Shown: positions 1-64,000 of the stretch, one piece after another | Position numbering within the stretch: position 1 is the first letter of the stretch | Layout: each line of letters begins with the position of its first letter | From: Candidatus Poribacteria bacterium | GTDB taxonomy: Bacteria; Poribacteria; WGA-4E; WGA-3G | NCBI GenBank assembly: GCA_965197475.1 | Contig: CBDANF010000003.1 | Location: 2,925,971-2,989,970, forward strand | DNA: 64,000 bases | Reading direction: 5' to 3' | The notes under the pieces: generated by a model | The model's input: the letters and a program-made list of their open reading frames with translations, nothing else | Databases searched by the model: none | Told to the model about the DNA's origin: nothing | Made by a program: the position numbers and the translations under genes

Positions 1-105
1 GAGGTTATGGCGGCGACACAACTCCGCTTGTGAACTTTGACCGCTAAGCGCCTCAATAACAACTTCAGCCTTAAATTCGGGAGTGAATCTTCTTCGTTTT
101 GCCAT
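1..105 (-). CDS. IS3-family transposase OrfA (HTH), N-terminal part, cut by window edge
   Basis: ATG at 105 on the minus strand. Translation MAKRRRFTPEFKAEVVIEALSGQSSQAELCRRHNL is the typical IS3 OrfA N-terminus. Confidence 0.75.
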   Translation of the reverse strand, partial: MAKRRRFTPEFKAEVVIEALSGQSSQAELCRRHNL

Positions 106-184
106 CGGTTCCTCCTTTCAATCAGATTGTTATTATATCACAATCTTGGTTTAGACAGTGGTCTAAATTTCCGATGGCAGTACA
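1..184 (-). mobile_element. IS3-family (IS150-like) element, one end only; continues past the window start
   Basis: On the minus strand the element end at 184 reads TGTACTGCCATCGGAAATTTAGACC, a TG-initiated terminal repeat typical of IS3/IS150. It is followed by an AAGGAGG RBS and the orfA start at 105. Confidence 0.7.
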
Positions 185-271
185 AACTTTGTTTCAACAT
201 CTGATGGAAGAAACTTTCTAAAACGTGCATTTGATGAGAATCTCTCCAATTATCTGGTAAACAACGGTGTC

Positions 272-844
272 ATGGGTTCAGTTACCACTATACGTCCAGT
301 GCCTTCAATTGTCGCGTCGGTACATCTCAACTATCCACCCTTCTTATCTGAATCTGGACAACTTAATTTTCACTTTAGTCAAGACTGTACCTTGCTTATC
401 GCAGAAAATATAGCAAACCCTGATAATCTTGGAATGACATTGCGTACCGCTGACGCAGCAGGGACAACTGCTGTCTTACTTGGTGGGGAAGGTGCGAGTC
501 CTTTTCATAAAAACTGTATCCGTGCATCGCGTGGTGCTGTTGGTCGTCTGCCTATGTTCCACCTACCAAACACTAATTTGACGATTGAACAACTCAAAAC
601 ATCAGGGTGGAAAGTTGTTGGTGCTACAGCCAGTGCAGAAAAAGATATCAATGGTATGGAGCATTTTTCTCCTACAGCAATTGTTGTCGGTAACGAAAAT
701 AGCGGATTATCGGTTGGAACGCGTAAATGTTGCACAGAATTAGTCCGTATTCCGATGGCAACAGGACAATCGTCCTTAAATGTTGGAGTCGCAGCGGGGA
801 TTTTACTCTACGAATTATCTCGGCAAAAGATGACATTTTCATGA
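272..844 (+). CDS. SpoU/TrmH-family RNA 2'-O-methyltransferase, possibly 5'-truncated
   Basis: 190-aa ORF with SpoU motifs VVGNENSGLS and IPMATGQSSLNVGVAAGILLYE. The frame stays open upstream of the ATG back to the IS3 end at 184. Confidence 0.75.
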   Translation: MGSVTTIRPVPSIVASVHLNYPPFLSESGQLNFHFSQDCTLLIAENIANPDNLGMTLRTADAAGTTAVLLGGEGASPFHKNCIRASRGAVGRLPMFHLPNTNLTIEQLKTSGWKVVGATASAEKDINGMEHFSPTAIVVGNENSGLSVGTRKCCTELVRIPMATGQSSLNVGVAAGILLYELSRQKMTFS

Positions 845-932
845 CTTCAATTTGACAAATTGACCAGAAGATGGTAAAATTGTTTAGTTTTAAAGAGTCG
901 TAGAAAAGTTACAAGATTTTGAAGAACTATGG

Positions 933-1706
933 GTGTTAACACCTAAGGAACGTTTGCATTTGGTATCAAATTGTATTCTAAAATATCTACACGAGGTTCT
1001 TGAAAAACAGAATGCGGGTTATCTCGTGCTGATTGATCCTGAAGAATGTGAAGTTGAAAATTGTGCTAAACTTGCGCGCGAAGTTGAACAGGCAGGCGCG
1101 GATGCGATTCTCCTTGGTGGCAGTCTGTTGACAAGTGACCTGCATCCGATTGCGGCAGCCCTAAAAGCAGAAACAGCACTGCCTATCGTTCTTTTCCCTG
1201 GGGACTCGATGCATCTTACGCCTCACGCAGATGCAATTCTTTATATGAGTCTAATCAGCGGACGAAATCCAAACTACCTTATCGGTGAACAGGTAAAAGC
1301 AGCACCGTGGATTCAACGGTATTCTCTGGAACCCATTCCTACAGGCTATATGCTCATCGAAGGTGGTAACCGAACGGCTGTTGAATTTATGAGTGGAACA
1401 GCACCTATCCCTCGAAATAAACATGACATCGCAGCACCACACGCATTGGCTGCGCAATACCTTGGTATGCAGCTGATATATTTAGAAGCTGGAAGCGGTG
1501 CCGAACTTCCTGTTCCGAACGTTATGATTTCGACGGTGAAAACGCAAATTGAAATTCCACTGATTGTAGGCGGTGGCATCCGAACGCCGGAAATCGCTGC
1601 AGAAAAAGTTAGTGCTGGTGCCGATTTCATCGTTACAGGGAACATACTTGAAAAGACAGGTTCCTTTGATTTGATGAAACAGTTTGCGGATGTTGTTCAT
1701 GGATGA
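933..1706 (+). CDS. Geranylgeranylglyceryl/heptaprenylglyceryl phosphate synthase family (PcrB-like)
   Basis: 257-aa ORF with a GTG start and TIM-barrel phosphate-binding motifs (YLEAGSGA, LIVGGGIRTPE) typical of the GGGPS/PcrB family. Confidence 0.7.
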   Translation: MLTPKERLHLVSNCILKYLHEVLEKQNAGYLVLIDPEECEVENCAKLAREVEQAGADAILLGGSLLTSDLHPIAAALKAETALPIVLFPGDSMHLTPHADAILYMSLISGRNPNYLIGEQVKAAPWIQRYSLEPIPTGYMLIEGGNRTAVEFMSGTAPIPRNKHDIAAPHALAAQYLGMQLIYLEAGSGAELPVPNVMISTVKTQIEIPLIVGGGIRTPEIAAEKVSAGADFIVTGNILEKTGSFDLMKQFADVVHG

Positions 1707-1779
1707 GCATCGCAAGGAAATTTTCTTATAGAAACATAAGTAACAAGGATTCAAGCAAAAGAAAGAGAGGTAATTCATT

Positions 1780-2532
1780 ATGTCTGAAAATAATGAGGTA
1801 GTAATAAAGATAGAGACAGAAAAAGAAAACAATGACAAGCCTGATTTTCTTATTGATGTGTCTCAAGATGAAACGGATGCGTCTAATGAAACGGATACTG
1901 AAACAGAAGAACGGACAATAGAAACCGTTGAGGCTGAACTTGAGGCACTCAAAGAAGAATTTAAAATACAGATAGAAGCAATAGCCGAAGCCGAGCGTGC
2001 ACAATATGAAGCAGAACGAGAACGTTTGCTACGTACTGCCGCTGAAGCCGAAAATACAAAAAAACGTCTGGAAATCGAAGCACAGAAACAACTTAAGTAC
2101 GCGAATAAAAACATAATTGAAGGATTGATCCTTGTATTAGATAGTCTTGAAGCAGCAATAAAAAGTGTCAACGAGAAAGTTGAATCAAGTGAGACCTCCT
2201 CAGATCTTTCAAACTTCAGCGAAGGGGTGCAATTGGTTCATAAACAACTCATGGATATTCTGAAAATCCATGGACTCACACCAATTGAAGTGGTCGGTGG
2301 AACGTTTGACCCGAATCAACATGAAGCAGTCTTTGCTACTGAATCAGATGAAGTCGCAGAAGGAAATATTATTGAAGAATTCAGACGCGGCTATCAACTC
2401 CACGATCAGGTAATTCGTGCCGCACAAGTCGCGGTTTCTAAAGGAAAATATGAGCAGTCTCCCTCTGAGGATAACGAGACACAAGATCAGGATAAAGAAG
2501 CGCAAGAAGTTGAAAACACTACCGAAAATTAG
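1780..2532 (+). CDS. grpE: Nucleotide exchange factor GrpE with acidic N- and C-terminal extensions
   Basis: The core (LLRTAAEAENTKKR...GTFDPNQHEAV...GYQLHDQVIRAAQVAVS) matches GrpE. It lies directly upstream of dnaJ. Confidence 0.9.
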   Translation: MSENNEVVIKIETEKENNDKPDFLIDVSQDETDASNETDTETEERTIETVEAELEALKEEFKIQIEAIAEAERAQYEAERERLLRTAAEAENTKKRLEIEAQKQLKYANKNIIEGLILVLDSLEAAIKSVNEKVESSETSSDLSNFSEGVQLVHKQLMDILKIHGLTPIEVVGGTFDPNQHEAVFATESDEVAEGNIIEEFRRGYQLHDQVIRAAQVAVSKGKYEQSPSEDNETQDQDKEAQEVENTTEN

Positions 2533-2567
2533 GTGAAATTAAAACCACAGTGTAAGTAGGTAAACAA

Positions 2568-3686
2568 ATGGTGCAAAAACGGGATTATTACGAAATATTA
2601 GATGTAAGTCGAGATGCGGATGAAAACGAAATCAAGAAGGCTTACAGAAAGTTAGCCATTAAATATCATCCGGATAAAAATCCGGGTGATAAAGAAGCAG
2701 AAGAAAAGTTTAAAGAAGCAACCGAAGCTTATGATGTCCTGCGGACACCTGAGAAACGACAACGTTACAATCAATTTGGACATGCCGGACTTGAAGGTGC
2801 ATCCAGCGGGCACGGATTTGGGGTTAACTTTGACGATATTTTGAGCGAAGTCTTCGGAGACGTTTTAGGCGGATTCGGTAGGACACAACATAGACCAAAA
2901 CAGGGTCGCAGCCTACAATGTAACCTTGAAATCACTCTTGAAGATGCCTTTTACGGGAAAGGGGAAACAATCGAAATTCCTCGCATTGAATCCTGCCCAG
3001 AATGTAATGGAAGTGGAGCAGAAACAGGTTCAACGGCTGAAACCTGCCCACAGTGCTACGGACGAGGACAGATAACCCAATCCCAAGGCTTTTTCACGAT
3101 GTCCCGAACCTGTCCACGCTGCCGAGGTGAAGGTGAAATTATACAAAATCCATGCAGAAATTGTAATGGACAGGGGCGAATTAGAGTGAAACGCGAAATT
3201 AAACTGAAGATTGACAAAGGCGTAGATAACGGTTTTGAATATCGGTTGCGTGGAGAAGGGGAAGCGGGTACACTCGGCGGGCCTCCAGGTGATTTACTTG
3301 TCGTCGTTCAAATCAAACCACATCAGCGGTTTAGTCGTGAAGGTAGCAATCTGCTTACTTCTGCCAAAATATCGTTTGTCCAAGCAGCATTAGGCAGCAC
3401 CATCGAAATCAATAGTATTGACGGCACACAAAAATTGGATATTCCCGGCGGAACGCAGTATGGGGATCAGTTGCGTATCCCCGGTAAAGGAATGCCAGAG
3501 TACAGACGTTCTAGCTTCGGAGACCTCGTTGTACAGATCGGGATCGAAACACCGAGAAATCTCAATGAACAGCAACGCGAACTTTTAGAACACTTTGCTG
3601 AACTACAAGATAAATCAGCGGAATCTGGACACGGTGGATTTTGGGACAAGCTTTTTCGTCCTCACGATGATGAAGATAAATCGTAA
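2568..3686 (+). CDS. dnaJ: Molecular chaperone DnaJ
   Basis: J-domain with HPD (KYHPDKNP), a G/F region, and four CxxCxGxG zinc motifs (CPECNGSG, CPQCYGRG, CPRCRGEG, CRNCNGQG). Confidence 0.95.
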   Translation: MVQKRDYYEILDVSRDADENEIKKAYRKLAIKYHPDKNPGDKEAEEKFKEATEAYDVLRTPEKRQRYNQFGHAGLEGASSGHGFGVNFDDILSEVFGDVLGGFGRTQHRPKQGRSLQCNLEITLEDAFYGKGETIEIPRIESCPECNGSGAETGSTAETCPQCYGRGQITQSQGFFTMSRTCPRCRGEGEIIQNPCRNCNGQGRIRVKREIKLKIDKGVDNGFEYRLRGEGEAGTLGGPPGDLLVVVQIKPHQRFSREGSNLLTSAKISFVQAALGSTIEINSIDGTQKLDIPGGTQYGDQLRIPGKGMPEYRRSSFGDLVVQIGIETPRNLNEQQRELLEHFAELQDKSAESGHGGFWDKLFRPHDDEDKS

Positions 3687-3709
3687 AAGATTCAAATGTA
3701 AGAGGCGCA

Positions 3710-4594
3710 ATGAATTGGGCGCGGATTACTGTAACAACTTCTAATGACGCATCTGAAGCTGTTGCAAACTATTTATTTGAAATGGAGACTTTCGGTGTTG
3801 AACTGAAAGACGCTGCCGATTCAACAACTTCTCTCACCGCATATTATCCGCTGGATGACCGTGTAAACACAAGAGTTAAAAATCTTAGAGATTTTCTCTC
3901 TAAACTGCCAACGTGGGGCATCCAACCACATCCTGCGAAAATTGACTTAAAACGGGTTGAATCTGAAGAGTGGACAGATGCGTGGAAGTCAGCTTTCCCA
4001 CCGCAGCGGATCGGCAAACGTCTACTTATCGCACCAACTTGGCATAAAATCCCCCCTGATGAGGCACGTATTCTAATCCGACTTGATCCTGGTATGGCAT
4101 TTGGCACCGGTTACCATCCGACTACACGTTTATCATTGGAAATGTTGGAGCAAACGATTGAGCCGCATCAACACGTCGCGGATATCGGAACAGGTTCCGG
4201 TATACTTGCAATTGCTGCTATAAAGTTAGGCGCAAAACAAATTGATGCGATTGAACTTGACCCGACAGCAATTCCTGTAGCAGAAACAAACTTCGCCATT
4301 AATGGTGTGGCGCAACAAATTCGTTTGCATCAAGGCGATGGAATAAAGACTGCCGATGGCAAATATCATCTAATTGTTGGGAATATTCTAACAAAAGTGA
4401 TTCTTCCTATTATTCCACATTGTCCTTCGCGATTGCGACCCGAAGGACACATCATTTTTTCTGGAATTTTGGATTCAGAACTGCAAGAGGTTCAGGAGGT
4501 ATTGGCGGAAAACGGATTGCAATGTATCCATGTGATGCGTGAAGCAGAAGCAGAAGTAATGTGGGTTGCAGTCTTAGCGCGCTTCCTTCGCTAA
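3710..4594 (+). CDS. prmA: Ribosomal protein L11 methyltransferase
   Basis: 294 aa. PrmA layout with SAM motif DIGTGSGILAIAA and GMAFGTGYHPTT. Confidence 0.9.
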   Translation: MNWARITVTTSNDASEAVANYLFEMETFGVELKDAADSTTSLTAYYPLDDRVNTRVKNLRDFLSKLPTWGIQPHPAKIDLKRVESEEWTDAWKSAFPPQRIGKRLLIAPTWHKIPPDEARILIRLDPGMAFGTGYHPTTRLSLEMLEQTIEPHQHVADIGTGSGILAIAAIKLGAKQIDAIELDPTAIPVAETNFAINGVAQQIRLHQGDGIKTADGKYHLIVGNILTKVILPIIPHCPSRLRPEGHIIFSGILDSELQEVQEVLAENGLQCIHVMREAEAEVMWVAVLARFLR

Positions 4595-4831
4595 CCCGTG
4601 GCAGAGGTTACATCTGCCGAGGTTGAGGTGTGGCATTGTCGGTGATTTTTCGTCACCTTTCAAATGGCAATTCAGGCATGCAGCGTCTTCTACAGACTTC
4701 CGATGTACTTCAATGTTTGAACGCGCGGGAGCGGCGTTAAAAAAGAGAATAACCATCACTATGGCAAAAATAAGACCGATTACGCAAACAATATAAAATA
4801 GCACCTTGGGGTTAGCTTGTTCGGTCGGCAT
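4574..4831 (-). CDS. Small membrane-anchored di-haem c-type cytochrome (putative)
   Basis: 85 aa with an N-terminal TM helix (VLFYIVCVIGLIFAIVMVILFF) and two CxxCH motifs (CLNCH, CNLCH). Its end overlaps the prmA end by 21 nt, convergently. Confidence 0.5.
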   Translation of the reverse strand: MPTEQANPKVLFYIVCVIGLIFAIVMVILFFNAAPARSNIEVHRKSVEDAACLNCHLKGDEKSPTMPHLNLGRCNLCHGLAKEAR

Positions 4832-4922
4832 ATAAGAAAAGTAGACTCCTAATCTGCAGTGCTTTTAGTCTCAGCTAATAGGATACCTTATATTTACCCG
4901 TTCTGCAACTGAAATTGCAGTC

Positions 4923-5747
4923 TTATTCAAAAAAAGGAAAAAGGACCGGTAAATTTTCTGCTGTTAGTGAAGAACCGTATTCACAAGATTCAAATGCTTC
5001 AGCATATTGAATGTTAACACCGATTTTTTCCCCGTAATGTGCTTTTAATAGATCGCGATATTTTTCTGCTATAGTACGGAAACGATTTCGTAAACGTTCT
5101 GCAAGCCATTCGCGCCGAACTTCGGCATTATCGGGAACTGCATTTAGGGTGCCGCTGTTGTAAGGAAGCCATTCATAGAATTGTGATGTATGGCAATGCA
5201 ACATATCAATTTTCTGTCCCACTACGGTGTCAATACCGACAACGACATCCGGTGTAAACGGGATAGGTTTCATAAAACCATCGCTCAAATACACAATGAC
5301 AGGGTTTTTCTCCAGATGTGGCGTAAGCGCACAGATATTGGGAACGGTTACCATATACGCTGCATCCTGCACCAGTATTGACGTATAACGATGATCGGGA
5401 TGATAGTCGTTGGGGCGGTGTGTCATAATCAGGTCTGGCCGGAATTCTCGAATAGTGCGGATAATTTGATACCGATTTTCTAAAGTCGGCATCAATTTAC
5501 CATCGTGGTTGTCAAGCAATTCATATTCAATGCCGATAATTTCTGCGGCTGCTTGTGCTTCTGCATTACGCCGTTGCGTTAAAGGACCACCACCCACTTC
5601 ATGATGTCCGGCATCACCGTTGGTAACAGAAACGAATTTAACATGGTGTCCCTGCTCCCTATATAGTGCAGCAACGCCGCCAGCTTTAATATCACAATCG
5701 TCGGGATGCGCTCCGAAAACTAAAATGCGGATATGTTTTGTGTCCAT
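4923..5747 (-). CDS. PIG-L/LmbE-family N-acetylglucosaminyl deacetylase
   Basis: AHPDDCD motif near the N-terminus and a later HPDH motif. 274 aa. Confidence 0.8.
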   Translation of the reverse strand: MDTKHIRILVFGAHPDDCDIKAGGVAALYREQGHHVKFVSVTNGDAGHHEVGGGPLTQRRNAEAQAAAEIIGIEYELLDNHDGKLMPTLENRYQIIRTIREFRPDLIMTHRPNDYHPDHRYTSILVQDAAYMVTVPNICALTPHLEKNPVIVYLSDGFMKPIPFTPDVVVGIDTVVGQKIDMLHCHTSQFYEWLPYNSGTLNAVPDNAEVRREWLAERLRNRFRTIAEKYRDLLKAHYGEKIGVNIQYAEAFESCEYGSSLTAENLPVLFPFFE

Positions 5748-5771
5748 TAGATTTTCCGTAAAAGTGTCCTG

Positions 5772-8700
5772 TTAATTTTCCTCTGGATCCAGAAAGTCCA
5801 AATCGTCAAAGGGTTTTCCATTCATATCAGTAAGTCGCAGATAGAATCCTGCTTTTTCTTCTTGATTGCACACCTTAACAAGAATAGTGTTTTTGCCCTG
5901 CTTGAGTATAACAGGGACAGTGTACTGGTCCACTTCTGCATCGTGAATTTCCGTATTCGCGAACACCTTTTTACCATTTAACCAGACTTTCGCTTGGCAA
6001 CTGCTGCCAAATCGAATTTGTGCTTGCCGTTCATCAGGTGAAGTAAGTGTTGTCCATGCATAAGTGGTCAGCCAATTGCTGTCTATGCCGAATTCAACAT
6101 ATCCATCAAAGGTCTCATCCTCAGTCATTACCCAAGTTACACTGCCATTTACGCTATCGTATTTTTCAGTTGTGTTAATCTGCGTTGCGTTTTCAGGGAT
6201 GTATGCTTTATCGTACCCGATGCCATTCGTGTTGTCAAACGGTCCGAGAATCAACCATAAGTCTTCAGAGATGAAACCTGCTTTCTGAATGTACGTTTTT
6301 GCCTTTTCGGGCTCGTCATATTCACGGTAAAATTCAGCCATTGTCAAATTGGTGTTTAGGTTGAGACTTGGCATGGCTTTAAGCAAATTGTCTGCCATCC
6401 GAGCAAGTTCAGTGTAGATCCGTTGCAACTCTCGAGAGATTTCCTTCCGTTCACTGTCCCGGGCGGTCATATCCAGTGCTTTCTTATATGCATTGACAGC
6501 TTTTTCCAATTCACCATCATAACGATACCTCCGGGCAATTGATCGCTGCATACTAAACGTAAGTGTACCTTTACTTTCTTCTCGTATAAAGAATTCCTCT
6601 AGCTTGTCATGGTTGCGATAGATATTTATTAACTGTCGTTCAATATTCTGACGACTATAATCTGAAGAAGTGTATTGGATAGCTTGCTCATAAGTTTTTT
6701 CGGCAGCATCCATGTCATTTTTCCTGAGATAAAGTTCTAACAATTCATGATAAACTTGTTGATCTCCAGGTGTAAGTTCAATTGCTTTTTCGTATGCAGT
6801 GATAGAATCATCAATCTGCTTTTTGGAGGCATAAAGTTTTGCGATACGTGCATAGTGGACTCCGATTTCCGGTTCTGCATCAATGTATTTATGGGCGAGT
6901 TCAAGTGCCTTACTGTATTTGCCAACAGCCTGGTAACTGTTGACGAGTCCATCTTGATACTTTGTGTTCACTGGATCTTTTTCAAGTAAAGCATTCCAGA
7001 TTTCTACTGCCTTACTATGCTGATTTTGACGAGAATAGAGCGTTGCCAGTTTTTCTTTTGATACAAGATCCTCTGGTACTGCTTTCGTAATCTGCTCATA
7101 AGCTTTGATAGCTTCGTTAGGTTTATTGCTGTTCATATACTGTTGTGCCAAAGCGCGTAGGGTTCCGAAGTCAATTTTTTCTGTATTTTGGGCTGCATTG
7201 ATAGATTGACTTTGCCTTTTTTTAATTTCTTGCAACTTTTCTTGTGTCTCTCGGCGTTTCCAAGAATGTACCAACCAGTTGTCTCTGATATCAGTAAACA
7301 GTGCTTCGGCATCATCCCACATTCTGAAAGACATGTATTTTTTGGCGACTTGTTCCTTATCTGATATACTTCCTCCTCTTCGCATAATTTGAATGTTGCC
7401 TATCTTTCGGCATATCTCTTGTGCCTTTTCAATCTCGCCACTGTTTTTATAAGCAATGACAATTGAATCGTATATACTTTGGACAGTACTATCATCCTGC
7501 AGATTGACTTGTGCAACAGCCGCTTTGAGCAGTTTAAGTTCAAGGTTGTAATTATTAGCAGCCTGACAGGTGTTCGCTAATTTTCTTATCCATCTTAAAT
7601 TTGCTCGTGCCGGATCATTCTCAAGTATCTGATTAACGAGCGGTGCTGCATCTTCATTATTATTCATAGTTATTTTCATGAGTGTAACGAGATAAAGCAA
7701 GAATGTATCTGTAGGATTCTCTACGAATTTTTCTTCGTATTCTTTTGAAAAGACTTCTAAATTGCCAGTGGTTTTGTAAAGCTCAACAAGTTTAAGTATT
7801 AACTGTTCTTGGAGTAAAACCCTATTTACTGTGTCCAGTTTTTGACGCAAGAGCTGAATAGCCTTGTCATGTTCATTTATGTGTGAATATGCAGATGCAA
7901 GTTTCAAATATGTATCTATATCGCTTGGATCAATTTCAACGATCTTCTCAGATAACTCAATGATGGTCATAGCTGCTTCCTGATTGTACTTGGTTCTATT
8001 AGCATATTCTTCAACTATGTTCCGCGCGATATTGAGTCCAATATATTGACTTTCGGTCAACGTATTTTCCTTTGTCACGAGCATTTCTTCTACGAGTGCA
8101 ACGAGTTCGTCAATTTTTTCTGACTCAATAAATGCACTGATCAGTGACCAATAATAGGTTCTAAAAAGACCTGGGTTATCTTTAAGGAGTATAGCATATT
8201 GGGTTGCGGCATTTTTATACTGTTCATTTTCTTTCAACATATATGCATATCTCTGTCGGGTTGCATTATCCTCCGGTTTTAGTGTTAGTGCCGCCTTATA
8301 AGCCTCTGATGATTTTTTATACTGTTCTCTTCTTTCGTAGAACTCCACTAACCTGATTTGTGCCTGGAATGAATCGGGATTCTTTTGGGCAGCATCAACT
8401 AACAAGGATTCGCGTTTTTTAGTAACTTCTACTCGTCTTTTCTTAGCTTCTGCATTTTTCGCTGTTAGCTGGAGAGCTCGCTGGAAATCCCATTGGTCTA
8501 ACTCCTGCCTCCGTGAAGAACTTCTGTTATCCAGATACAGAGCACGTTTGGCAAGAAGTGCTGCATCCTGATGTTGACCAAGATCTTTTAGATACTGTGC
8601 TAATTGAGTTAAATCGGATGGATCTTTTTCTTGCCTCATTAAGGACATCGCTTTTTTTGCGACAGCAATTGCATATTGTGTAAGTCCTGCGTTCTGAAGT

Positions 8701-11700
8701 TGTCGTGAAAACTGATAGAGTTCTCGACTTCCTGCCCCTGAATTCAGTTTTTTTACCATTAACTCGCGTACAGTTTCAATATTTCCTGTGTGCAAGGCAA
8801 GTTGTAACATAAGCTGAAGGTAATGCTCTCGATTTCTCGGATCATCTGCAGCAGATTCTTTAAGCAAATCTAATGCTGTTACATATTGATGTGTCTGAAT
8901 AGATATGAAAACTGTGTTAAGTTTGAGCGTAATATCATTAGAAAATTCTTTTTGTAGTGCATAGAGGATTTCACGTGCTTTGTCTCGATTTCCCTCCCAC
9001 CAATAACAATAACTGAGAGCTAAAGCTGGATAAATACGGTCTTTGCCTTTAGCGGATTCTAATTTCGTTTGAAATTTGGCGTACAATGTTTCCTTTTGAT
9101 TTTTCATCCACAGTTGGCTAAAAATTTGTTGAAGAAACTTCAACCGATTCTGATTAAAGTAAATCGTTGGGGATGTATAATTTGATTCTGTCTGAGTATA
9201 GCCTCCGTAAGCAATTGGCGAGTAACCAAGTGTTGAGACGTTTTCGGTTGTTGTGATGTTCGGTTTGCTGTATTCAAGGTACTTCCAGAAAAGCGCAATT
9301 GCTTTGTCGGTCTGTCCTAATGCAATGTAAGCAGTTGTAAGACTCTGATAACTATCCAAGTACAGCTGCCACTGTTGTTCAATGGACGATTTCTGCTTGC
9401 TTCGTTGCGTCCGAATGTTAGGCTCCCCTGATGGGATTGGAAATTGGTCGAGTAATTTTTGTGCCCTGTCAACTGCCTCTATTTGTGCAAGAGTCGTAAT
9501 TAATGTTGCACCTGTGTTAAGGTCAGTTATTTCTTCATCTTTAATTTTTTCAACGAGTTTTTGAGCATCTGCCTTTCTGCCCTCACGAGAAAGTATGCTC
9601 GCGTATTGTACTATATACCAGAATCGTATTTCTGGAGGTAAGTCCGTTACGTCATTAATGTACTGCGCTAAGAAATCAGAGTCTTGGTTTTTCTCAATTG
9701 CGTGATTCATTCGTATGGCTTGATACAATGGATTATCTGGTTCGGCGACAATTAATCGGTCAATCACTTCGTTTGCTTTTTTGGAATCCTCAATTAAAGT
9801 ATAGAAATGTGCTAATGTTTCAAGAATCCGTATATCTTTTGGGTTTGCTGCAGCGTTTTTCTCAAATTTTTGAATTAGCTCAGATAGTTTGCCTTGACTT
9901 TCTGCGATTTCCTTCAACATAACAAGGGCACCGGCTTGTGCTTCCTCAAAACTACTCGGTTTCCAAATTTGTTCACCTCTGTCCCAATGGATGATTCCGA
10001 AAGAAACTTCCCAAGCAAGATTTTGCGCGAGATAAAAATCGTTAATGTTAATTCCTGGAGGCCAAGATTTGGAGTCAAACAATCTTCCAGCTATATGCTG
10101 AGTTGGATTAAACTTTGCTGACACGGGTTTTGGCATTTCCAGAATTCGTTGAAAGTACATCTCTGTTTTGTCTATTTCGGTCATTGCGGCAAATAGTGCA
10201 CCAACCTGATATAATGATACTGCATCATTTGCTTTTTCAGATACTCGTCCAAGCAAGGTAATAGCATCATCCAGCATCCTATGTCGCATCAGTAAAGTCA
10301 CCAATTTGATCCCAACTTCAAATGTATGATTTTTTGTATGCAGAAGTTTTTCCCATGCCTGAATCGCTTCCTCTTCGCGTCCTGCATCAAATAACAATTC
10401 ACCCAGTTTTTGGTGATTGATGGGATCCGGGTGTGTTTCCACAAGCCGCTGTTGATAGGCGAGAGCATCTGCAATATCACCGAGGTCCAGACTAATATTA
10501 ACCAGTCTTTCTAACAACTCAGGATTTCCTCGTTCTCGGTCTAAGGCACGTGCTAATTGGAAACGTGCGTTTGCTAATTCGCCCTCCAAGCGATAAAATT
10601 CTGATAGTGCTAAAACAGCTCCGACATAGGTTGTGTCAACTTTTGCCATCTGCTTCAGTTTTTCTTCAAACTCACCACGTTTACCTAATTCATAATATAC
10701 TTCAGAAAGCGGTTTGACGAGATTGAGTTTGTCGTCCACATTAGTACTTAGTTCCCAACATCGCCAGTATTGGACGATAGCTTCTTGCGGCTTGCCCGAA
10801 AGTTTGAGTGTTTCAGCAAGTTTTATGCAAATGTCAACAGCATCCGGACGAAGACGTACTGCCTGTCTGAGACTATTAATTGAAGTTTCAAAATCTCTGG
10901 ACTGCTTAGCGATTTCCGCCAACAGCTGATGTCCTTCAGGATTGCGAGGGGTGTGTGCAACAACTTGTTTTGCAGCAGCAGTTGCAGCCGCAAAATCCAT
11001 AACATTTAGATAAGAACGCGCTATATTCGCATAATATTCGCGTGCATTTGTGTTGTCCACTTTGATTAAGTGTTTATAGATAGCATTTGCAGCCTCACGA
11101 TGTCCCTGCTTGTCGTAGATGTCTGCAAGCCAACGGTTAATAACTACATTATCAGGTTGGAGTGTTTTGACTTTTAATAGTACTTTAAGCGCGTGAGTGA
11201 TGTTGCCCAATTTTAGATACATTTTCGCAAGTCGCTTATGGTTTGCAAAGGTCTCGGCAGAAGCAAGATTCGGTTTTTGAAGTTCAACCTCCATCGCTTC
11301 AACTTTGTCCATGAGCGTTCCTTGCCTACGATAGATTTCAATTCGCCGATCGTCAATCTGTTCGGCGAAAAAATCGTTGGGGGCGAACTTAGCGGCTTCT
11401 GTGTATTCTGCTAATGCTTCATCGTAAGCTTTGTTTTCCATCAACCTTTTCGCTAATGCTTCACGATAACGGTATGCTTCCGGCATCAACTGCACCGCTT
11501 TTCGACTAACATTGATTGCCTGAGTTTGTAATTCCTTTGCTCCGAACAGTTGTGCCAACTGGTCATAATTTTCAGCGATACCTTTATCATTGGCAACCAT
11601 CCGATTCCATGTCTCAATTGCTTTTTCATGGTTTCCCTGACGAAAGTAGAATTCACCGAAATACCGAATGTAATCCAGATTGTCGGGGGCGAGCGAGATT

Positions 11701-13004
11701 GCCTTTTGATATGCTGCGACAGCATCAGCGGTCCACTTATGGTTGGTGTAAATCTCGGCGAGAGTGATGTATGTGCTTGCATTCTCCGGGTCGTAGTCAA
11801 TCATTCTCTGATAAGTCGCCTTTGCCTTATCTTCGTTTTCTAATTGCAAATACAGTTTGCCGAGCTCACGATAGATACCAAAATTGTCGGGTTGTTGCTT
11901 GCTGAGTATTTCGTATTCTACCGCTGCATCCTCAAATTTATCTGCGTTGCGAAGGGTATTGATAAGGTTCAGACGTAAATTCGTGTCAGTTGGAGCAAGT
12001 TCCAATCCTTTTCTATATGCCGCAATACCTTCTTCTAACTGCTGATTTTCAATATATGCTGCAGCAAGTAATCCGTGTAACTCTGGCTCTTTTGGTGTTG
12101 CTTTAAGTTTTTCTTGATAGTATGAGATTAGGTCTTTCCAGTTTGCATCGTTGGCGTAAATAGTGATAATCCGATTTTGAAGGTCTTTACGCAGCCAGTT
12201 CCCCGGGGCAGTCAAGGCAAGTGCATCATCGTAACTTTGAATGGCATCCTGATAATCACCTTTCTCTTCCTGAATATTTCCTATTTCCCGACGACTTAGA
12301 CACACACGATATGGATCATCTTTTTTAATCTCAATGATTGTTTGATGTTGCACTATCGCTTGTGAGTAAAGACCCTGTTCGTAGTAAAGATCGGCAAGTT
12401 CAATAAGGGCGAAGATGTTCTGTGGATTAAGTTCAGAGATTTTTTCCCATGCTTGAATCGCTTCTTTTACCCTATCTTGACGGAAATAAACGTGTCCAAG
12501 GGACTTATAAATTGCAATCAATTCCTCGGGAGGCACAGTCTGTGCTTGTTCTAATAAGGCTGCGGCTTTGCCTAATTCTGTGATTGCCTCCTTATCTTGA
12601 CGCAAAGTCGTATACATCTGTCCTAATGCGAAATGGGTGTAATAATCGTTCGGAGAAAGCTCAACTGCACGTTGATACGCCGAAACTGCCTTAATATCTT
12701 TAGCAAAACGTTTGTATATATGTCCCAGTATAAGGTGCAAATTTGGGTCGTTCGGGTTAGCTTGTGTTTCTGCCTGATAATCGGAAATCATTGCATCTAA
12801 CCCCTTGTCTTCAAGGTAAAACTGGCACAAACGCTCGAATGTATTACCCTCTTTCGGCTTTTGACGCAGCATCAGTTTGTAACGCTCAATGATTTTCTCA
12901 TCGGGCACCTCGTCTTGAGCAGTAATAATTGATGTAAAACATAACGTGTAGGATATAAGAAAGACAAAAAACACAAACGTTCGTTGTTTTTCAAGCTTAG
13001 ACAT
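5772..13004 (-). CDS. Giant secreted tetratricopeptide-repeat protein (2410 aa) with C-terminal beta-sandwich-like domain
   Basis: Signal-peptide-like N-terminus (FVFFVFLISYTLCFTSIITAQ). Dozens of 34-aa TPR units (A..Y.KALEL.P.. pattern) run throughout. The last ~190 aa are non-TPR (WLILGPFDN...VWLNGKKVF...FYLRLTD). Confidence 0.85.
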   Translation of the reverse strand: MSKLEKQRTFVFFVFLISYTLCFTSIITAQDEVPDEKIIERYKLMLRQKPKEGNTFERLCQFYLEDKGLDAMISDYQAETQANPNDPNLHLILGHIYKRFAKDIKAVSAYQRAVELSPNDYYTHFALGQMYTTLRQDKEAITELGKAAALLEQAQTVPPEELIAIYKSLGHVYFRQDRVKEAIQAWEKISELNPQNIFALIELADLYYEQGLYSQAIVQHQTIIEIKKDDPYRVCLSRREIGNIQEEKGDYQDAIQSYDDALALTAPGNWLRKDLQNRIITIYANDANWKDLISYYQEKLKATPKEPELHGLLAAAYIENQQLEEGIAAYRKGLELAPTDTNLRLNLINTLRNADKFEDAAVEYEILSKQQPDNFGIYRELGKLYLQLENEDKAKATYQRMIDYDPENASTYITLAEIYTNHKWTADAVAAYQKAISLAPDNLDYIRYFGEFYFRQGNHEKAIETWNRMVANDKGIAENYDQLAQLFGAKELQTQAINVSRKAVQLMPEAYRYREALAKRLMENKAYDEALAEYTEAAKFAPNDFFAEQIDDRRIEIYRRQGTLMDKVEAMEVELQKPNLASAETFANHKRLAKMYLKLGNITHALKVLLKVKTLQPDNVVINRWLADIYDKQGHREAANAIYKHLIKVDNTNAREYYANIARSYLNVMDFAAATAAAKQVVAHTPRNPEGHQLLAEIAKQSRDFETSINSLRQAVRLRPDAVDICIKLAETLKLSGKPQEAIVQYWRCWELSTNVDDKLNLVKPLSEVYYELGKRGEFEEKLKQMAKVDTTYVGAVLALSEFYRLEGELANARFQLARALDRERGNPELLERLVNISLDLGDIADALAYQQRLVETHPDPINHQKLGELLFDAGREEEAIQAWEKLLHTKNHTFEVGIKLVTLLMRHRMLDDAITLLGRVSEKANDAVSLYQVGALFAAMTEIDKTEMYFQRILEMPKPVSAKFNPTQHIAGRLFDSKSWPPGININDFYLAQNLAWEVSFGIIHWDRGEQIWKPSSFEEAQAGALVMLKEIAESQGKLSELIQKFEKNAAANPKDIRILETLAHFYTLIEDSKKANEVIDRLIVAEPDNPLYQAIRMNHAIEKNQDSDFLAQYINDVTDLPPEIRFWYIVQYASILSREGRKADAQKLVEKIKDEEITDLNTGATLITTLAQIEAVDRAQKLLDQFPIPSGEPNIRTQRSKQKSSIEQQWQLYLDSYQSLTTAYIALGQTDKAIALFWKYLEYSKPNITTTENVSTLGYSPIAYGGYTQTESNYTSPTIYFNQNRLKFLQQIFSQLWMKNQKETLYAKFQTKLESAKGKDRIYPALALSYCYWWEGNRDKAREILYALQKEFSNDITLKLNTVFISIQTHQYVTALDLLKESAADDPRNREHYLQLMLQLALHTGNIETVRELMVKKLNSGAGSRELYQFSRQLQNAGLTQYAIAVAKKAMSLMRQEKDPSDLTQLAQYLKDLGQHQDAALLAKRALYLDNRSSSRRQELDQWDFQRALQLTAKNAEAKKRRVEVTKKRESLLVDAAQKNPDSFQAQIRLVEFYERREQYKKSSEAYKAALTLKPEDNATRQRYAYMLKENEQYKNAATQYAILLKDNPGLFRTYYWSLISAFIESEKIDELVALVEEMLVTKENTLTESQYIGLNIARNIVEEYANRTKYNQEAAMTIIELSEKIVEIDPSDIDTYLKLASAYSHINEHDKAIQLLRQKLDTVNRVLLQEQLILKLVELYKTTGNLEVFSKEYEEKFVENPTDTFLLYLVTLMKITMNNNEDAAPLVNQILENDPARANLRWIRKLANTCQAANNYNLELKLLKAAVAQVNLQDDSTVQSIYDSIVIAYKNSGEIEKAQEICRKIGNIQIMRRGGSISDKEQVAKKYMSFRMWDDAEALFTDIRDNWLVHSWKRRETQEKLQEIKKRQSQSINAAQNTEKIDFGTLRALAQQYMNSNKPNEAIKAYEQITKAVPEDLVSKEKLATLYSRQNQHSKAVEIWNALLEKDPVNTKYQDGLVNSYQAVGKYSKALELAHKYIDAEPEIGVHYARIAKLYASKKQIDDSITAYEKAIELTPGDQQVYHELLELYLRKNDMDAAEKTYEQAIQYTSSDYSRQNIERQLINIYRNHDKLEEFFIREESKGTLTFSMQRSIARRYRYDGELEKAVNAYKKALDMTARDSERKEISRELQRIYTELARMADNLLKAMPSLNLNTNLTMAEFYREYDEPEKAKTYIQKAGFISEDLWLILGPFDNTNGIGYDKAYIPENATQINTTEKYDSVNGSVTWVMTEDETFDGYVEFGIDSNWLTTYAWTTLTSPDERQAQIRFGSSCQAKVWLNGKKVFANTEIHDAEVDQYTVPVILKQGKNTILVKVCNQEEKAGFYLRLTDMNGKPFDDLDFLDPEEN

Positions 13005-13340
13005 GAGACGATCTCCTTGAAAGTGGCTGTGTTAGGAAAATAATCTTTTAATTCTGCTTCTTATTGATATCTGAAATAGCCAGGTTTAGCACAAGTGATG
13101 GAATGTCGTTATACTTGCAAAGACATGCACACGGGTGAAGAAACACACAAAATCCAATATGGTAGACAAGTCTTGAGCCAACAGAAGCACCTGCCAAACG
13201 CTTACTCACTGAACGTCGGGGACATTGGGCAATAGAGACAAGGTGTACTGAGTGCGGGATGTTGTGTTTGGAGAAGATACTTCTCACGTCCGACAAATGC
13301 CATACTCGCTTAACCCAGCAGGTAAAGGTGGCAAATAGCG

Positions 13341-14774
13341 TTAGATTTGGTCAAACCTTTCCGGTTGCAAACCAAGTTTTTGATATGATTCAGCAGTTGG
13401 GAAAATCTTACCGGGATTACAGAGTCCTGTCGGATTGAAAATCTCCTTGACATTCGCCATCACTTGTAAATCAGCAGGACTGAAGATAAGCGGCATATAA
13501 TCCATCTTTTCAACACCGATACCGTGTTCTCCTGTGATCGTGCCACCGACTTCAGCGCATACGGTCAGGATTTCTTTGTTCACATGTTCCACCCGTTCAC
13601 ACTGGTCGTGATCACGTTCGTCAAAAAGAACAATCGGATGGATATTACCATCACCCGCATGGAACACATTCGCAATCGCAATCTGATATTTTTCAGAGAT
13701 TTCTGAGATACGTCGTAGTACCTTTGGTAACCGAGTACGTGGCACAACCCCATCCTGCGTAATATAGTTCGGAGCAAGTCGTCCGAATGAACCGAACGCG
13801 CTTTTGCGCGCCTTCCAAAGCTCTTGACGTTCCGCATCATCTTTGGCGTAGTTCACCTCTCGAGCGTTGTGTTGCTTGAAGATTTCAAGTATCCGATCTG
13901 TTTGATTTTGCATGCCTGCCTTAATACCGTCAAGTTCTACAATTAGAATCGCTTCGGCATCAAGGGGAAAACCGAACTTGAATGCTTCCTCCAATGCACG
14001 AATAACAAGCGTATCCATCATTTCAAGTGCGGCTGGAATAATTCCCGCACCGATAATTGTTGAAACAGCATTAGAGGCATCGTCCATTTTGTCAAAGACT
14101 GCAAGCGCGGTTTGATACGCTTGCGGATTCCGTGTGAGACGGAGTGTCGCTTTTGTTACGATCCCAAACGTGCCTTCAGAACCGATCATTACACCACGTA
14201 GATCATAACCGGGAACTTCTTCAACAGCACCACCGAATTCGATTATTTCACCATCCGGCATTACCACTTCCATTCCAAGCACATGGTCAGAGGTGACACC
14301 GTATTTTAGCGTGTGAGGACCGCCAGAGTTTTCAGCGATATTACCACCGATTGTACACGCCTTTTGACTTGATGGGTCTGGTGCATAATGGTAACCTTGA
14401 GCCTGCACTGCCTGAGACAAAAGCAGATTGACAACTCCCGGTTCAATGACTGCTCGCTCGTTTTCAATGTCTATTTCAAGGATGCGGTCCATTCGATTGA
14501 GCGCAATAATTATGCCCCCTTGAACAGACAACATGCCACCGCTCAAACCTGTTCCACCGCCGCGTGCGATAAATGGTGTATTATATTTATTCGCTAACTT
14601 GACAATATCCGACACCTGTTGTGTTGTATCAGCAAAGACAACAACATCCGGCAATGCCTTAAAAGATGGTGCTGCGTCACATTCGTATACCGACAAAGCG
14701 GTTGCATCTGTTAGGACATTTTTGGAACCGAGGAGTTCAGAGAGTTCTGCAATGAGTTGTTCTTTTTGTTCCAT
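13341..14774 (-). CDS. glcD: FAD-linked oxidase, glycolate oxidase GlcD-like
   Basis: FAD-binding PCMH-type motifs (FIARGGGTGLSGG, GIVTKATLRL) and C-terminal TGEHGIG. The start is placed at the ATG preceded by AAGGAAA; the ORF track starts 21 nt earlier. Confidence 0.8.
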   Translation of the reverse strand: MEQKEQLIAELSELLGSKNVLTDATALSVYECDAAPSFKALPDVVVFADTTQQVSDIVKLANKYNTPFIARGGGTGLSGGMLSVQGGIIIALNRMDRILEIDIENERAVIEPGVVNLLLSQAVQAQGYHYAPDPSSQKACTIGGNIAENSGGPHTLKYGVTSDHVLGMEVVMPDGEIIEFGGAVEEVPGYDLRGVMIGSEGTFGIVTKATLRLTRNPQAYQTALAVFDKMDDASNAVSTIIGAGIIPAALEMMDTLVIRALEEAFKFGFPLDAEAILIVELDGIKAGMQNQTDRILEIFKQHNAREVNYAKDDAERQELWKARKSAFGSFGRLAPNYITQDGVVPRTRLPKVLRRISEISEKYQIAIANVFHAGDGNIHPIVLFDERDHDQCERVEHVNKEILTVCAEVGGTITGEHGIGVEKMDYMPLIFSPADLQVMANVKEIFNPTGLCNPGKIFPTAESYQKLGLQPERFDQI

Positions 14775-14994
14775 GGTGTTTTCCTTATTACACAATTTTA
14801 TCGTGTTTCTTCAGATTAGATTATCATATTTCCATTTGTTTGTCCAATTAGAAATGTCACGAAGTATTAATTTTTTGGCACAAAATAGCGTAAAATGTTA
14901 TAATATTAAAGTTATAGAATTAGTCAGAGTTTAATTCGGAAAATCCATTATCTTATTAATGCACGTTTTCGCGTGCAGAAATGAAGGAGACAAA

Positions 14995-15777
14995 ATGCGA
15001 AAATTAGTTTTGATTTTAGGAATCACATGTTTAATTGTGTGGCTGCTACCACATATTAGTTCTGCTAAGATTGACCCAGAAAAAGTGGTCGGTGTATGGC
15101 TATTTGATGAAGGTGCAGGTAATAATGTTGAAGATTCTTCCGGTAAGGGCAATAATGGCACGATTAATGGGGCAAAATGGAAGGATGGAAAATTCGGCGA
15201 TGGACTTGAGTTTGATGGTGGAGATTGGGTGTCCATTCCCTCTACACCTGAACTTCAAGTTGGCGAAGAACTGACCATGATGGCATGGTTCTATGCAACT
15301 AATATTGGGGATTGGAGACAACTTATAGCCAAAAGTGACGAGTATCTGTTACGTATTGACCCACCACATGAACAAAACAAAATGTCTGCCTTTGTAAATG
15401 CTGAAAATGAATGGGAGCCGCGAGCATCTTCACGTGTGCCTGAAACAAACACATGGATTCACTTCGCTGCGACTTATGACAGTGGAGCAAACAGTGATCA
15501 TCTTGTTGTATATGTTAACGGTGAACACGCTGGCGCAAGTTCTCGTGCCGGGCAGGTTGCCGTAACCGGAAATGCTGTTGAAATCGGCAAGTGGGATAAT
15601 GGTTCATATTTCGTCGGAATTATTGATGAAGTGGCTACATTTAAAGATGTACTCACTGAAGATGACTTGAAAACTATCATGGATAACGGTTTAGATAAAG
15701 CACTCGGTGGTGTCGCAGCTGTTGATGCATCCGACAAATTGGCAACAACTTGGGGCACCATTAAAGCGAACCGGTAA
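14995..15777 (+). CDS. Secreted LamG-like jellyroll domain protein
   Basis: Signal peptide MRKLVLILGITCLIVWLL, then VGVWLFDEGAGNNVEDSSGKGNNGTINGAKWKDGKFGDGLEFDG, the typical LamG-like lead-in. RBS GAAGGAG lies upstream of the ATG at 14995. Confidence 0.75.
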   Translation: MRKLVLILGITCLIVWLLPHISSAKIDPEKVVGVWLFDEGAGNNVEDSSGKGNNGTINGAKWKDGKFGDGLEFDGGDWVSIPSTPELQVGEELTMMAWFYATNIGDWRQLIAKSDEYLLRIDPPHEQNKMSAFVNAENEWEPRASSRVPETNTWIHFAATYDSGANSDHLVVYVNGEHAGASSRAGQVAVTGNAVEIGKWDNGSYFVGIIDEVATFKDVLTEDDLKTIMDNGLDKALGGVAAVDASDKLATTWGTIKANR

Positions 15778-15884
15778 AACAGTTCAAGTGCACACTACGT
15801 GGGCGGATAAGAACACTTCCGCCCTTAATCTTAAAATACACATCTGAACATTGAAAATAAACACGAAGGAGAAATTTTGCCCTC

Positions 15885-18800
15885 ATGTCCATTCCTAAAA
15901 TGTCTGTGAATAACCCTGTTTTAGCGAACATGCTGATGATTCTTATTATTATTTTTGGGTTGTATGCATGGATCAACTTACCAAGGGAACTCACCCCGGA
16001 AATCGCCCTACAAAGTGCTACCGTAACGACACTATACCCAGGTGCATCCCCGGAAGAGGTTGAAAAACTGATATCTGCACCAATTGAAGAGGCAATTGAG
16101 GAAAACGTCAACAAAATCAATCTGATGCTTTCCACTTCTTCAGAGGGTAGATCAATTATCTCGGTTGATTTTGATGAAATGAGTGACAGAGATTTCGACA
16201 AAGAGATGGAGAATCTCCGCACTGCTGTTGAAGGTGTAAATGATTTACCGGAGGAGATTTTAGACGATCCCAAGGTAATGGAATTGGATATTAGTTCCGG
16301 ATTTCCGATGTTGACGATTGTTGTCGGAGGAAACATTTCAGAGTCTCAAATGCGGGAAATTGCGGAGAATCTAAAAGACGAGATATTAGAAATTAAAAAC
16401 ATTGCATCTGTGCAAATTGCTGGACTACGTGATAGAGTAATTTGGATTGAGGTTGATCCGGATCGGTTGAAAGCGTATAATCTCCCGATCACTGCTATTA
16501 CAATGGCACTACAAGCAGGGAATTTAAATCTACCCGCAGGAACAATGGAGATTGGTAACACGGAGTTTATGGTGCGAACAATGGGAGAATTTCCTAATCC
16601 TGACTATATCGGTGATACAATCATCAGTGTTCAGCCATCAGGGACACCACTTAGACTTCGAGATGTTGCAACAGTATCTGATGATTATGAGGAAGCACGA
16701 ACACTTTCAAGAATTGAAGGGAAATCCTCTATCAGTCTAAGCGTTCAAAAAAAGAAAGAGGGCAACACTATCTCTTTGGTGGCGAAACTTCGCGATTTAG
16801 TCAAAAAACGCCAAGTTGAACTTCCTGAAGGTGCAGTGTTGACACCTGTGAACGACTATTCCGTGATCTTAAAAGAGAGGTTGGGCATTCTTGAAACAAA
16901 TGCTGTATTCGGACTTATTCTTGTCATATTCATGCTTTTCCTATTTATCGGATGGCGAAATGCCCTCTTTGCAGCACTTGGTATTCCGGTGGCATTTATG
17001 GCAACTTTTTGGTTCATGTCAATAGTGGATTATTCGCTGAGTGGTGTGGCACTGTTTGGTCTCATCTTGGTCGTAGGAATTGTTGTAGACGATGCCATCG
17101 TTGTTATAGAGAACACCTATCGGCATATAGAGGCAGGAGAATCCCCGAAAGTTGCAGCCGTTCGCGGTGCAGAAGAGGTTGGCTGGCCTGTTTTAGCGGC
17201 AAGTTTGACAACGATTGGTGCATTTGGTCCCTTGATGTTTATGTCAGGTGTTTCAGGGCAGTATATGCGGATCGTGCCAATAATGGCAATTATCGTCTTA
17301 GTGGCTTCGCTCTTTGAAGTTTTTGTAATTTTACCGGCACACGTTGCTGAGTGGGGAAAAGCCAAAACACGGACAGGACGCAGTAGACTTGAAAACCTCC
17401 GTACACGATCTCAAGGTGCATTCACCATAAGTATCCTTTTTGCTGGCTTTTTTGCGTGGTTTGCCACGATTTTTGACATTATACGGAACAGATATGTCAG
17501 AATCCTGAAAATAACGATCCGAAAACGGTATATCTTTGTAGGAAGCGTTCTCTTTATCGGAACGATTGCGTGCGTCAGTGCCTTTGTAGTTCTTGACAAG
17601 GAACTTTTTCCCGGTGAAGACTTTCCACAATTTTACGTCAAGGCAGAAATGCCACCGTCCTACGGCATACAGGAAACAACTGATGTAATCGCACAACTTG
17701 AAGATGCAGCCAAAACTTTGCCGGAAGATGAAGTTGCTGCTATTGTTAGCAATATAGGCTTACATACACCTATCTCAGGGCTTCTTAAAGGCATCACCTA
17801 CGGTTCCAATTTTGGAGAACTTATCATTGAACTTGTTCCCAAAGATCAACGGACTCGGAACACTGACCAAATCATCGATTCCTTACGGCAACAGACTGCT
17901 AATATCAGTGGCATGGAAAAAAAACCCAATTTTGTCAAACTGGAAGGGGGTCCACCCCAAGGACCAGATGTTGAGGTAAAGGTCAAGGGGACTCGGTTTG
18001 AACAGTTAGTTGAAATTGCTGATCGACTTAAAGCAACATTAAGCCAAATAGATGGTGTGGAAGACATACGAGACGATTTTCGCGTCGGTAAATCTGAATT
18101 ACGTATCTATTTGAAACCTGAAAAAGCTGCGCAATTTGGAATGTCAACCCGCCAAGTTGCTCAGGCTGTTCGCACTGCTATTGAAGGTGCAAAGGCGACA
18201 ACCTATCGTGAGGCAGATGAAGCAATTGATGTAATCGTCAAATACAGAGAGGATCGTTTACAGACAATAGAAGAACTGAACGACCTATTGATAGCAACAC
18301 CGACTGGAGCGATTATCCCTTTAAAAGATGTTGCTGATATAACTGAGGAGAAAGGGTATGCGGATATCCGCCGCTTTGAAGGAGAACGTGCAATCACTGT
18401 TTATGCAGCGGTTGATTCAACGAAAACCACACCATTTAAAGTTAACCAAATATTAATGAACTCTTTTGCTGATATTGAATCTTTATATCCCGGTTATCGG
18501 CTTGATTTCCGTGGGGTCTTTGACGAAATACGGGAATCTTTTGGAGAGTTATGGAAACTTTTTATCGTTGGAATTCTTGTCATCTATATGATATTGGGTG
18601 CGCAATTCAAATCGTTTACACAACCGATCATAATCCTTTTTGCTGTGCCGTTCGGAATGATAGGCGCGATGGTCGGGTTACTCTTTTCCAATGCAACGCT
18701 TAGTATGGTTGCAATGTTCGGTATCGTCGCACTTGCGGGGATTGTCGTGAATGATTCAATTGTGTTAATTGATTTTATCAACAAGTACAGAGAACGCGGT

Positions 18801-19115
18801 TTTAATAGATGGTATGCGATTCTTAAAGGTGGGAGTGTTCGTCTACGTCCAATTGTCTTAACCTCATTAACGACAATTTTCGGACTTATTCCGATGGCAT
18901 TGGGGCTTGGTGGAAAATCCCCTATCTGGCAGCCGATGGCGAATACTATCATATTTGGTCTTGCCTTTGCAACGATTATGACACTGTTTGTAATGCCTTC
19001 ATTGTATGCAATCACTACTGACCTGCGCGGAGTTTTTCTAAAAGACCCTGAAGCGCGTTTCCGAACTGTAACTGATGAAGAATTATTAGGGGCTGCTGTT
19101 CCTGCGGATGATTAG
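15885..19115 (+). CDS. RND-family efflux transporter permease (AcrB/CzcA superfamily)
   Basis: 1076 aa with 12-TM RND topology and conserved VVDDAIVVIEN and IVVNDSIVLIDF motifs. No adjacent MFP or OMP gene is present in the window. Confidence 0.9.
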   Translation: MSIPKMSVNNPVLANMLMILIIIFGLYAWINLPRELTPEIALQSATVTTLYPGASPEEVEKLISAPIEEAIEENVNKINLMLSTSSEGRSIISVDFDEMSDRDFDKEMENLRTAVEGVNDLPEEILDDPKVMELDISSGFPMLTIVVGGNISESQMREIAENLKDEILEIKNIASVQIAGLRDRVIWIEVDPDRLKAYNLPITAITMALQAGNLNLPAGTMEIGNTEFMVRTMGEFPNPDYIGDTIISVQPSGTPLRLRDVATVSDDYEEARTLSRIEGKSSISLSVQKKKEGNTISLVAKLRDLVKKRQVELPEGAVLTPVNDYSVILKERLGILETNAVFGLILVIFMLFLFIGWRNALFAALGIPVAFMATFWFMSIVDYSLSGVALFGLILVVGIVVDDAIVVIENTYRHIEAGESPKVAAVRGAEEVGWPVLAASLTTIGAFGPLMFMSGVSGQYMRIVPIMAIIVLVASLFEVFVILPAHVAEWGKAKTRTGRSRLENLRTRSQGAFTISILFAGFFAWFATIFDIIRNRYVRILKITIRKRYIFVGSVLFIGTIACVSAFVVLDKELFPGEDFPQFYVKAEMPPSYGIQETTDVIAQLEDAAKTLPEDEVAAIVSNIGLHTPISGLLKGITYGSNFGELIIELVPKDQRTRNTDQIIDSLRQQTANISGMEKKPNFVKLEGGPPQGPDVEVKVKGTRFEQLVEIADRLKATLSQIDGVEDIRDDFRVGKSELRIYLKPEKAAQFGMSTRQVAQAVRTAIEGAKATTYREADEAIDVIVKYREDRLQTIEELNDLLIATPTGAIIPLKDVADITEEKGYADIRRFEGERAITVYAAVDSTKTTPFKVNQILMNSFADIESLYPGYRLDFRGVFDEIRESFGELWKLFIVGILVIYMILGAQFKSFTQPIIILFAVPFGMIGAMVGLLFSNATLSMVAMFGIVALAGIVVNDSIVLIDFINKYRERGFNRWYAILKGGSVRLRPIVLTSLTTIFGLIPMALGLGGKSPIWQPMANTIIFGLAFATIMTLFVMPSLYAITTDLRGVFLKDPEARFRTVTDEELLGAAVPADD

Positions 19116-19343
19116 ACCCAATGCGAATTTTCGTGATTTAAATTCCTCAAAATCTATACTTTTCGCATAAGTAATTCATTAAAGTGCATGCGGTAAAAGA
19201 TGGACGAATTTAGTTTTCAAAAGCGTCTTAGATGTGGTATAATGTGAATGAATTTATTTCAATGTCCGCACGAATTCTTCGCACCACCAAAGATCTACAT
19301 ATTTAATTTTAAAATAAAAAAGTTTAGAAAAAAGGACAACAAC

Positions 19344-19676
19344 ATGGGTAAAATAGCCGATGCAACCTTTCAAGGTAAGATGGACACCTACAACTTTGGG
19401 GTTTATACCACGGACACGGTTTTCATTGACGTTGGAGCCGTTTACATATTCTCAAAACGTGTAGTTGGATCCGATGGAAGGGGTACACATACGTTTCTAT
19501 ACATCGGTCAAACACATTCACTTGAAGACAGAATCCCGTATCACGAACAGTGGCTCTGTGCACAGAGGAATGGTGTAAATTGTATATGCGTTCATCCAGA
19601 CGATGATGCCAGTTCCCGAATAAAAAAAGAAGCAGATCTTCTCGCTACAAACCCCACCCCGTGTAACAGAGAATAG
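19344..19676 (+). CDS. Small GIY-YIG-like nuclease domain protein (putative)
   Basis: AVYIF...LYIGQTHSLEDRIPYH...KKEADLLATNPTPCN fits the GIY / YIG / R / E / N order of GIY-YIG domains, but with a longer GIY-YIG spacer. An extended -10 TGGTATAAT lies at 19233-19241. Confidence 0.45.
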   Translation: MGKIADATFQGKMDTYNFGVYTTDTVFIDVGAVYIFSKRVVGSDGRGTHTFLYIGQTHSLEDRIPYHEQWLCAQRNGVNCICVHPDDDASSRIKKEADLLATNPTPCNRE

Positions 19677-20710
19677 TTCATGCTTAATCATCGGAAATAG
19701 CTCAAGGAAGATTATCAAATGGCGATACTAGAAGGTTTTAGAGTAAGGAACTATGGTGTTCTAAAAGATGTGACATTGGGTCGTCTATGGGACCAAGGGA
19801 AAGTACCGCTCACTCCTATAACTGCAATAATTGGAAAAAATGGAGTCGGTAAGACCACATTATTTGATGCGTTTGGTTTCCTTGCTCATGCTTTTAAGTT
19901 TGATGTCGAGACAGCTTGTGATGATCGCGGAGGTTTAAAAAAATACGTTCGCAAGGAGAGAAAGAGCCAATTGTTTTTGATGTGTACTACCGAGAACATA
20001 AGAATGTTCAACCTATTACATACCAAGTAGCAATTGGAGATGACCAATTTGGTCGTCCTTATGTCCTACAAGAACGTCTCAGGCAAAGGCGAAAGGGACA
20101 GAAATACGGTGAACCGTATACTTTTTTAAGACTTGATAACGGTAGTGGGGTAGCGTGGAAAGGCAACCAAGAAGGCTATCAGAAAACTCCTTTTGAATCC
20201 ATAAAATCAATAATTATAAGTACTTCAAGTAGCAAAAAAAAAGAAAAAGTTAAAAAGATAGATATAAAAAAAGGTGACCTTATTGACGATAACGAGAACT
20301 CAAGTCAAGCCTCAAGTAACTTAGACCTCTTAGAATACATAGTCAATAAGGAAGCCGACGAGACTGAGATTATTAAATTGGAGGATCCGCGAAAACTTGG
20401 CATTGCCACTCTCGGTGCTTTGAAGCAGCATCCGCGAATTTCTGCTTTTCGTAGGTTCATTGAAGGATGGTTTCTTAGTTACTTCACTCCTGATGCAGCA
20501 CGTAACTTACAATTTGCCGGCCCGCAAGAACACCTCAATATACAAGGCGATAACCTCAGAAACGTTGCGCAATTTATGGAGCGCGAATACCCTCAACGTT
20601 TCCAAGTAATTCTAAAAAAAAATCGCAGATAAAATTCCGGGCATAGAAAAAATTGACACCAAGAAAACAGAAGACAATAGGTTACTACTCAGGTTCAACG
20701 AAAAAAGGTT

Positions 20711-21696
20711 GGCTCATGTAAAAAGTAAGTGCTATTTTTTCAAAGTTATGTTAGCGTGTTACCTATGGACTTTCCAATACAATCTCTCCTGGATGAAGAA
20801 AAAACTCAAGCGTGGGTGTTGGATCATTTCCACCTTCAAGGGCTGTGTTGCCCAAAATGCCAAGCGAGCGTGGCGGAGGCACGCAAGTTCCGTCCGACTG
20901 AAACAAGTGGTCTACAAGTGTATCGCTGCAAACACTGTGAGAGCATCTACAACCTCTATACCGGGACGGTCTTTGCTGGCACGCAGTTTCGTCCCTCACA
21001 GGTCGTTCTGCTTTTGCGCGGTGTCTGTCAAGGTGTTTCAAGTGCACAACTCGGGTGTGAACTGGGTCTAAGTCGTCAAACCGTTCTTTCTATAAGACGT
21101 AAACTCCAAACTTCGGCAGAGCAGATACAACCCGAAGCTGCTTTACCTGATGCTGAAGTCGAAACAGATGAGATGTTTCAAAACGCCGGTGAAAAAGGCG
21201 ATAAGCACGTTGATGCTTCGGATCCGCCGCGTCGGCGTGGCAATAAACGCAGGGAACATGGGACTTATGACAATGATCGTCCGCCTATTGTTGGGACGAA
21301 AGGTCGCGAAAGCGGTCTCCTGAGATTACGTGTTGTGCGGCACACCGATTCTGCGACGCTTTCAACACACGTTCATCAGTGGACGTTGCCGACTTCAACG
21401 GTGTATACGGATGGTTGGCGTGGCTATAACCGTATTCAGCGCGCCCGTGAGATTGTTCTCCATAAGGATGGCGAGTGGGCAAGAGACGCAGACGGTGATG
21501 GTCTTTACGAGATCCATACAAGGACGATTGAAGGTGCCTGGACGACGCTGCGAAACTTCCTTCGTCCCTTTCGTGGCGTTCATAAAAAGTTCCTCGCCGG
21601 TTACGTCGCAATCTGTGAGTTCGTCATGAATCTAAAAGCTGTCAGTGTTGATTTTATAGCAAAACTCGTCAAAAGCACTTACTCTTGACATGAGCG
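20711..21696 (+). mobile_element. IS1595-family insertion sequence (986 bp) with 8-bp TSD AAAAGGTT
   Basis: Terminal inverted repeats GGCTCATGTAAAAAGTAAGTGCT and AGCACTTACTCTTGACATGAGCG match at 19 of 23 positions. Direct repeats AAAAGGTT lie at 20703-20710 and 21697-21704. By eye it is more GC-rich than the flanks. Confidence 0.85.
20765..21688 (+). CDS. IS1595-family transposase (zinc-ribbon + DDE)
   Basis: N-terminal CCPKC...CKHC zinc ribbon, then ETDEMF, YTDGWRGY and HTRTIEGAW motifs typical of IS1595 DDE transposases. Confidence 0.85.
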   Translation: MDFPIQSLLDEEKTQAWVLDHFHLQGLCCPKCQASVAEARKFRPTETSGLQVYRCKHCESIYNLYTGTVFAGTQFRPSQVVLLLRGVCQGVSSAQLGCELGLSRQTVLSIRRKLQTSAEQIQPEAALPDAEVETDEMFQNAGEKGDKHVDASDPPRRRGNKRREHGTYDNDRPPIVGTKGRESGLLRLRVVRHTDSATLSTHVHQWTLPTSTVYTDGWRGYNRIQRAREIVLHKDGEWARDADGDGLYEIHTRTIEGAWTTLRNFLRPFRGVHKKFLAGYVAICEFVMNLKAVSVDFIAKLVKSTYS

Positions 21697-22096
21697 AAAA
21701 GGTTTTCAAGATCCCTTCCAAGTTGAGCAAATGTCCGATGGAACACTCAAACTGTTTGCATATCTTCTGATGCTTGAAAATCCTACGCCACCGCCATTTC
21801 TTTGTATTGAAGAACCGGAAAACTACTTATATCACAAACTTTTGGAGATTCTCGCCACTGAATTCCGAGAACATGCAACAGGACTCAAAGGCGGTTCACA
21901 GGTTTTTGTTACGACGCATCAACCATACTTTGTCAATGCATTAGACCCGAAAGAGGTCTGGATCCTCGAAAAAAAAGAAGATGGGTTTTCCAAAATCCGT
22001 CGGGCAAGCGAAGATCCGCTTGTGAATAACCTGGTTGAAGAAGGGTTACCTTTGGGCGGGCTCTGGTATAGCGACTATCTTGACCCGAGGTAATTA

Positions 22097-22738
22097 ATGC
22101 ACTTTGAGATACTTATTGAAGACTTGTCAGGCAAGAAAGCACTTCAGATTTTGATTCCAAAAATCGTCGGTGCGCGACATACATTCAGTATCTATCCCTA
22201 TAAAGGAATTGGACACCTTCCAATAAAATCTCAAAATCCGACAACTGCGAATACTGGTCATTTGCTTGACGATCTACCAAAGCAGCTCCGTGCTTATGGA
22301 AAAAGTTATGCCAATGATCCTACCAAAGTTGTAATTGTCGTTTGCGACTTGGATAAAAGGTGTTTGAAAACATTTCGAAAAGAACTTTTTTCTGTCCTTA
22401 ATGCGTGTAACCTCAAACCAGAGACTCGGTTTTGTATTGCTATAGAAGAAGGTGAAGCCTGGCTGCTTGGGAATATCCCCGCGATCAAGAAAGCTTTCCT
22501 AAAAGCCATTGATAATGTTCTGAATAGTTATCAAAATGACTCTATTTGCGGAACGTGGGAACTTCTGGCTGATGCTATATACGCAGGAGGTGCAAAATCG
22601 CTGCAAAAGAAAACTTGGCGTGCAAGAGGCAAGGTAAAATCAGTATGGGCACAAAAAATAACTCCATATATGAATGTAGACAAAAACGCGTCTCCCAGTT
22701 TCTGTTATTTTCGAGATAAGATTCGAGAATTGATCTGA
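22097..22738 (+). CDS. DUF4276-like (Toprim-like) partner of the AAA15 ATPase
   Basis: 213 aa, starting 3 nt after the ATPase stop. N-terminal ILIEDLSGK (acidic E) and VVCDLD (DxD) fit a Toprim-like core. The family was recognised from memory, not searched. Confidence 0.65.
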   Translation: MHFEILIEDLSGKKALQILIPKIVGARHTFSIYPYKGIGHLPIKSQNPTTANTGHLLDDLPKQLRAYGKSYANDPTKVVIVVCDLDKRCLKTFRKELFSVLNACNLKPETRFCIAIEEGEAWLLGNIPAIKKAFLKAIDNVLNSYQNDSICGTWELLADAIYAGGAKSLQKKTWRARGKVKSVWAQKITPYMNVDKNASPSFCYFRDKIRELI

Positions 22739-22787
22739 GCATCCGCCCATTGAACTGCCAACTTGTTGAAACAAAGGAGAAAATAGT

Positions 22788-23774
22788 ATGAGTCAAAGCG
22801 ATTTGAAAATTGCTTTTATTGGTGTTGGCGGTATTGCAGGTAATTACCGCCGAAGCCTAAAACAACTACAACGTCCGATTGCATCAATATGTGATATAAA
22901 CGCTGAACGCGCAGCAGCGATTGCTGCCGATGAAAATGCTACTGCATACACCGATCATCAGGAAATGCTTCAGAAAGAAAAACCTGATGTCGTTTTTACC
23001 TGTATCCCACCCGGTGCACACACCACACAAGTTGCGGATGCTGCAAGGGTTGGTGCTGCGGTCTTTGTTGCAAAACCGGTTGCAGATAGCATTGCTACTG
23101 CCCAACACACGAGTGCCTCAATTCGTAGGGCAGGAGTTATCAACCAAGTCGGTTATATGGCACGGTATAGCGACATCACTGACAAAGCAAAGGCGTTCGT
23201 AGGAGATCGGAAGCTTACAATGGGGTTTGGACGGTTTCTCACGCGGATGGGCGCAAACCATCCGTGGTGGGGAAAATTTGAAGTATCTCGCGGACAGATG
23301 GTTGAGCAGACTACTCATGTCTTTGACCTAATCCGATATTTCCTTGGTGATGTTGAAAATGTCCAAGCTTTCGGTATCAAAGGTGTCTCTGAAGGTATTG
23401 CAGATTTTGAGGAGTGCACTGTTTGCAATCTGAAGTTTAAAAGCGGTGCCGTAGCAAGTATTACCAGCACCTGTGTTGCTCGCGCACATGATAGTTTCGC
23501 AACTGAATTGGTGGGAGATGACATCTATCTCAAACTGACGCACGATCTCAGTTTGCGCGGACAGATTGGCGGTGAAGGAATAGACTATACCGGCACCGAA
23601 GCCGGTTATTTCCGACAGATTGAGCAGTTTATCAAAGCGGTTGAAGCAAATGACCAAGAGCTGGTACGTTCTTCCTATGAAGATGCGTTCAAGACACTTG
23701 CGGTCACACTTGCTGCGAATCGTTCGTTAGAGACAGGACAGGTTGAACAGGTTGTGGAAGAGATCACTGATTGA
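22788..23774 (+). CDS. Gfo/Idh/MocA-family NAD(P)-dependent oxidoreductase
   Basis: N-terminal Rossmann motif IAFIGVGGIAGNY and the typical length of 328 aa. Confidence 0.85.
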   Translation: MSQSDLKIAFIGVGGIAGNYRRSLKQLQRPIASICDINAERAAAIAADENATAYTDHQEMLQKEKPDVVFTCIPPGAHTTQVADAARVGAAVFVAKPVADSIATAQHTSASIRRAGVINQVGYMARYSDITDKAKAFVGDRKLTMGFGRFLTRMGANHPWWGKFEVSRGQMVEQTTHVFDLIRYFLGDVENVQAFGIKGVSEGIADFEECTVCNLKFKSGAVASITSTCVARAHDSFATELVGDDIYLKLTHDLSLRGQIGGEGIDYTGTEAGYFRQIEQFIKAVEANDQELVRSSYEDAFKTLAVTLAANRSLETGQVEQVVEEITD

Positions 23775-23844
23775 AAATGTGATCGGTGAATAGCCCACCT
23801 CAAACTGGGTATAGTATTGAGAAATTTATTGATTATGAAACGTG

Positions 23845-23868
23845 AATCTGGTATAAGAATACCAGATT
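23845..23868 (+). terminator. 10-bp perfect hairpin downstream of the oxidoreductase gene
   Basis: AATCTGGTAT-aaga-ATACCAGATT. No U-tract follows, so terminator function is uncertain. Confidence 0.3.
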
Positions 23869-23946
23869 ACTATCTGTATTGCATTAGTGTTAAGTCCGTG
23901 CTTCAGAATTGGTAAAACCTCCTATATAGGAAAGGAGTCTCATTTG

Positions 23947-26900
23947 ATGAAAAAACATATTTTTCGTTTTGCCATATTTACGTTAATCTGTCTATTCTTT
24001 TGTATGCTATCTGTTGAGTTTGTTTATGCTGGGATTGAAGCTTCTATTATACTTGATATAGACCTTAACGAAAATGGTCTCATGCGTGATATTGCGGCGA
24101 CAGCTACGCGTTTTTATGTCTTGTTTGCAGGCAGGCAACCGGAAATAGGAGGAACGTCCAATAGTGGATCGTCTTATATACGGAAAGTCTACGTTTTTGA
24201 CCATGAAGGAACACGTAAACCAGACGAGGAGTTTGAAATAGATACAGAACTGACACCATACAGCATTGCAGTAACAAATAAATTTATCTATATTTCATAC
24301 TGGGATAGTTCCGGTATTGATGCCTATGCGTTTGATGGTACGCGTTTACATGATGAGGGCTTACGTTATGCCTCTGCAGGTCAAAAAAGTAGTATAGCAG
24401 CAACAGAGACGCACATATATGTTTCAGATGTCTCTTATTTAGATGAAGTTGATATTTACAAGTTTAAAGATACACAAGGCGATCTAAACGCAAGGAACGT
24501 TTCCTGGGAGAAAGAATTTAAACTTACCACAAATGAGAGTCTTAGAGCTTTCATCGCCGCAACAGATACCCGTGTCTATATCCAAAATCCTAACGATTCT
24601 ACAATCTATGTCTACGATACCCGGGACGGTGGTAGACGCGCACGTGAAGATTTCGTACACTGCTTATGGACTGGGCTAAGGAAAGAATCTATTTACGTCC
24701 CCTCACGCTATTTATCAGGCATTACAACAACACCATTAGGTGGAAAATTGTATATGTTAATTTCCCGATCAAGGGATGATGGAATAGAGGGACGCCAACT
24801 TAAGGTCTATAGGTATTCTATTCCGGAAGAAAATGCTGCACGTCCTGAGGTCTTTTTGCCTGCAAAACCGCCTCGCAGAGCAAGTTATTATTTCTATTTG
24901 CCGCCTTCTGGTTCCGGGATAGCTGCGACTGATACAACCGTCTATATAGGAGCTGATGGTTCACGTTATTTTGGTCGTGCTGCTACAATACATGCCGAAA
25001 CCTATTCCGATGGGGTACCGGGCAGTTTATTCGCAGATGCCGGCAAACTGAGAGGTAATATATCCGTAACCTATCCTCATCTAGGTTCTTCCGGTATGAC
25101 AGTTGACTATAACAATATCTATCTGCTTATTCGTCGGGCATCTGATGTACTTACTCAAGAACACAACTATGCCGTTCGACACTGTTTACTTAATTCAGAT
25201 GGAACTATTCATGGTGGTAAGACGACATTAAGAGATCTTCAACTACCACTTGCAATGGAAAATTTTAAGAATGGAATAGGGCTAGCTATTGACTCAGAAG
25301 GAATTCTATACGTGATGGCTGCTGGTGAAAATTACAAAGGACCTCCGCTAATCTATCGATATAAACCTTCATTGGATTCTCCACAACATAGTCAAGCTTT
25401 GCCTGGTAACCCTATCTTGTTACATCCTGACCATAAGGCTCCATGCGGTATAACGATTGTAAAAAACCGCGCTTATGTTCTGGATAGGGCGTTTATAACT
25501 GATGAAGGCACCCCTCGATTGTACGCAAAGGTTTTTGTCTACGATTTGGATGCCCACGATGTATTTGAGTACTTACCTGAGGAGAGTTTTTTAGTAAATG
25601 CCCGAATAGGAAATCAGACAATCATACCGTATGATTCAGGTATTGCTGTAAATGGAGACACATTTTTCATCTCAATGAGAGCAGAGTGGCCTTCCAATTA
25701 TAAACATGTTCTTGTCTACGGTCCTCTTGCAGCACCGAGTTGGGGGCCCATACGCGCAGATACAATTCAGCGTAGGCAACCCTATGGTGGGGACATTAGA
25801 AGAATGTCAATAGTGGCTACAAATGGTAGTGACTACTACAAATACCAGGCAATCGAAGGTATTCCATGGATTCTTTCACTGGATTTTGACTTTGTATTTG
25901 GCAATCCTGATCCTTCCATTACCTTTAAAACAGGTTATAAAAAACCAGAATGGTTGACCTTAAAGGATGGTGTTCTATCAGGTACCCCTTCATCAGCAGG
26001 TAAGTTAACAATTGAACTCACTGCCACCAACGAACAAGGAAGTACGGATGAAAGTATCACCTTAAACGTTGGTCCGGGGGTTGTGGCACCGAGTTGGCAT
26101 GATTTCTCAGTGCCAGAGATAAGGATACACGATGCTTGGTCATTAACCTTAACTGACTTGGTTACTGGTAATCCGACACCGGAGATATATTTTACACAAG
26201 GATACACACCACCTGACTGGTTAAAGCTAAGAGAAGGCGTGTTATCAGGGACACCGCCAAAGGCGGGTACATATTCTATCCAAGTTACCGCTGCCAGTGC
26301 TCTCAGACGCCCTGGCTATGTAAAGTGGGCGGATATTGTGATATATTTGGTTGTCAAAGGTCCAACATCTCCTAATTGGGCACTTGATTCCATGAACGAT
26401 ACTGCACAAGGTATCGCCGCTACGGACAACCGGATCTATGTGACAGACCTTATTGATGACAAAATCTATGTTTACGGACACGATGGAGAGCGATATGTTG
26501 CTCAGGATATAGACCTCAAGACACTCACAGAAAACCCAATCGGTATCACTGCTACGGTGACACATATCTATATTGTTGATAACAGCGAGGATATCGTCTC
26601 AATTTTAGATGTTACAGAAACAGGTTCTGTCGGCAATTTCAAGCTTGACCCCGATAATAGAGGTCCAACCGGTATTGCAGCGACAGCAAGACGACTTTAT
26701 GTTGTTGACCACGAGGATGATAAGGTCTATACCTACGCACACGACGGTACACGGCACCCTACTGAGGATGTTAACCTGCACAAACATAGTGAACCCACCG
26801 GTATTACAGCGACAGCGACACGACTTTATGTTGTTGACGGTGATGATGACAAAATCTATCCCTATGAATATGATGGCAAAATGAAGAACAGTGAAATTGT

Positions 26901-28737
26901 TGAACTTGTTACAGAAAACAGAAGTCCAACTGGTGTTACTGCAACACCAGCGCATCTGTTTGTCGCAGATATTATTGACCAGAAAGTCTATTCATATCCG
27001 ATCCCTGGTGTTACCGAGGTTGTTGTAACTGTAGGCGCGCCGAGTTGGAAGCCCGTGTCAATTCCCGAAGCAGTGAAAGGTTCCCATTGGACGCTCTCCT
27101 TAGCAGATTTCGTAAAAGGGGACCCAACGCCACAGATCTACTTTACAGACGGTTATACGTCATCTAACTGGCTTACGTTGCAAAATGGTGTGCTTTCAGG
27201 CACCCCTACGATGGCTAACACTGAATATATCAAAGTTACCGCAACAAATAGTAAGGGAAGCGCAGACATAACAGTACCGCTTTCTGTGTCGCATTCAGAA
27301 TATACATCCTGGGACCTCAACCCCGAAGAAATTTATGTAAATACCATTGCCAGCACAGAAGAGTTTGTCTATGTGTTTTATGGGACCCAGAATAATATAC
27401 CTCACATAAGTGCTTACACTCATGATGGAATTCGCCGTCCGGATAAGGATATAAAACTTGGAACGGAACATAGAAAAGACTCACACAGCATTAACACCCA
27501 CATCACCGCCTCTGAAACACATCTTTTTATGGTGGAGACATATAACGATTCCGATGAATCGAATCCAACTGGTGGAAGAAAAGTCTATGTGTTTGACATT
27601 ACAGGAACAGGCACTAAACGGCATTTTTTTCTAAGTAGGGAGGTAGGTATGTACACAGCGGAGATTGCTGCCACTACAACGCGCTTTTATGCAGTCAATT
27701 GGTCTGAAAGGAAATTCCATGTTTACGGACACGATGGAACACCTTACCCAAATGAGGATTTTACACTCAAGCCGCACGACACTGAAGGTACATTTTTTTT
27801 GGACGTAGCGACAACTGAAACGCGTATCTACGTTTTGTTAGCAAAAGTGAATGGTTATGTTCGTGGTAAAGTTTTTGTATATGGGCATGATGGCACACCT
27901 TATCCTGACGAAAACTTCAACGTCGGTGAAGTAAAAACTGTAGATATTACAGCAACATCAACGCATCTGATGGCATATTCCGGTCCGTATCTTAGAGGCA
28001 TAAATACCGGCTCTATTTTTTACTTCCCACTTCCTGAGGCGGAAGGAAACACCGAAACAGCTGTTCATATCCAAGATACAACGCCCGCTTGGGATGTCAA
28101 TCAGGATGGAAAGGTTGATATCCAAGACCTAATTAAGGTCGCACAGTATATTGATGAAACAGAACTTTCTAATCCACAAGCAGACGTAAATGGAGATGGA
28201 ACAATTGATGTTCAAGACCTACTCATTGTTTCACAACATTTAGGAGAATCAGCTGAGGCAGCATCACCTATAAAAACAACTGCTTTGCGATTTCCTGCCC
28301 TTGTAAAAAACGTTGCAGATGGTGATGTCACAACGGAACTAATTCAAACATGGATAGACCTTGCGCGGATTTCGGACGATGGTTCGCCTGTTTTTCAGCG
28401 CGGTATTGCAAACTTAGAACGTCTATTAGCTGAGATGCTACCAGATAAGACAGAACTCCTCGCAAACTATCCGAATCCTTTTAACCCAGAAACGTGGATA
28501 CCTTACCATCTTGCTAAGGAAGCTGAGGTGCAAATTACTATTTACGATATAAACGGTGCTGTCGTGAGACAATTAGACCTGGGATTGAAACTCGCCGATA
28601 ATTATACGGACCGTTCCCGAGCTGCTTTTTGGGATGGACGCAATGCTGATGGTGAGAAGGTTGCAAGCGGAATTTACTTCTATCAACTCCGTGCAGGCGG
28701 CTATGATCACACCCGCAGAATGCTTATTGTTAAATAG
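23947..28737 (+). CDS. Giant secreted beta-propeller / Ig-like / dockerin-like protein with T9SS-like C-terminal domain
   Basis: RBS AAAGGAG and signal peptide MKKHIFRFAIFTLICLFFCML. Many GIAAT-x-RIYV-D..DDKIYVY.HDG blades and three Ig-like GY..P(D/E)WL.L..GVLSGTP segments. Two DVN(Q/G)DG..D.QDL repeats. C-terminal LLANYPNPFNPETWIPY...GIYFYQL. Confidence 0.85.
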   Translation: MKKHIFRFAIFTLICLFFCMLSVEFVYAGIEASIILDIDLNENGLMRDIAATATRFYVLFAGRQPEIGGTSNSGSSYIRKVYVFDHEGTRKPDEEFEIDTELTPYSIAVTNKFIYISYWDSSGIDAYAFDGTRLHDEGLRYASAGQKSSIAATETHIYVSDVSYLDEVDIYKFKDTQGDLNARNVSWEKEFKLTTNESLRAFIAATDTRVYIQNPNDSTIYVYDTRDGGRRAREDFVHCLWTGLRKESIYVPSRYLSGITTTPLGGKLYMLISRSRDDGIEGRQLKVYRYSIPEENAARPEVFLPAKPPRRASYYFYLPPSGSGIAATDTTVYIGADGSRYFGRAATIHAETYSDGVPGSLFADAGKLRGNISVTYPHLGSSGMTVDYNNIYLLIRRASDVLTQEHNYAVRHCLLNSDGTIHGGKTTLRDLQLPLAMENFKNGIGLAIDSEGILYVMAAGENYKGPPLIYRYKPSLDSPQHSQALPGNPILLHPDHKAPCGITIVKNRAYVLDRAFITDEGTPRLYAKVFVYDLDAHDVFEYLPEESFLVNARIGNQTIIPYDSGIAVNGDTFFISMRAEWPSNYKHVLVYGPLAAPSWGPIRADTIQRRQPYGGDIRRMSIVATNGSDYYKYQAIEGIPWILSLDFDFVFGNPDPSITFKTGYKKPEWLTLKDGVLSGTPSSAGKLTIELTATNEQGSTDESITLNVGPGVVAPSWHDFSVPEIRIHDAWSLTLTDLVTGNPTPEIYFTQGYTPPDWLKLREGVLSGTPPKAGTYSIQVTAASALRRPGYVKWADIVIYLVVKGPTSPNWALDSMNDTAQGIAATDNRIYVTDLIDDKIYVYGHDGERYVAQDIDLKTLTENPIGITATVTHIYIVDNSEDIVSILDVTETGSVGNFKLDPDNRGPTGIAATARRLYVVDHEDDKVYTYAHDGTRHPTEDVNLHKHSEPTGITATATRLYVVDGDDDKIYPYEYDGKMKNSEIVELVTENRSPTGVTATPAHLFVADIIDQKVYSYPIPGVTEVVVTVGAPSWKPVSIPEAVKGSHWTLSLADFVKGDPTPQIYFTDGYTSSNWLTLQNGVLSGTPTMANTEYIKVTATNSKGSADITVPLSVSHSEYTSWDLNPEEIYVNTIASTEEFVYVFYGTQNNIPHISAYTHDGIRRPDKDIKLGTEHRKDSHSINTHITASETHLFMVETYNDSDESNPTGGRKVYVFDITGTGTKRHFFLSREVGMYTAEIAATTTRFYAVNWSERKFHVYGHDGTPYPNEDFTLKPHDTEGTFFLDVATTETRIYVLLAKVNGYVRGKVFVYGHDGTPYPDENFNVGEVKTVDITATSTHLMAYSGPYLRGINTGSIFYFPLPEAEGNTETAVHIQDTTPAWDVNQDGKVDIQDLIKVAQYIDETELSNPQADVNGDGTIDVQDLLIVSQHLGESAEAASPIKTTALRFPALVKNVADGDVTTELIQTWIDLARISDDGSPVFQRGIANLERLLAEMLPDKTELLANYPNPFNPETWIPYHLAKEAEVQITIYDINGAVVRQLDLGLKLADNYTDRSRAAFWDGRNADGEKVASGIYFYQLRAGGYDHTRRMLIVK

Positions 28738-28868
28738 TATCAAATGACCATAGGATATCTGGAAGGTTGATGTTTATTGGCTTCCCAGCGATCATTAATG
28801 AGTGGGTTGCGTTGGGATCGCGAGCATCCTCTTTGAGAAATGATGCGTTTAGCGATAAACGTGTCTAA

Positions 28869-28897
28869 AGTATAGCAAAACCAGTAGCGGTTGTCAA
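28869..28897 (-). promoter_or_regulatory. Consensus sigma70-like promoter TTGACA-17-TATACT pointing out of the DUF1670 cassette
   Basis: On the minus strand the -35 TTGACA is at 28897-28892, the spacer is 17 nt, and the -10 TATACT is at 28874-28869. It lies downstream of the DUF1670 stop and faces the 3' end of the giant gene. Confidence 0.4.
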
Positions 28898-28964
28898 CCA
28901 TATTTTCAAGGCACCTGCCCCGGTTTTGCGAAGTAAAGTTCGTCGGGAACATAGGATTAGGGTC

Positions 28965-29849
28965 TCATTGGGCTTCTCCTTGGTGAGTGGCTTCATCGTT
29001 TGAGTCTGAATTGGCAAGGTCTGCATCTATGGCTTGGAGTTGGTGCTGCGGTATGAGGTCGAGATATTGAGAGATGACGCGTTTAGAAAGTCGTGTAATC
29101 TGTGAGATTTTATCAATATCTGCGGTTGCTTTCCGAACGACTTTGACGCTCTCATAATCGCGAATGTATCGGTCAACTGCCTCCTTAGAGTGTTTGGTCT
29201 TTGCGGCAATCCTGGGGGTGAGATGTCCTTGAAGATAGAGGGTTATGATCTCTTTCTTATGGGTAATAGCCCCCGATAAGTCATGGATATTGCCACGGGT
29301 GGGCAAGAGTTCTCCAGTGGTTTTTTGCCATTCATTAACATAATCACAGACAACGGCATCGCAGACATTGAGCAAAACTGCCAAGTCGAGTTGTGTCAAT
29401 AATGCCCCTTGGTCATAAGCTTGATGACACCAGCGGACCAAGCGATTGATCCGCAATTGCCGGGAGGTGAAACCGTTGCGAAAGGATTCAATATCCTCTG
29501 CGGCGAGGTAAGTCAGGATGACGGGTTTCATGCGGGTTTTGACGATGGACTTTCCTCTTTCTGGATGCTCTTCAATAGGGACAGCCATCCAAACGAGGTG
29601 TCCATAGCTCAGCAGCCGCTCCTCTGGGAGTGCGTCACCAGTGGCGAGTTTCTCCAAAGGAAGGGTAATCACGAAATAGTCCTCAACGGTCTTAAGAATA
29701 TCATCAACAATAGCTGTCGCCGTGACTTCGCCTTTGTCATAACCGTAGTCATTGAGAAAGCGATGGATCAGCAACTGTCGTAGGGATTTATCGTTGATGC
29801 GTCTGAACTTTTTCTCGTTGATTTGGGTGCGCGTCAAAGGTTTGCTCAT
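28965..29849 (-). CDS. DUF1670-like HTH protein (paralogue B)
   Basis: 294 aa. Its C-terminal half aligns with the upstream paralogue (QGALLTQLDLAVLL / QDALLSYEDLAVLL; TRGNIHDLSGAITHK / TRGAKHDMGPGLSHK). Family recognised from memory. Confidence 0.6.
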   Translation of the reverse strand: MSKPLTRTQINEKKFRRINDKSLRQLLIHRFLNDYGYDKGEVTATAIVDDILKTVEDYFVITLPLEKLATGDALPEERLLSYGHLVWMAVPIEEHPERGKSIVKTRMKPVILTYLAAEDIESFRNGFTSRQLRINRLVRWCHQAYDQGALLTQLDLAVLLNVCDAVVCDYVNEWQKTTGELLPTRGNIHDLSGAITHKKEIITLYLQGHLTPRIAAKTKHSKEAVDRYIRDYESVKVVRKATADIDKISQITRLSKRVISQYLDLIPQHQLQAIDADLANSDSNDEATHQGEAQ

Positions 29850-29852
29850 CAG

Positions 29853-30665
29853 AGTTCCTCCTTTTTTTTCTCCACGGGCTCTGGGTGAAGGAGTTGGGTC
29901 ATGCGATCGGTGTGTTGATATTCCTCGGACAGCGAGAGATACTCGCGGATCAGCCGGTCAGAGAGATGAGTGATGAGTGATGAGCCGTATCTGTGCGTTA
30001 GGAAAACCTTGATGATGGAGCGTGGCGACTTGTATTAAGTCCCTCAAGTAGCGGTAGACGGCCCGTTCGGAGTGGTTCGTCTTTTGCTCAATCTCGGTGA
30101 AGGTGTATGCTTTGAAGGACAACTCAAGAATCTGCGTCTTATGAGACAGTCCCGGGCCCATGTCGTGTTTCGCCCCGCGCGTCATCACGAAATAGCCGGA
30201 CTGCTTCAACGCTCGGATGTCGCGTTTGACGGTGGCAGGACTGGTAGTTAATAACACTGCCAAATCCTCATAACTCAGCAAGGCATCTTGGTCATAAGCT
30301 TCTTGGGTCAATCGGAGGATCCGATGCCGTCTGAGACCTGCGAGCCCATAAGTCGCTAAAACTTCAAGGTCGGCTTCAACATCGTTGAGTTTGAGTCGAC
30401 AGGAAACTTTTTTCGCTAAAGCGATGTGTTTGCCTGCGGGTTCCTCAGCGGCGACTGCCTCATAGCAGATTTGCCCTGAGGTAAGTTGCACATCGGCGTG
30501 CTGTTCAAAGTAGGTGGAAATCTGTTTATAGTAGGCTTCAGCAACGAGAGGCATTAGATTAAAGTCTGCTGAAATCTTCTGAATAATAGCGGCTCTGGCA
30601 TTCTTGGATTCCAGTCGATTGATACCGTAGGCGGTATCCTTCTTACGGTCCATATTGACCTCCAT
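29853..30665 (-). pseudogene. DUF1670-like HTH protein (paralogue A) with a frameshift from a 7-nt tandem duplication
   Basis: The ORF 29958-30665 stops inside GATGAGT GATGAGT GATGAG (29965-29984). Removing one 7-nt unit restores ...IRLITHLSDRLIREYLSLSEEYQ...EEL. That aligns with ISQITRLSKRVISQYLDL of paralogue B and ends in TGATG coupling with the next gene. Confidence 0.65.
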
Positions 30666-30789
30666 GAAGAAAGTGTCGGCGATGCAAATACATCTACCCG
30701 TTAGTTTAACGAATACTAATAGTATAACTCATGGGGTCATTTGATACAAACTATAAGTAAGTTGAAACCTATTTCCTAAATATATGCGT

Positions 30790-30812
30790 AGGCGCGCTTT
30801 GTAAGCGCGCCT
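30790..30812 (-). terminator. GC-rich 10-bp hairpin downstream of the small nuclease-like gene
   Basis: AGGCGCGCTT-tgt-AAGCGCGCCT. Only a weak T/A tract follows. Confidence 0.35.
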
Positions 30813-30912
30813 CTCACAAAGGATAAAACAGCGTTTAGACTCTGCTTTTGCCGAACAATACACCTGCAAGATTCCGTGGTCTGCCACAACGCCCTATCTG
30901 AATTAGTAAACG

Positions 30913-31242
30913 CTAACGAATTGCAGTTGGGACAATTTGAGCGATAAATTTCAAACTGTTTTCCAACTTTTCGATTGCCTCTGATTCGCGAGCTGTCCCA
31001 CTCTTGAGTTCAATCGAAACTCCCACAAGATTATTTTCAGTTGGAGAAATAAAAAAGAGAAGTCGGTCACACCTTTTTTCAGTTTTTTGGCGCAAATCAA
31101 ACTCATGTTCAAGATTTACAATCACCCGTTCGGATGGTATGTCATCCATGTCAACATTGCATCCTTCTCCACTGCATGCATCAACTAAACTACCTGTATT
31201 AAAACGTGCACGGAGTTCACCAAGAATTCTACTCTGATTCAC
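30913..31242 (-). CDS. Small (109 aa) PD-(D/E)xK-like protein, putative effector partner of the upstream ATPase
   Basis: CDRLLFF...(19 aa)...VSIELKSG gives a D...ExK pattern. Its start overlaps the ATPase stop by 14 nt. Confidence 0.35.
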   Translation of the reverse strand: MNQSRILGELRARFNTGSLVDACSGEGCNVDMDDIPSERVIVNLEHEFDLRQKTEKRCDRLLFFISPTENNLVGVSIELKSGTARESEAIEKLENSLKFIAQIVPTAIR

Positions 31243-32639
31243 GCTTAGTGTTGCCTTTCATTTCTTCAAGTCGATTTTGTAGACGTGCGGAACGGTTGTA
31301 AAGGTCCTCAGCGACATCCAAATATTCCATCGGTTCAACGCCGTCAATACGATTGTAAGGTATTTCTTCCACCTTTCCATTTTTCTGAAAATGCCAAATT
31401 CCAACTTGTTCTGTCTGAAGAGAAGTCGGCAGGTCGCTAACTTCCTGCCCTGCGTTCTCAAGTTCTCCTGCACGTATCAGATTCCCTATTTCCTGAAGTA
31501 ACCAATCGCTATGTGTTGTTATTATTATTTTCACGCCTGCCCGAACTAAACGTGCAAGAATGACTGCCATGCCTGCTTGGGCACCCGGGTGTAGGTGTGC
31601 CTCCGGTTCTTCAATGATCAGCGTATCACCTGGCTGTACAAGACTTCGGAGATATAGGACTAAGGGCGCAAGTTCAGATACCATTGAGGAAGATTGGCTG
31701 AGACGAAATTCTTCATTAGTGCCTTGTGGTAAATAACGAAAGTCCGGATACCCACTCGCTGAAGGTTTTAAGCGTATCTTTCCAGCAAGTACTTCAGTTT
31801 CCAAAGTTTCAGAATGTTGTTTCATCTCAGCATTCGGTTTTTTTGGTTCTTCGTAAAGGATAATTTTTTCCATAAAGTCTGCTATCACTCCTGACATAGT
31901 GGGAACCTCAGGAAAACGTTCGAAACCTACTCGGGTTGATCGCTTTACAAGCGAAGTTGCTATCACTCGATGACTTTGCATGATGCCGCTCCGGGCAGCA
32001 GGAAGGTAGTAACGGTTTCCTCCATTTTTGATGTTTCCCTTAAAACCATGTATTTTTTTTACTCCGCTTGTCAGTTCAACTCCCCAATCTCCGCTAAAAG
32101 TGAAATTAAAATTACCTTCACCTTTCCAGTCTGTGGAGATTGCCAATCCCTCAGGAATAAGAATCATAGTCTCGTTGAATGAACTATTAAGGATAACATC
32201 TGATTCAGATGTATTTAACTTGATACTCCAACCGTCTTGCTGTTTTTCATCAACCATCAGTGAAACAGTCATTTCATTTTTTTCTCCCGTTGTCAATCGT
32301 CTTAATTCCAAAATTGCATCAAAATCATAACAGTTTTTGAGTTCAGACTGTAGTTTGTCCCCAAAAACCTCTGCATCATCAATAATTGTCTTTAAGAGAT
32401 CTCGTAGTTCTGTTGGAAAATCTAACAATCTAAAGGCCCCTGTCACTGGTGTTTAGTTTTTTGAGCACATCCTGAACTTTTTGCTTTGCTGATGGACTCG
32501 CGTTTGTCAAAACAAAGTTCTGTAAAGCATGTAAAATACCTACAATCCCTTGGAGCCCAGATGGAAATAGAAGTTGGGGTTCTGTCATATCCGGAAATAC
32601 ACCGTACAAGGCGTACACCAGCGTAGAAAAATAAGTTTT

Positions 32640-33778
32640 CGGAATAAGTCGTTTTGGACTTGACAAAAGTTGGAAAAGTGCGCTAAACCCTTGTAAATAA
32701 AGGGTTTTCATAGTATAATATCAGTAAGAAAATAGGGGGTATCAACCCCCTATTTGAAACTCAAAAAAGCGAGTTGCTTTTCTGGTTCACACTTATCTGA
32801 TATTGTATCAGAAACTATCAGAAAAATGCAACTCCAAAAAACAGGAGTGTTTTCTGATGGATTTAATCAAGGTGATGAAGACGTTCTCAACGCAAGAGGA
32901 TTGCATCGAATATCTGGAGCGGCTCCGATGGAAAGAATCGCCAGAATGCCCGCATTGTCCAAGTCTAAACGTCCGAAGGCGGAACGAACACGAGGTTGGG
33001 CGTGTCGGACGCTGGAACTGCCACGATTGCCGTGCTACATTCAAGGTGACACACGGCACAATATTTCACGGCACGAAGATACCGCTCCAAAAGCGGTTTC
33101 TCGCTATCGCTCTCATGGCAAACGCAAAGAAAAGTTTGTCCTCCCATCAACTTGCGCGCGATTTAGGGATGAAACAGAAAGCTGCTTGGTGTCTAATGAT
33201 GGCTATACGCACAGAGATGGGAAAGGATAATGTCCTACTACAAGGGGTCATTGAAGCAGATGAAACCTATATCGGTGGTAAGCGTCGCAAAGACTATGAC
33301 CGGGAGGATGGTGAACCCCGTAAACGCGGACGCGGCACCGCTAAAGATGCCGTGCTGGGCGCAGTCGCACGTGGTGGACACGTCATCGCACAACTCGTAT
33401 CCAACGCCACTGGTGAGACGATCTCCGACTTCATCAACAGATTCGTCAATACCGAAGATTCTGAACTCATTACCGATCAGTATAGAAGCTACAACGAAAT
33501 CGGTAAGGAAATGAAACATGAGACACTTAACCGTAGTGAGAAATGGGAGGCTGGCGACATCCATACCAATACGATGGAAGGCTTTTGGTCTTTCGTCAAG
33601 AGGGCATGGTATGGACAACAACACCACTACTCAACAAGATACACGCCCCTGTATCTCGCAGAGGCAGGCTATAAATATAACTACCGAGAAACCAACATCT
33701 TTGAGAAGTTTCTCACCGAAAGTATAACGTGAGAAATCTGAAAAATAAAAACTTCCAAGTCCAAAACGACTTATTGCG
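32640..33778 (+). mobile_element. IS1595-family insertion sequence (1139 bp) with 8-bp TSD TAAGTTTT
   Basis: Terminal inverted repeats CGGAATAAGTCGTTTTGGACTTG and CAAGTCCAAAACGACTTATTGCG match at 22 of 23 positions. Direct repeats lie at 32632-32639 and 33779-33786. Confidence 0.9.
32857..33732 (+). CDS. IS1595-family transposase
   Basis: MDLIKVMKTFSTQEDCIEYLERLRWKESPECPHC zinc ribbon, then EADETYIGG, TDQYRSY and HTNTMEGFWS motifs. It is a close paralogue of the transposase at 61438-62319. Confidence 0.9.
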   Translation: MDLIKVMKTFSTQEDCIEYLERLRWKESPECPHCPSLNVRRRNEHEVGRVGRWNCHDCRATFKVTHGTIFHGTKIPLQKRFLAIALMANAKKSLSSHQLARDLGMKQKAAWCLMMAIRTEMGKDNVLLQGVIEADETYIGGKRRKDYDREDGEPRKRGRGTAKDAVLGAVARGGHVIAQLVSNATGETISDFINRFVNTEDSELITDQYRSYNEIGKEMKHETLNRSEKWEAGDIHTNTMEGFWSFVKRAWYGQQHHYSTRYTPLYLAEAGYKYNYRETNIFEKFLTESIT

Positions 33779-33949
33779 TAAGTTTTTCCTGTATTACTGG
33801 GACCAACAAATACCGTCAACGGGCGCAAATCGATATTGGCTTCCGCAATAGGTCCAAAATTCTCAACTGCAATTTCAACCTTCGGCTGCTCTTGTGTGTC
33901 TTTGACTTCGCTCATGGTCATCTCCTCAAAAATGATTTGTTTATGTAGG

Positions 33950-35320
33950 TTAGAAAAACGTTAAATACGGCTTACCGATAATCTCCCGCCACAACAGGAC
34001 CGCAAGTTCGCGGGCGTGATAATCTCCCCACATAGATGCCTCACCGCACGGAATCTTCCTACCTTCCGGCACATAATCCCATCCATTCGGACGGTGATAC
34101 ACGGAATGCAACAACAAGCCTTGATGTGAATCAGAAGTAGAGAGATACGGTTCAGCGAAGAGAGTCTTTGCTACCGTCAAACCTGCTTGGTAATAGGAGT
34201 TGCCTGCCTCAGCTTCACCATGCTTTTTGAGATAGTTGCCGAGTCGAATTAATCCTTGGGCAGCAATCGCAGCTGCGGAGCTATCCACCGGTTCAAAATC
34301 GTTGAACGGATCGGCGGGTGCTGCCAAATAATCTCCGAGCTCAGCTAAACCGGGAGCACCTGTATCCCAATATGGAATGCCATCTTGTGCGGTGTTCTCA
34401 ATGTAGAAATCGGCAGTGGCTTCCGCTGCTTTGCGCATGTGTGTGGTTACTTCTACATACCCACCGTAAGGTTCAAGGTCATCTTCAGTTAGCGTGTCAA
34501 AAAATTCAAGTTGTTCAGCGTAGCCTGCTATAATCCATGCCAATCCACGTGTCCACGTCGAAAACGGGGAATAACCTTGTTGTGTGCTGGGACAACGGTA
34601 ATTACCATCATTTGTATTGAAGATAGATTCATGCACAACACGTCCTTGCACGTCAAAAGCATCACGTCCTTCACCGTAGTAGACGTTATAGGCTGCTGTC
34701 GTCTGGGAATGTTGGAGCAGGCGTTCCAATAGACTGATAGCGACATCGCCTTCACCCATCAGTACTGCACCGAGTGTATGTCCGATTGCTAAAACGCGTA
34801 GTGAACGAATAGTGTCAGAAAAGAGCGAATGCGGACCGTTGAAAGAGGTGATATAGCCCGTTCCGTCTTTAATTCGTGTCCAGCGACTTGCTTGAACGGC
34901 AGCGGAGGCTTTCAGTGCAAGTTCATAGAAATGCATCTCGCTATCGTTCCACGGAATGACACCTTCACGCATTAGTTGTCTTAGGTTTCCGTAAGTGGAG
35001 ACGTTGTTGAAACCGTGGTCATGCACACCGATGTGTGTGACATGGGGTGCCATCTTTTCAATCGTGTTCTGCCTACCAATTTCAAGAAACTGCTCATCAC
35101 CTGTGGCATCAAATTGAAGGATAGCAGAGCCAAATTGGAATCCTTGTGTCCACTCAGTCCAACCTCGCGTGGTATAAGTACCAGCGACAGTAAAAACAGG
35201 GGTGCCTTTTTCAGGAGACCACGTATCTTCTATAGCCAATATTTTTTGACCTGAGCATTCAAAAAGTCGTTCTATCTGACGTTTCAGGTCATTAAGTTGC
35301 AATGAATCGTTTATCTGCAT
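33950..35320 (-). CDS. Glycoside hydrolase family 88/105-like (unsaturated glucuronyl hydrolase-like)
   Basis: 456 aa. The TEWTQGF and VHDHGF motifs resemble the WT.GFW and HDLGF motifs of GH88. Confidence 0.5.
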   Translation of the reverse strand: MQINDSLQLNDLKRQIERLFECSGQKILAIEDTWSPEKGTPVFTVAGTYTTRGWTEWTQGFQFGSAILQFDATGDEQFLEIGRQNTIEKMAPHVTHIGVHDHGFNNVSTYGNLRQLMREGVIPWNDSEMHFYELALKASAAVQASRWTRIKDGTGYITSFNGPHSLFSDTIRSLRVLAIGHTLGAVLMGEGDVAISLLERLLQHSQTTAAYNVYYGEGRDAFDVQGRVVHESIFNTNDGNYRCPSTQQGYSPFSTWTRGLAWIIAGYAEQLEFFDTLTEDDLEPYGGYVEVTTHMRKAAEATADFYIENTAQDGIPYWDTGAPGLAELGDYLAAPADPFNDFEPVDSSAAAIAAQGLIRLGNYLKKHGEAEAGNSYYQAGLTVAKTLFAEPYLSTSDSHQGLLLHSVYHRPNGWDYVPEGRKIPCGEASMWGDYHARELAVLLWREIIGKPYLTFF

Positions 35321-35371
35321 TTGTCCTCGGTGTTTTTTGTAGATGGAGTACTATATGCTGCGTATTCTATA

Positions 35372-35860
35372 TCACGAATCCCCATGTCGTTCACATATTA
35401 CTTCTATAAGGTTCGTTGTAGATTTACCCGGTACATTGAGTCCAACGATTACCTTGCCTCCGTTTGCCTCAACGACTTCCCTTTCAACCAACTGTTCCAA
35501 TTTATAATCGCCACCTTTGACGTGAATGTTCGGTTTGAGTTCAGAAAGTAATTCAATAGGTGTTAATTCAGGAAAGATGACGACATAATCGACGCATTCT
35601 AAGCCAGCGAGCATTTCAGCGCGCTCTTCTTCGGGAACGAGAGGACGATTTTCGCCTTTCAGTTCTCGGACAGAAGTATCACTGTTAACTGCCACTACAA
35701 GCAAATCACCGAGTCGTCGCGCTGCTTGAAGATAGCGGAGATGTCCTAAATGTAGAACATCAAAACATCCGTTCGTAGTGACGATAACGTTGCCTTCGGA
35801 TTTCAGTTGCTGAAGAAGGGATGCAAGTTCGTTGCGTTTGTATGTTTTTTGCTGTGACAT
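35372..35860 (-). CDS. D-glycero-beta-D-manno-heptose 1-phosphate adenylyltransferase-like cytidylyltransferase (RfaE domain II type)
   Basis: TNGCFDVLHLGHLRYL nucleotidyltransferase motif, VAVNSD, and KGGDY near the C-terminus. 162 aa. Confidence 0.8.
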   Translation of the reverse strand: MSQQKTYKRNELASLLQQLKSEGNVIVTTNGCFDVLHLGHLRYLQAARRLGDLLVVAVNSDTSVRELKGENRPLVPEEERAEMLAGLECVDYVVIFPELTPIELLSELKPNIHVKGGDYKLEQLVEREVVEANGGKVIVGLNVPGKSTTNLIEVICERHGDS

Positions 35861-35942
35861 TATGTTATTAATTTATCACGCTTGGTGTATTTTAGCAACT
35901 TGGATTTTCTATTATCAACTTACATGAATATACGATTTCGTA

Positions 35943-36105
35943 CGGGTGTGTAAAGTTTTTGTCAATTTCTGAATCGCGGATTATGCGGATTTTGGGAACT
36001 TGGTGTCAAATCAATGGCAAATGCGCGCTTGATATTGGAAATCGGGGTTGAAAACCCCTCTTACAAGAGAAAGGGAATGGTTAATGCCAAAAACTTTACA
36101 CACCC
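35943..36105. mobile_element. MITE-like element (~163 bp) with 18-bp terminal inverted repeats and 8-bp TSD ATTTCGTA
   Basis: GGGTGTGTAAAGTTTTTG at 35944-35961 and CAAAAACTTTACACACCC at 36088-36105. ATTTCGTA at 35935-35942 and 36106-36113. There is an internal GGGGTT-gaa-AACCCC hairpin. Confidence 0.6.
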
Positions 36106-36207
36106 ATTTCGTAATACATTATTGCACAATCTCCAAACTTTTGCTATAATAAAAGACACATTCCAATAGGCAATCATTCCCATTAAGAGACCCTGAAGGA
36201 GAGATAG

Positions 36208-37368
36208 ATGGACGCAAAGAGAGGTTCCGCAGATCGTTCCCTACCTATCTGTACACTTGGCGCAGACGAACATGGTAAAACAACGTTGACAGCAGCGATT
36301 GCAAAGGTCGTTGCACGAATCGGATCAATCCGTTCCAAAGCGAACAACCAATTTGAACAGCAAGCACCAGTTCACCACCCAATCCGCGAAGGTGTTGGCA
36401 TTACCTATCGGGCAATTGATTACGAAACCAGCGGAAAATTCTATTTGCAGATTGACTGTGAAGCACATCTGGATATTATCAAAATGTTAGTCAGTCGTTC
36501 ATTTGCAATCCAGGGTGCCATTTGGATTGTGGATGCTGATGAAGGGGTTACACAGGATTCCGAGGCACATCTCCGCATAGCGAACCGTATAAATTTGCCA
36601 ACGGTAATTTCATTTCTCAATACACGAAATATCGCAAAAGATGATGAACTGGTAGATATTTGCCAACAAGAGATGCGCGATTTACTCACCGAATATGGAT
36701 GGGAAGAACAGAACAGTCCTATAATTGTCGGAGATGCCAATAGGGCGTTAAACTACAAAGGCGATCGGATCGGTTCTGATCAGTGGAAACCGATTGTTGA
36801 CCTGATATTTGCGATGAATCGGTGTATGCCTAAACCTGTCAATTCTGAAAACTTACCGCCCATTATGCCAATCTATGAGATTGTAGAGGAGCTGAAGGAA
36901 CGCGTCACTGTGCGGGGTGAGATTGTTCAAGGACATCTTGCTGTCGGGCAGGCGGTCGATATTGTCGGTAAGGGCGATCGGATAAAGACAAAATGTCTTA
37001 GCATTAAAAAGAATGAAGTGAGTGTAGAGTCTGAACCCGATTGGTTGTCTATTGGGCAAGTTTTGTGTACACCTAAGACCATAAAGGCGCATTCAGATTT
37101 TACCGCTCTTATCTATCTGCTTACACAGGAAGAGAGCGGCACACATATCCCACTTATCGAAAATGATAAACCTGAAATCCATTTGTGGGGTATTGATATG
37201 CCAGCGAGTCTGCAGCTTCCACCAGAATTATCCATTGTTACCCCTGGAGATAATGCTCATGTATCGTTTTCTCTCGAATTGCCGCTTGCAATGGAAGTTG
37301 GCACAACGTTTGAGGTAAAGAAAATGGGATCACGGATCGGACTCGGTGTTGTGACTGATGTGGTGTAA
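36208..37368 (+). CDS. EF-Tu-like paralogue with partly degenerate GTPase motifs
   Basis: Collinear with EF-Tu domains I-III (GADEHGKTTLTAAI; VTPGDNAHVSFSLELPLAMEVGTTFEVKKMGSRIGLGVVTDVV). The P-loop is kept. DCPGH has become DCEAH, NKCD has become NTRN, and SAL has become NRAL. Confidence 0.8.
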   Translation: MDAKRGSADRSLPICTLGADEHGKTTLTAAIAKVVARIGSIRSKANNQFEQQAPVHHPIREGVGITYRAIDYETSGKFYLQIDCEAHLDIIKMLVSRSFAIQGAIWIVDADEGVTQDSEAHLRIANRINLPTVISFLNTRNIAKDDELVDICQQEMRDLLTEYGWEEQNSPIIVGDANRALNYKGDRIGSDQWKPIVDLIFAMNRCMPKPVNSENLPPIMPIYEIVEELKERVTVRGEIVQGHLAVGQAVDIVGKGDRIKTKCLSIKKNEVSVESEPDWLSIGQVLCTPKTIKAHSDFTALIYLLTQEESGTHIPLIENDKPEIHLWGIDMPASLQLPPELSIVTPGDNAHVSFSLELPLAMEVGTTFEVKKMGSRIGLGVVTDVV

Positions 37369-37386
37369 TACCAGTTAATATTATTT

Positions 37387-38094
37387 TTAACGTGCAACGG
37401 CAATTGCATCACACAGTGCAAGGTCACCGGTATACAATGCTCGTCCAATAATTGCACCGCAGGCACCGATGTCCTTCAATGCTTTAATATCAGAAAGTGA
37501 GGTAACCCCTCCTGAACCGATGACATCTGCTGACACCGCATTGACAATATCCGCAGTAGTCTCAACATTAGGTCCCTTAAGCATACCGTCGCTTTTGATG
37601 TCAGTGTAAATAAGCGTTTGCACTTCAGTCATTTCCACAGCAAATTCAACAGCAGATTTTTGAGAAACTTCTAACCATCCGTGTGTGGCAACTATACCGT
37701 CTCTTGCGTCAATACCTACAGCGATACGTTTCCCATGTTTTGCGCAAGCCTGCTTCACCAAACTCGGTTGTTTTAGCGCAGCCGTGCCTAAAATTGCGCG
37801 GTGCACGCCTAACGCTAAAACTGCATCCAGCTGTTCCATACTCCGGATTCCGCCGCCGAGTTGCACAGGGATATCAAGCACATCAACAATTTCACGGACA
37901 ATGTGTAGGTTCGCCGATTCTCCTTGAAATGCACCGTCTAAATCAACGAGATGAAGATATTCCGCCCCCTCTGCTTGCCATCGCTTTGCCATTTCCACAG
38001 GTGAATCAGAGAAGACAGTTTCTTGTTCTGCAATACCCTGTACCAGATTTACACACTTTCCACCGCGAAGATCTATTGCGGGTAATATTTGCAT
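37387..38094 (-). CDS. hisA: ProFAR isomerase HisA
   Basis: MQILPAIDLRGGKCV N-terminus and the GGGIRS and GRALY motifs. Confidence 0.9.
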   Translation of the reverse strand: MQILPAIDLRGGKCVNLVQGIAEQETVFSDSPVEMAKRWQAEGAEYLHLVDLDGAFQGESANLHIVREIVDVLDIPVQLGGGIRSMEQLDAVLALGVHRAILGTAALKQPSLVKQACAKHGKRIAVGIDARDGIVATHGWLEVSQKSAVEFAVEMTEVQTLIYTDIKSDGMLKGPNVETTADIVNAVSADVIGSGGVTSLSDIKALKDIGACGAIIGRALYTGDLALCDAIAVAR

Positions 38095-38109
38095 TAAATT
38101 TCCTTTCCG

Positions 38110-39009
38110 TTATTCCTCTCGGAAAACACCGAGTAATTTTAATTGCGCTACTGAGATAATAGCAATTATGATAAAAAGCACCCAACCGATTGTCGCGGCA
38201 TAGCCGAGGCGCATGAACTGAAAGCCGTTTTTATAGAGATACATCACGATGGTTGTACCAGCATCGGCAGGTTCACCGCCATTCGTTAAAATATATGGTA
38301 AGTCAAAGAGTTGGAACGAACCGATCATAGAAACAACAAAGACGAACGCTATAACTGGTCGTAAAGACGGCAGCGTGATATGCACAAACGATTGCCACCA
38401 ATTCGCACCGTCAACTGCTGCTGCTTCATATAGTTCCTGCCGAATACCCTGTAGCCCTGCTAAAAAATAGATCATGTTGAAACCTGCCCACTGCCAAACA
38501 CCTGTTAGAATAACCGCTGGCATAACATATTCTTCTTGGCTGAGCCAGCCGATTTCTTTTCCAAAAAGTATAAATTCGTTGTTGATCAATCCCGCCCGTT
38601 GGTCAAATATCAGATTAAAGATGATTGCTACAAAAACCCCGGCAACGAGGACCGGCGTAAAAAAGGCGAGTCGTAGAAAATTCTTCCCTTTTACGAACTT
38701 TGCATTAAGCAGAATAGCAAGTAACAATGCAATCGGTAATTGGAGTATTAGGGTGCCAATGGCAAAATAGGTCGTATTCCATAATGATTTCCAAAAGATT
38801 GGATCGCTAAACAGATCGGTGAAGTTGCCAAAGCCGACAAAGATTCGACTCTGGAATCCGCGCATCTCATAAAAACTCATGATGAGCGATGAGATTAGGG
38901 GATACCCTAAAAAGATAGCAAAGAGGATGTAAAACGGGGCAATAAAAAGATAGGGAGCGATTTTCTGTTGCTGATTCCAGAAGCGGGACGTAGTCAGTTT
39001 TGTTTTCAT
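38110..39009 (-). CDS. Carbohydrate ABC transporter permease (MalF/UgpA-like)
   Basis: Multi-TM protein with the EAA-loop region ELYEAAAVDGANWWQSF. The start is placed at the ATG sharing one base with the upstream stop (TGATG). Confidence 0.85.
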   Translation of the reverse strand: MKTKLTTSRFWNQQQKIAPYLFIAPFYILFAIFLGYPLISSLIMSFYEMRGFQSRIFVGFGNFTDLFSDPIFWKSLWNTTYFAIGTLILQLPIALLLAILLNAKFVKGKNFLRLAFFTPVLVAGVFVAIIFNLIFDQRAGLINNEFILFGKEIGWLSQEEYVMPAVILTGVWQWAGFNMIYFLAGLQGIRQELYEAAAVDGANWWQSFVHITLPSLRPVIAFVFVVSMIGSFQLFDLPYILTNGGEPADAGTTIVMYLYKNGFQFMRLGYAATIGWVLFIIIAIISVAQLKLLGVFREE

Positions 39010-40370
39010 CAATAATTCCTTTTTCCCCAACGTTCTTGGTCTTTTGCAATAAGTGAGCGCACCTTTTCAGCGAGTTCTGTCAAGGCTTGCCGCGGTGTCT
39101 GTTTTTCAGTAACAGCATTGAAAATTGCATCATTCAGCAAATCCGCTGCTTCAGACCAATATGGGTTCTGATAAAGCGGCGGCAAATCGGGTGCAAGTTC
39201 AATAAACAACTTTCCAAGTGGCTGCCCGCCCAAGTAAGTATCTGATTTTTTAAAAATTGGTGCATCCCATGCATCTTTGAGTGGTGGAATAATCCGCGTC
39301 GTTTCATAACGGTTAATCAATCCTGCCCTATCAAAGTAGGTAAATTTCAGAAGTTCCCATGCAAGGTCTGGATTCTTGCACTGTTTTGTAATCCCGATCA
39401 TTGTTCCGCCGCGAGTGGAAGTACGTCTGCCACCGGGCATCCACGCAGGCATACTGATAGCCTTCCATTTGCCGGACATCCGCTGGACTTGACTTTTGAG
39501 GAGGCCGACATACCAATCCGGGGCAAGCACAGAAAGTATTTTTCCGTCTTGCATTGCAGCGTAGTTACTCGGATGTCCATGCCATGTGCCGTAAACTGGT
39601 GTGGCAATTTCGTGTTCATTAAATAACGATGTAAAAAATTCCAATGTTTCAATTGCAATATCGCTATCAATTATTACGTTCCCATCAACATCAAAAAAGC
39701 CACCACCCCGTTGAAGCAATAGGTTAAAATAGTCGCTTTCTGTCTTGCTATCAAGCACAATCGCATATTGGTCAATTTTACCGTCGCCATCGAGATCGCG
39801 AGTTGCTTTTTTTGCCGCAACAATAAAGTCATCCCACGTTTCAATTTCGGTCATCTCAACACCAGCAGCTTTAAATAAGTCATCACGATAAAGAAGGACA
39901 ACAGGATGCAAGTCGTGAGGAATACCAAAAATTCTGTCACGGTAAGACCAAGGTGTAAAACGACTGAGGACCAATTTATCCATCCAACCTTCCTTTTCTA
40001 AACGGGGACGTAAGTCAATAAAACCGACTTCATCTATTGCCCCTTTGAGGAAACGACCGATAGATGCAATCTCAACTTCAACAACGTCTGGTGCACCGAA
40101 ATCGGATAATAAGGCGGTGAGGAGTTTATCGTGCATCGTGTCGCCATAATTGATAAGTTGCACGTTAACTTCCGGATGCTGTGTCTCAAAAATTGGTAAA
40201 CGTGCTTGATATTCCTCGTAATGGGTAGGGGCGAAAATCCAAAATTCTAAATTCTCCCCCTTTTCTTTAGCAGGAGCAAAAACAAAGACCGAAGAAATAA
40301 GGAAAAGAATTAACATCACCATCGGACCCTTGCCAAGTGGGAAACTGTCTATATCATATAGGAAGCGCAT
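39009..40370 (-). CDS. ABC transporter extracellular solute-binding protein (family 1, sugar type)
   Basis: 453 aa with an N-terminal hydrophobic signal. It lies immediately upstream of the permease. Confidence 0.8.
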   Translation of the reverse strand: MRFLYDIDSFPLGKGPMVMLILFLISSVFVFAPAKEKGENLEFWIFAPTHYEEYQARLPIFETQHPEVNVQLINYGDTMHDKLLTALLSDFGAPDVVEVEIASIGRFLKGAIDEVGFIDLRPRLEKEGWMDKLVLSRFTPWSYRDRIFGIPHDLHPVVLLYRDDLFKAAGVEMTEIETWDDFIVAAKKATRDLDGDGKIDQYAIVLDSKTESDYFNLLLQRGGGFFDVDGNVIIDSDIAIETLEFFTSLFNEHEIATPVYGTWHGHPSNYAAMQDGKILSVLAPDWYVGLLKSQVQRMSGKWKAISMPAWMPGGRRTSTRGGTMIGITKQCKNPDLAWELLKFTYFDRAGLINRYETTRIIPPLKDAWDAPIFKKSDTYLGGQPLGKLFIELAPDLPPLYQNPYWSEAADLLNDAIFNAVTEKQTPRQALTELAEKVRSLIAKDQERWGKRNY

Positions 40371-40424
40371 AAAATGCCTCTAATGTAAAACTTGACGTAA
40401 TTTCGGTGTATTGGCAAATTTGAC

Positions 40425-40453
40425 TTGACAATTTCACGATAAACCATTAGAAT
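40425..40453 (+). promoter_or_regulatory. Sigma70-like promoter TTGACA-17-TAGAAT upstream of the zinc-ribbon gene
   Basis: -35 at 40425-40430, 17-nt spacer, -10 at 40448-40453. Confidence 0.45.
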
Positions 40454-40505
40454 TTAATCAAAACATGTTCTTTTTATCAACTAAGAAATGGAGGACAATG
40501 GTTAT

Positions 40506-40805
40506 ATGCCTACTTACGACTATAAGTGTCTTGAGTGTGATGTTCAGTTTGAGAAGTTTCAGGGTATTACAGCACCACCACTTGAAGAATGCCCCGAATG
40601 TGGCGGTAAAGTTAAACGACTCATCGGGGCAGGCGCAGGATTGATTTTCAAAGGGTCCGGCTTCTATATCACTGATCACCGGAGTGAAGGATACAAGGAA
40701 TCCGCAAAGAAAGATAAAAACCCACCGTCAGAAAAAAGCGATAAAAAAGAAAAGAAAACTGACACAAGTAGCGAATCGAAAAGTAAATCCAGTGACTCTG
40801 ACTAA
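40506..40805 (+). CDS. FmdB-family zinc-ribbon protein with Lys/Ser-rich tail
   Basis: MPTYDYKCLECDVQFE...CPECGG matches the CxxC...CxxC FmdB/Zn-ribbon_8 signature. Confidence 0.75.
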   Translation: MPTYDYKCLECDVQFEKFQGITAPPLEECPECGGKVKRLIGAGAGLIFKGSGFYITDHRSEGYKESAKKDKNPPSEKSDKKEKKTDTSSESKSKSSDSD

Positions 40806-40850
40806 AAAGTGGATTGTCCATTATGTTGCCAATCACTTTAAGGAGACACT

Positions 40851-41798
40851 TTGCCAAATCATATCCATCAGCATCATCAGCATCAAGACGAACCACATGT
40901 GCATAGCCATCAGACACATCTGCAGAAAAAATTTAAAATTGCAGTGTTAGTAACGTTTTTAGTCTTCCTTGGAGAAGTTATCGGAGGAATCTGGTCAGGA
41001 AGTCTCGCGTTGCTAAGTGACGCTGCGCATGTGATGTCGGATGTTCTCTCGCTTCTAATCAGTTGGTTGGCAATCTATCTATCAACACGTCCTGCAACAT
41101 CATCTCGGACTTTCGGCTATCATCGTGCGGAGGTTTTCGCTGCGTTTATCAACGGCGTTTCACTCATCGGTATCTCCGGTTGGATTTTTTACGAAGCGTA
41201 CCAACGATACAATTCACCGGAGGATATAAAGGTGACAGGGATGTTTGTTGTTGCATGTCTCGGCTTGGTTGCGAACCTGTTTATCTTGTGGCAACTACAC
41301 GGTGAGAGCCATGGCAACCTAAACGTTCGGAGCGCGGTGCTTCATGTGGTAGGCGATACGCTTTCTTCTGTTGCTGTTGTCGTCGGCGGAGTGATCATTT
41401 TTTTCACAGGATGGTATCCAATTGATGCGATCCTCAGTTTCGTTATCGGTGGGATAATTCTTTTCGGTGCCATTAACGTAACAAAAGAAGCGGTGCATAT
41501 TCTGCTTGAGAATTCGCCACGGAATACTGACGCTCACACGGTGGCAAAACACCTCTGTGATTTAGCCCCGGTGAAAGATGTTCATGACATGCACATTTGG
41601 TCGCTCTGTTCTAACTATAGTGCATTAAGCGCGCACATTGTCATTAACGAAAATTCTACGCTGCCTCATGATCAAATTCTCAAACAGATTAACGCAGAAT
41701 TACAAAAACGTTTCGGCATCAACCATACAACCCTTCAATTAGAACGGATCGCGTGTACACAAGCAGGCAACCTGCTATGCAACGCGCAACATTCGTAG
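40851..41798 (+). CDS. Cation diffusion facilitator transporter (CzcD/ZitB-like) with His-rich N-terminus
   Basis: His-rich lead (HIHQHHQHQDEPHVHSHQTH), six TM helices, and the SDAAHVMSD and HVVGD motifs. Confidence 0.9.
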   Translation: MPNHIHQHHQHQDEPHVHSHQTHLQKKFKIAVLVTFLVFLGEVIGGIWSGSLALLSDAAHVMSDVLSLLISWLAIYLSTRPATSSRTFGYHRAEVFAAFINGVSLIGISGWIFYEAYQRYNSPEDIKVTGMFVVACLGLVANLFILWQLHGESHGNLNVRSAVLHVVGDTLSSVAVVVGGVIIFFTGWYPIDAILSFVIGGIILFGAINVTKEAVHILLENSPRNTDAHTVAKHLCDLAPVKDVHDMHIWSLCSNYSALSAHIVINENSTLPHDQILKQINAELQKRFGINHTTLQLERIACTQAGNLLCNAQHS

Positions 41799-41815
41799 CA
41801 TCACACGAAAATAGA

Positions 41816-42394
41816 TTAACTGTGTTCTTCTTTTAAACGGTGTGCTTTCCGTATAAGGGAGGTATCTTTAGCAAACTTTTGGGTTGCTTGCACGAGTCCG
41901 TCTACATGCGATACCATATCCTTTTCAACCTGCACAATACGATTCATAAGATAAGGTTGATTGCTTTCTTGAATTGCTTTTCTCATTATAGAGAGTAGAT
42001 ACATATAGATAGTATCTGTTTCGCTTCCCTCAATGGCAATGGCTATTTCAAACGCCTCGTCCAATGAAATTCTCCCACTTTCTACCTTCGATTCGTGTGT
42101 ATTTAGAGCGTCTGTGATTTTTTGAATCGATATATCAGGCAGTAGTGCTATCGGTGATGAAGATTCATCTGTGTCCGCAGAAGATATAGGCGTGTCAATG
42201 CCGAACGCTTCTATACATAAAGCACGACCAAAATCCACAAGAATATAGTGTTGCCACTCCTCCGTACTCATCCTTTCCCAAAATCTCGCTATCCGTTCAT
42301 CAACATCTCCCAAAAGTAGCGCGAAAGAGGCGTATAATTTTGCTTGTCGCAGCTCAAGGTCTTGGCATACATCAAAAAGGTCTTCTAATGTCAA
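41816..42394 (-). CDS. Hypothetical protein, possibly ferritin-like
   Basis: 192 aa, helical, with one EExxH-type motif (TEEWQH). No firm family call. Confidence 0.3.
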   Translation of the reverse strand: MTLEDLFDVCQDLELRQAKLYASFALLLGDVDERIARFWERMSTEEWQHYILVDFGRALCIEAFGIDTPISSADTDESSSPIALLPDISIQKITDALNTHESKVESGRISLDEAFEIAIAIEGSETDTIYMYLLSIMRKAIQESNQPYLMNRIVQVEKDMVSHVDGLVQATQKFAKDTSLIRKAHRLKEEHS

Positions 42395-42451
42395 TGGTTC
42401 TCCTTTCTTAATTAGGTAGTAGGCACACGCCGATGTGCCAAAACTAATTGT

Positions 42452-43489
42452 CTACATTTGAAGCGGCAAAGGAATTGCCGCACCCGATAACATACTCCGC
42501 GTAACCGCCTCCGTAAACTCCATATACTTAACGCCAGTGTCAAAGTCGGTATGTGTGATAACCTCCCCGCCACGGATAGCGTTCACAAATTCCTCTTCTA
42601 CTCGCCACGCACCTTCCTCCTCAGTGGGAATATCAATCTCATTTAGTTCATCATCTTCTTTTTGTCCACCGTAGACTTTATTTCCTGAAAATCTCAAGGT
42701 TCCTTGACTGCCAAAAATAAAAACCTCTGGTGCACCTACCAACCCTGTTACAGCGGAAATTTGCATGTGAAGTTGTGCACCACAAGCGAGTTCCCCAACA
42801 ACATCAATATGTTCCGGAATTCGCACCGCACGCATCACGTCTTCAGCATCAGGACGCATTTTGACGAATGTTTTACCCATCGCCATAACTCTTGTCGCTT
42901 CTCCGACCCAACGCATCAACGCCTCATACCAAATTCCCATGCTCATGATGTTCATGCCACTCAGGTCAAAATCTTGCCGCCACTGCAGCGGTGCTTCGCT
43001 ATCCAGAAACGCACCGCCTGCACGCACTTCAACGGCAAGCACCTCTCCGATATATCTGTCTGTGATGTGCCGCTTTATAGTGTTATCCACTCGGAGTGTC
43101 ATCGGTGATGGGACAATTTGCGCGGTAAGTTGCGATTTCCGACGTGCCATCAAACGCATCGCGTGTGCCTCACGGGCATTCATTGCCATCCGTGCTTCAC
43201 ACATCACGTGCTTATTTGCCATAAGTGCTGAAACTGTTGCACGGCAGTGCATGTAGGGCCATGTCCCGATAACAATCGCATTCGTTTCTTTATCGGCAAT
43301 TGCATCCTGCCAGTTGTCGTAGATTTTAGGGATTCCGAACTCGTCTGCTACGCGCTGCGATGACTCTCGACTCCGATTACAAACGCCGATAATCTCAACG
43401 CCTTCAATCGCTTGTAGTCCAGGGATATGTCGTGATTTTGTGTTTCTGCCTGCGCCGATGATACCGACTCGGACTGTTTCTGATGCCAC
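42452..43489 (-). CDS. Gfo/Idh/MocA-family oxidoreductase
   Basis: VRVGIIGAGRN Rossmann motif. 345 aa. Confidence 0.85.
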   Translation of the reverse strand: MASETVRVGIIGAGRNTKSRHIPGLQAIEGVEIIGVCNRSRESSQRVADEFGIPKIYDNWQDAIADKETNAIVIGTWPYMHCRATVSALMANKHVMCEARMAMNAREAHAMRLMARRKSQLTAQIVPSPMTLRVDNTIKRHITDRYIGEVLAVEVRAGGAFLDSEAPLQWRQDFDLSGMNIMSMGIWYEALMRWVGEATRVMAMGKTFVKMRPDAEDVMRAVRIPEHIDVVGELACGAQLHMQISAVTGLVGAPEVFIFGSQGTLRFSGNKVYGGQKEDDELNEIDIPTEEEGAWRVEEEFVNAIRGGEVITHTDFDTGVKYMEFTEAVTRSMLSGAAIPLPLQM

Positions 43490-43743
43490 TTAATTTGCTC
43501 CTTGCTATTTAGGTAACAGGCGTTTCGGATTTCTTCTTACGAGATGTACAGAAATCTGCATATTTCACACTTTGCTTCAACCGTTTCTCCTGCCGACGCA
43601 TCACAAATTCTTTATAGGTCTCCAGGTCACCAAAGATGGCGACGAGACGCGCCTTGGCCTGTCGAATGTCTTCCACTGGATTTTTACACATTAGAGTGCC
43701 TCCATTATCGCTTTTGGTGAGTCAACGTGAGGCGGTGAATAAT

Positions 43744-43863
43744 AGGGTTATTTAGTTCTCCATATTTTTGGTTATTCTTGAATGTCCCTCTTGCTTGTAG
43801 GAGCGAGCTCCGCTCGCGACTTTTTGACGAAAATGTGCAAAAACCCTAAAACTAAATAACCCT
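43744..43863. repeat. Structured ~120-bp intergenic element with 14-bp terminal inverted repeat
   Basis: AGGGTTATTTAGTT at 43744-43757 and AACTAAATAACCCT at 43850-43863. Internal GCGAGC-tcc-GCTCGC hairpin followed by TTTTT (43803-43825). Confidence 0.4.
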
Positions 43864-43901
43864 GGCGTGTCACGTTATCGTGATACGCTTTATTTTTTTA
43901 C

Positions 43902-43957
43902 TGATAACCTAACTAATCTGTTTCAACTAATTTTGAAACGGATTAGTTAGGTTATCA
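43902..43957. repeat. Near-perfect 25-bp-arm palindrome
   Basis: TGATAACCTAACTAATCTGTTTCAA-ctaatt-TTGAAACGGATTAGTTAGGTTATCA, with a single T/G position. It lies just beyond the stop of the 73-aa ORF. Confidence 0.6.
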
Positions 43958-43980
43958 AGTTGTTATAAGAAATAAAACAC

Positions 43981-44202
43981 TTATTTCTTATCAGATGGTT
44001 TTTCACTACTCGGTTTATCTTCAGATGGTTTTTCAACAGGTTTGGTAGGTTCTATATTAGGCTTGTTATCAGGTAATACTCTATCTGGTAAAACTATAAT
44101 TTCAGGCGGATTTTGTGATTTTTTCACTCTAACTGTAACCATAGGTTTACTCTTATTGGGCGTATCCGCTCGTGATCGGCTATTTGGTTTCTGGTTTTTC
44201 AC
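43981..44202 (-). CDS. Small Lys/Pro-rich hypothetical protein
   Basis: 73-aa ORF of low complexity (KPSEDKPSSEKPSDKK), 13 nt downstream of the membrane-protein gene. Confidence 0.3.
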   Translation of the reverse strand: MKNQKPNSRSRADTPNKSKPMVTVRVKKSQNPPEIIVLPDRVLPDNKPNIEPTKPVEKPSEDKPSSEKPSDKK

Positions 44203-44215
44203 AATAGGCCTCCAT

Positions 44216-44701
44216 TTAATTGATCTGATTAATAAAATTATCTTGATTTAATATAATAAATAACGAAGTTAGTATCAGGGCTGCAATATAGAGTATGACT
44301 GAAAAAAATCTAAGAAGATCAACGCGCACTGAAAATATATTTTTTTCACCTAATACACTGGTATCTCCTAGCAAATAATATTTTACAATACGTTCTCTCT
44401 GAAATCGCAACGCTTTTTTTGCAGGCGAATACGATACCAGATTTAGAACAATTGCAGTAATAAAACAAAACCATGAACTAAACAGCACCCAATTATTTGA
44501 TGATGTTGATAAATTGATAATACCTTTAATAAATGCAATAGAAAAACCTAGTCCAGCACTTGAAAGTGTAAATAAATATTTGTCAACTTGTTCATAAAGC
44601 GAAAACTCTCGTTTAGATACCTCTTTCTGCATTTCAATATAGGTATTAAATGTTCTGTCATCAATTTCATGTTCATGTTCAGATTCATGTTCAGAATTCA
44701 T
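44216..44701 (-). CDS. Hypothetical membrane protein (three predicted TM segments) in AT-rich island
   Basis: 161 aa with an acidic/His N-terminus and hydrophobic segments YLFTLSSAGLGFSIAFIKGII, WVLFSSWFCFITAIVLNLV and FFSVILYIAALILTSLFIIL. Confidence 0.45.
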   Translation of the reverse strand: MNSEHESEHEHEIDDRTFNTYIEMQKEVSKREFSLYEQVDKYLFTLSSAGLGFSIAFIKGIINLSTSSNNWVLFSSWFCFITAIVLNLVSYSPAKKALRFQRERIVKYYLLGDTSVLGEKNIFSVRVDLLRFFSVILYIAALILTSLFIILNQDNFINQIN

Positions 44702-44714
44702 AAAGATACTTACC

Positions 44715-44743
44715 TTGCAGTTTTTAAGTTGTTACGGTATAAT
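44715..44743 (+). promoter_or_regulatory. Sigma70-like promoter TTGCAG-17-TATAAT directly upstream of the first tRNA-like gene
   Basis: -35 at 44715-44720, 17-nt spacer, -10 at 44738-44743, five nt before the cloverleaf start at 44749. Confidence 0.5.
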
Positions 44744-44748
44744 ATATA

Positions 44749-44822
44749 ACCCCCGTAGCTCAAATGGATTAGAGCAACTCTTTGCCGAAGGGTAGGTTAT
44801 GGGTTCAAGTTCCATCGGGTCT
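44749..44822 (+). tRNA. Degenerate tRNA-like gene, anticodon loop TTGCCGA (GCC, Gly-type)
   Basis: The cloverleaf can be drawn with a good D-arm (GCTC-AAATGGATTA-GAGC), anticodon stem ACTCT/AGGGT, and T-arm ATGGG-TTCAAGT-TCCAT. However, acceptor pairs 2:71 and 3:70 are mismatched (ACCCCCG vs CGGGTCT) and 53:61 is G:T. Confidence 0.4.
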
Positions 44823-44842
44823 TATATATAATACAAGCATGT

Positions 44843-44920
44843 GCAGGAGTGGTCGAACTGAATTTCTTTGCAAGGAAATAGTCTTTTTGACTCACGGGGG
44901 TTCGAATCCCATCCCGCCTC
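44843..44920 (+). ncRNA. Second tRNA-like sequence (canonical GGTTCGAATCC T-loop and long variable arm, no proper acceptor or D stem)
   Basis: GGGGG-TTCGAAT-CCCAT T-arm, AGTC-ttttt-GACT extra arm, candidate anticodon loop TTTGCAA. The 5' end (GCAGGAG) does not pair with the 3' end (CCCGCCT). Confidence 0.25.
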
Positions 44921-45002
44921 ATACACTTTGTACTATTGTACTTACGTATTAGTATACAATAATTCAATACAGTTTGTCAAGTGTAACTCAAGTTGCTGCC
45001 TA

Positions 45003-45059
45003 TGTAGCGTAAACTTCCACTTTGTGTCATAAGGGAGCAAACTGGAAGTTTACGCTACA
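45003..45059. terminator. 17-bp perfect hairpin between the tRNA-like genes and the AbiJ-like gene
   Basis: TGTAGCGTAAACTTCCA - 23-nt loop - TGGAAGTTTACGCTACA. It lies downstream of the stop at 45114 on the minus strand. Confidence 0.45.
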
Positions 45060-45113
45060 GTAGTGTCCAAATAATTATGGATTTTACTATAAAGGTTCTT
45101 AATGGATTAGTTT

Positions 45114-46055
45114 CTATTTCAGTTCTGCATCAGCTTTAGTCAACAAAAGTATGTTTGATGCCGTTAGGTGAAGCGCGTAAGCAGCTAAGTACTCTGGTAC
45201 TGTTGTTATTTCTGGTCCCTGTCCGTGTCCGGACTCGCGATTGCGAACTGTAGGAAGTCCATCCTTTAATGTATTTTTCAATGTTTTTTTCAACGCTGAA
45301 AAGTGTGATTCCAAGTAAGTTGGAATCAATTCATTGTCAAATACGATCTCAATTAGATCCTTGGCAGTAGCTCTATTTTCATCGTAGTGCCATCCTCTCT
45401 TTTTACAAATTCCTTTGAGGCAACTCTCAAATGCTTTGAGACATTCATTCATACATTCCTTGTATCTGTGCTTTCGGTAATGTTGGTGTGCATTTAAGAA
45501 TTCTTCTTTTGCGCCTTCATACATTGGATCGGAAAGGAAAGTCAGCACAGGTTTTACCACTTCGGTGTGAATAAACTGAGAATCAACTTTAATTATTTGA
45601 CCAGATTCATACTGATACCCTACACCGTGCTCGCGAAATCGATTATTTAGTTCATCAATCGCTTGATCAGGTGGAACATTCGAACAGAAGTGTTTATTAT
45701 TATCTGAAACCTCTGGGTCAAAACATCGAAACGAGAACTCAATGACATCAATCACCTTTTCTGTTTCTTTTGTGTCCAGGAAAAAATTACAGACTCTCTG
45801 AAAAAGATCTTCCTCTTCACCAAGTGAAATCATGCCATATTCACGACACAATTTATTGTGGATGAATGCATACGCTTCATAGGCATACTCATCGCTTATG
45901 TTATAGTAATTACACTCAATTTCCCCATACTCATCTTTCCAGATATGGATTACTTGTATCCGTAATTCCTCTGGAATAGTTTCATGCTGGTACACATCAG
46001 GAACTTCACCACGTATTCGCTTCTGGCGTTTTGAAAAAAGTTCATAGTTTTTCAT
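45114..46055 (-). CDS. AbiJ-like abortive-infection protein (N-terminal AbiJ-NTD-like region + HEPN-like C-terminus)
   Basis: 313 aa. N-terminus LFSKRQKRIRGEVPDVYQHETIPEELR and C-terminal RNRESGHG (Rx4-6H HEPN-type motif). Confidence 0.5.
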   Translation of the reverse strand: MKNYELFSKRQKRIRGEVPDVYQHETIPEELRIQVIHIWKDEYGEIECNYYNISDEYAYEAYAFIHNKLCREYGMISLGEEEDLFQRVCNFFLDTKETEKVIDVIEFSFRCFDPEVSDNNKHFCSNVPPDQAIDELNNRFREHGVGYQYESGQIIKVDSQFIHTEVVKPVLTFLSDPMYEGAKEEFLNAHQHYRKHRYKECMNECLKAFESCLKGICKKRGWHYDENRATAKDLIEIVFDNELIPTYLESHFSALKKTLKNTLKDGLPTVRNRESGHGQGPEITTVPEYLAAYALHLTASNILLLTKADAELK

Positions 46056-46099
46056 ATTGTTTTCCTTTCTTCGTTCTATAAATATTCTATTTCACAAGA

Positions 46100-49006
46100 C
46101 TACTCCGCATCTAATTCAACCTTAGACTTCTTCCCACCGTGGATACTCGGCTCTTGACACAACATTTTCCGAAGTAGATCAAGCCCTTCATGCACATCCG
46201 GACGTTCCGATTCCGTGATACCGAGTACATCTGATAACAACAACCGATCAAGTTCATGACGCACCGAATCCTCATCCATCTGATTAAATGGTAACATCTT
46301 CTTATGTTTAAGTTGATTGAAAATCCGCTCCGCATTTGCCAATGCATCATCAGAGAGTTCTCGTACATCTAACGTAGGCATAGCATCAAAAGTGGCTCGA
46401 CTCAGAACACCCCTTCCGTGCTGTTGCTTACCGCTCTGATACCAGTGACAGAGTAAGCCAAACGTTGAGTTGCACCACAACGTCCATACATACTCATGAA
46501 TTTTGTTATCAAAAAAGACATTCGGAAGTTTATTTACGCCAATAGTATCTTGTTCGGTAAACATCACTGCTAACGAATTCGCATTAAACCGTAACTCCAT
46601 GTTGTAATGCACCCGACTATTGAATCTCATTATATTCTTAACTTTTTCCGCTGAATTTAAGCGAGGCTGTGCGTGAGCATTTGGTGCAACAATCATCGCT
46701 CGTTGTACATCAGTTTCTACATGCCATAAGCATGGATACATCACAGTATCAGAGCATCCCTTTTCAATATCAAATGCCCCCCTGCCACCGCCGCCTCTTA
46801 TGTCTTTGGTACCAATTCCTAACGTCGCAATTTCTGAAACACGCCGTATAGTGAGTTGAATATCTGCAGTTTGTCGAGGGATGCGTATTAACCCTTTAGC
46901 AAGATAATGTGCAGACTGAACAACCCCCATGTCATTAACACAAGAAAGAGGCCATCCTGCATCACTTTGAACAATAGGCACTGAGATCACATATCCAATA
47001 ACCTCCTTCCCTATGCGGATCGGGTCACCGCCGCTTAGTGTATCATCATCCAATTGGCGGACATCTTTCAACTTGTGGAGACCATTTGCGATTTCCAACG
47101 CTTCTAACTCTCCATTAGGACAACGCTTGAGGCAAACAAATTTACCGCCTCCCGTATTTTTGCGTTTACCTTTCTTCGCAACAATGAGACACTCTGCCAT
47201 CTCCGTATCCGCAGAAAAGGAACACTCCTCAATATTTTCATGTGCGATAGTAATGACAAGAACATCATGATACTCCGCTGCCCACAGCTTTCTTACCTTT
47301 TGCCAACTACTGCCAGTAATAGCCGTGGCAGGTAGCACAAATGCCATTGTGCCGTTAGGTCTTAGCATCCTATCGGCAAGATCGACAAAGTCAACACCCT
47401 CCCCAGGATTGTTGCCTGAAAGCCGCCGGCCTTGTGCTTTACGTGACGCTCGCATCGCCGCCGCTTCCTTTTTGTCTGCGAAAATACTCTTGGGAACGTT
47501 AGAGTTTCCATCAGCACCTGCCCGAGTATAGGGCGGATTCTGAATAACGATGTCAAATTCACTATGTCTGAAAGTATCTCTCATGTCAGTAATTTCTGTA
47601 CCTTGTCCCGTGGCGGTTTCCGTTGTGTCAAGGGTCAATGGGAGCGTACCTGATGGATCACTGAGTAAGTTGAGAGCACCGATGGCATAAAGTCCGTCGG
47701 CGCGTGGCGTGCCGTAGGGCATTGTGTGAATACGTGTGCCACCGATGCGGACATCTGGGTAGGTGCTGGCAATAATAGAGGCTGTCAGATGCGCAGCATT
47801 CGGTAGAATGTCACACCCTACAAGATTATTCTCCATCATATATTGATGGATGGTTTCCCCTTTGCCGCCTGCTTGCTCATAGAGCATCAGCAGCCTTTGA
47901 TATACTCCGTTGAGGAGTGAACCGGTGCCGCAGGCGAAATCTGCAATTTTCAGTTTTTTTGGATCGCGGTTGAGTTCTGGTAACGCAAGGGCACAGAGCA
48001 GTGCAGAAGATTCGGGGCGGGTATAGTTCGCTTTAATAATTTTCCTATTGTCAATGAGTTTCTGGAACACAATTCCTGCAAGTTCATGTTCTTGTGCAAG
48101 TCCCATCTTTTCTAATTCGCGGGCGGTATCTCTTAGCACACTCAAAATCCCACCGACAAGTTTATCATCGGCGGCGAGCGTCTCTACAATATTGTAGGCA
48201 ACGTTGAAAATCGGGGCATAGTTAACCTTTTGGATTTCTCGCCATGCGCGGAGGATTTCGTCTGAATCAAGTTGTCCATATTCTGCGGTGAGTTCACTGA
48301 GTGATGGCACGTTTTCTAAATCTGGTTTGCGCGCAAGGGAACTCTGAAATACAAGAGCATTGCTGATGATCAACATCGCCATCTGCGTTGTTTGGTCGCC
48401 TGGTTCCTGGACAAGGAGTTCACCTATTTTTTTGCCAATGTGGGGTCGGTGTTCAATTGCGCTATTGACGATAACAGCAGCACGATGGATGCCGTTTTCC
48501 AGCACTTTGGCTGCTTGTTCAATTTTGGTGATGGGTGTAGCACCAATGCGAATTGCGGTTGCGATGTCGGCGATACTGCCGTGAAGCCACCCTTTTTTCG
48601 GGAATCGCTGTGGATCATCAAGATTAAGAAGGAGATACGCGAAGTCTTTTGAGACTTCAAGGTTTTCACTAATCTCGTCGCGTGGCATTGAGCGGAATCT
48701 GTGTGGGATGCGGATTACCATTGCACTGGTAAGTTTCTCCTGTGTCATCGCGAGTGTCTTACCTAAGTACTGTTCACGTGCCTGCTTTTCGCCTGTTTCA
48801 TTGGGACCGCGCTTGTAGTCAATTTTTACCTCAACTCCCATTGGGTAACGTTCGACTGTGCGGATAATCGCATCGGGTTTCTTTTGATTTTCGACAAGTG
48901 GTTGCGTTGTCTGCTCGTAAATTTTCCATGTGGCACTCATCGGCATCAAAATTTCGACGAGTAGGGTGGTAATAGTGTTTTCGCTATTAGTATATTGGTG
49001 GTTCAT
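46100..49006 (-). CDS. Type IIG/IIL-like fused restriction-modification enzyme (PD-ExK + gamma-class N6-adenine MTase + TRD)
   Basis: 968 aa. KPDAIIRTVERYPMGVEVK (D...EVK), SAM motif I DFACGTGSLL, motif IV IVIQNPPYTRA, and a ~450-aa C-terminal region. No separate R or S gene is nearby. Confidence 0.65.
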   Translation of the reverse strand: MNHQYTNSENTITTLLVEILMPMSATWKIYEQTTQPLVENQKKPDAIIRTVERYPMGVEVKIDYKRGPNETGEKQAREQYLGKTLAMTQEKLTSAMVIRIPHRFRSMPRDEISENLEVSKDFAYLLLNLDDPQRFPKKGWLHGSIADIATAIRIGATPITKIEQAAKVLENGIHRAAVIVNSAIEHRPHIGKKIGELLVQEPGDQTTQMAMLIISNALVFQSSLARKPDLENVPSLSELTAEYGQLDSDEILRAWREIQKVNYAPIFNVAYNIVETLAADDKLVGGILSVLRDTARELEKMGLAQEHELAGIVFQKLIDNRKIIKANYTRPESSALLCALALPELNRDPKKLKIADFACGTGSLLNGVYQRLLMLYEQAGGKGETIHQYMMENNLVGCDILPNAAHLTASIIASTYPDVRIGGTRIHTMPYGTPRADGLYAIGALNLLSDPSGTLPLTLDTTETATGQGTEITDMRDTFRHSEFDIVIQNPPYTRAGADGNSNVPKSIFADKKEAAAMRASRKAQGRRLSGNNPGEGVDFVDLADRMLRPNGTMAFVLPATAITGSSWQKVRKLWAAEYHDVLVITIAHENIEECSFSADTEMAECLIVAKKGKRKNTGGGKFVCLKRCPNGELEALEIANGLHKLKDVRQLDDDTLSGGDPIRIGKEVIGYVISVPIVQSDAGWPLSCVNDMGVVQSAHYLAKGLIRIPRQTADIQLTIRRVSEIATLGIGTKDIRGGGGRGAFDIEKGCSDTVMYPCLWHVETDVQRAMIVAPNAHAQPRLNSAEKVKNIMRFNSRVHYNMELRFNANSLAVMFTEQDTIGVNKLPNVFFDNKIHEYVWTLWCNSTFGLLCHWYQSGKQQHGRGVLSRATFDAMPTLDVRELSDDALANAERIFNQLKHKKMLPFNQMDEDSVRHELDRLLLSDVLGITESERPDVHEGLDLLRKMLCQEPSIHGGKKSKVELDAE

Positions 49007-49122
49007 GCTTTTCCTTAACTTTGGTTATGAGATCGCTTTTATTTGATTTCATTATAGCACGTTGGTAAATAGGTGTCAATTGAGAATTGACATGTTTCAG
49101 ATTATGAAGTATACTCAATTAC

Positions 49123-49767
49123 ATGAAGTCAAAAACACAACGCGAACGCGGCATCATAGTCGGAATAACAGGCGGCATTGCCTGCGGAAAAACAACCGTC
49201 TCTGAACTTCTGGCAGAAAAAGGTGCAATTCCGATTAACGCCGACGAAATCGGACATCAACTCCTCAAAGCAGATAGTCCCGTTATTGGTGAACTTGTTG
49301 ACACATTTGGACAGGAAATCCTTGAAGAATCAGGGGATGTCAACAGGAAAAAATTGGGCGCAATCGTTTTCAAAGACAAAACAGTGCGTGAGCGATTGAA
49401 TGCCATTCTACATCCGTTAATTATCCAACGTTCCCGCACTCGCGCCCACAAATTTGTGATGGAAGACCCATCATGCGTTGTGCTACTTGACGCACCGCTC
49501 CTAATTGAAGCTGGGGCTTACGATTCTGTCGATCTGATAGTCGTTGTAACTGCCTCGCCAGAAACGCAATTGCAACGGACATTAGAACGTAGCAGAGCAC
49601 AGAACCGTCCACTCACCGAAAGCGAAGCACAAGCACGTATCAACTCACAGATGCCAGTGTCAGAAAAGGTTAAATATGCAGATGTTGTTATAGAGAATGA
49701 CGGAACACTTGAAGAACTAAATAGACAGGTTGAAGAACTGTGGCAGCAACTTCAGACACGTTTATGA
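49123..49767 (+). CDS. coaE: Dephospho-CoA kinase
   Basis: P-loop GITGGIACGKTT and the typical length of 214 aa. Confidence 0.9.
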   Translation: MKSKTQRERGIIVGITGGIACGKTTVSELLAEKGAIPINADEIGHQLLKADSPVIGELVDTFGQEILEESGDVNRKKLGAIVFKDKTVRERLNAILHPLIIQRSRTRAHKFVMEDPSCVVLLDAPLLIEAGAYDSVDLIVVVTASPETQLQRTLERSRAQNRPLTESEAQARINSQMPVSEKVKYADVVIENDGTLEELNRQVEELWQQLQTRL

Positions 49768-50853
49768 ATCGTGCCAAAGCAGATTGATAGCATTTGCCTT
49801 GATAACGCAGTAGACTTCCTTTCCCTCACATAATTGGAGTTGTTCACACGCTTCATGCGTAATTTTCACTGAAAGGCGATGCGTTTCAACCAGAATAGAC
49901 AACACTGTTTTATCTCCGACAACATCAACCTGATCAATCGTTCCCTTCAACATGTTACGCGCGCTGATTGGCAGATTGGGTTCAAGCGAAACGATAATAT
50001 CTTCTGCCCGAATGGCGATTGGGACTTCTTTTCCGATCTCCGTATCTATGTAAGGGATAACGAGGCACTGAGACCCTATTTCTAATTCAGTTATACCTCT
50101 ATGTTTATCTGAATTTGCAACGGGTAAAGACAATATGTTTTCTACACCTGTCAAGTTTGCAATCGGTAAAGCAGAAGGCGCAGTTAGCAGTTGATAAGGT
50201 TCTCCACTTGCTGTAATCTTTCCATCAGAAAGTAAAAAAGCCTCATCAGCGAGTGCCATCGCTTCTGATATAGCATGAGTTACGTAAAGTATAGGTATCT
50301 CATAAGCGTTCTTAATGTGATGCAGATACGGAATAATTCGACTTTTCAATCCACCGTCAAGCGAAGCAAGTGGTTCATCCATGAGAAGTAGGCGGGGCTC
50401 CATAGCAAGCGCACGTGCAATTGCAACCCGTTGACGCTGTCCGCCAGAGAGTTGTTTTGGATATCGTTCAAGCAGCTCCGATATTTCGAGAATGTCAAGC
50501 ACTCGGGAAATGCTTTTCAGATTTTTGCGCATGTTTCGTGGCTGCCCGTAACGGATGTTCTGGGCAACGGTGAGATGCGGAAAAAGATATCCCTCTTGAA
50601 ACACATAGCCGAAACGACGTTTTTCTGGCGGCACATTAACTCTTGGATCAGAGGTGTAAAGTGCTTCATCTCTGAATACAATCTCACCATCGTCAGGACA
50701 CAGCGTTCCGCTGATGCAGTTGAGGAGCGTACTTTTTCCACTGCCAGACGCACCTAAAAAAGCGGTAACCTTCTTTTCAAGCGTGCAATTGAGTTCTAAC
50801 GTAAAACTACCGAGGCGTTTACGAAAGTTGAGTGAGATTTTGGTGTTATCTGT
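49762..50853 (-). CDS. modC: Molybdate ABC transporter ATP-binding protein with C-terminal TOBE/Mop domain
   Basis: Walker A GASGSGKST, signature LSGGQRQRVAIARAL, Walker B LLLMDEP, and a C-terminal TOBE-like region. The start was chosen at MTDNTK; the ORF track begins 48 nt earlier. Confidence 0.85.
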   Translation of the reverse strand, partial: TDNTKISLNFRKRLGSFTLELNCTLEKKVTAFLGASGSGKSTLLNCISGTLCPDDGEIVFRDEALYTSDPRVNVPPEKRRFGYVFQEGYLFPHLTVAQNIRYGQPRNMRKNLKSISRVLDILEISELLERYPKQLSGGQRQRVAIARALAMEPRLLLMDEPLASLDGGLKSRIIPYLHHIKNAYEIPILYVTHAISEAMALADEAFLLSDGKITASGEPYQLLTAPSALPIANLTGVENILSLPVANSDKHRGITELEIGSQCLVIPYIDTEIGKEVPIAIRAEDIIVSLEPNLPISARNMLKGTIDQVDVVGDKTVLSILVETHRLSVKITHEACEQLQLCEGKEVYCVIKANAINLLWHDS

Positions 50854-50939
50854 CATAGCGTTTTTGAACATTCCATTATGTCGTTTGCCACTCCAATACA
50901 AACCGATAAGTTTTCTGAATTAAAGTTGCTTTAAACGTT

Positions 50940-51263
50940 TTATTCAAATCCGCCGCCATCAAAGCCATCGCCGCCATCAAAACCGCCACCGTCGAATCCG
51001 CCATCATTTCCACCATCAAATCCTCCGGAATCTGTATCAGCAGACAAGTCACCTTGGTCGTCATTATCTAACATTTCACCTAAGACAATACCAGTTAAAA
51101 GCATATCTTCTACATCATCACCAGTATCAAGACTATCAGCATGATCATCACGCTGCCGTTTTCGCCTTTGTGATCGATCGTTTTTTGAACGCCGAGCCAA
51201 ATTCCAGATGAGCAGCAGTAATATGCCACCACCAATTAAAATTAATAGTATTTCCAGAGTCAT
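50940..51263 (-). CDS. Small membrane-anchored Asp/Gly-repeat protein
   Basis: 107 aa. TM helix LEILLILIGGGILLLLIW, basic patch RRSKNDRSQRRKRQR, acidic region, and C-terminal GGFDGGNDGGFDGGGFDGGDGFDGGGFE. Confidence 0.5.
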   Translation of the reverse strand: MTLEILLILIGGGILLLLIWNLARRSKNDRSQRRKRQRDDHADSLDTGDDVEDMLLTGIVLGEMLDNDDQGDLSADTDSGGFDGGNDGGFDGGGFDGGDGFDGGGFE

Positions 51264-51356
51264 AATTTATTCTCCGTTATGTGTATAAAAATATAGACAT
51301 TTTTCGCCTTAACTACTGAAGTTTATATCGGGAAAATTCAAGGCGATGATCGAGAA

Positions 51357-52028
51357 CTAATCATACCTTAGGGTGAAACGTTCTGTTAACCAAATCGCAA
51401 CAAATGCAAGCACAGTTGAAATAAACACCAACCGATAGACCGTTGCGTCTGCTCCTTGTTGTACAGCACTAAAGATTGACAAAGCCATCGTCTGCGTTTT
51501 ACCGGGGATATTTCCGGCTACCATGATGGTAGCCCCAAACTCACCGAGGCTTTTCGAAAAACCGAGAATTGTTCCCCCAATAATTCCACGATATGCGAGC
51601 GGAAATGTAATCGTCCAGAAGACCTTAAATGGTGATGCACCAAGTGTTCGGGCAGCATTTTCAAGTTCAGATGGCACAGATGCCATTCCAGTTATGATAC
51701 CCCGTACCAATAAAGGAAACGAGATAATCGAAACGGCAATTACAACAGCGAAAGGTGAAAAAACGAGCTCTAAATTGAAGACGTTAAATAAAAATCCTCC
51801 AATGAGTCCGTTTTTACTAAAGAGAATAAGGAGCAAATACCCACTCACCACAGGCGGTAGCACCAATGGTAACATGACGAACGTATTGAGGATACTTTTA
51901 CCAGGAAATTTCCGTTTTGCAAGTAGCCAACCCACCAACAGTCCTGGCGGAAACATTACGATCAGACTCAACAACGCAACTTTTATAGATAGAATAAGGG
52001 CGGTGATTTCGGCGGGTGTTATCCTCAT
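51357..52028 (-). CDS. modB: Molybdate ABC transporter permease
   Basis: 223 aa with five or six TM segments and EAA-loop-like ELENAARTLGASPFKVFWTITFP. Overlaps modA by 4 nt. Confidence 0.9.
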   Translation of the reverse strand: MRITPAEITALILSIKVALLSLIVMFPPGLLVGWLLAKRKFPGKSILNTFVMLPLVLPPVVSGYLLLILFSKNGLIGGFLFNVFNLELVFSPFAVVIAVSIISFPLLVRGIITGMASVPSELENAARTLGASPFKVFWTITFPLAYRGIIGGTILGFSKSLGEFGATIMVAGNIPGKTQTMALSIFSAVQQGADATVYRLVFISTVLAFVAIWLTERFTLRYD

Positions 52029-52870
52029 TGTAATGTGTCAGGCGCACTCTGTTGTGCCGAAGTAGATGATAGGCAGGTAAATCCGTGCTTTTCAAATATC
52101 TCGGTAGCACGGTGTTTTTTCAGATACGCGATAAACTGTTGTGCTAAATGTTTCTGATCGCTGTCCTTTAGAACAACAGCAGGATAGACTATAGATGTAT
52201 GCACATCAGCCGGAAATCGGTAAAGAACTTTGACCTCATTACTAACTGTGGTATCAGTTTCATATACAACCGCCAGGTCTACATTTCCTGTGGAAACATA
52301 GGCGAGCGTCGCACGTACGTCAGTTCCAAAGATTAACTTTGGTTGTAACTTATTCCACAAGTCAAAATGAATTAAAGCCTCTTTCACATACGTGCCAGCA
52401 GGTACAATTTCCGGCTGTCCAATTGCAATTCTCGAAACAGCAGCATCGCAAAGCTTATCAACAGTTTCCACGGATAAAGCTGAGTTTTTATGAGAAACAA
52501 GGACTAACCGATTCGCTAAAATATCGGATCTACTTCTATCTTCAAGTAAGCCGAGGGTTTCAAGGGCATCAACCTGTATTGGACTCGCAGAAATGAAGAT
52601 ATCTGCTGATGCACCTTTTTCAATTTGACGTTGTAGGATTAAAGAAGCAGCGAAATTGTAATAGACCCTAACATTGTTTTTTGCCGAAAACTGCTCCCCG
52701 ATTTCAGTGAGAGCATTTGTTAAACTCATCGCAGCAAATACGTCTAATTCGCTACGTTTCTGTTTATCTGTTGCGCATCCCAAAAACCCAACGCCAATAA
52801 GTAGAATAACGAGTAGATTACAGACTATCCCAATCCAACGCATGAATTTCCAACTCAAAGCAGATTTCAT
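52025..52870 (-). CDS. modA: Molybdate ABC transporter substrate-binding lipoprotein
   Basis: Start chosen at MKSALSWKF. Lipobox FLGC. The 16 extra N-terminal codons in the ORF track read through a MITE terminal-repeat copy. Confidence 0.85.
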   Translation of the reverse strand: MKSALSWKFMRWIGIVCNLLVILLIGVGFLGCATDKQKRSELDVFAAMSLTNALTEIGEQFSAKNNVRVYYNFAASLILQRQIEKGASADIFISASPIQVDALETLGLLEDRSRSDILANRLVLVSHKNSALSVETVDKLCDAAVSRIAIGQPEIVPAGTYVKEALIHFDLWNKLQPKLIFGTDVRATLAYVSTGNVDLAVVYETDTTVSNEVKVLYRFPADVHTSIVYPAVVLKDSDQKHLAQQFIAYLKKHRATEIFEKHGFTCLSSTSAQQSAPDTLQ

Positions 52871-52895
52871 TCCAAAGAGTATAGCAGATATAGTA

Positions 52896-52914
52896 GGGTG
52901 TGTAAAGTTTTTGT
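52896..52914. repeat. Solo copy of the MITE terminal repeat
   Basis: GGGTGTGTAAAGTTTTTGT is identical to 35944-35962. No partner repeat was found nearby. An IS5-family element starts ~100 bp away. Confidence 0.45.
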
Positions 52915-53012
52915 ACAAATATGAATTGAAGAGATGTTACGAGGTATGCCGAAAAATAGTATCCTTTCCTAAAACTACCATTTATTAGAGAGGATACCAA
53001 TGTTTAATATAT

Positions 53013-54021
53013 TATGAACTCATAGCGAGTAAGAGCTAAGCATCGTTGAAAGTTCTCCGAAAGTTTATCATTGAATATGCTAAATTACGAAAACCTAAAC
53101 GGGTTTCTTTGAGTTTATCATAACTAAGGGCGAGTTTCCGATAAGTCCCTTGCCAACCCAAGGTTCGCTCCACTTTATATCGGTCTTTGTCCATTTCTTT
53201 GTTAAACCACCGGAACGGACGGGCAATTACAATAGGTTCTTTGGCATTCCGCCGGTTCGGATAGATCACCGGGAGCAGCCCGTGTTGTTTGATAATCTTA
53301 TGATTCTTTTTGGAATCAAAACCGGAGTCCAGTGTTAGAGCAGAAGCATTGAGGTCCATTCCAATACGATTAGCAAAGGCGATAAGATCGGTGAGTGTTT
53401 CGGGCAAAATCTTTGTATGATGTTGGTTGACAGGTTTGATGGTTATCGGGCTGATGATGAACCCCTGATTGTCAGTGATGGTCAACTCTTTTTCACCTTT
53501 TTGATGTTTGTGGCCTGAATAACCGATGTTGTCACTCCTTTTTTCACGACGGTATTTGACCCATCTCCATGAGTTGAGAGGTGTCAAGTTAGTCGGTGTC
53601 AAACAGGTGTATCACTGATGCCTCAAAAAGTTTCTGATACGAGCCATCTTTTGACCACTGATTATGCCATTTATAGATATTAGACCAATGGAGTTCAGGA
53701 TGCCGGGTTCGGAGTTGATCCCATTGAATACCCGTATGTAAAACATAGAGGATATAGTTGAATATCTTGTCCAAGGAGAGTTTCGGTTTCGGGCTTTTGA
53801 CTCGTTTCGCTAAATGTGGTAAGATATAACGATTGAAATCTTTACGGGAAACCTGTTTGGGAATACAGTTGTATTTTGGTGATTTTTGAGCCTCGTTTGC
53901 CATAATAACACCTTTCATAAAGTAAAGCGGTATCTGAAGTGGAAAGAATGGGACATAAATTATACCCTTTTCTTTCCCTATTTTACCACATCCTTATGTT
54001 TTACTCAATATGACTTCATAC
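53013..54021 (-). mobile_element. IS5-family insertion sequence (~1 kb), IS427/IS1031-like two-ORF type
   Basis: Imperfect terminal inverted repeats TATGAACTCATAGCGAGTAAGAGCTAAG (53013-53040) and CTTATGTTTTACTCAATATGACTTCATA (53993-54020). No unambiguous TSD. Confidence 0.8.
53036..53918 (-). CDS. IS5-family DDE transposase in two overlapping frames (orfA 53589-53918, orfB 53036-53602)
   Basis: orfA has YILYVLHTGIQWDQL...WSKDGSY. orfB has GYSGHKHQKGEKE...LDSGFDS...YKVERTLGW. The frames overlap by 14 nt. Confidence 0.8.
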
Positions 54022-54110
54022 GAAAATATTGGTTTGATGTCAAGAAAAATGGAAGTTAGATATCTGGGTAAACTACAAACCTTGCCCTAATATGTTCATT
54101 CCCTAAAGGT

Positions 54111-54704
54111 TTTACTCAGTGAATGTGACGCGCTCGTATATTTCCTGCAAAGGCAATTCGCACTGAATTGCGGTAAGCGGAAGTTGCTGCTCAAGTTCTT
54201 GAAAAAAGGTATAAGTCCATTCATCCTGTTTGCGGAGGTAGCGTTCACCCTGTCCTGGGAAACAAGGATGTATTCTTTCAAGGATTGGAGCTGTAGATAA
54301 TGTGATAATTTTTCACCTCTGTCATACGTTTCGGTTGTGGGAGAGAGCACCTCTACGATGACAATTGGGTTGAGAAGCGTGTCAAACTCATCATCTTCAA
54401 AGCGGGGTTCCTCACAGACAACAATATCAGGATAAAAGTAGCACTTTGCCGAGGGAATACTGACACGCATTTCGTTCATTAGGACTTCACACTTGCTACT
54501 TTTCAGTTTGCCGTGGAGTTCAGCAGCAATATTACCTGTAATAAGATTGTGTGCACGGTTAGAGCCGCCCATTCCAATTACTTTACCATTGAGATATTCA
54601 CTTCTGACTGTGTTAGCGTCAGGGATTGCTTTACGTTCTAAAGTGATATTCTTCTGGTGTGAGGTATGTTTGTGCTGCCCTTGTTGCCATGATTTCCTCC
54701 GCAT
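54111..54704 (-). pseudogene. Uma2-family (DUF820) endonuclease with an apparent 1-nt frameshift
   Basis: The Uma2 core reads YPDIVVCEE...NPIVIVEVLSPTTETYDRGEKLSHYLQL. After ILVSQDRV the expected tail ERYLRKQDEWTYTFFQELEQQLPLTAIQCELPLQEIYERVTFTE is in another frame, with the switch near 54241-54256. Confidence 0.7.
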
Positions 54705-54766
54705 ATTTACTGATAATTCTATTATAGCGGAACTACGCGGGATGTCAAGATTTTATGTGGAGTTCG

Positions 54767-55893
54767 CTAATCTCTAAAGAGATTCAGGTATTTCTCAAGG
54801 ACAAAGAGACGATTTCGGGAATGTCCTGTGATTTCCTTTAGTATGTCAAGTTCTGTCAAGGATTTTAGTAGGCGATTAGCACTTGAGAAATCCATATCTA
54901 ATCTATTTCCAACCGATCTCACGTTAGCAATTGGTTTAGCGTACATAAGGTGAAGTAGTTTGTGTGCATTTTTTGCCCGAGAACCTAAAGTTAGTATTTT
55001 TGCTTCATATTCTTCCCTGAGTGCAATAATCGCCTTGAATGTTTCAAGTCCATGCTGAGCAGTTTCAGCGATTCCATTTAGGAAAAATATAATCCATTGC
55101 TCTAAATCATTTGATGAGCGAACCGTAGTGAGCGATTCATAGTATGAATCTCTATTTTTCTCAAAAAAGGTGGACATGTAGAGTACCGGTTTCCTCAGTA
55201 TATTTGCACTAATGAGTTGCAAGATAATTAACAACCTTCCGCATCTGCCGTTTCCATCAAGGAAAGGGTGAATGGTTTCAAACTGATAATGTGTTATAGC
55301 GATTTTAATCAGTTCTGGTATATGTAAGGATTTATTGTGCATAAATTTTTCTAGATCACTTAAGAGATCCGGTAGTTTTGCAGCAGAAGGTGGTACAAAA
55401 ATTGCGTCAGCGAGCGATGAACCACCAATCCGATTCTGACCTTTACGAATTTCCCCGGGCCCCCTATTTTTTCCACGAACACCAGAGAGTAGTATTTTAT
55501 GAGTTTCCTTGAGAAGTCGCATTGAAAGTGGGATTTTTGGAAGTTCAGCTATCGCAAAATTCATGGCTCCAACATAGTTTTGGACTTCTTCCCAATCATC
55601 CCGTCTTTCCGGATCAATTTCTTCTTGAGGTAAAACAACTTCATCAAGTTCAGTTTTGGTGCCTTCAATTCTAGTAGAGTCTCTTGCTTCTTTTAGAACA
55701 TTCATTTTGATGAAAAAATCGACATCCGGTACAAAATCTGCATAGGCGTTGAGTTCCCTAAAAGTCTCCCCGCATGTTCTAAAAGAACATCTATCTGAGG
55801 GTTTTCCCAAGCAATATAACGGTTTACTGAGAAAGGTGTAAAACTTTTATATCCTCCTTGCTGCTTATATGTGCCCGCTATAAAGTTTTTCAT
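54767..55893 (-). pseudogene. Fic/DOC-family protein (AMPylase-type) with an apparent 1-nt frameshift
   Basis: Fic motif [14 protein letters not shown]. The N-terminal [18 protein letters not shown]...[10 protein letters not shown] is in a different frame from [15 protein letters not shown], with the switch at the CCC/GGG run 55756-55758. Confidence 0.8.
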
Positions 55894-56014
55894 ACTATGT
55901 TTTATCCTATTTTTGACAATACAGAATTCCATATTATCATTTTTTTGTATTTTTGACAATATAAAATTCTAAATTGTCAATCAGTGCAAATATACCGATT
56001 TTGAAAGCACGTTT

Positions 56015-57004
56015 TTACGACGAAGAGAGATTTATGGTGTTGCGGACTTCGGTGATAATAGCATCCGGTTTAATACTCTCACCTTGTCCCTCAAAGTTGA
56101 GAAGAATGCGGTGACGGAGGGCAGGAAGAAGGACAGCGTCGATATCCGCGTAAGCAACGTTATAACGTTCATCAAGAAGTGCCTTGATTTTTGCGGTGAG
56201 GGTTATCGCTTGGATGCTACGGATACCCGCACCAAGATGCACATAACGTTTGACAATCTCAGGTGCATCCGGCGAATCTGGATGCGTAGCACGAACAAGT
56301 CGGATGATGTGTCGTTCCACATGTTCTGCGATGATAACCTGCGGGACAAGCTGCCGCATCTGGTTAAGTGTTTCGGCATCCGTGACTTTGTCAATTGTGA
56401 TATTTGCGCCAGATGTAGTGCGCCGCAAAATCTGGACTATCTCATCCTCATCAGGGAATTCTATGAGAAGTTTGAATAAAAACCTATCAAGTTGTGCCTC
56501 TGGAAGCGGGTATGTACCCTCCATCTCAAGCGGGTTTTGCGTGGCGAGAACACAAAAAGGCTCTTCTAATTTATGACTTGTCCGCCCAACCGTAACAGTG
56601 TGGTCCTGCATTGCTTCAAGAAGTGCTGATTGGGTGCGCGGTGTCGCCCGATTAATCTCATCAGCGAGGATAAGTTGTGCGAAAATCGGACCTTGCTGAA
56701 ATTCAAACTGCTTTCTGCCCTGTTCATCTTCAATGAGAAAGGTTGTACCGGTGATATCAGACGGCATCATATCCGGTGTGAAATGGATCGGTTTGAAAGT
56801 AAGGTTAAGTGCTTCGCTGAGTGTCCGGATAAGTTGAGTTTTGCCTAAACCGGGTATACCTTCAAGCAGCGCGTGTCCATTCGCAAGTAGACAAAGAAGA
56901 ACGCCTTCAACGATCGCATCTTGGCCGACAATACGTTTTTGGATTTCAGTCTTGACGCGATAGAATGTCTCACGAAATTCTTGGATTTGGGTTTCTATAT
57001 TCAT
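56015..57004 (-). CDS. MoxR-family AAA+ ATPase
   Basis: Walker A GIPGLGKT, Walker B LILADEINR, sensor VLATQNP. Start chosen at MNIETQ to avoid overlap with the upstream gene. Confidence 0.85.
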   Translation of the reverse strand: MNIETQIQEFRETFYRVKTEIQKRIVGQDAIVEGVLLCLLANGHALLEGIPGLGKTQLIRTLSEALNLTFKPIHFTPDMMPSDITGTTFLIEDEQGRKQFEFQQGPIFAQLILADEINRATPRTQSALLEAMQDHTVTVGRTSHKLEEPFCVLATQNPLEMEGTYPLPEAQLDRFLFKLLIEFPDEDEIVQILRRTTSGANITIDKVTDAETLNQMRQLVPQVIIAEHVERHIIRLVRATHPDSPDAPEIVKRYVHLGAGIRSIQAITLTAKIKALLDERYNVAYADIDAVLLPALRHRILLNFEGQGESIKPDAIITEVRNTINLSSS

Positions 57005-57056
57005 ATTTTTGGGTTCATATTTTGGCACGCCTACTGTTAATGTCTGCTCACAAAAT

Positions 57057-58106
57057 TTACCAGTTATCTCTTGTGACATAGAGAGAACGATTTTCCATTG
57101 GAAGCGAGACACGATTGCCACCCAACCGATGCGATTCAATCATGCCCATCAACGTCTCTTGACTACGCCGTGCAAGATGAACAGGTCCTTTTGTTACACG
57201 GTCTTCGTCAAGTGCTTCGGCGATGTCCGTTATGCCCATAACAGTACCAGTAGCACGGGAAACTTCTGGAAATGGTACGGCCTCATAAAAAGCACCATCT
57301 TTTTTACGAAATTGAACTTCTCTGCTGTTATTTTGGACTCGGATTTTGCCACCTGTGCCGCACACCTCAAATTCGGGTCCTGTACCAGCAGTATTATACC
57401 CGTGCACCCCGTTGGAAAAACGGATATACCCACAAGTAATTGCTGGATCAGCGTTCAAGCGATTTCCATCCCAATCTGAGTCCTTGCACGAAACTGTACC
57501 TTGAACAAAGTTAACCTCTGGATCACCTGCAAGAAAAAGGAGCATGTCGGCGGCGTGCGTTAATCCCCAAAGCGCGGAGCTTGCACCGCATTGTGCAATG
57601 GTACACTGAATGTCGCCGATTTCGCCCGCATCAACGAGTTCGCGCACTTTGCGATAAATAGGCATGAAGCGGCGTTGCGTACCGTAGTTGAATTTGACAC
57701 CGTGCTTTTCAACAATATCCACCATGATGTCTGCTTCTTCCATAGAACAGCAAAGCGGTTTTTCACAGTAGATACCCTTGACACTGTTTTCTGCTGCGAA
57801 AACAGTAATATCTGCGTGTGGTCCTGGGCGCGTGGCGATACAGACGATGTCAGGTTTCTCTTTTTCAATCATCTGTTGGTAGTCTGTATAGGCGCGCTCG
57901 GCTCCGTAACGTTGTCGGATAGCTTCGGCTTTTTCAGCGAAGACATCGGAGACAGCGACGAGGTCTGTTCTGTCACAAGCAACAGCGGCTGCAGCGTGAG
58001 AGAAGGGTTGCCAGATGAAACTATCGGGACGGTCTGCGACTTCATCGTCAATAGTTGCGCCCATCCGTCCGCATCCGATGAGACAAGTTTTATATGTGTG
58101 TGGCAT
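57057..58106 (-). CDS. Gfo/Idh/MocA-family oxidoreductase
   Basis: CLIGCGRMG Rossmann motif and EKPL motif (YCEKPL). 349 aa. Confidence 0.85.
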   Translation of the reverse strand: MPHTYKTCLIGCGRMGATIDDEVADRPDSFIWQPFSHAAAAVACDRTDLVAVSDVFAEKAEAIRQRYGAERAYTDYQQMIEKEKPDIVCIATRPGPHADITVFAAENSVKGIYCEKPLCCSMEEADIMVDIVEKHGVKFNYGTQRRFMPIYRKVRELVDAGEIGDIQCTIAQCGASSALWGLTHAADMLLFLAGDPEVNFVQGTVSCKDSDWDGNRLNADPAITCGYIRFSNGVHGYNTAGTGPEFEVCGTGGKIRVQNNSREVQFRKKDGAFYEAVPFPEVSRATGTVMGITDIAEALDEDRVTKGPVHLARRSQETLMGMIESHRLGGNRVSLPMENRSLYVTRDNW

Positions 58107-58347
58107 ATTTTTCTCCTACAACATAAATCCCAGTGATCAACATAAAAGCGTTATAATAAAATCAATACCTTCGCCAAAAAATACTTGAATAAATAGGGCT
58201 GTTGTCCAAAAGTTATAACAACTAAACATAACTTAGAAAGGACAATCCCCATACCCTAAAATTATAGCACTGTTTACTGTTTTTATTCCACATTTATCCG
58301 CAACGACGACCTGTCAATTATGCCGAGTTGCATTCGCACTGCTTGCG

Positions 58348-58482
58348 ATGACAGGGCGGGTAACAATGTTAAATATATCTCGCTGGACTTCACAAGGAGG
58401 TAGCTACCGCACCGGACAACGCTTTTTCAACACTGTTATTCCCTGGGCAGCGATTTGCTGGATGTTTTTTCGCACGCAGAGG
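58348..58482 (+). mobile_element. Remnant of a transposase N-terminus (IS701/IS4-like, uncertain)
   Basis: LNISRWTSQGGSYRTGQRFFNTVIPWAAICWMFFR resembles, from memory, the N-termini of DDE transposases. The ORF then runs into an unrelated dehydrogenase fragment. Confidence 0.35.
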
Positions 58483-58907
58483 TTTTTGGTGAGCAGAAAT
58501 ATGTGGTATACTGCGGTCCGATCGGATCCGGACAGATCGTTAAGGGAGTAAATCAATTAGCAATGGGACTCGGTGCTGCTGCTTACATGGAAGCCATGGC
58601 GTTTGGCGTATATGCTGATGTGGATCCGATAGCAATTCGTAACGCTGTTGGCATGGGTGATGGTTGGCGTGGAGAGTTTGACAGAATCGCAAAACGTATT
58701 ATAGATGACTCAGGAAAAAAGCTCGTTGTTAAATATCCTGAATTACTCTATTTTCTTGCTGAAGCAGAAGCATCGGGATTTGAGATTCCACTTACAGAAG
58801 CACTTTATGAATTTTGTAAAAAGGGAAGTTATACGATGTATGACAACATGAACCGACCATCGCGTTCTTTTTGGCATGAATTGACCAAAGACTCTAATCA
58901 GGAATAG
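58455..58907 (+). pseudogene. C-terminal half of a 3-hydroxyisobutyrate/6-phosphogluconate dehydrogenase-like protein (N-terminal Rossmann half missing)
   Basis: FGEQKYVVYCGPIGSGQIVKGVNQLAMGL matches the mid-protein GSGQ..K..N motif of this family. There is no NAD-binding N-terminal domain upstream. Confidence 0.6.
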
Positions 58908-58948
58908 CATTTCCACATTTAATTCAAATATTCAATCTCTAATTTCTG

Positions 58949-60037
58949 CTACGGTGTTACTGATTTCGCACAACGGAAACCAGTAAGATGGCTTGTGCGT
59001 GCTGGATCATTTCCACGTCGGTAAGTTATCCATACACGTGGTTGACCACTCTCGACCCATGAACCACCCCGTAATGCACGAGAAGATTTAATGTTCTTAA
59101 AATTATCTATAACCTCCTTAATACTATCGTCACCAGCAATCGGATTACTGTCCGGTGGATCTTCATAAAAATCTTTATCATACGCATCAAGACACCATTC
59201 CAATACGTTTCCAACCATATCATATAGACCATACCCGTTAGTGGGATAATCCCCAACAGGCGTTGTACTACCGGTAACGCCAACATTCAAGGTGTAGTTC
59301 GCCTTGTTATCGTCAATTGAATTTCCCCACGGATATTTTTGACCTTCTACACCACCACGTGCAGCTTTTTCCCATTCTGCCTCAGTCGGTAAACGCTTTT
59401 CTACCCATTCAGCATACGCAGCAGCTGCATACCAACTCACATAAATAACAGGATGGTCAGCTTTTTCGCTTGGATAAGTATTTCCAGACCAATTGACGAG
59501 ATAATTTCCATCATGAAATTTGCTGTCAATATGCTCTTTTTGCCACTCAGGGTTGGCATCAACGAATTTTTTATATTGTATATTCGTTACCTCATATTTG
59601 TCGATATAGAACGCGTCAAGGTAGACCGGATGTCCAGCTTGTTCAACATTTCCTGCTTGTCCGCTGATACTGCCTAACTGAAATTTTCCTTCAGGAATTA
59701 GTACCATGCCTTCAGGGGTTACGACATGGTCTTCTACAGTGAAAGTGAGTCTACGGCTCCCACCTTCCCAAGTGACTTCTACATCAAGCTTCCCTAATGT
59801 GAAGGGACCCGTAATAGTTACAATCTTATCAGATGTAGTTGATTTTCCTGGCGAAACAGTAAGATTTTGTGGAGTGCGATTAAAACTTACAGTAATAGTT
59901 GCGTCAGTGGATATAGTACTTCCATCGGACGGATCCACAGATTGGATTTCTACCGAGTCATCTTCTCCACAGCCAATTATAGAGAAGGTAAAAATATATG
60001 CAAGAATTATTGCTAAAAAATATGATTTCTTTTTCAA
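58949..60037 (-). CDS. Lipoprotein with Ig-like N-domain and formylglycine-generating-enzyme (SUMF1/FGE-sulfatase) domain
   Basis: Lipobox IIGC. FGE-type motifs HPVIYVSWYAAAAYAEW, EAEWEKAARGG, GNVLEWCLD, ALRGGSW. Confidence 0.8.
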   Translation of the reverse strand: MKKKSYFLAIILAYIFTFSIIGCGEDDSVEIQSVDPSDGSTISTDATITVSFNRTPQNLTVSPGKSTTSDKIVTITGPFTLGKLDVEVTWEGGSRRLTFTVEDHVVTPEGMVLIPEGKFQLGSISGQAGNVEQAGHPVYLDAFYIDKYEVTNIQYKKFVDANPEWQKEHIDSKFHDGNYLVNWSGNTYPSEKADHPVIYVSWYAAAAYAEWVEKRLPTEAEWEKAARGGVEGQKYPWGNSIDDNKANYTLNVGVTGSTTPVGDYPTNGYGLYDMVGNVLEWCLDAYDKDFYEDPPDSNPIAGDDSIKEVIDNFKNIKSSRALRGGSWVESGQPRVWITYRRGNDPARTSHLTGFRCAKSVTP

Positions 60038-60242
60038 AATATTCTCCTTTCAAATATCAAAAGTAGAGCAATCGGACTTACAAAGCCCTCCTATAAGAAA
60101 AGGCGAATGTAGATAGCATTAGTCTGTATTAAACGCAATGAGTAGTTTTGGACTTGCAACAAGCCCCTGAATTTTTAATTTTTAACACCCTTTGCACCTT
60201 TTTCCTTGACAAACCCCTCTCAAATAACGTATCCTATTAAAA

Positions 60243-60322
60243 TCATTCGTTGTCAGGGCTGTTAGTGCAACATACCTTATGTTGCACCCTGACACCACTT
60301 CTAACAGAGTGTAAACGAATGA
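60243..60322 (+). ncRNA. Strongly structured ~80-nt region inside the IS passenger segment (candidate leader or sRNA)
   Basis: Nested stems TCATTCGTT/AAACGAATGA, GTCAGGG/CCCTGAC and TGCAACAT/ATGTTGCA. The bulged CTGTTAG is complementary to the downstream CTAACAG. A candidate promoter TTGACA-18-TATCCT lies upstream. Confidence 0.35.
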
Positions 60323-60429
60323 CCGGATGATACCCCGTTTAACGTATCAATTTTATATGCTTGAGCAGTGCATAACGCATTGCATGATACGCTATGCACC
60401 ATTTTATCTCAAGCAAAGTGAGGTGCATT

Positions 60430-60561
60430 ATGGCTTTTAAAAAGCCTGTCATGCGGTATCGCAGTGCCATTACTGGTAGATACGTACGACCATGGGTAGC
60501 AAAACGCTATCCCAAAACGACGGTTAAAGAAACCGACAAACCTCGCAAGCGGTGTAAATAA
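60430..60561 (+). CDS. 43-aa basic peptide (not in the ORF track)
   Basis: RBS GAGGTG then ATG. Translation MAFKKPVMRYRSAITGRYVRPWVAKRYPKTTVKETDKPRKRCK, followed by the hairpin ATGTTAGGG-gtctttgat-CCCTAACAT. Confidence 0.4.
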   Translation: MAFKKPVMRYRSAITGRYVRPWVAKRYPKTTVKETDKPRKRCK

Positions 60562-60631
60562 TCCGCTTGCATACATGTTAGGGGTCTTTGATCCCTAACA
60601 TACACATATTACCTCACTAAGGGAGCTTAAA

Positions 60632-61057
60632 ATGCACAGAAAAATTGGACCTGGTGGCGTTATCCTTAATCCTACAAACACACCTCCAGCATTGTCACGT
60701 CCAGATGAATTTAAAACCAACTGGAAACAATTGTCGTTTTCATTCAAAGGTAGAATAAACCGAAAAGACTATTGGATATATTTCTTAGGTACTGGTTTAT
60801 TATACATAACTTTTGGGGCATTTTTGATATATACAGTAGGTGAAATTGCGTATTACGCTTTTATGATACCAATTGGTTTCGTGAAATTCTTCTGGTGTGA
60901 TAACGCTGTTACAGTGAAACGATTCCATGATTTTGGTAGATCTGCTTGGTATCTTATCCCACTTTACATACCTCTGATTGGTATAGTCCTTTGGTTTATG
61001 TTTGCTTTCAGTAAAGGTGATCCCGAACCAAACAAGTATGGCGAACCGCCCAAATAA
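60632..61057 (+). CDS. DUF805-family inner-membrane protein
   Basis: GRINRKDYW, VKRFHDFGRSAWY and a C-terminal GDPEPNKYGEPP are typical DUF805 features. Confidence 0.7.
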   Translation: MHRKIGPGGVILNPTNTPPALSRPDEFKTNWKQLSFSFKGRINRKDYWIYFLGTGLLYITFGAFLIYTVGEIAYYAFMIPIGFVKFFWCDNAVTVKRFHDFGRSAWYLIPLYIPLIGIVLWFMFAFSKGDPEPNKYGEPPK

Positions 61058-61110
61058 CCCAACAACGAGGGGACCCTGTCCCCTCTAACCACAAAGGAGA
61101 TTAAACCCAT

Positions 61111-61434
61111 GTGGGTAATACTGAAGAACCCCGTAAAGGACCCGAATTTGATCTTTTAGCAGTTCATCTTGAATCTTTTAACGCAATTGCTATATTCAAC
61201 TTTGACAAAAAATACCATCTTGCCATGATTAAACATTTCGACGGTCATTTTTCGAATCACTCATATATGCATTGCGTTTTTGATGTATTTGACACGTACA
61301 AACAGGCTCAGGACTTCTTTCAAGAGATGGTAGAATCCCTAAAGACTGGCGAATCAGTATTTGATCTGCGTCCCCGCGCGGATTTGAACTCAGAGAAAAA
61401 GGAGAAAAAGGAGAAAAAGGGTGGTTATCTATAG
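61111..61434 (+). CDS. Hypothetical protein with C-terminal (EKK)n tail
   Basis: 107-aa ORF with a GTG start 11 nt after AAGGAG. The tail is encoded by 3 x GAGAAAAAG (61393-61419). Confidence 0.35.
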   Translation: MGNTEEPRKGPEFDLLAVHLESFNAIAIFNFDKKYHLAMIKHFDGHFSNHSYMHCVFDVFDTYKQAQDFFQEMVESLKTGESVFDLRPRADLNSEKKEKKEKKGGYL

Positions 61435-61437
61435 CAT

Positions 61438-62319
61438 TCATCTCATACTTTCATTGACAAACTTGACAAACAAGCTGTCAACGCTCCTATAGTTATACTT
61501 ATAGCACGCTTCCGCCACATACAGCGGTGTGTATCCTGTCTGATAATGGTGATGCTGTCCATACCAAGCCCGTTTGAGTAGTGACCAGAACCCTTCAATC
61601 GTGTTTGTATGTGTATCACCATCAGCAAACTGCACCTTGTGGTTGATAACAGCGTGCTTCATTTCTTTCCCAATAGCGTTGTAAGCCTGATATTCATCGG
61701 TTATTAGTTCCGAGTTTTTTAGGTTTACAGCACTCCGAATAAACTCAAGGATAGTGCGTCCTGTGAGGTTGTGTGCCACCTGTGCGACAACCCTACCCCC
61801 ACGTTGCACTGCTCCTATTATAGCAGTTTTCTCCGTTCCTCTGCCACGTTTATGTGGTTCATCATCTTCACGTTTGTTCTTTTTACGAGATTTACCGCCA
61901 ATATAGGTCTCATCTGCTTCAATGATACCTTGTAGTAAAGCCCCGCCTTTCTTTGCCATTTCAGCACGAATACGTGCCATCATAAACCATGCTGTCTTTT
62001 GATTCAAGTCTAAATCGCGCGCCAGTTGATGACTTGACAAACTTTTCTTCGCATTCGTTATCAACGAAATAGCTAAAAACCACTTCTGTAACACTATCTT
62101 TGTCCCGTGAAACACCGACCTGCACGTCACCTTGAAACTCACTTGGCACTCGTGGCAGTTCCACCGACCGATACGACCGATCTTTGTCTCCTCACGCCTG
62201 CCCACATGACCGCTTTCACAATGCGGACACACAGGTTTACCTCGCCACCGAATCTTCTCTAAATGCGAAATACAACTCTCTTGATCGGGGAAACGCTCCA
62301 TCACCTTCAATAAATCCAT
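61438..62319 (-). CDS. IS1595-family transposase
   Basis: MDLLKVMERFPDQESCISHLEKIRWRGKPVCPHC, then EADETYIGG, TDEYQAYN and HTNTIEGFWS. It is a paralogue of the transposase at 32857-33732. Confidence 0.9.
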   Translation of the reverse strand: MDLLKVMERFPDQESCISHLEKIRWRGKPVCPHCESGHVGRREETKIGRIGRWNCHECQVSFKVTCRSVFHGTKIVLQKWFLAISLITNAKKSLSSHQLARDLDLNQKTAWFMMARIRAEMAKKGGALLQGIIEADETYIGGKSRKKNKREDDEPHKRGRGTEKTAIIGAVQRGGRVVAQVAHNLTGRTILEFIRSAVNLKNSELITDEYQAYNAIGKEMKHAVINHKVQFADGDTHTNTIEGFWSLLKRAWYGQHHHYQTGYTPLYVAEACYKYNYRSVDSLFVKFVNESMR

Positions 62320-62488
62320 CAGATAACTCCTTGAAATAGGAGTTGCTTTTTCTGACGGATTTCTGATATAATACCAGATAAGATTAGAACCTTCAGAAAG
62401 CAACTCTGCTTTTTGGGTTAATTGGGAGGCTACAACCTCCCTTTTTCTTATCTATATTATACCATATAAACCCAGTCTACACAAGGCT

Positions 62489-63331
62489 TTATAGCGATTT
62501 TTTAAAATTTTTCTCAAGTCCAAAACTACTCATTGCGGTATTAAATACCTGTTGCATTTCTACCTTTAACGTCTCAAACAATTCGCCTTTCAGACTGATT
62601 AGTTCCCTATCAGTGATGCTTCTAGGACGCGGTAACGGCACATCAACTTCCGCTTTTATTGATGCGGGTCTGGCAGTTAAGACATATATCTTATCAGCAA
62701 GCAGAAGTGCTTCCTCAATATCGTGGGTTATCAACAGGACAGTCTGACCGCCTTTGTCCCAAATATCTAAAAGAATAGATTGCATCACAGTGCGGGTCAT
62801 TGCATCCAATGCACCAAAAGGTTCATCCAAAAGCAGAATCTCTTTTCGGAAAAGGAGCGTCCTGACCAAAGCAACGCGTTGTCGCATCCCACCCGAAAGC
62901 TGCATCGGGTAACTATTTGAAAACCCCTGCAAACCGAGCTGCTCCAATAGTTTTTGTGCTTCCGTTTTTGCTGAACCAAACGATTCCTTCTGTATTTCTG
63001 GGCCGATGAGTACGTTCTTTAAGACTGTTCGCCAAGGGAGAAGGAGGTCCTTCTGTTGCATATACCCGAACGCGCCTGTATTACCTTGGATACGTTTCCC
63101 GTTGAGATAAATTTCCCCGGATTGCGGTGCGAGAAGTCCTGAGATAATATTGAACAACGTACTCTTACCGCATCCAGAGGGACCAAGCAATGCCACAAAC
63201 TGCCCAGTATTCACTGAAAAGTTTAACTCGTTCAGTACTGACAGTTGTTTGTTGCTTTGAACGAATGCGTGTGTTAAATTCAGAACTTCAAGTTTTGTCA
63301 TAATACTATGGTATCTGTTCTGCGCGGTCAC
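62489..63331 (-). CDS. ABC transporter ATP-binding protein (nitrate/sulfonate/taurine NitT/TauT type), C-terminus rewritten by the IS end
   Basis: Walker A GPSGCGKST, signature LSGGMRQRVALVRTL, Walker B LLLDEPF. The last 15 codons (AMSSFGLEKNFKKSL) lie inside the IS terminal repeat. Confidence 0.85.
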   Translation of the reverse strand: MTAQNRYHSIMTKLEVLNLTHAFVQSNKQLSVLNELNFSVNTGQFVALLGPSGCGKSTLFNIISGLLAPQSGEIYLNGKRIQGNTGAFGYMQQKDLLLPWRTVLKNVLIGPEIQKESFGSAKTEAQKLLEQLGLQGFSNSYPMQLSGGMRQRVALVRTLLFRKEILLLDEPFGALDAMTRTVMQSILLDIWDKGGQTVLLITHDIEEALLLADKIYVLTARPASIKAEVDVPLPRPRSITDRELISLKGELFETLKVEMQQVFNTAMSSFGLEKNFKKSL

Positions 63332-63360
63332 AAACCATCGCCTACGGTTTGAAAAAATAC

Positions 63361-64000
63361 CTAACCACGCGCAGCACGTTGCCGAAAAAAACGGATTAAC
63401 GGTATAACATAAGACTCGTCTGTTTGGATATCAATAAAATCAACCTGATTTACCCTAAAAGTATGTTGACGTTCTGCAGCATTTTTTTCATTAAGTTCTG
63501 CATATAACTGTCGTGCTTGTGTTGATCGCGTATCTACAACGATTCGCTCTCCAGTCTCCGCATCTTGTAACTCTATTATACCTACGTTTGGCATCTCCAT
63601 TTCCCTTCGGTCCTGTAGGGATATTGCAATCAGTGAATGCCGCTTGCTGGTCATACGCAGCTGCTTTTGATATTCCGTTCCCATAAAATCTGATATTAGG
63701 AACACAACACTATGCGGTTTGAGAACCCGATCTGCAAATGTCAAAGCATCCGCAATATTAGTCCCCGTTTTTTGGGGTTGAAAACGGAGAATATCACGAA
63801 CGACCCGCAGCACATGTCTTTTACCTTTGCGAGGTGCAACATAGTGTTCAACTGAATCGGTAAAGCAAATGAGTCCTACTTTGTCATTGTTTTTGATGGC
63901 AGAAAAAGCAAGCAGTGCGGCAATTTCTGCCGCTACCTCTGCTTTTGTCTCAGGAATACTTCCGAAGGTTGTTGAGGCACTCATATCCACGATCAACATC
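63361..64000 (-). CDS. DUF58 (vWA-like, MoxR-associated) protein, N-terminus beyond the window end
   Basis: LIVDMSASTTFGS (MIDAS-like DxSxS), VVFLISDF. The ORF is open to the window edge. Confidence 0.75.
   Translation of the reverse strand, partial: MLIVDMSASTTFGSIPETKAEVAAEIAALLAFSAIKNNDKVGLICFTDSVEHYVAPRKGKRHVLRVVRDILRFQPQKTGTNIADALTFADRVLKPHSVVFLISDFMGTEYQKQLRMTSKRHSLIAISLQDRREMEMPNVGIIELQDAETGERIVVDTRSTQARQLYAELNEKNAAERQHTFRVNQVDFIDIQTDESYVIPLIRFFRQRAARG

Follow-up and report, generated by a model that had tools for sequence, protein, structure and literature searches.

A 64,000-nucleotide stretch of DNA from a Candidatus Poribacteria bacterium (hereafter, the window) carries a gene whose product we regard, with a probability of roughly 0.7, as a Poribacteria-specific descendant of elongation factor EF-Tu that has turned into a pseudo-GTPase and would work through binding, not through tRNA delivery powered by GTP. 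As judged from sequence comparisons, the role of this protein is almost certainly something other than tRNA delivery. Two of the properties by which a pseudo-GTPase is recognized were found, namely a G-domain fold with lost switch motifs and purifying selection. The features on which the argument draws are the following:

35944–36105, no strand assigned: MITE-like element of 162 bp, bounded by 21-nt inverted termini and lying upstream of the promoter-like site (repeat search)
36123–36150, plus strand: promoter-like TGCACA-16-TATAAT with TG extension (promoter scan; conserved in the related loci L001 and L002)
36195–36201, plus strand: Shine-Dalgarno sequence GAAGGAG, 6 nt before the ATG (sequence; conserved in L001 and L002)
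36208–37368, plus strand: coding sequence of the 386-residue EF-Tu-derived protein, clade A of the Poribacteria family (open reading frame and full-length EF-Tu alignment)
36259–36285, plus strand: retained P-loop/G1, GADEHGKTT, residues 18–26, canonical GHVDHGKTT (HMMER and MAFFT)
36388–36408, plus strand: switch-I remnant EGVGITY, with Gly64 as the equivalent of E. coli Thr61 (HMMER and MAFFT, same register)
36454–36468, plus strand: degenerate G3/switch II, DCEAH for DCPGH, residues 83–87 (HMMER and MAFFT)
36619–36630, plus strand: degenerate G4, NTRN for NKxD, residues 138–141 (HMMER and MAFFT)
36730–36741, plus strand: degenerate G5, GDAN for GSAL, residues 175–178 (HMMER and MAFFT)
36754–36795, plus strand: family-specific segment YKGDRIGSDQWKPI, 5–6 residues longer than in EF-Tu (conservation; also visible in clade C)
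37000–37044, plus strand: domain II segment at a deletion of ~19 residues, E. coli ~259–280 (HMMER and MAFFT; Pfam domain 2 undetected)
37141–37353, plus strand: remodeled, strongly conserved domain III face, THIPL..ND.P.I.LW and GT.FE.KKM...IG.GVV (conservation and Pfam D3)

The open reading frame runs from the ATG at 36208 to the stop at 37368. In a phmmer search against the PDB, residues 13–385 of the window protein aligned with residues 14–392 of EF-Tu (E = 1.7e-63; ~30% identity), bearing out the collinearity over domains I–III that an earlier note on this DNA had claimed. Pfam detected GTP_EFTU (1.6e-19) and GTP_EFTU_D3 (3.8e-14) in the protein, while domain 2 gave no match even at E<=1. 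The NCBIfam EF-Tu model TIGR00485 scored it at 225.5 bits, against an equivalog cutoff of 522.4, and the second-best NCBIfam family, SelB (TIGR00475), at 42.6 bits against 242.25. GC content is 44.8% in the gene and 42.9% in the window. The gene is monocistronic; its upstream neighbor is rfaE domain II (TIGR02199, 195.6 against a cutoff of 181.5), its downstream neighbor is hisA (TIGR00007, 264 against 229), and both lie on the opposite strand. The position between a heptose adenylyltransferase gene and hisA given in the earlier note thus holds with both models above their cutoffs, as does its description of an EF-Tu-derived, stand-alone gene outside a str or tuf-secE-nusG context.

The gene has counterparts across the phylum. 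All 49 matching loci in the genome collection belong to Candidatus Poribacteria, with one copy per genome and each on a different assembly, and the reading frame is intact and full-length in every one of the 49 copies. The window protein is 69–91% identical to the products of 32 other Poribacteria loci, and the family as a whole exceeds 120 clusters at 90% identity. Besides clades A and B there is a third clade, C, likewise labeled Poribacteria. In a distance tree the three clades were monophyletic in 200/200 bootstraps, and their distance to canonical EF-Tu rises from C (1.07) through B (1.38) to A (1.56); TIGR00485 scores are 331, 248 and 225 bits for C, B and A, respectively (cutoff 522). 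The family is restricted to the sponge-associated phylum Poribacteria and probably vertically inherited. The labels of its members differ, some reading "elongation factor Tu" and others "GTP-binding protein" or "hypothetical". The median dN/dS was 0.096 over 374 pairs, with values of 0.06–0.19 in every informative pair, and 33% of positions are invariant across clade A. Together with the gene's own promoter-like site and Shine-Dalgarno sequence, this strong selection argues that the protein is expressed and useful.

In L001 and L002, the closest relatives, both the TTGCTATAAT block and what follows it downstream are conserved. The MITE-like element is absent at the same place in these two loci, one further copy of its terminus lies at 52896–52913, and the element is no part of the gene's function. 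A 347-bp intergenic region does hold it, as described earlier ("MITE-containing 350-bp leader"), but "leader" is imprecise, because the element lies upstream of the promoter-like site and hence outside the transcribed leader. An Rfam search of the 347-bp spacer for a regulatory RNA gave no match at E<=1.

HMMER and MAFFT concur on the register of the G motifs, and 62 family members agree with it; the retained P-loop and the lost G3, G4 and G5 motifs, which had been read from the sequence alone, are therefore not products of misalignment. In the P-loop, G18, H22, G23, K24, T25 and T26 are invariant in 33/33 clade A sequences, and G18, G23, K24 and T25 (the GxxxxGK[ST] pattern) throughout clades A and B. 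D21, in contrast to its canonical state, is Glu in the window protein and Gly in most family members. Thr61, the switch-I threonine that contacts Mg and the gamma-phosphate, is absent from all three clades, its position being taken by Gly or Ser (clade A), Tyr (clade B) or Pro (clade C), against T in 106/106 canonical EF-Tu sequences. Two residues past this position, clades A and B have a Thr or Ser that could take over its role were the loop register different. In switch II, Gly83 is replaced in every member of clades A, B and C, and P82 is also lost relative to EF-Tu; the P-loop, D80, K89 and N135 are retained, D80 and K89 being invariant. The His84 equivalent varies within clade A (21 H, 4 N, 3 Q and 3 Y among 33 sequences), at the 91st percentile of variability.

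The base-recognition motifs have decayed to different extents. G4 reads NKID in clade C and NKAE in clade B, and is variable in clade A, where the K136 position holds T, P or I and the D138 position N, G, D or K (87th percentile of variability). Every sequence of clades A and B has Asp at the S173 position; only clade C has Ser there (GSA). Within clade A, an invariant P-loop thus stands beside H84, D138 and L175 equivalents at the 87th–98th percentile of variability. Residues that are invariant in 106/106 canonical EF-Tu sequences and missing here include T61, G83, K136, D138, S173, H66, F261 and N273, among others. From these comparisons, motif loss is ordered, with T61 and G83 lost in all clades, the G5 Ser lost in clades A and B, and G4 most decayed in clade A. 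The substitutions at the K136, D138, S173 and G83 positions of the window protein agree with the earlier proposal that guanine specificity and switch II are altered. The G5 change had been given as SAL to NRAL; the loss of the serine is real, while the register was off by about two residues, the actual change being GSAL to GDAN. Three further losses had been missed, namely those of switch-I T61, P-loop Asp21 and ~19 residues of domain II.

The deletion in domain II removes the aminoacyl/A76 pocket residues E259, F261, R262 and N273; in clades B and C, an acidic insert of low complexity occupies the site of this clade A deletion. We take H66, E215, D216, F218, T228, E259, F261, R262, N273, R288 and R318 to be the positions at which E. 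coli EF-Tu contacts aminoacyl-tRNA. Of these, H66, F261, R262, N273 and R318 are gone in all clades, and E215, D216, F218, T228, E259 and R288 in clades A and B. Within clade A, H66, E215, D216, F218, T228, E259, F261, N273, R288 and R318 are all substituted or deleted.

Other surfaces have been fixed anew. In the YKG...W.PI segment, Y183, G185 and W193 differ from canonical EF-Tu and reach at least 90% conservation over clades A, B and C, and the same holds family-wide for L316, N319, D320, W327, T366, K371 and K372. In helix D, D142, E144, L145 and E152 are invariant in all three clades. Retention in this helix is 0.5–0.7, compared with 0.34–0.48 overall, a difference that, with n = 10 positions, is not statistically compelling. 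H118, which belongs to the EF-Ts pocket, varies from clade to clade. We keep helix D as a lead for a retained EF-Ts/bL12 surface, although its retention may be structural.

A confident AF2 model of the window protein (pLDDT 91, pTM 0.88) has three domains, with domain II shortened, and TM values of 0.86–0.89 to EF-Tu; Pfam recognizes only domains 1 and 3. The PDB entries that match the model best are EF-Tu structures in the open, GDP form (TMq 0.80–0.89). The open conformation of the model may stem from canonical EF-Tu rows in the alignment.

Based on these results, we suggest that the protein has kept the three-domain EF-Tu architecture and the phosphate-binding P-loop, and has given up the gamma-phosphate sensors (Thr61 and Gly83) and the P-loop Asp21. 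In clade A it has also lost the guanine-specificity residues K136, D138 and S173 and the constraint on the catalytic His84. Most residues holding the aminoacyl end, the 5' phosphate and the T-stem of tRNA are likewise gone, together with the domain II pocket. Loss of the sensors, of guanine recognition and of the tRNA contacts would leave neither a GTP-on/GDP-off cycle nor canonical aminoacyl-tRNA delivery. What remains would most likely be a binding module that does not switch and is frozen in an open shape like that of the GDP form, and which would bind a conserved partner via retained surfaces (P-loop/helix A, helix D) or newly fixed ones, the YKG...W.PI segment and the remodeled domain III face being candidates. 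Our leading guess, and a doubtful one, is that this partner is linked to translation (EF-Ts, the bL12 stalk or a factor binding to ribosomes along with EF-Tu-GDP). With its intact, invariant P-loop and D80, the protein could still bind, and even hydrolyze, some nucleotide.

A more specific version, to which we assign slightly less than even odds, is that of a phylum-wide EF-Tu pseudo-enzyme whose three clades would represent successive stages of decay, first of the switch sensors, then of guanine recognition and then of the catalytic His, and which has acquired a new role independent of nucleotide state, for example as a permanent EF-Tu-GDP mimic. Such a mimic would engage EF-Ts, the bL12 stalk or a ribosome-hibernation partner.

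The neighborhood survey of the family loci revealed no partner gene common to clades A, B and C. Clade A members are flanked by opposite-strand genes (rfaE domain II, hisA and an ABC transporter), and members of clades B and C sit in other, non-ribosomal contexts. We rejected the clade A flanks as operon members or partners, given their opposite strand and the synteny expected of close relatives. An M20 peptidase gene, downstream on the same strand in clades B and C, was rejected as a link as well, since the two proteins are non-orthologous (30% identity over 125 residues). AP_endonuc_2 lies directly downstream in clade C only.

The strongest competing explanation, which we nevertheless consider improbable, is that the protein is a working nucleotide-driven carrier that uses another nucleotide, such as ATP or XTP, and is specialized for an unusual ligand (tRNA or tRNA-like), much as SelB or nematode mitochondrial EF-Tu2 are specialized. 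The invariance of the P-loop, D80 and K89 would fit such a carrier, as would the remodeled yet highly conserved domain III face with its basic K371 and K372. In addition, the clade B motif NKAE resembles the NxxE motif of the ATP-using YchF/OLA1 proteins, and there is a precedent for altered specificity in the D138N exchange of E. coli EF-Tu, which switches the protein to XTP. However, no clade retains either gamma-phosphate sensor, which leaves no way to read out a nucleotide state. Moreover, variability in clade A is among the highest at His84 and the base-contact positions, the opposite of what a new specificity would predict, and the aminoacyl/A76 pocket has been deleted. Known specialized carriers, by comparison, keep G1–G5, a generalization that rests in part on a published survey (Atkinson 2015, PMC4342817).

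Less likely still is a role in sensing toxins or phage proteins aimed at EF-Tu, or in serving them as a decoy, which the earlier note had raised, along with a regulator role, as speculation. EF-Tu is a target of Lit, Doc, CdiA-CT and Tse6, and the PDB matches to the AF2 model include 4ZV4 and 7VMC, which we take to be EF-Tu complexes with effectors of this kind. A PD-T4-4_A-like ATPase gene also lies ~4 kb upstream in some clade A genomes. However, this ATPase occurs in only 11/50 loci, is separated from the gene by two unrelated genes and is IS-disrupted in the window, and the single-copy, phylum-wide distribution and synteny within clades resemble a housekeeping gene rather than a defense island. 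The idea found no support in the searches: PADLOC-DB 2.0 gave no match at E<=0.01 for the window protein, one clade B member or the clade C member P0122, no copies of the gene were found on viral contigs, and no defense gene was consistently adjacent across the surveyed family loci. Moreover, the sites that these toxins presumably act upon (T382 for Doc, G59-I60 for Lit) are altered, with T382 replaced by R, K or C and G59-I60-T61 changed.

The loss of catalytic motifs and the low EF-Tu model score could also be expected of a decaying, functionless relic of a tuf duplication, but this reading is effectively refuted by the 49/49 intact copies, the low dN/dS in every informative pair, the invariance of a third of positions across clade A, the conserved promoter-like site and Shine-Dalgarno sequence, and an age of the family that exceeds the split of its three deep clades.

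A tblastn search with E. coli EF-Tu of the 64-kb window and 49 loci (~1 Mb) found only the divergent copy, and the canonical EF-Tu matches that carried names in protein searches came from Chloroflexota, Atribacteria, Gammaproteobacteria and others, with none from Poribacteria. That the gene is nonetheless the organism's only EF-Tu, doing the normal job despite its sequence, is scarcely credible: the absence of a canonical tuf from the window and the ~1 Mb of related loci is expected by chance, while the protein scores 225 bits against a 522-bit cutoff, lacks residues invariant in 106/106 canonical EF-Tu sequences along with the tRNA pocket, has a catalytic His that varies among close relatives, lies outside a ribosomal or str context and is named "GTP-binding protein" or "hypothetical" by NCBI.

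A literature search found no prior description of the family. An "EF-Tu" of Poribacteria WGA-A3 was used, without detail, in a concatenated tree (Gupta 2012). In the standard survey of translational GTPases, the sole distinct bacterial EF-Tu-like subfamily was actinomycete EF-Tu3, still an elongation factor (Atkinson 2015, PMC4342817).

The comparison with bacterial EF-Tu (TIGR00485; PDB 1EFC, 1TUI, 6GFU) summarizes what has been kept. The window protein appears to share its three domains, is collinear over the full length with TM values of 0.86–0.89 to GDP forms, and keeps the P-loop, D80, K89, N135 and acidic and hydrophobic residues of helix D. Unlike EF-Tu, the Poribacteria protein is without T61, D21, P82, G83, K136, D138, S173 and most aminoacyl-tRNA contacts, lacks 19 residues of domain II, scores below half the family cutoff and is encoded by a monocistronic gene outside the str (rpsL-rpsG-fusA-tuf) and tRNA-tuf-secE-nusG contexts. 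Actinomycete EF-Tu3 (actEF-Tu) is similar in being a lineage-restricted, divergent tuf duplicate that escaped from gene conversion (PMC4342817). However, EF-Tu3 functions as an elongation factor, resists antibiotics and retains its G motifs (Atkinson 2015, PMC4342817); the Nocardiopsis protein P0136 carries DCPGH and TKVD, whereas the Poribacteria family forms a separate clade (200/200) in which those motifs are lost.

The nearest mechanistic analogy is offered by Ski7, Hbs1 and eRF3 of the EF1A family and by pseudo-GTPases, in which a translation-GTPase scaffold has been reused as a binding module. Ski7 has been reported to bind GTP without hydrolyzing it. These proteins belong to other, eukaryotic/archaeal branches of the superfamily, with extra N-terminal regions and known partners, and we do not claim membership among them. 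SelB has an EF-Tu-like G domain and keeps its G motifs; the Poribacteria protein ends with domain III at residue 386, without the C-terminal SECIS-binding winged-helix domains, and its score is 42.6 bits against 242.25. A Myxococcus "GTP-binding protein" (WP_267698135; P0143) is alike in length, architecture and NCBI label and has the degenerate motifs DPPSH and NKWR, and another uncharacterized, divergent bacterial EF-Tu paralogue, P0135, has a degenerate G3, DYPSH. Unlike the Poribacteria family, these paralogues keep G5 and fall outside the Poribacteria clade, and visual inspection suggests that their domain II is an ordinary one. They seem to have followed the same trend independently, in a separate family.

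EF-Tu is among the most conserved and best-understood proteins in biology. If the pseudo-enzyme reading is true, the protein would be the first bacterial pseudo-GTPase of EF-Tu descent to be described, and its clades would show how a switch is dismantled. Clades C, B and A offer a graded natural series in which to ask which motifs are needed for nucleotide binding, switching and partner binding. With their inconsistent annotation, members of the family could pass for tuf in marker-gene or phylogenetic pipelines. The degenerate paralogues in Myxococcus and other lineages suggest a wider phenomenon. For the Poribacteria themselves, strong selection across the phylum on a protein that has lost its switch, base recognition and tRNA pocket points to a task of the EF-Tu scaffold outside the canonical one.

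Our analysis shows the gene at 36208-37368 (+ strand), an intact EF-Tu-like reading frame of 386 codons, to be EF-Tu-derived, restricted to one phylum, single-copy and under strong purifying selection. Its product matches the Pfam GTP-binding domain (1.6e-19) and C-terminal domain (3.8e-14) of EF-Tu, with no match to Pfam domain 2 even at E<=1, and phmmer against the PDB aligned its residues 13-385 with EF-Tu residues 14-392 (E 1.7e-63, about 30% identity). Its score on TIGR00485, the NCBIfam EF-Tu equivalog, is 225.5 bits (cutoff 522.4); its scores on SelB, EF-1alpha, EF-G and other NCBIfam models are far lower. The motif register was the same from HMMER and MAFFT.

G motifs of the protein beside those of canonical EF-Tu
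G1: canonical GHVDHGKTT; here GADEHGKTT; kept
G3: canonical DCPGH; here DCEAH; lost
G4: canonical NKxD; here NTRN; lost
G5: canonical GSAL; here GDAN; lost

The intact P-loop and the loss of G3 and G4, as read by eye in the earlier note, are thus borne out; the loss of G5 also stands, but its proposed sequence, NRAL, was about two residues out of register. In the alignment, the switch-I threonine (E. coli T61) corresponds to Gly64, P-loop Asp21 is altered and domain II is short by about 19 residues (E. coli ~259-280), three changes on which the earlier note is silent. As the protein fails five tested defining features of EF-Tu, annotating it under that name would be wrong.

Searching 5.8 billion proteins yielded over 120 clusters at 70-90% identity; those that carry a name all belong to Candidatus Poribacteria and bear the label "GTP-binding protein" or "hypothetical protein". 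When one genome per GTDB species was scanned, 49 loci came up; each lies in a different Poribacteria assembly and has an intact ORF. Clade A comprises 33 members including this one (69-91% identical, 386 aa), clade B 17 (about 50% identity, 394-405 aa). The two merged into one 50% cluster in an exhaustive search of representatives, where P0122 (258 bits) was the sole intermediate and ordinary EF-Tu started at <=186 bits. Used as query, P0122 retrieved a third group, clade C (about 14 clusters), whose named members are again Poribacteria. Clade C has no Pfam domain-2 match, as in A and B; all canonical EF-Tu in the P0122 match list have one. Placed phylogenetically, in a neighbour-joining tree built without Poribacteria tuf sequences, A+B+C form a separate, monophyletic clade (200/200 bootstraps), as do A+B (200/200). 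On average, clade C is nearest to canonical EF-Tu (distance 1.07), B lies further off (1.38) and A is the most distant (1.56); EF-Tu model scores drop in the same order (331, 248 and 225 bits).

Site by site, 62 family members were compared with 106 canonical EF-Tu (E. coli numbering). The tRNA-contact residues listed are those of ternary-complex structures, and functional assignments generally follow the EF-Tu literature.

Ordered decay of EF-Tu motifs and residues in the three clades
Switch-I T61: C, P; B, Y; A, G/S
P82-G83: lost in C, B and A
P-loop D21: lost in C, B and A
G4 NKxD: C, NKID; B, NKAE; A, NT[RDGQ][NGDK]
G5 Ser173: C, kept; B, Asp; A, Asp
His84: C, kept; B, kept; A, H/N/Q/Y and others
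H66, F261, R262, N273: lost in C, B and A
E215, D216, F218, T228, E259, R288: kept in C; lost in B and A
Residues 259-285: acidic low-complexity insert in C and B; deleted in A

Among 218 positions with >=95% conservation across canonical EF-Tu, C keeps 48%, B 41% and A 34%. The 54 kept in all three clades include the P-loop, D80, K89, N135 and D142/E144/L145/E152 of helix D, the remainder being structural Gly, Pro and hydrophobic residues. Residues peculiar to the family have become fixed as well, in a longer YKG...W(K/Q)PI segment after G5 and on a remodelled face of domain III (L316, N319, D320, W327, T366, K371, K372). Clade A shows no variation at the P-loop glycines, Lys and Thr, and the sites equivalent to D138, H84 and L175 lie at the 87th, 91st and 98th variability percentiles, so that phosphate binding would still be constrained, base recognition and catalysis not. 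The comparison shows that the protein is without the residues that make EF-Tu a switching, guanine-specific carrier of tRNA.

Structure modelling gave a confident EF-Tu-like AF2 prediction (60-sequence alignment; pLDDT 91, pTM 0.88) with a compact but shortened domain II barrel. The top 50 Foldseek matches in the PDB were all EF-Tu (TMq 0.80-0.89), nearly all in GDP-bound or other open states (1EFC, 1TUI, 1D8T, 6MIJ), with no closed GTP-form entry among them. This is weakly consistent with a protein locked in an off-like conformation, since canonical EF-Tu rows in its alignment may bias the model.

We suggest an EF-Tu-derived pseudo-GTPase acting by binding, whose P-loop may still hold nucleotide or phosphate and which would no longer cycle. 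EF-Ts and the bL12 C-terminal domain dock on helix D of EF-Tu. Because the acidic residues of this helix are retained, our leading guess, at a probability of roughly 0.3, is a translation-linked partner; enrichment of helix D retention falls short of significance, and the family does not conserve H118 of the EF-Ts pocket. A re-specified NTPase carrier is improbable, given that all clades have lost the sensors and that the positions which would set its specificity are hypervariable.

No neighbouring gene common to all three clades was found. The clade A gene is monocistronic between opposite-strand genes, here those named in the earlier note, a heptose adenylyltransferase gene (rfaE domain II, 195.6 > 181.5 bits) and hisA (264 > 229 bits). 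In clade B, an M20 peptidase gene lies about 40 bp downstream, followed by an isochorismatase-like gene, a phosphoesterase, CYTH/CHAD genes and a ROK kinase. In clade C, an AP_endonuc_2 (xylose-isomerase-like) TIM-barrel gene follows, placed 47-89 bp downstream on the same strand in two lineages of only about 55% identity (11241-12029 in locus L050, 11331-12218 in L053); it could be a clade-C-specific operon partner, and was not seen adjacent to the gene in A or B. One clade C lineage also has an M20 peptidase, rejected as a partner shared with B: the two M20s are non-orthologous (30% identity over 125 aa).

Other features were seen in passing. Upstream of the clade B gene in L044 (4411-8909) and L046 (3968-9428), both - strand, are tandem PD40 (WD40-like beta-propeller) arrays of up to five paralogues of about 340 aa, and beyond them a ~700-aa protein with an N-terminus that, by eye, resembles a sigma-70-type factor. 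L053, a clade C Poribacteria-like metagenome contig, carries a 1240-aa uvrB with an intein and LAGLIDADG homing-endonuclease domain (17217-20939), an MmeI-like methyltransferase/TaqI_C pair directly 5' of the EF-Tu-like gene and, at the contig end, a Cas6 gene. Large ORFs in the window occupy 5772-13004 (-, 2410 aa), 23887-28737 (+, 1616 aa) and 15885-19115 (+, 1076 aa).

The speculation in the earlier note on a decoy or sensor role found no support: PADLOC gave no match for the clade A, B or C protein and no viral copies of the gene were found, leaving a defence decoy very unlikely. A defence-like ATPase gene lies about 4 kb upstream, in only 11/50 loci.

31229-33921, - strand: AAA_15/AbiEii-like ATPase, best PADLOC match PD-T4-4_A (2.5e-27)
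32803-33732, + strand: IS1595-family transposase (DDE_Tnp_IS1595 and zinc ribbon), inside the ATPase gene
30913-31242: small PDC-M47B-like ORF, after the ATPase gene
29958-30665: DUF1670/HTH gene, after the ATPase gene

Since the IS1595 insertion lies inside the gene and the residues of an intact orthologue are split across it (1-46 at 33915-33778, 161-425 at 32029-31232), the ATPase is disrupted in this genome.

The EF-Tu-like gene itself is working. Pairwise dN/dS has a median of 0.096 (range 0.056-0.19; 374 informative pairs), which excludes a relic pseudogene for practical purposes; that this is the organism's only EF-Tu is biologically implausible and the least likely reading of all. Its GC content (44.8%) matches its surroundings (window, 42.9%), and its nearest relatives conserve about 110 bp 5' of the ATG.

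35944-36105: MITE-like 162-bp element, 21-nt inverted termini GGGTGTGTAAAGTTTTTGTCA, upstream of the promoter-like site
Within the conserved ~110 bp: promoter-like site, TGCACA-16-TATAAT with TG extension
6 nt 5' of the start codon: Shine-Dalgarno site, GAAGGAG

Rather than part of a MITE-containing leader, as first proposed, the element is a local insertion, being upstream of the promoter-like site and absent from the closest relatives, L001 and L002; L003 has related sequence there. One further terminus copy lies at 52896-52913 (3 matches versus 0.06 expected).

Literature searches found no prior description of this family. The nearest functional analogy lies outside the bacterial systems, with eukaryotic EF1A-derived adaptors such as Ski7. 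Actinomycete EF-Tu3, the sole distinct bacterial EF-Tu-like subfamily recognised in the survey of Atkinson (2015), is functional and carries G motifs (PMC4342817). Divergent, unstudied EF-Tu paralogues with partly degenerate G motifs, from other bacterial lineages, include P0135 (DYPSH), P0145 (DFPGH, SKTD) and, from Myxococcus spp., P0143 (WP_267698135; GHQGHGKTT, degenerate DPPSH and NKWR), labelled with its cluster "GTP-binding protein" by NCBI. Bacterial paralogues of the P0143 type fall outside the Poribacteria clade in the tree, and independent decay of tuf duplicates may exceed what the literature suggests.
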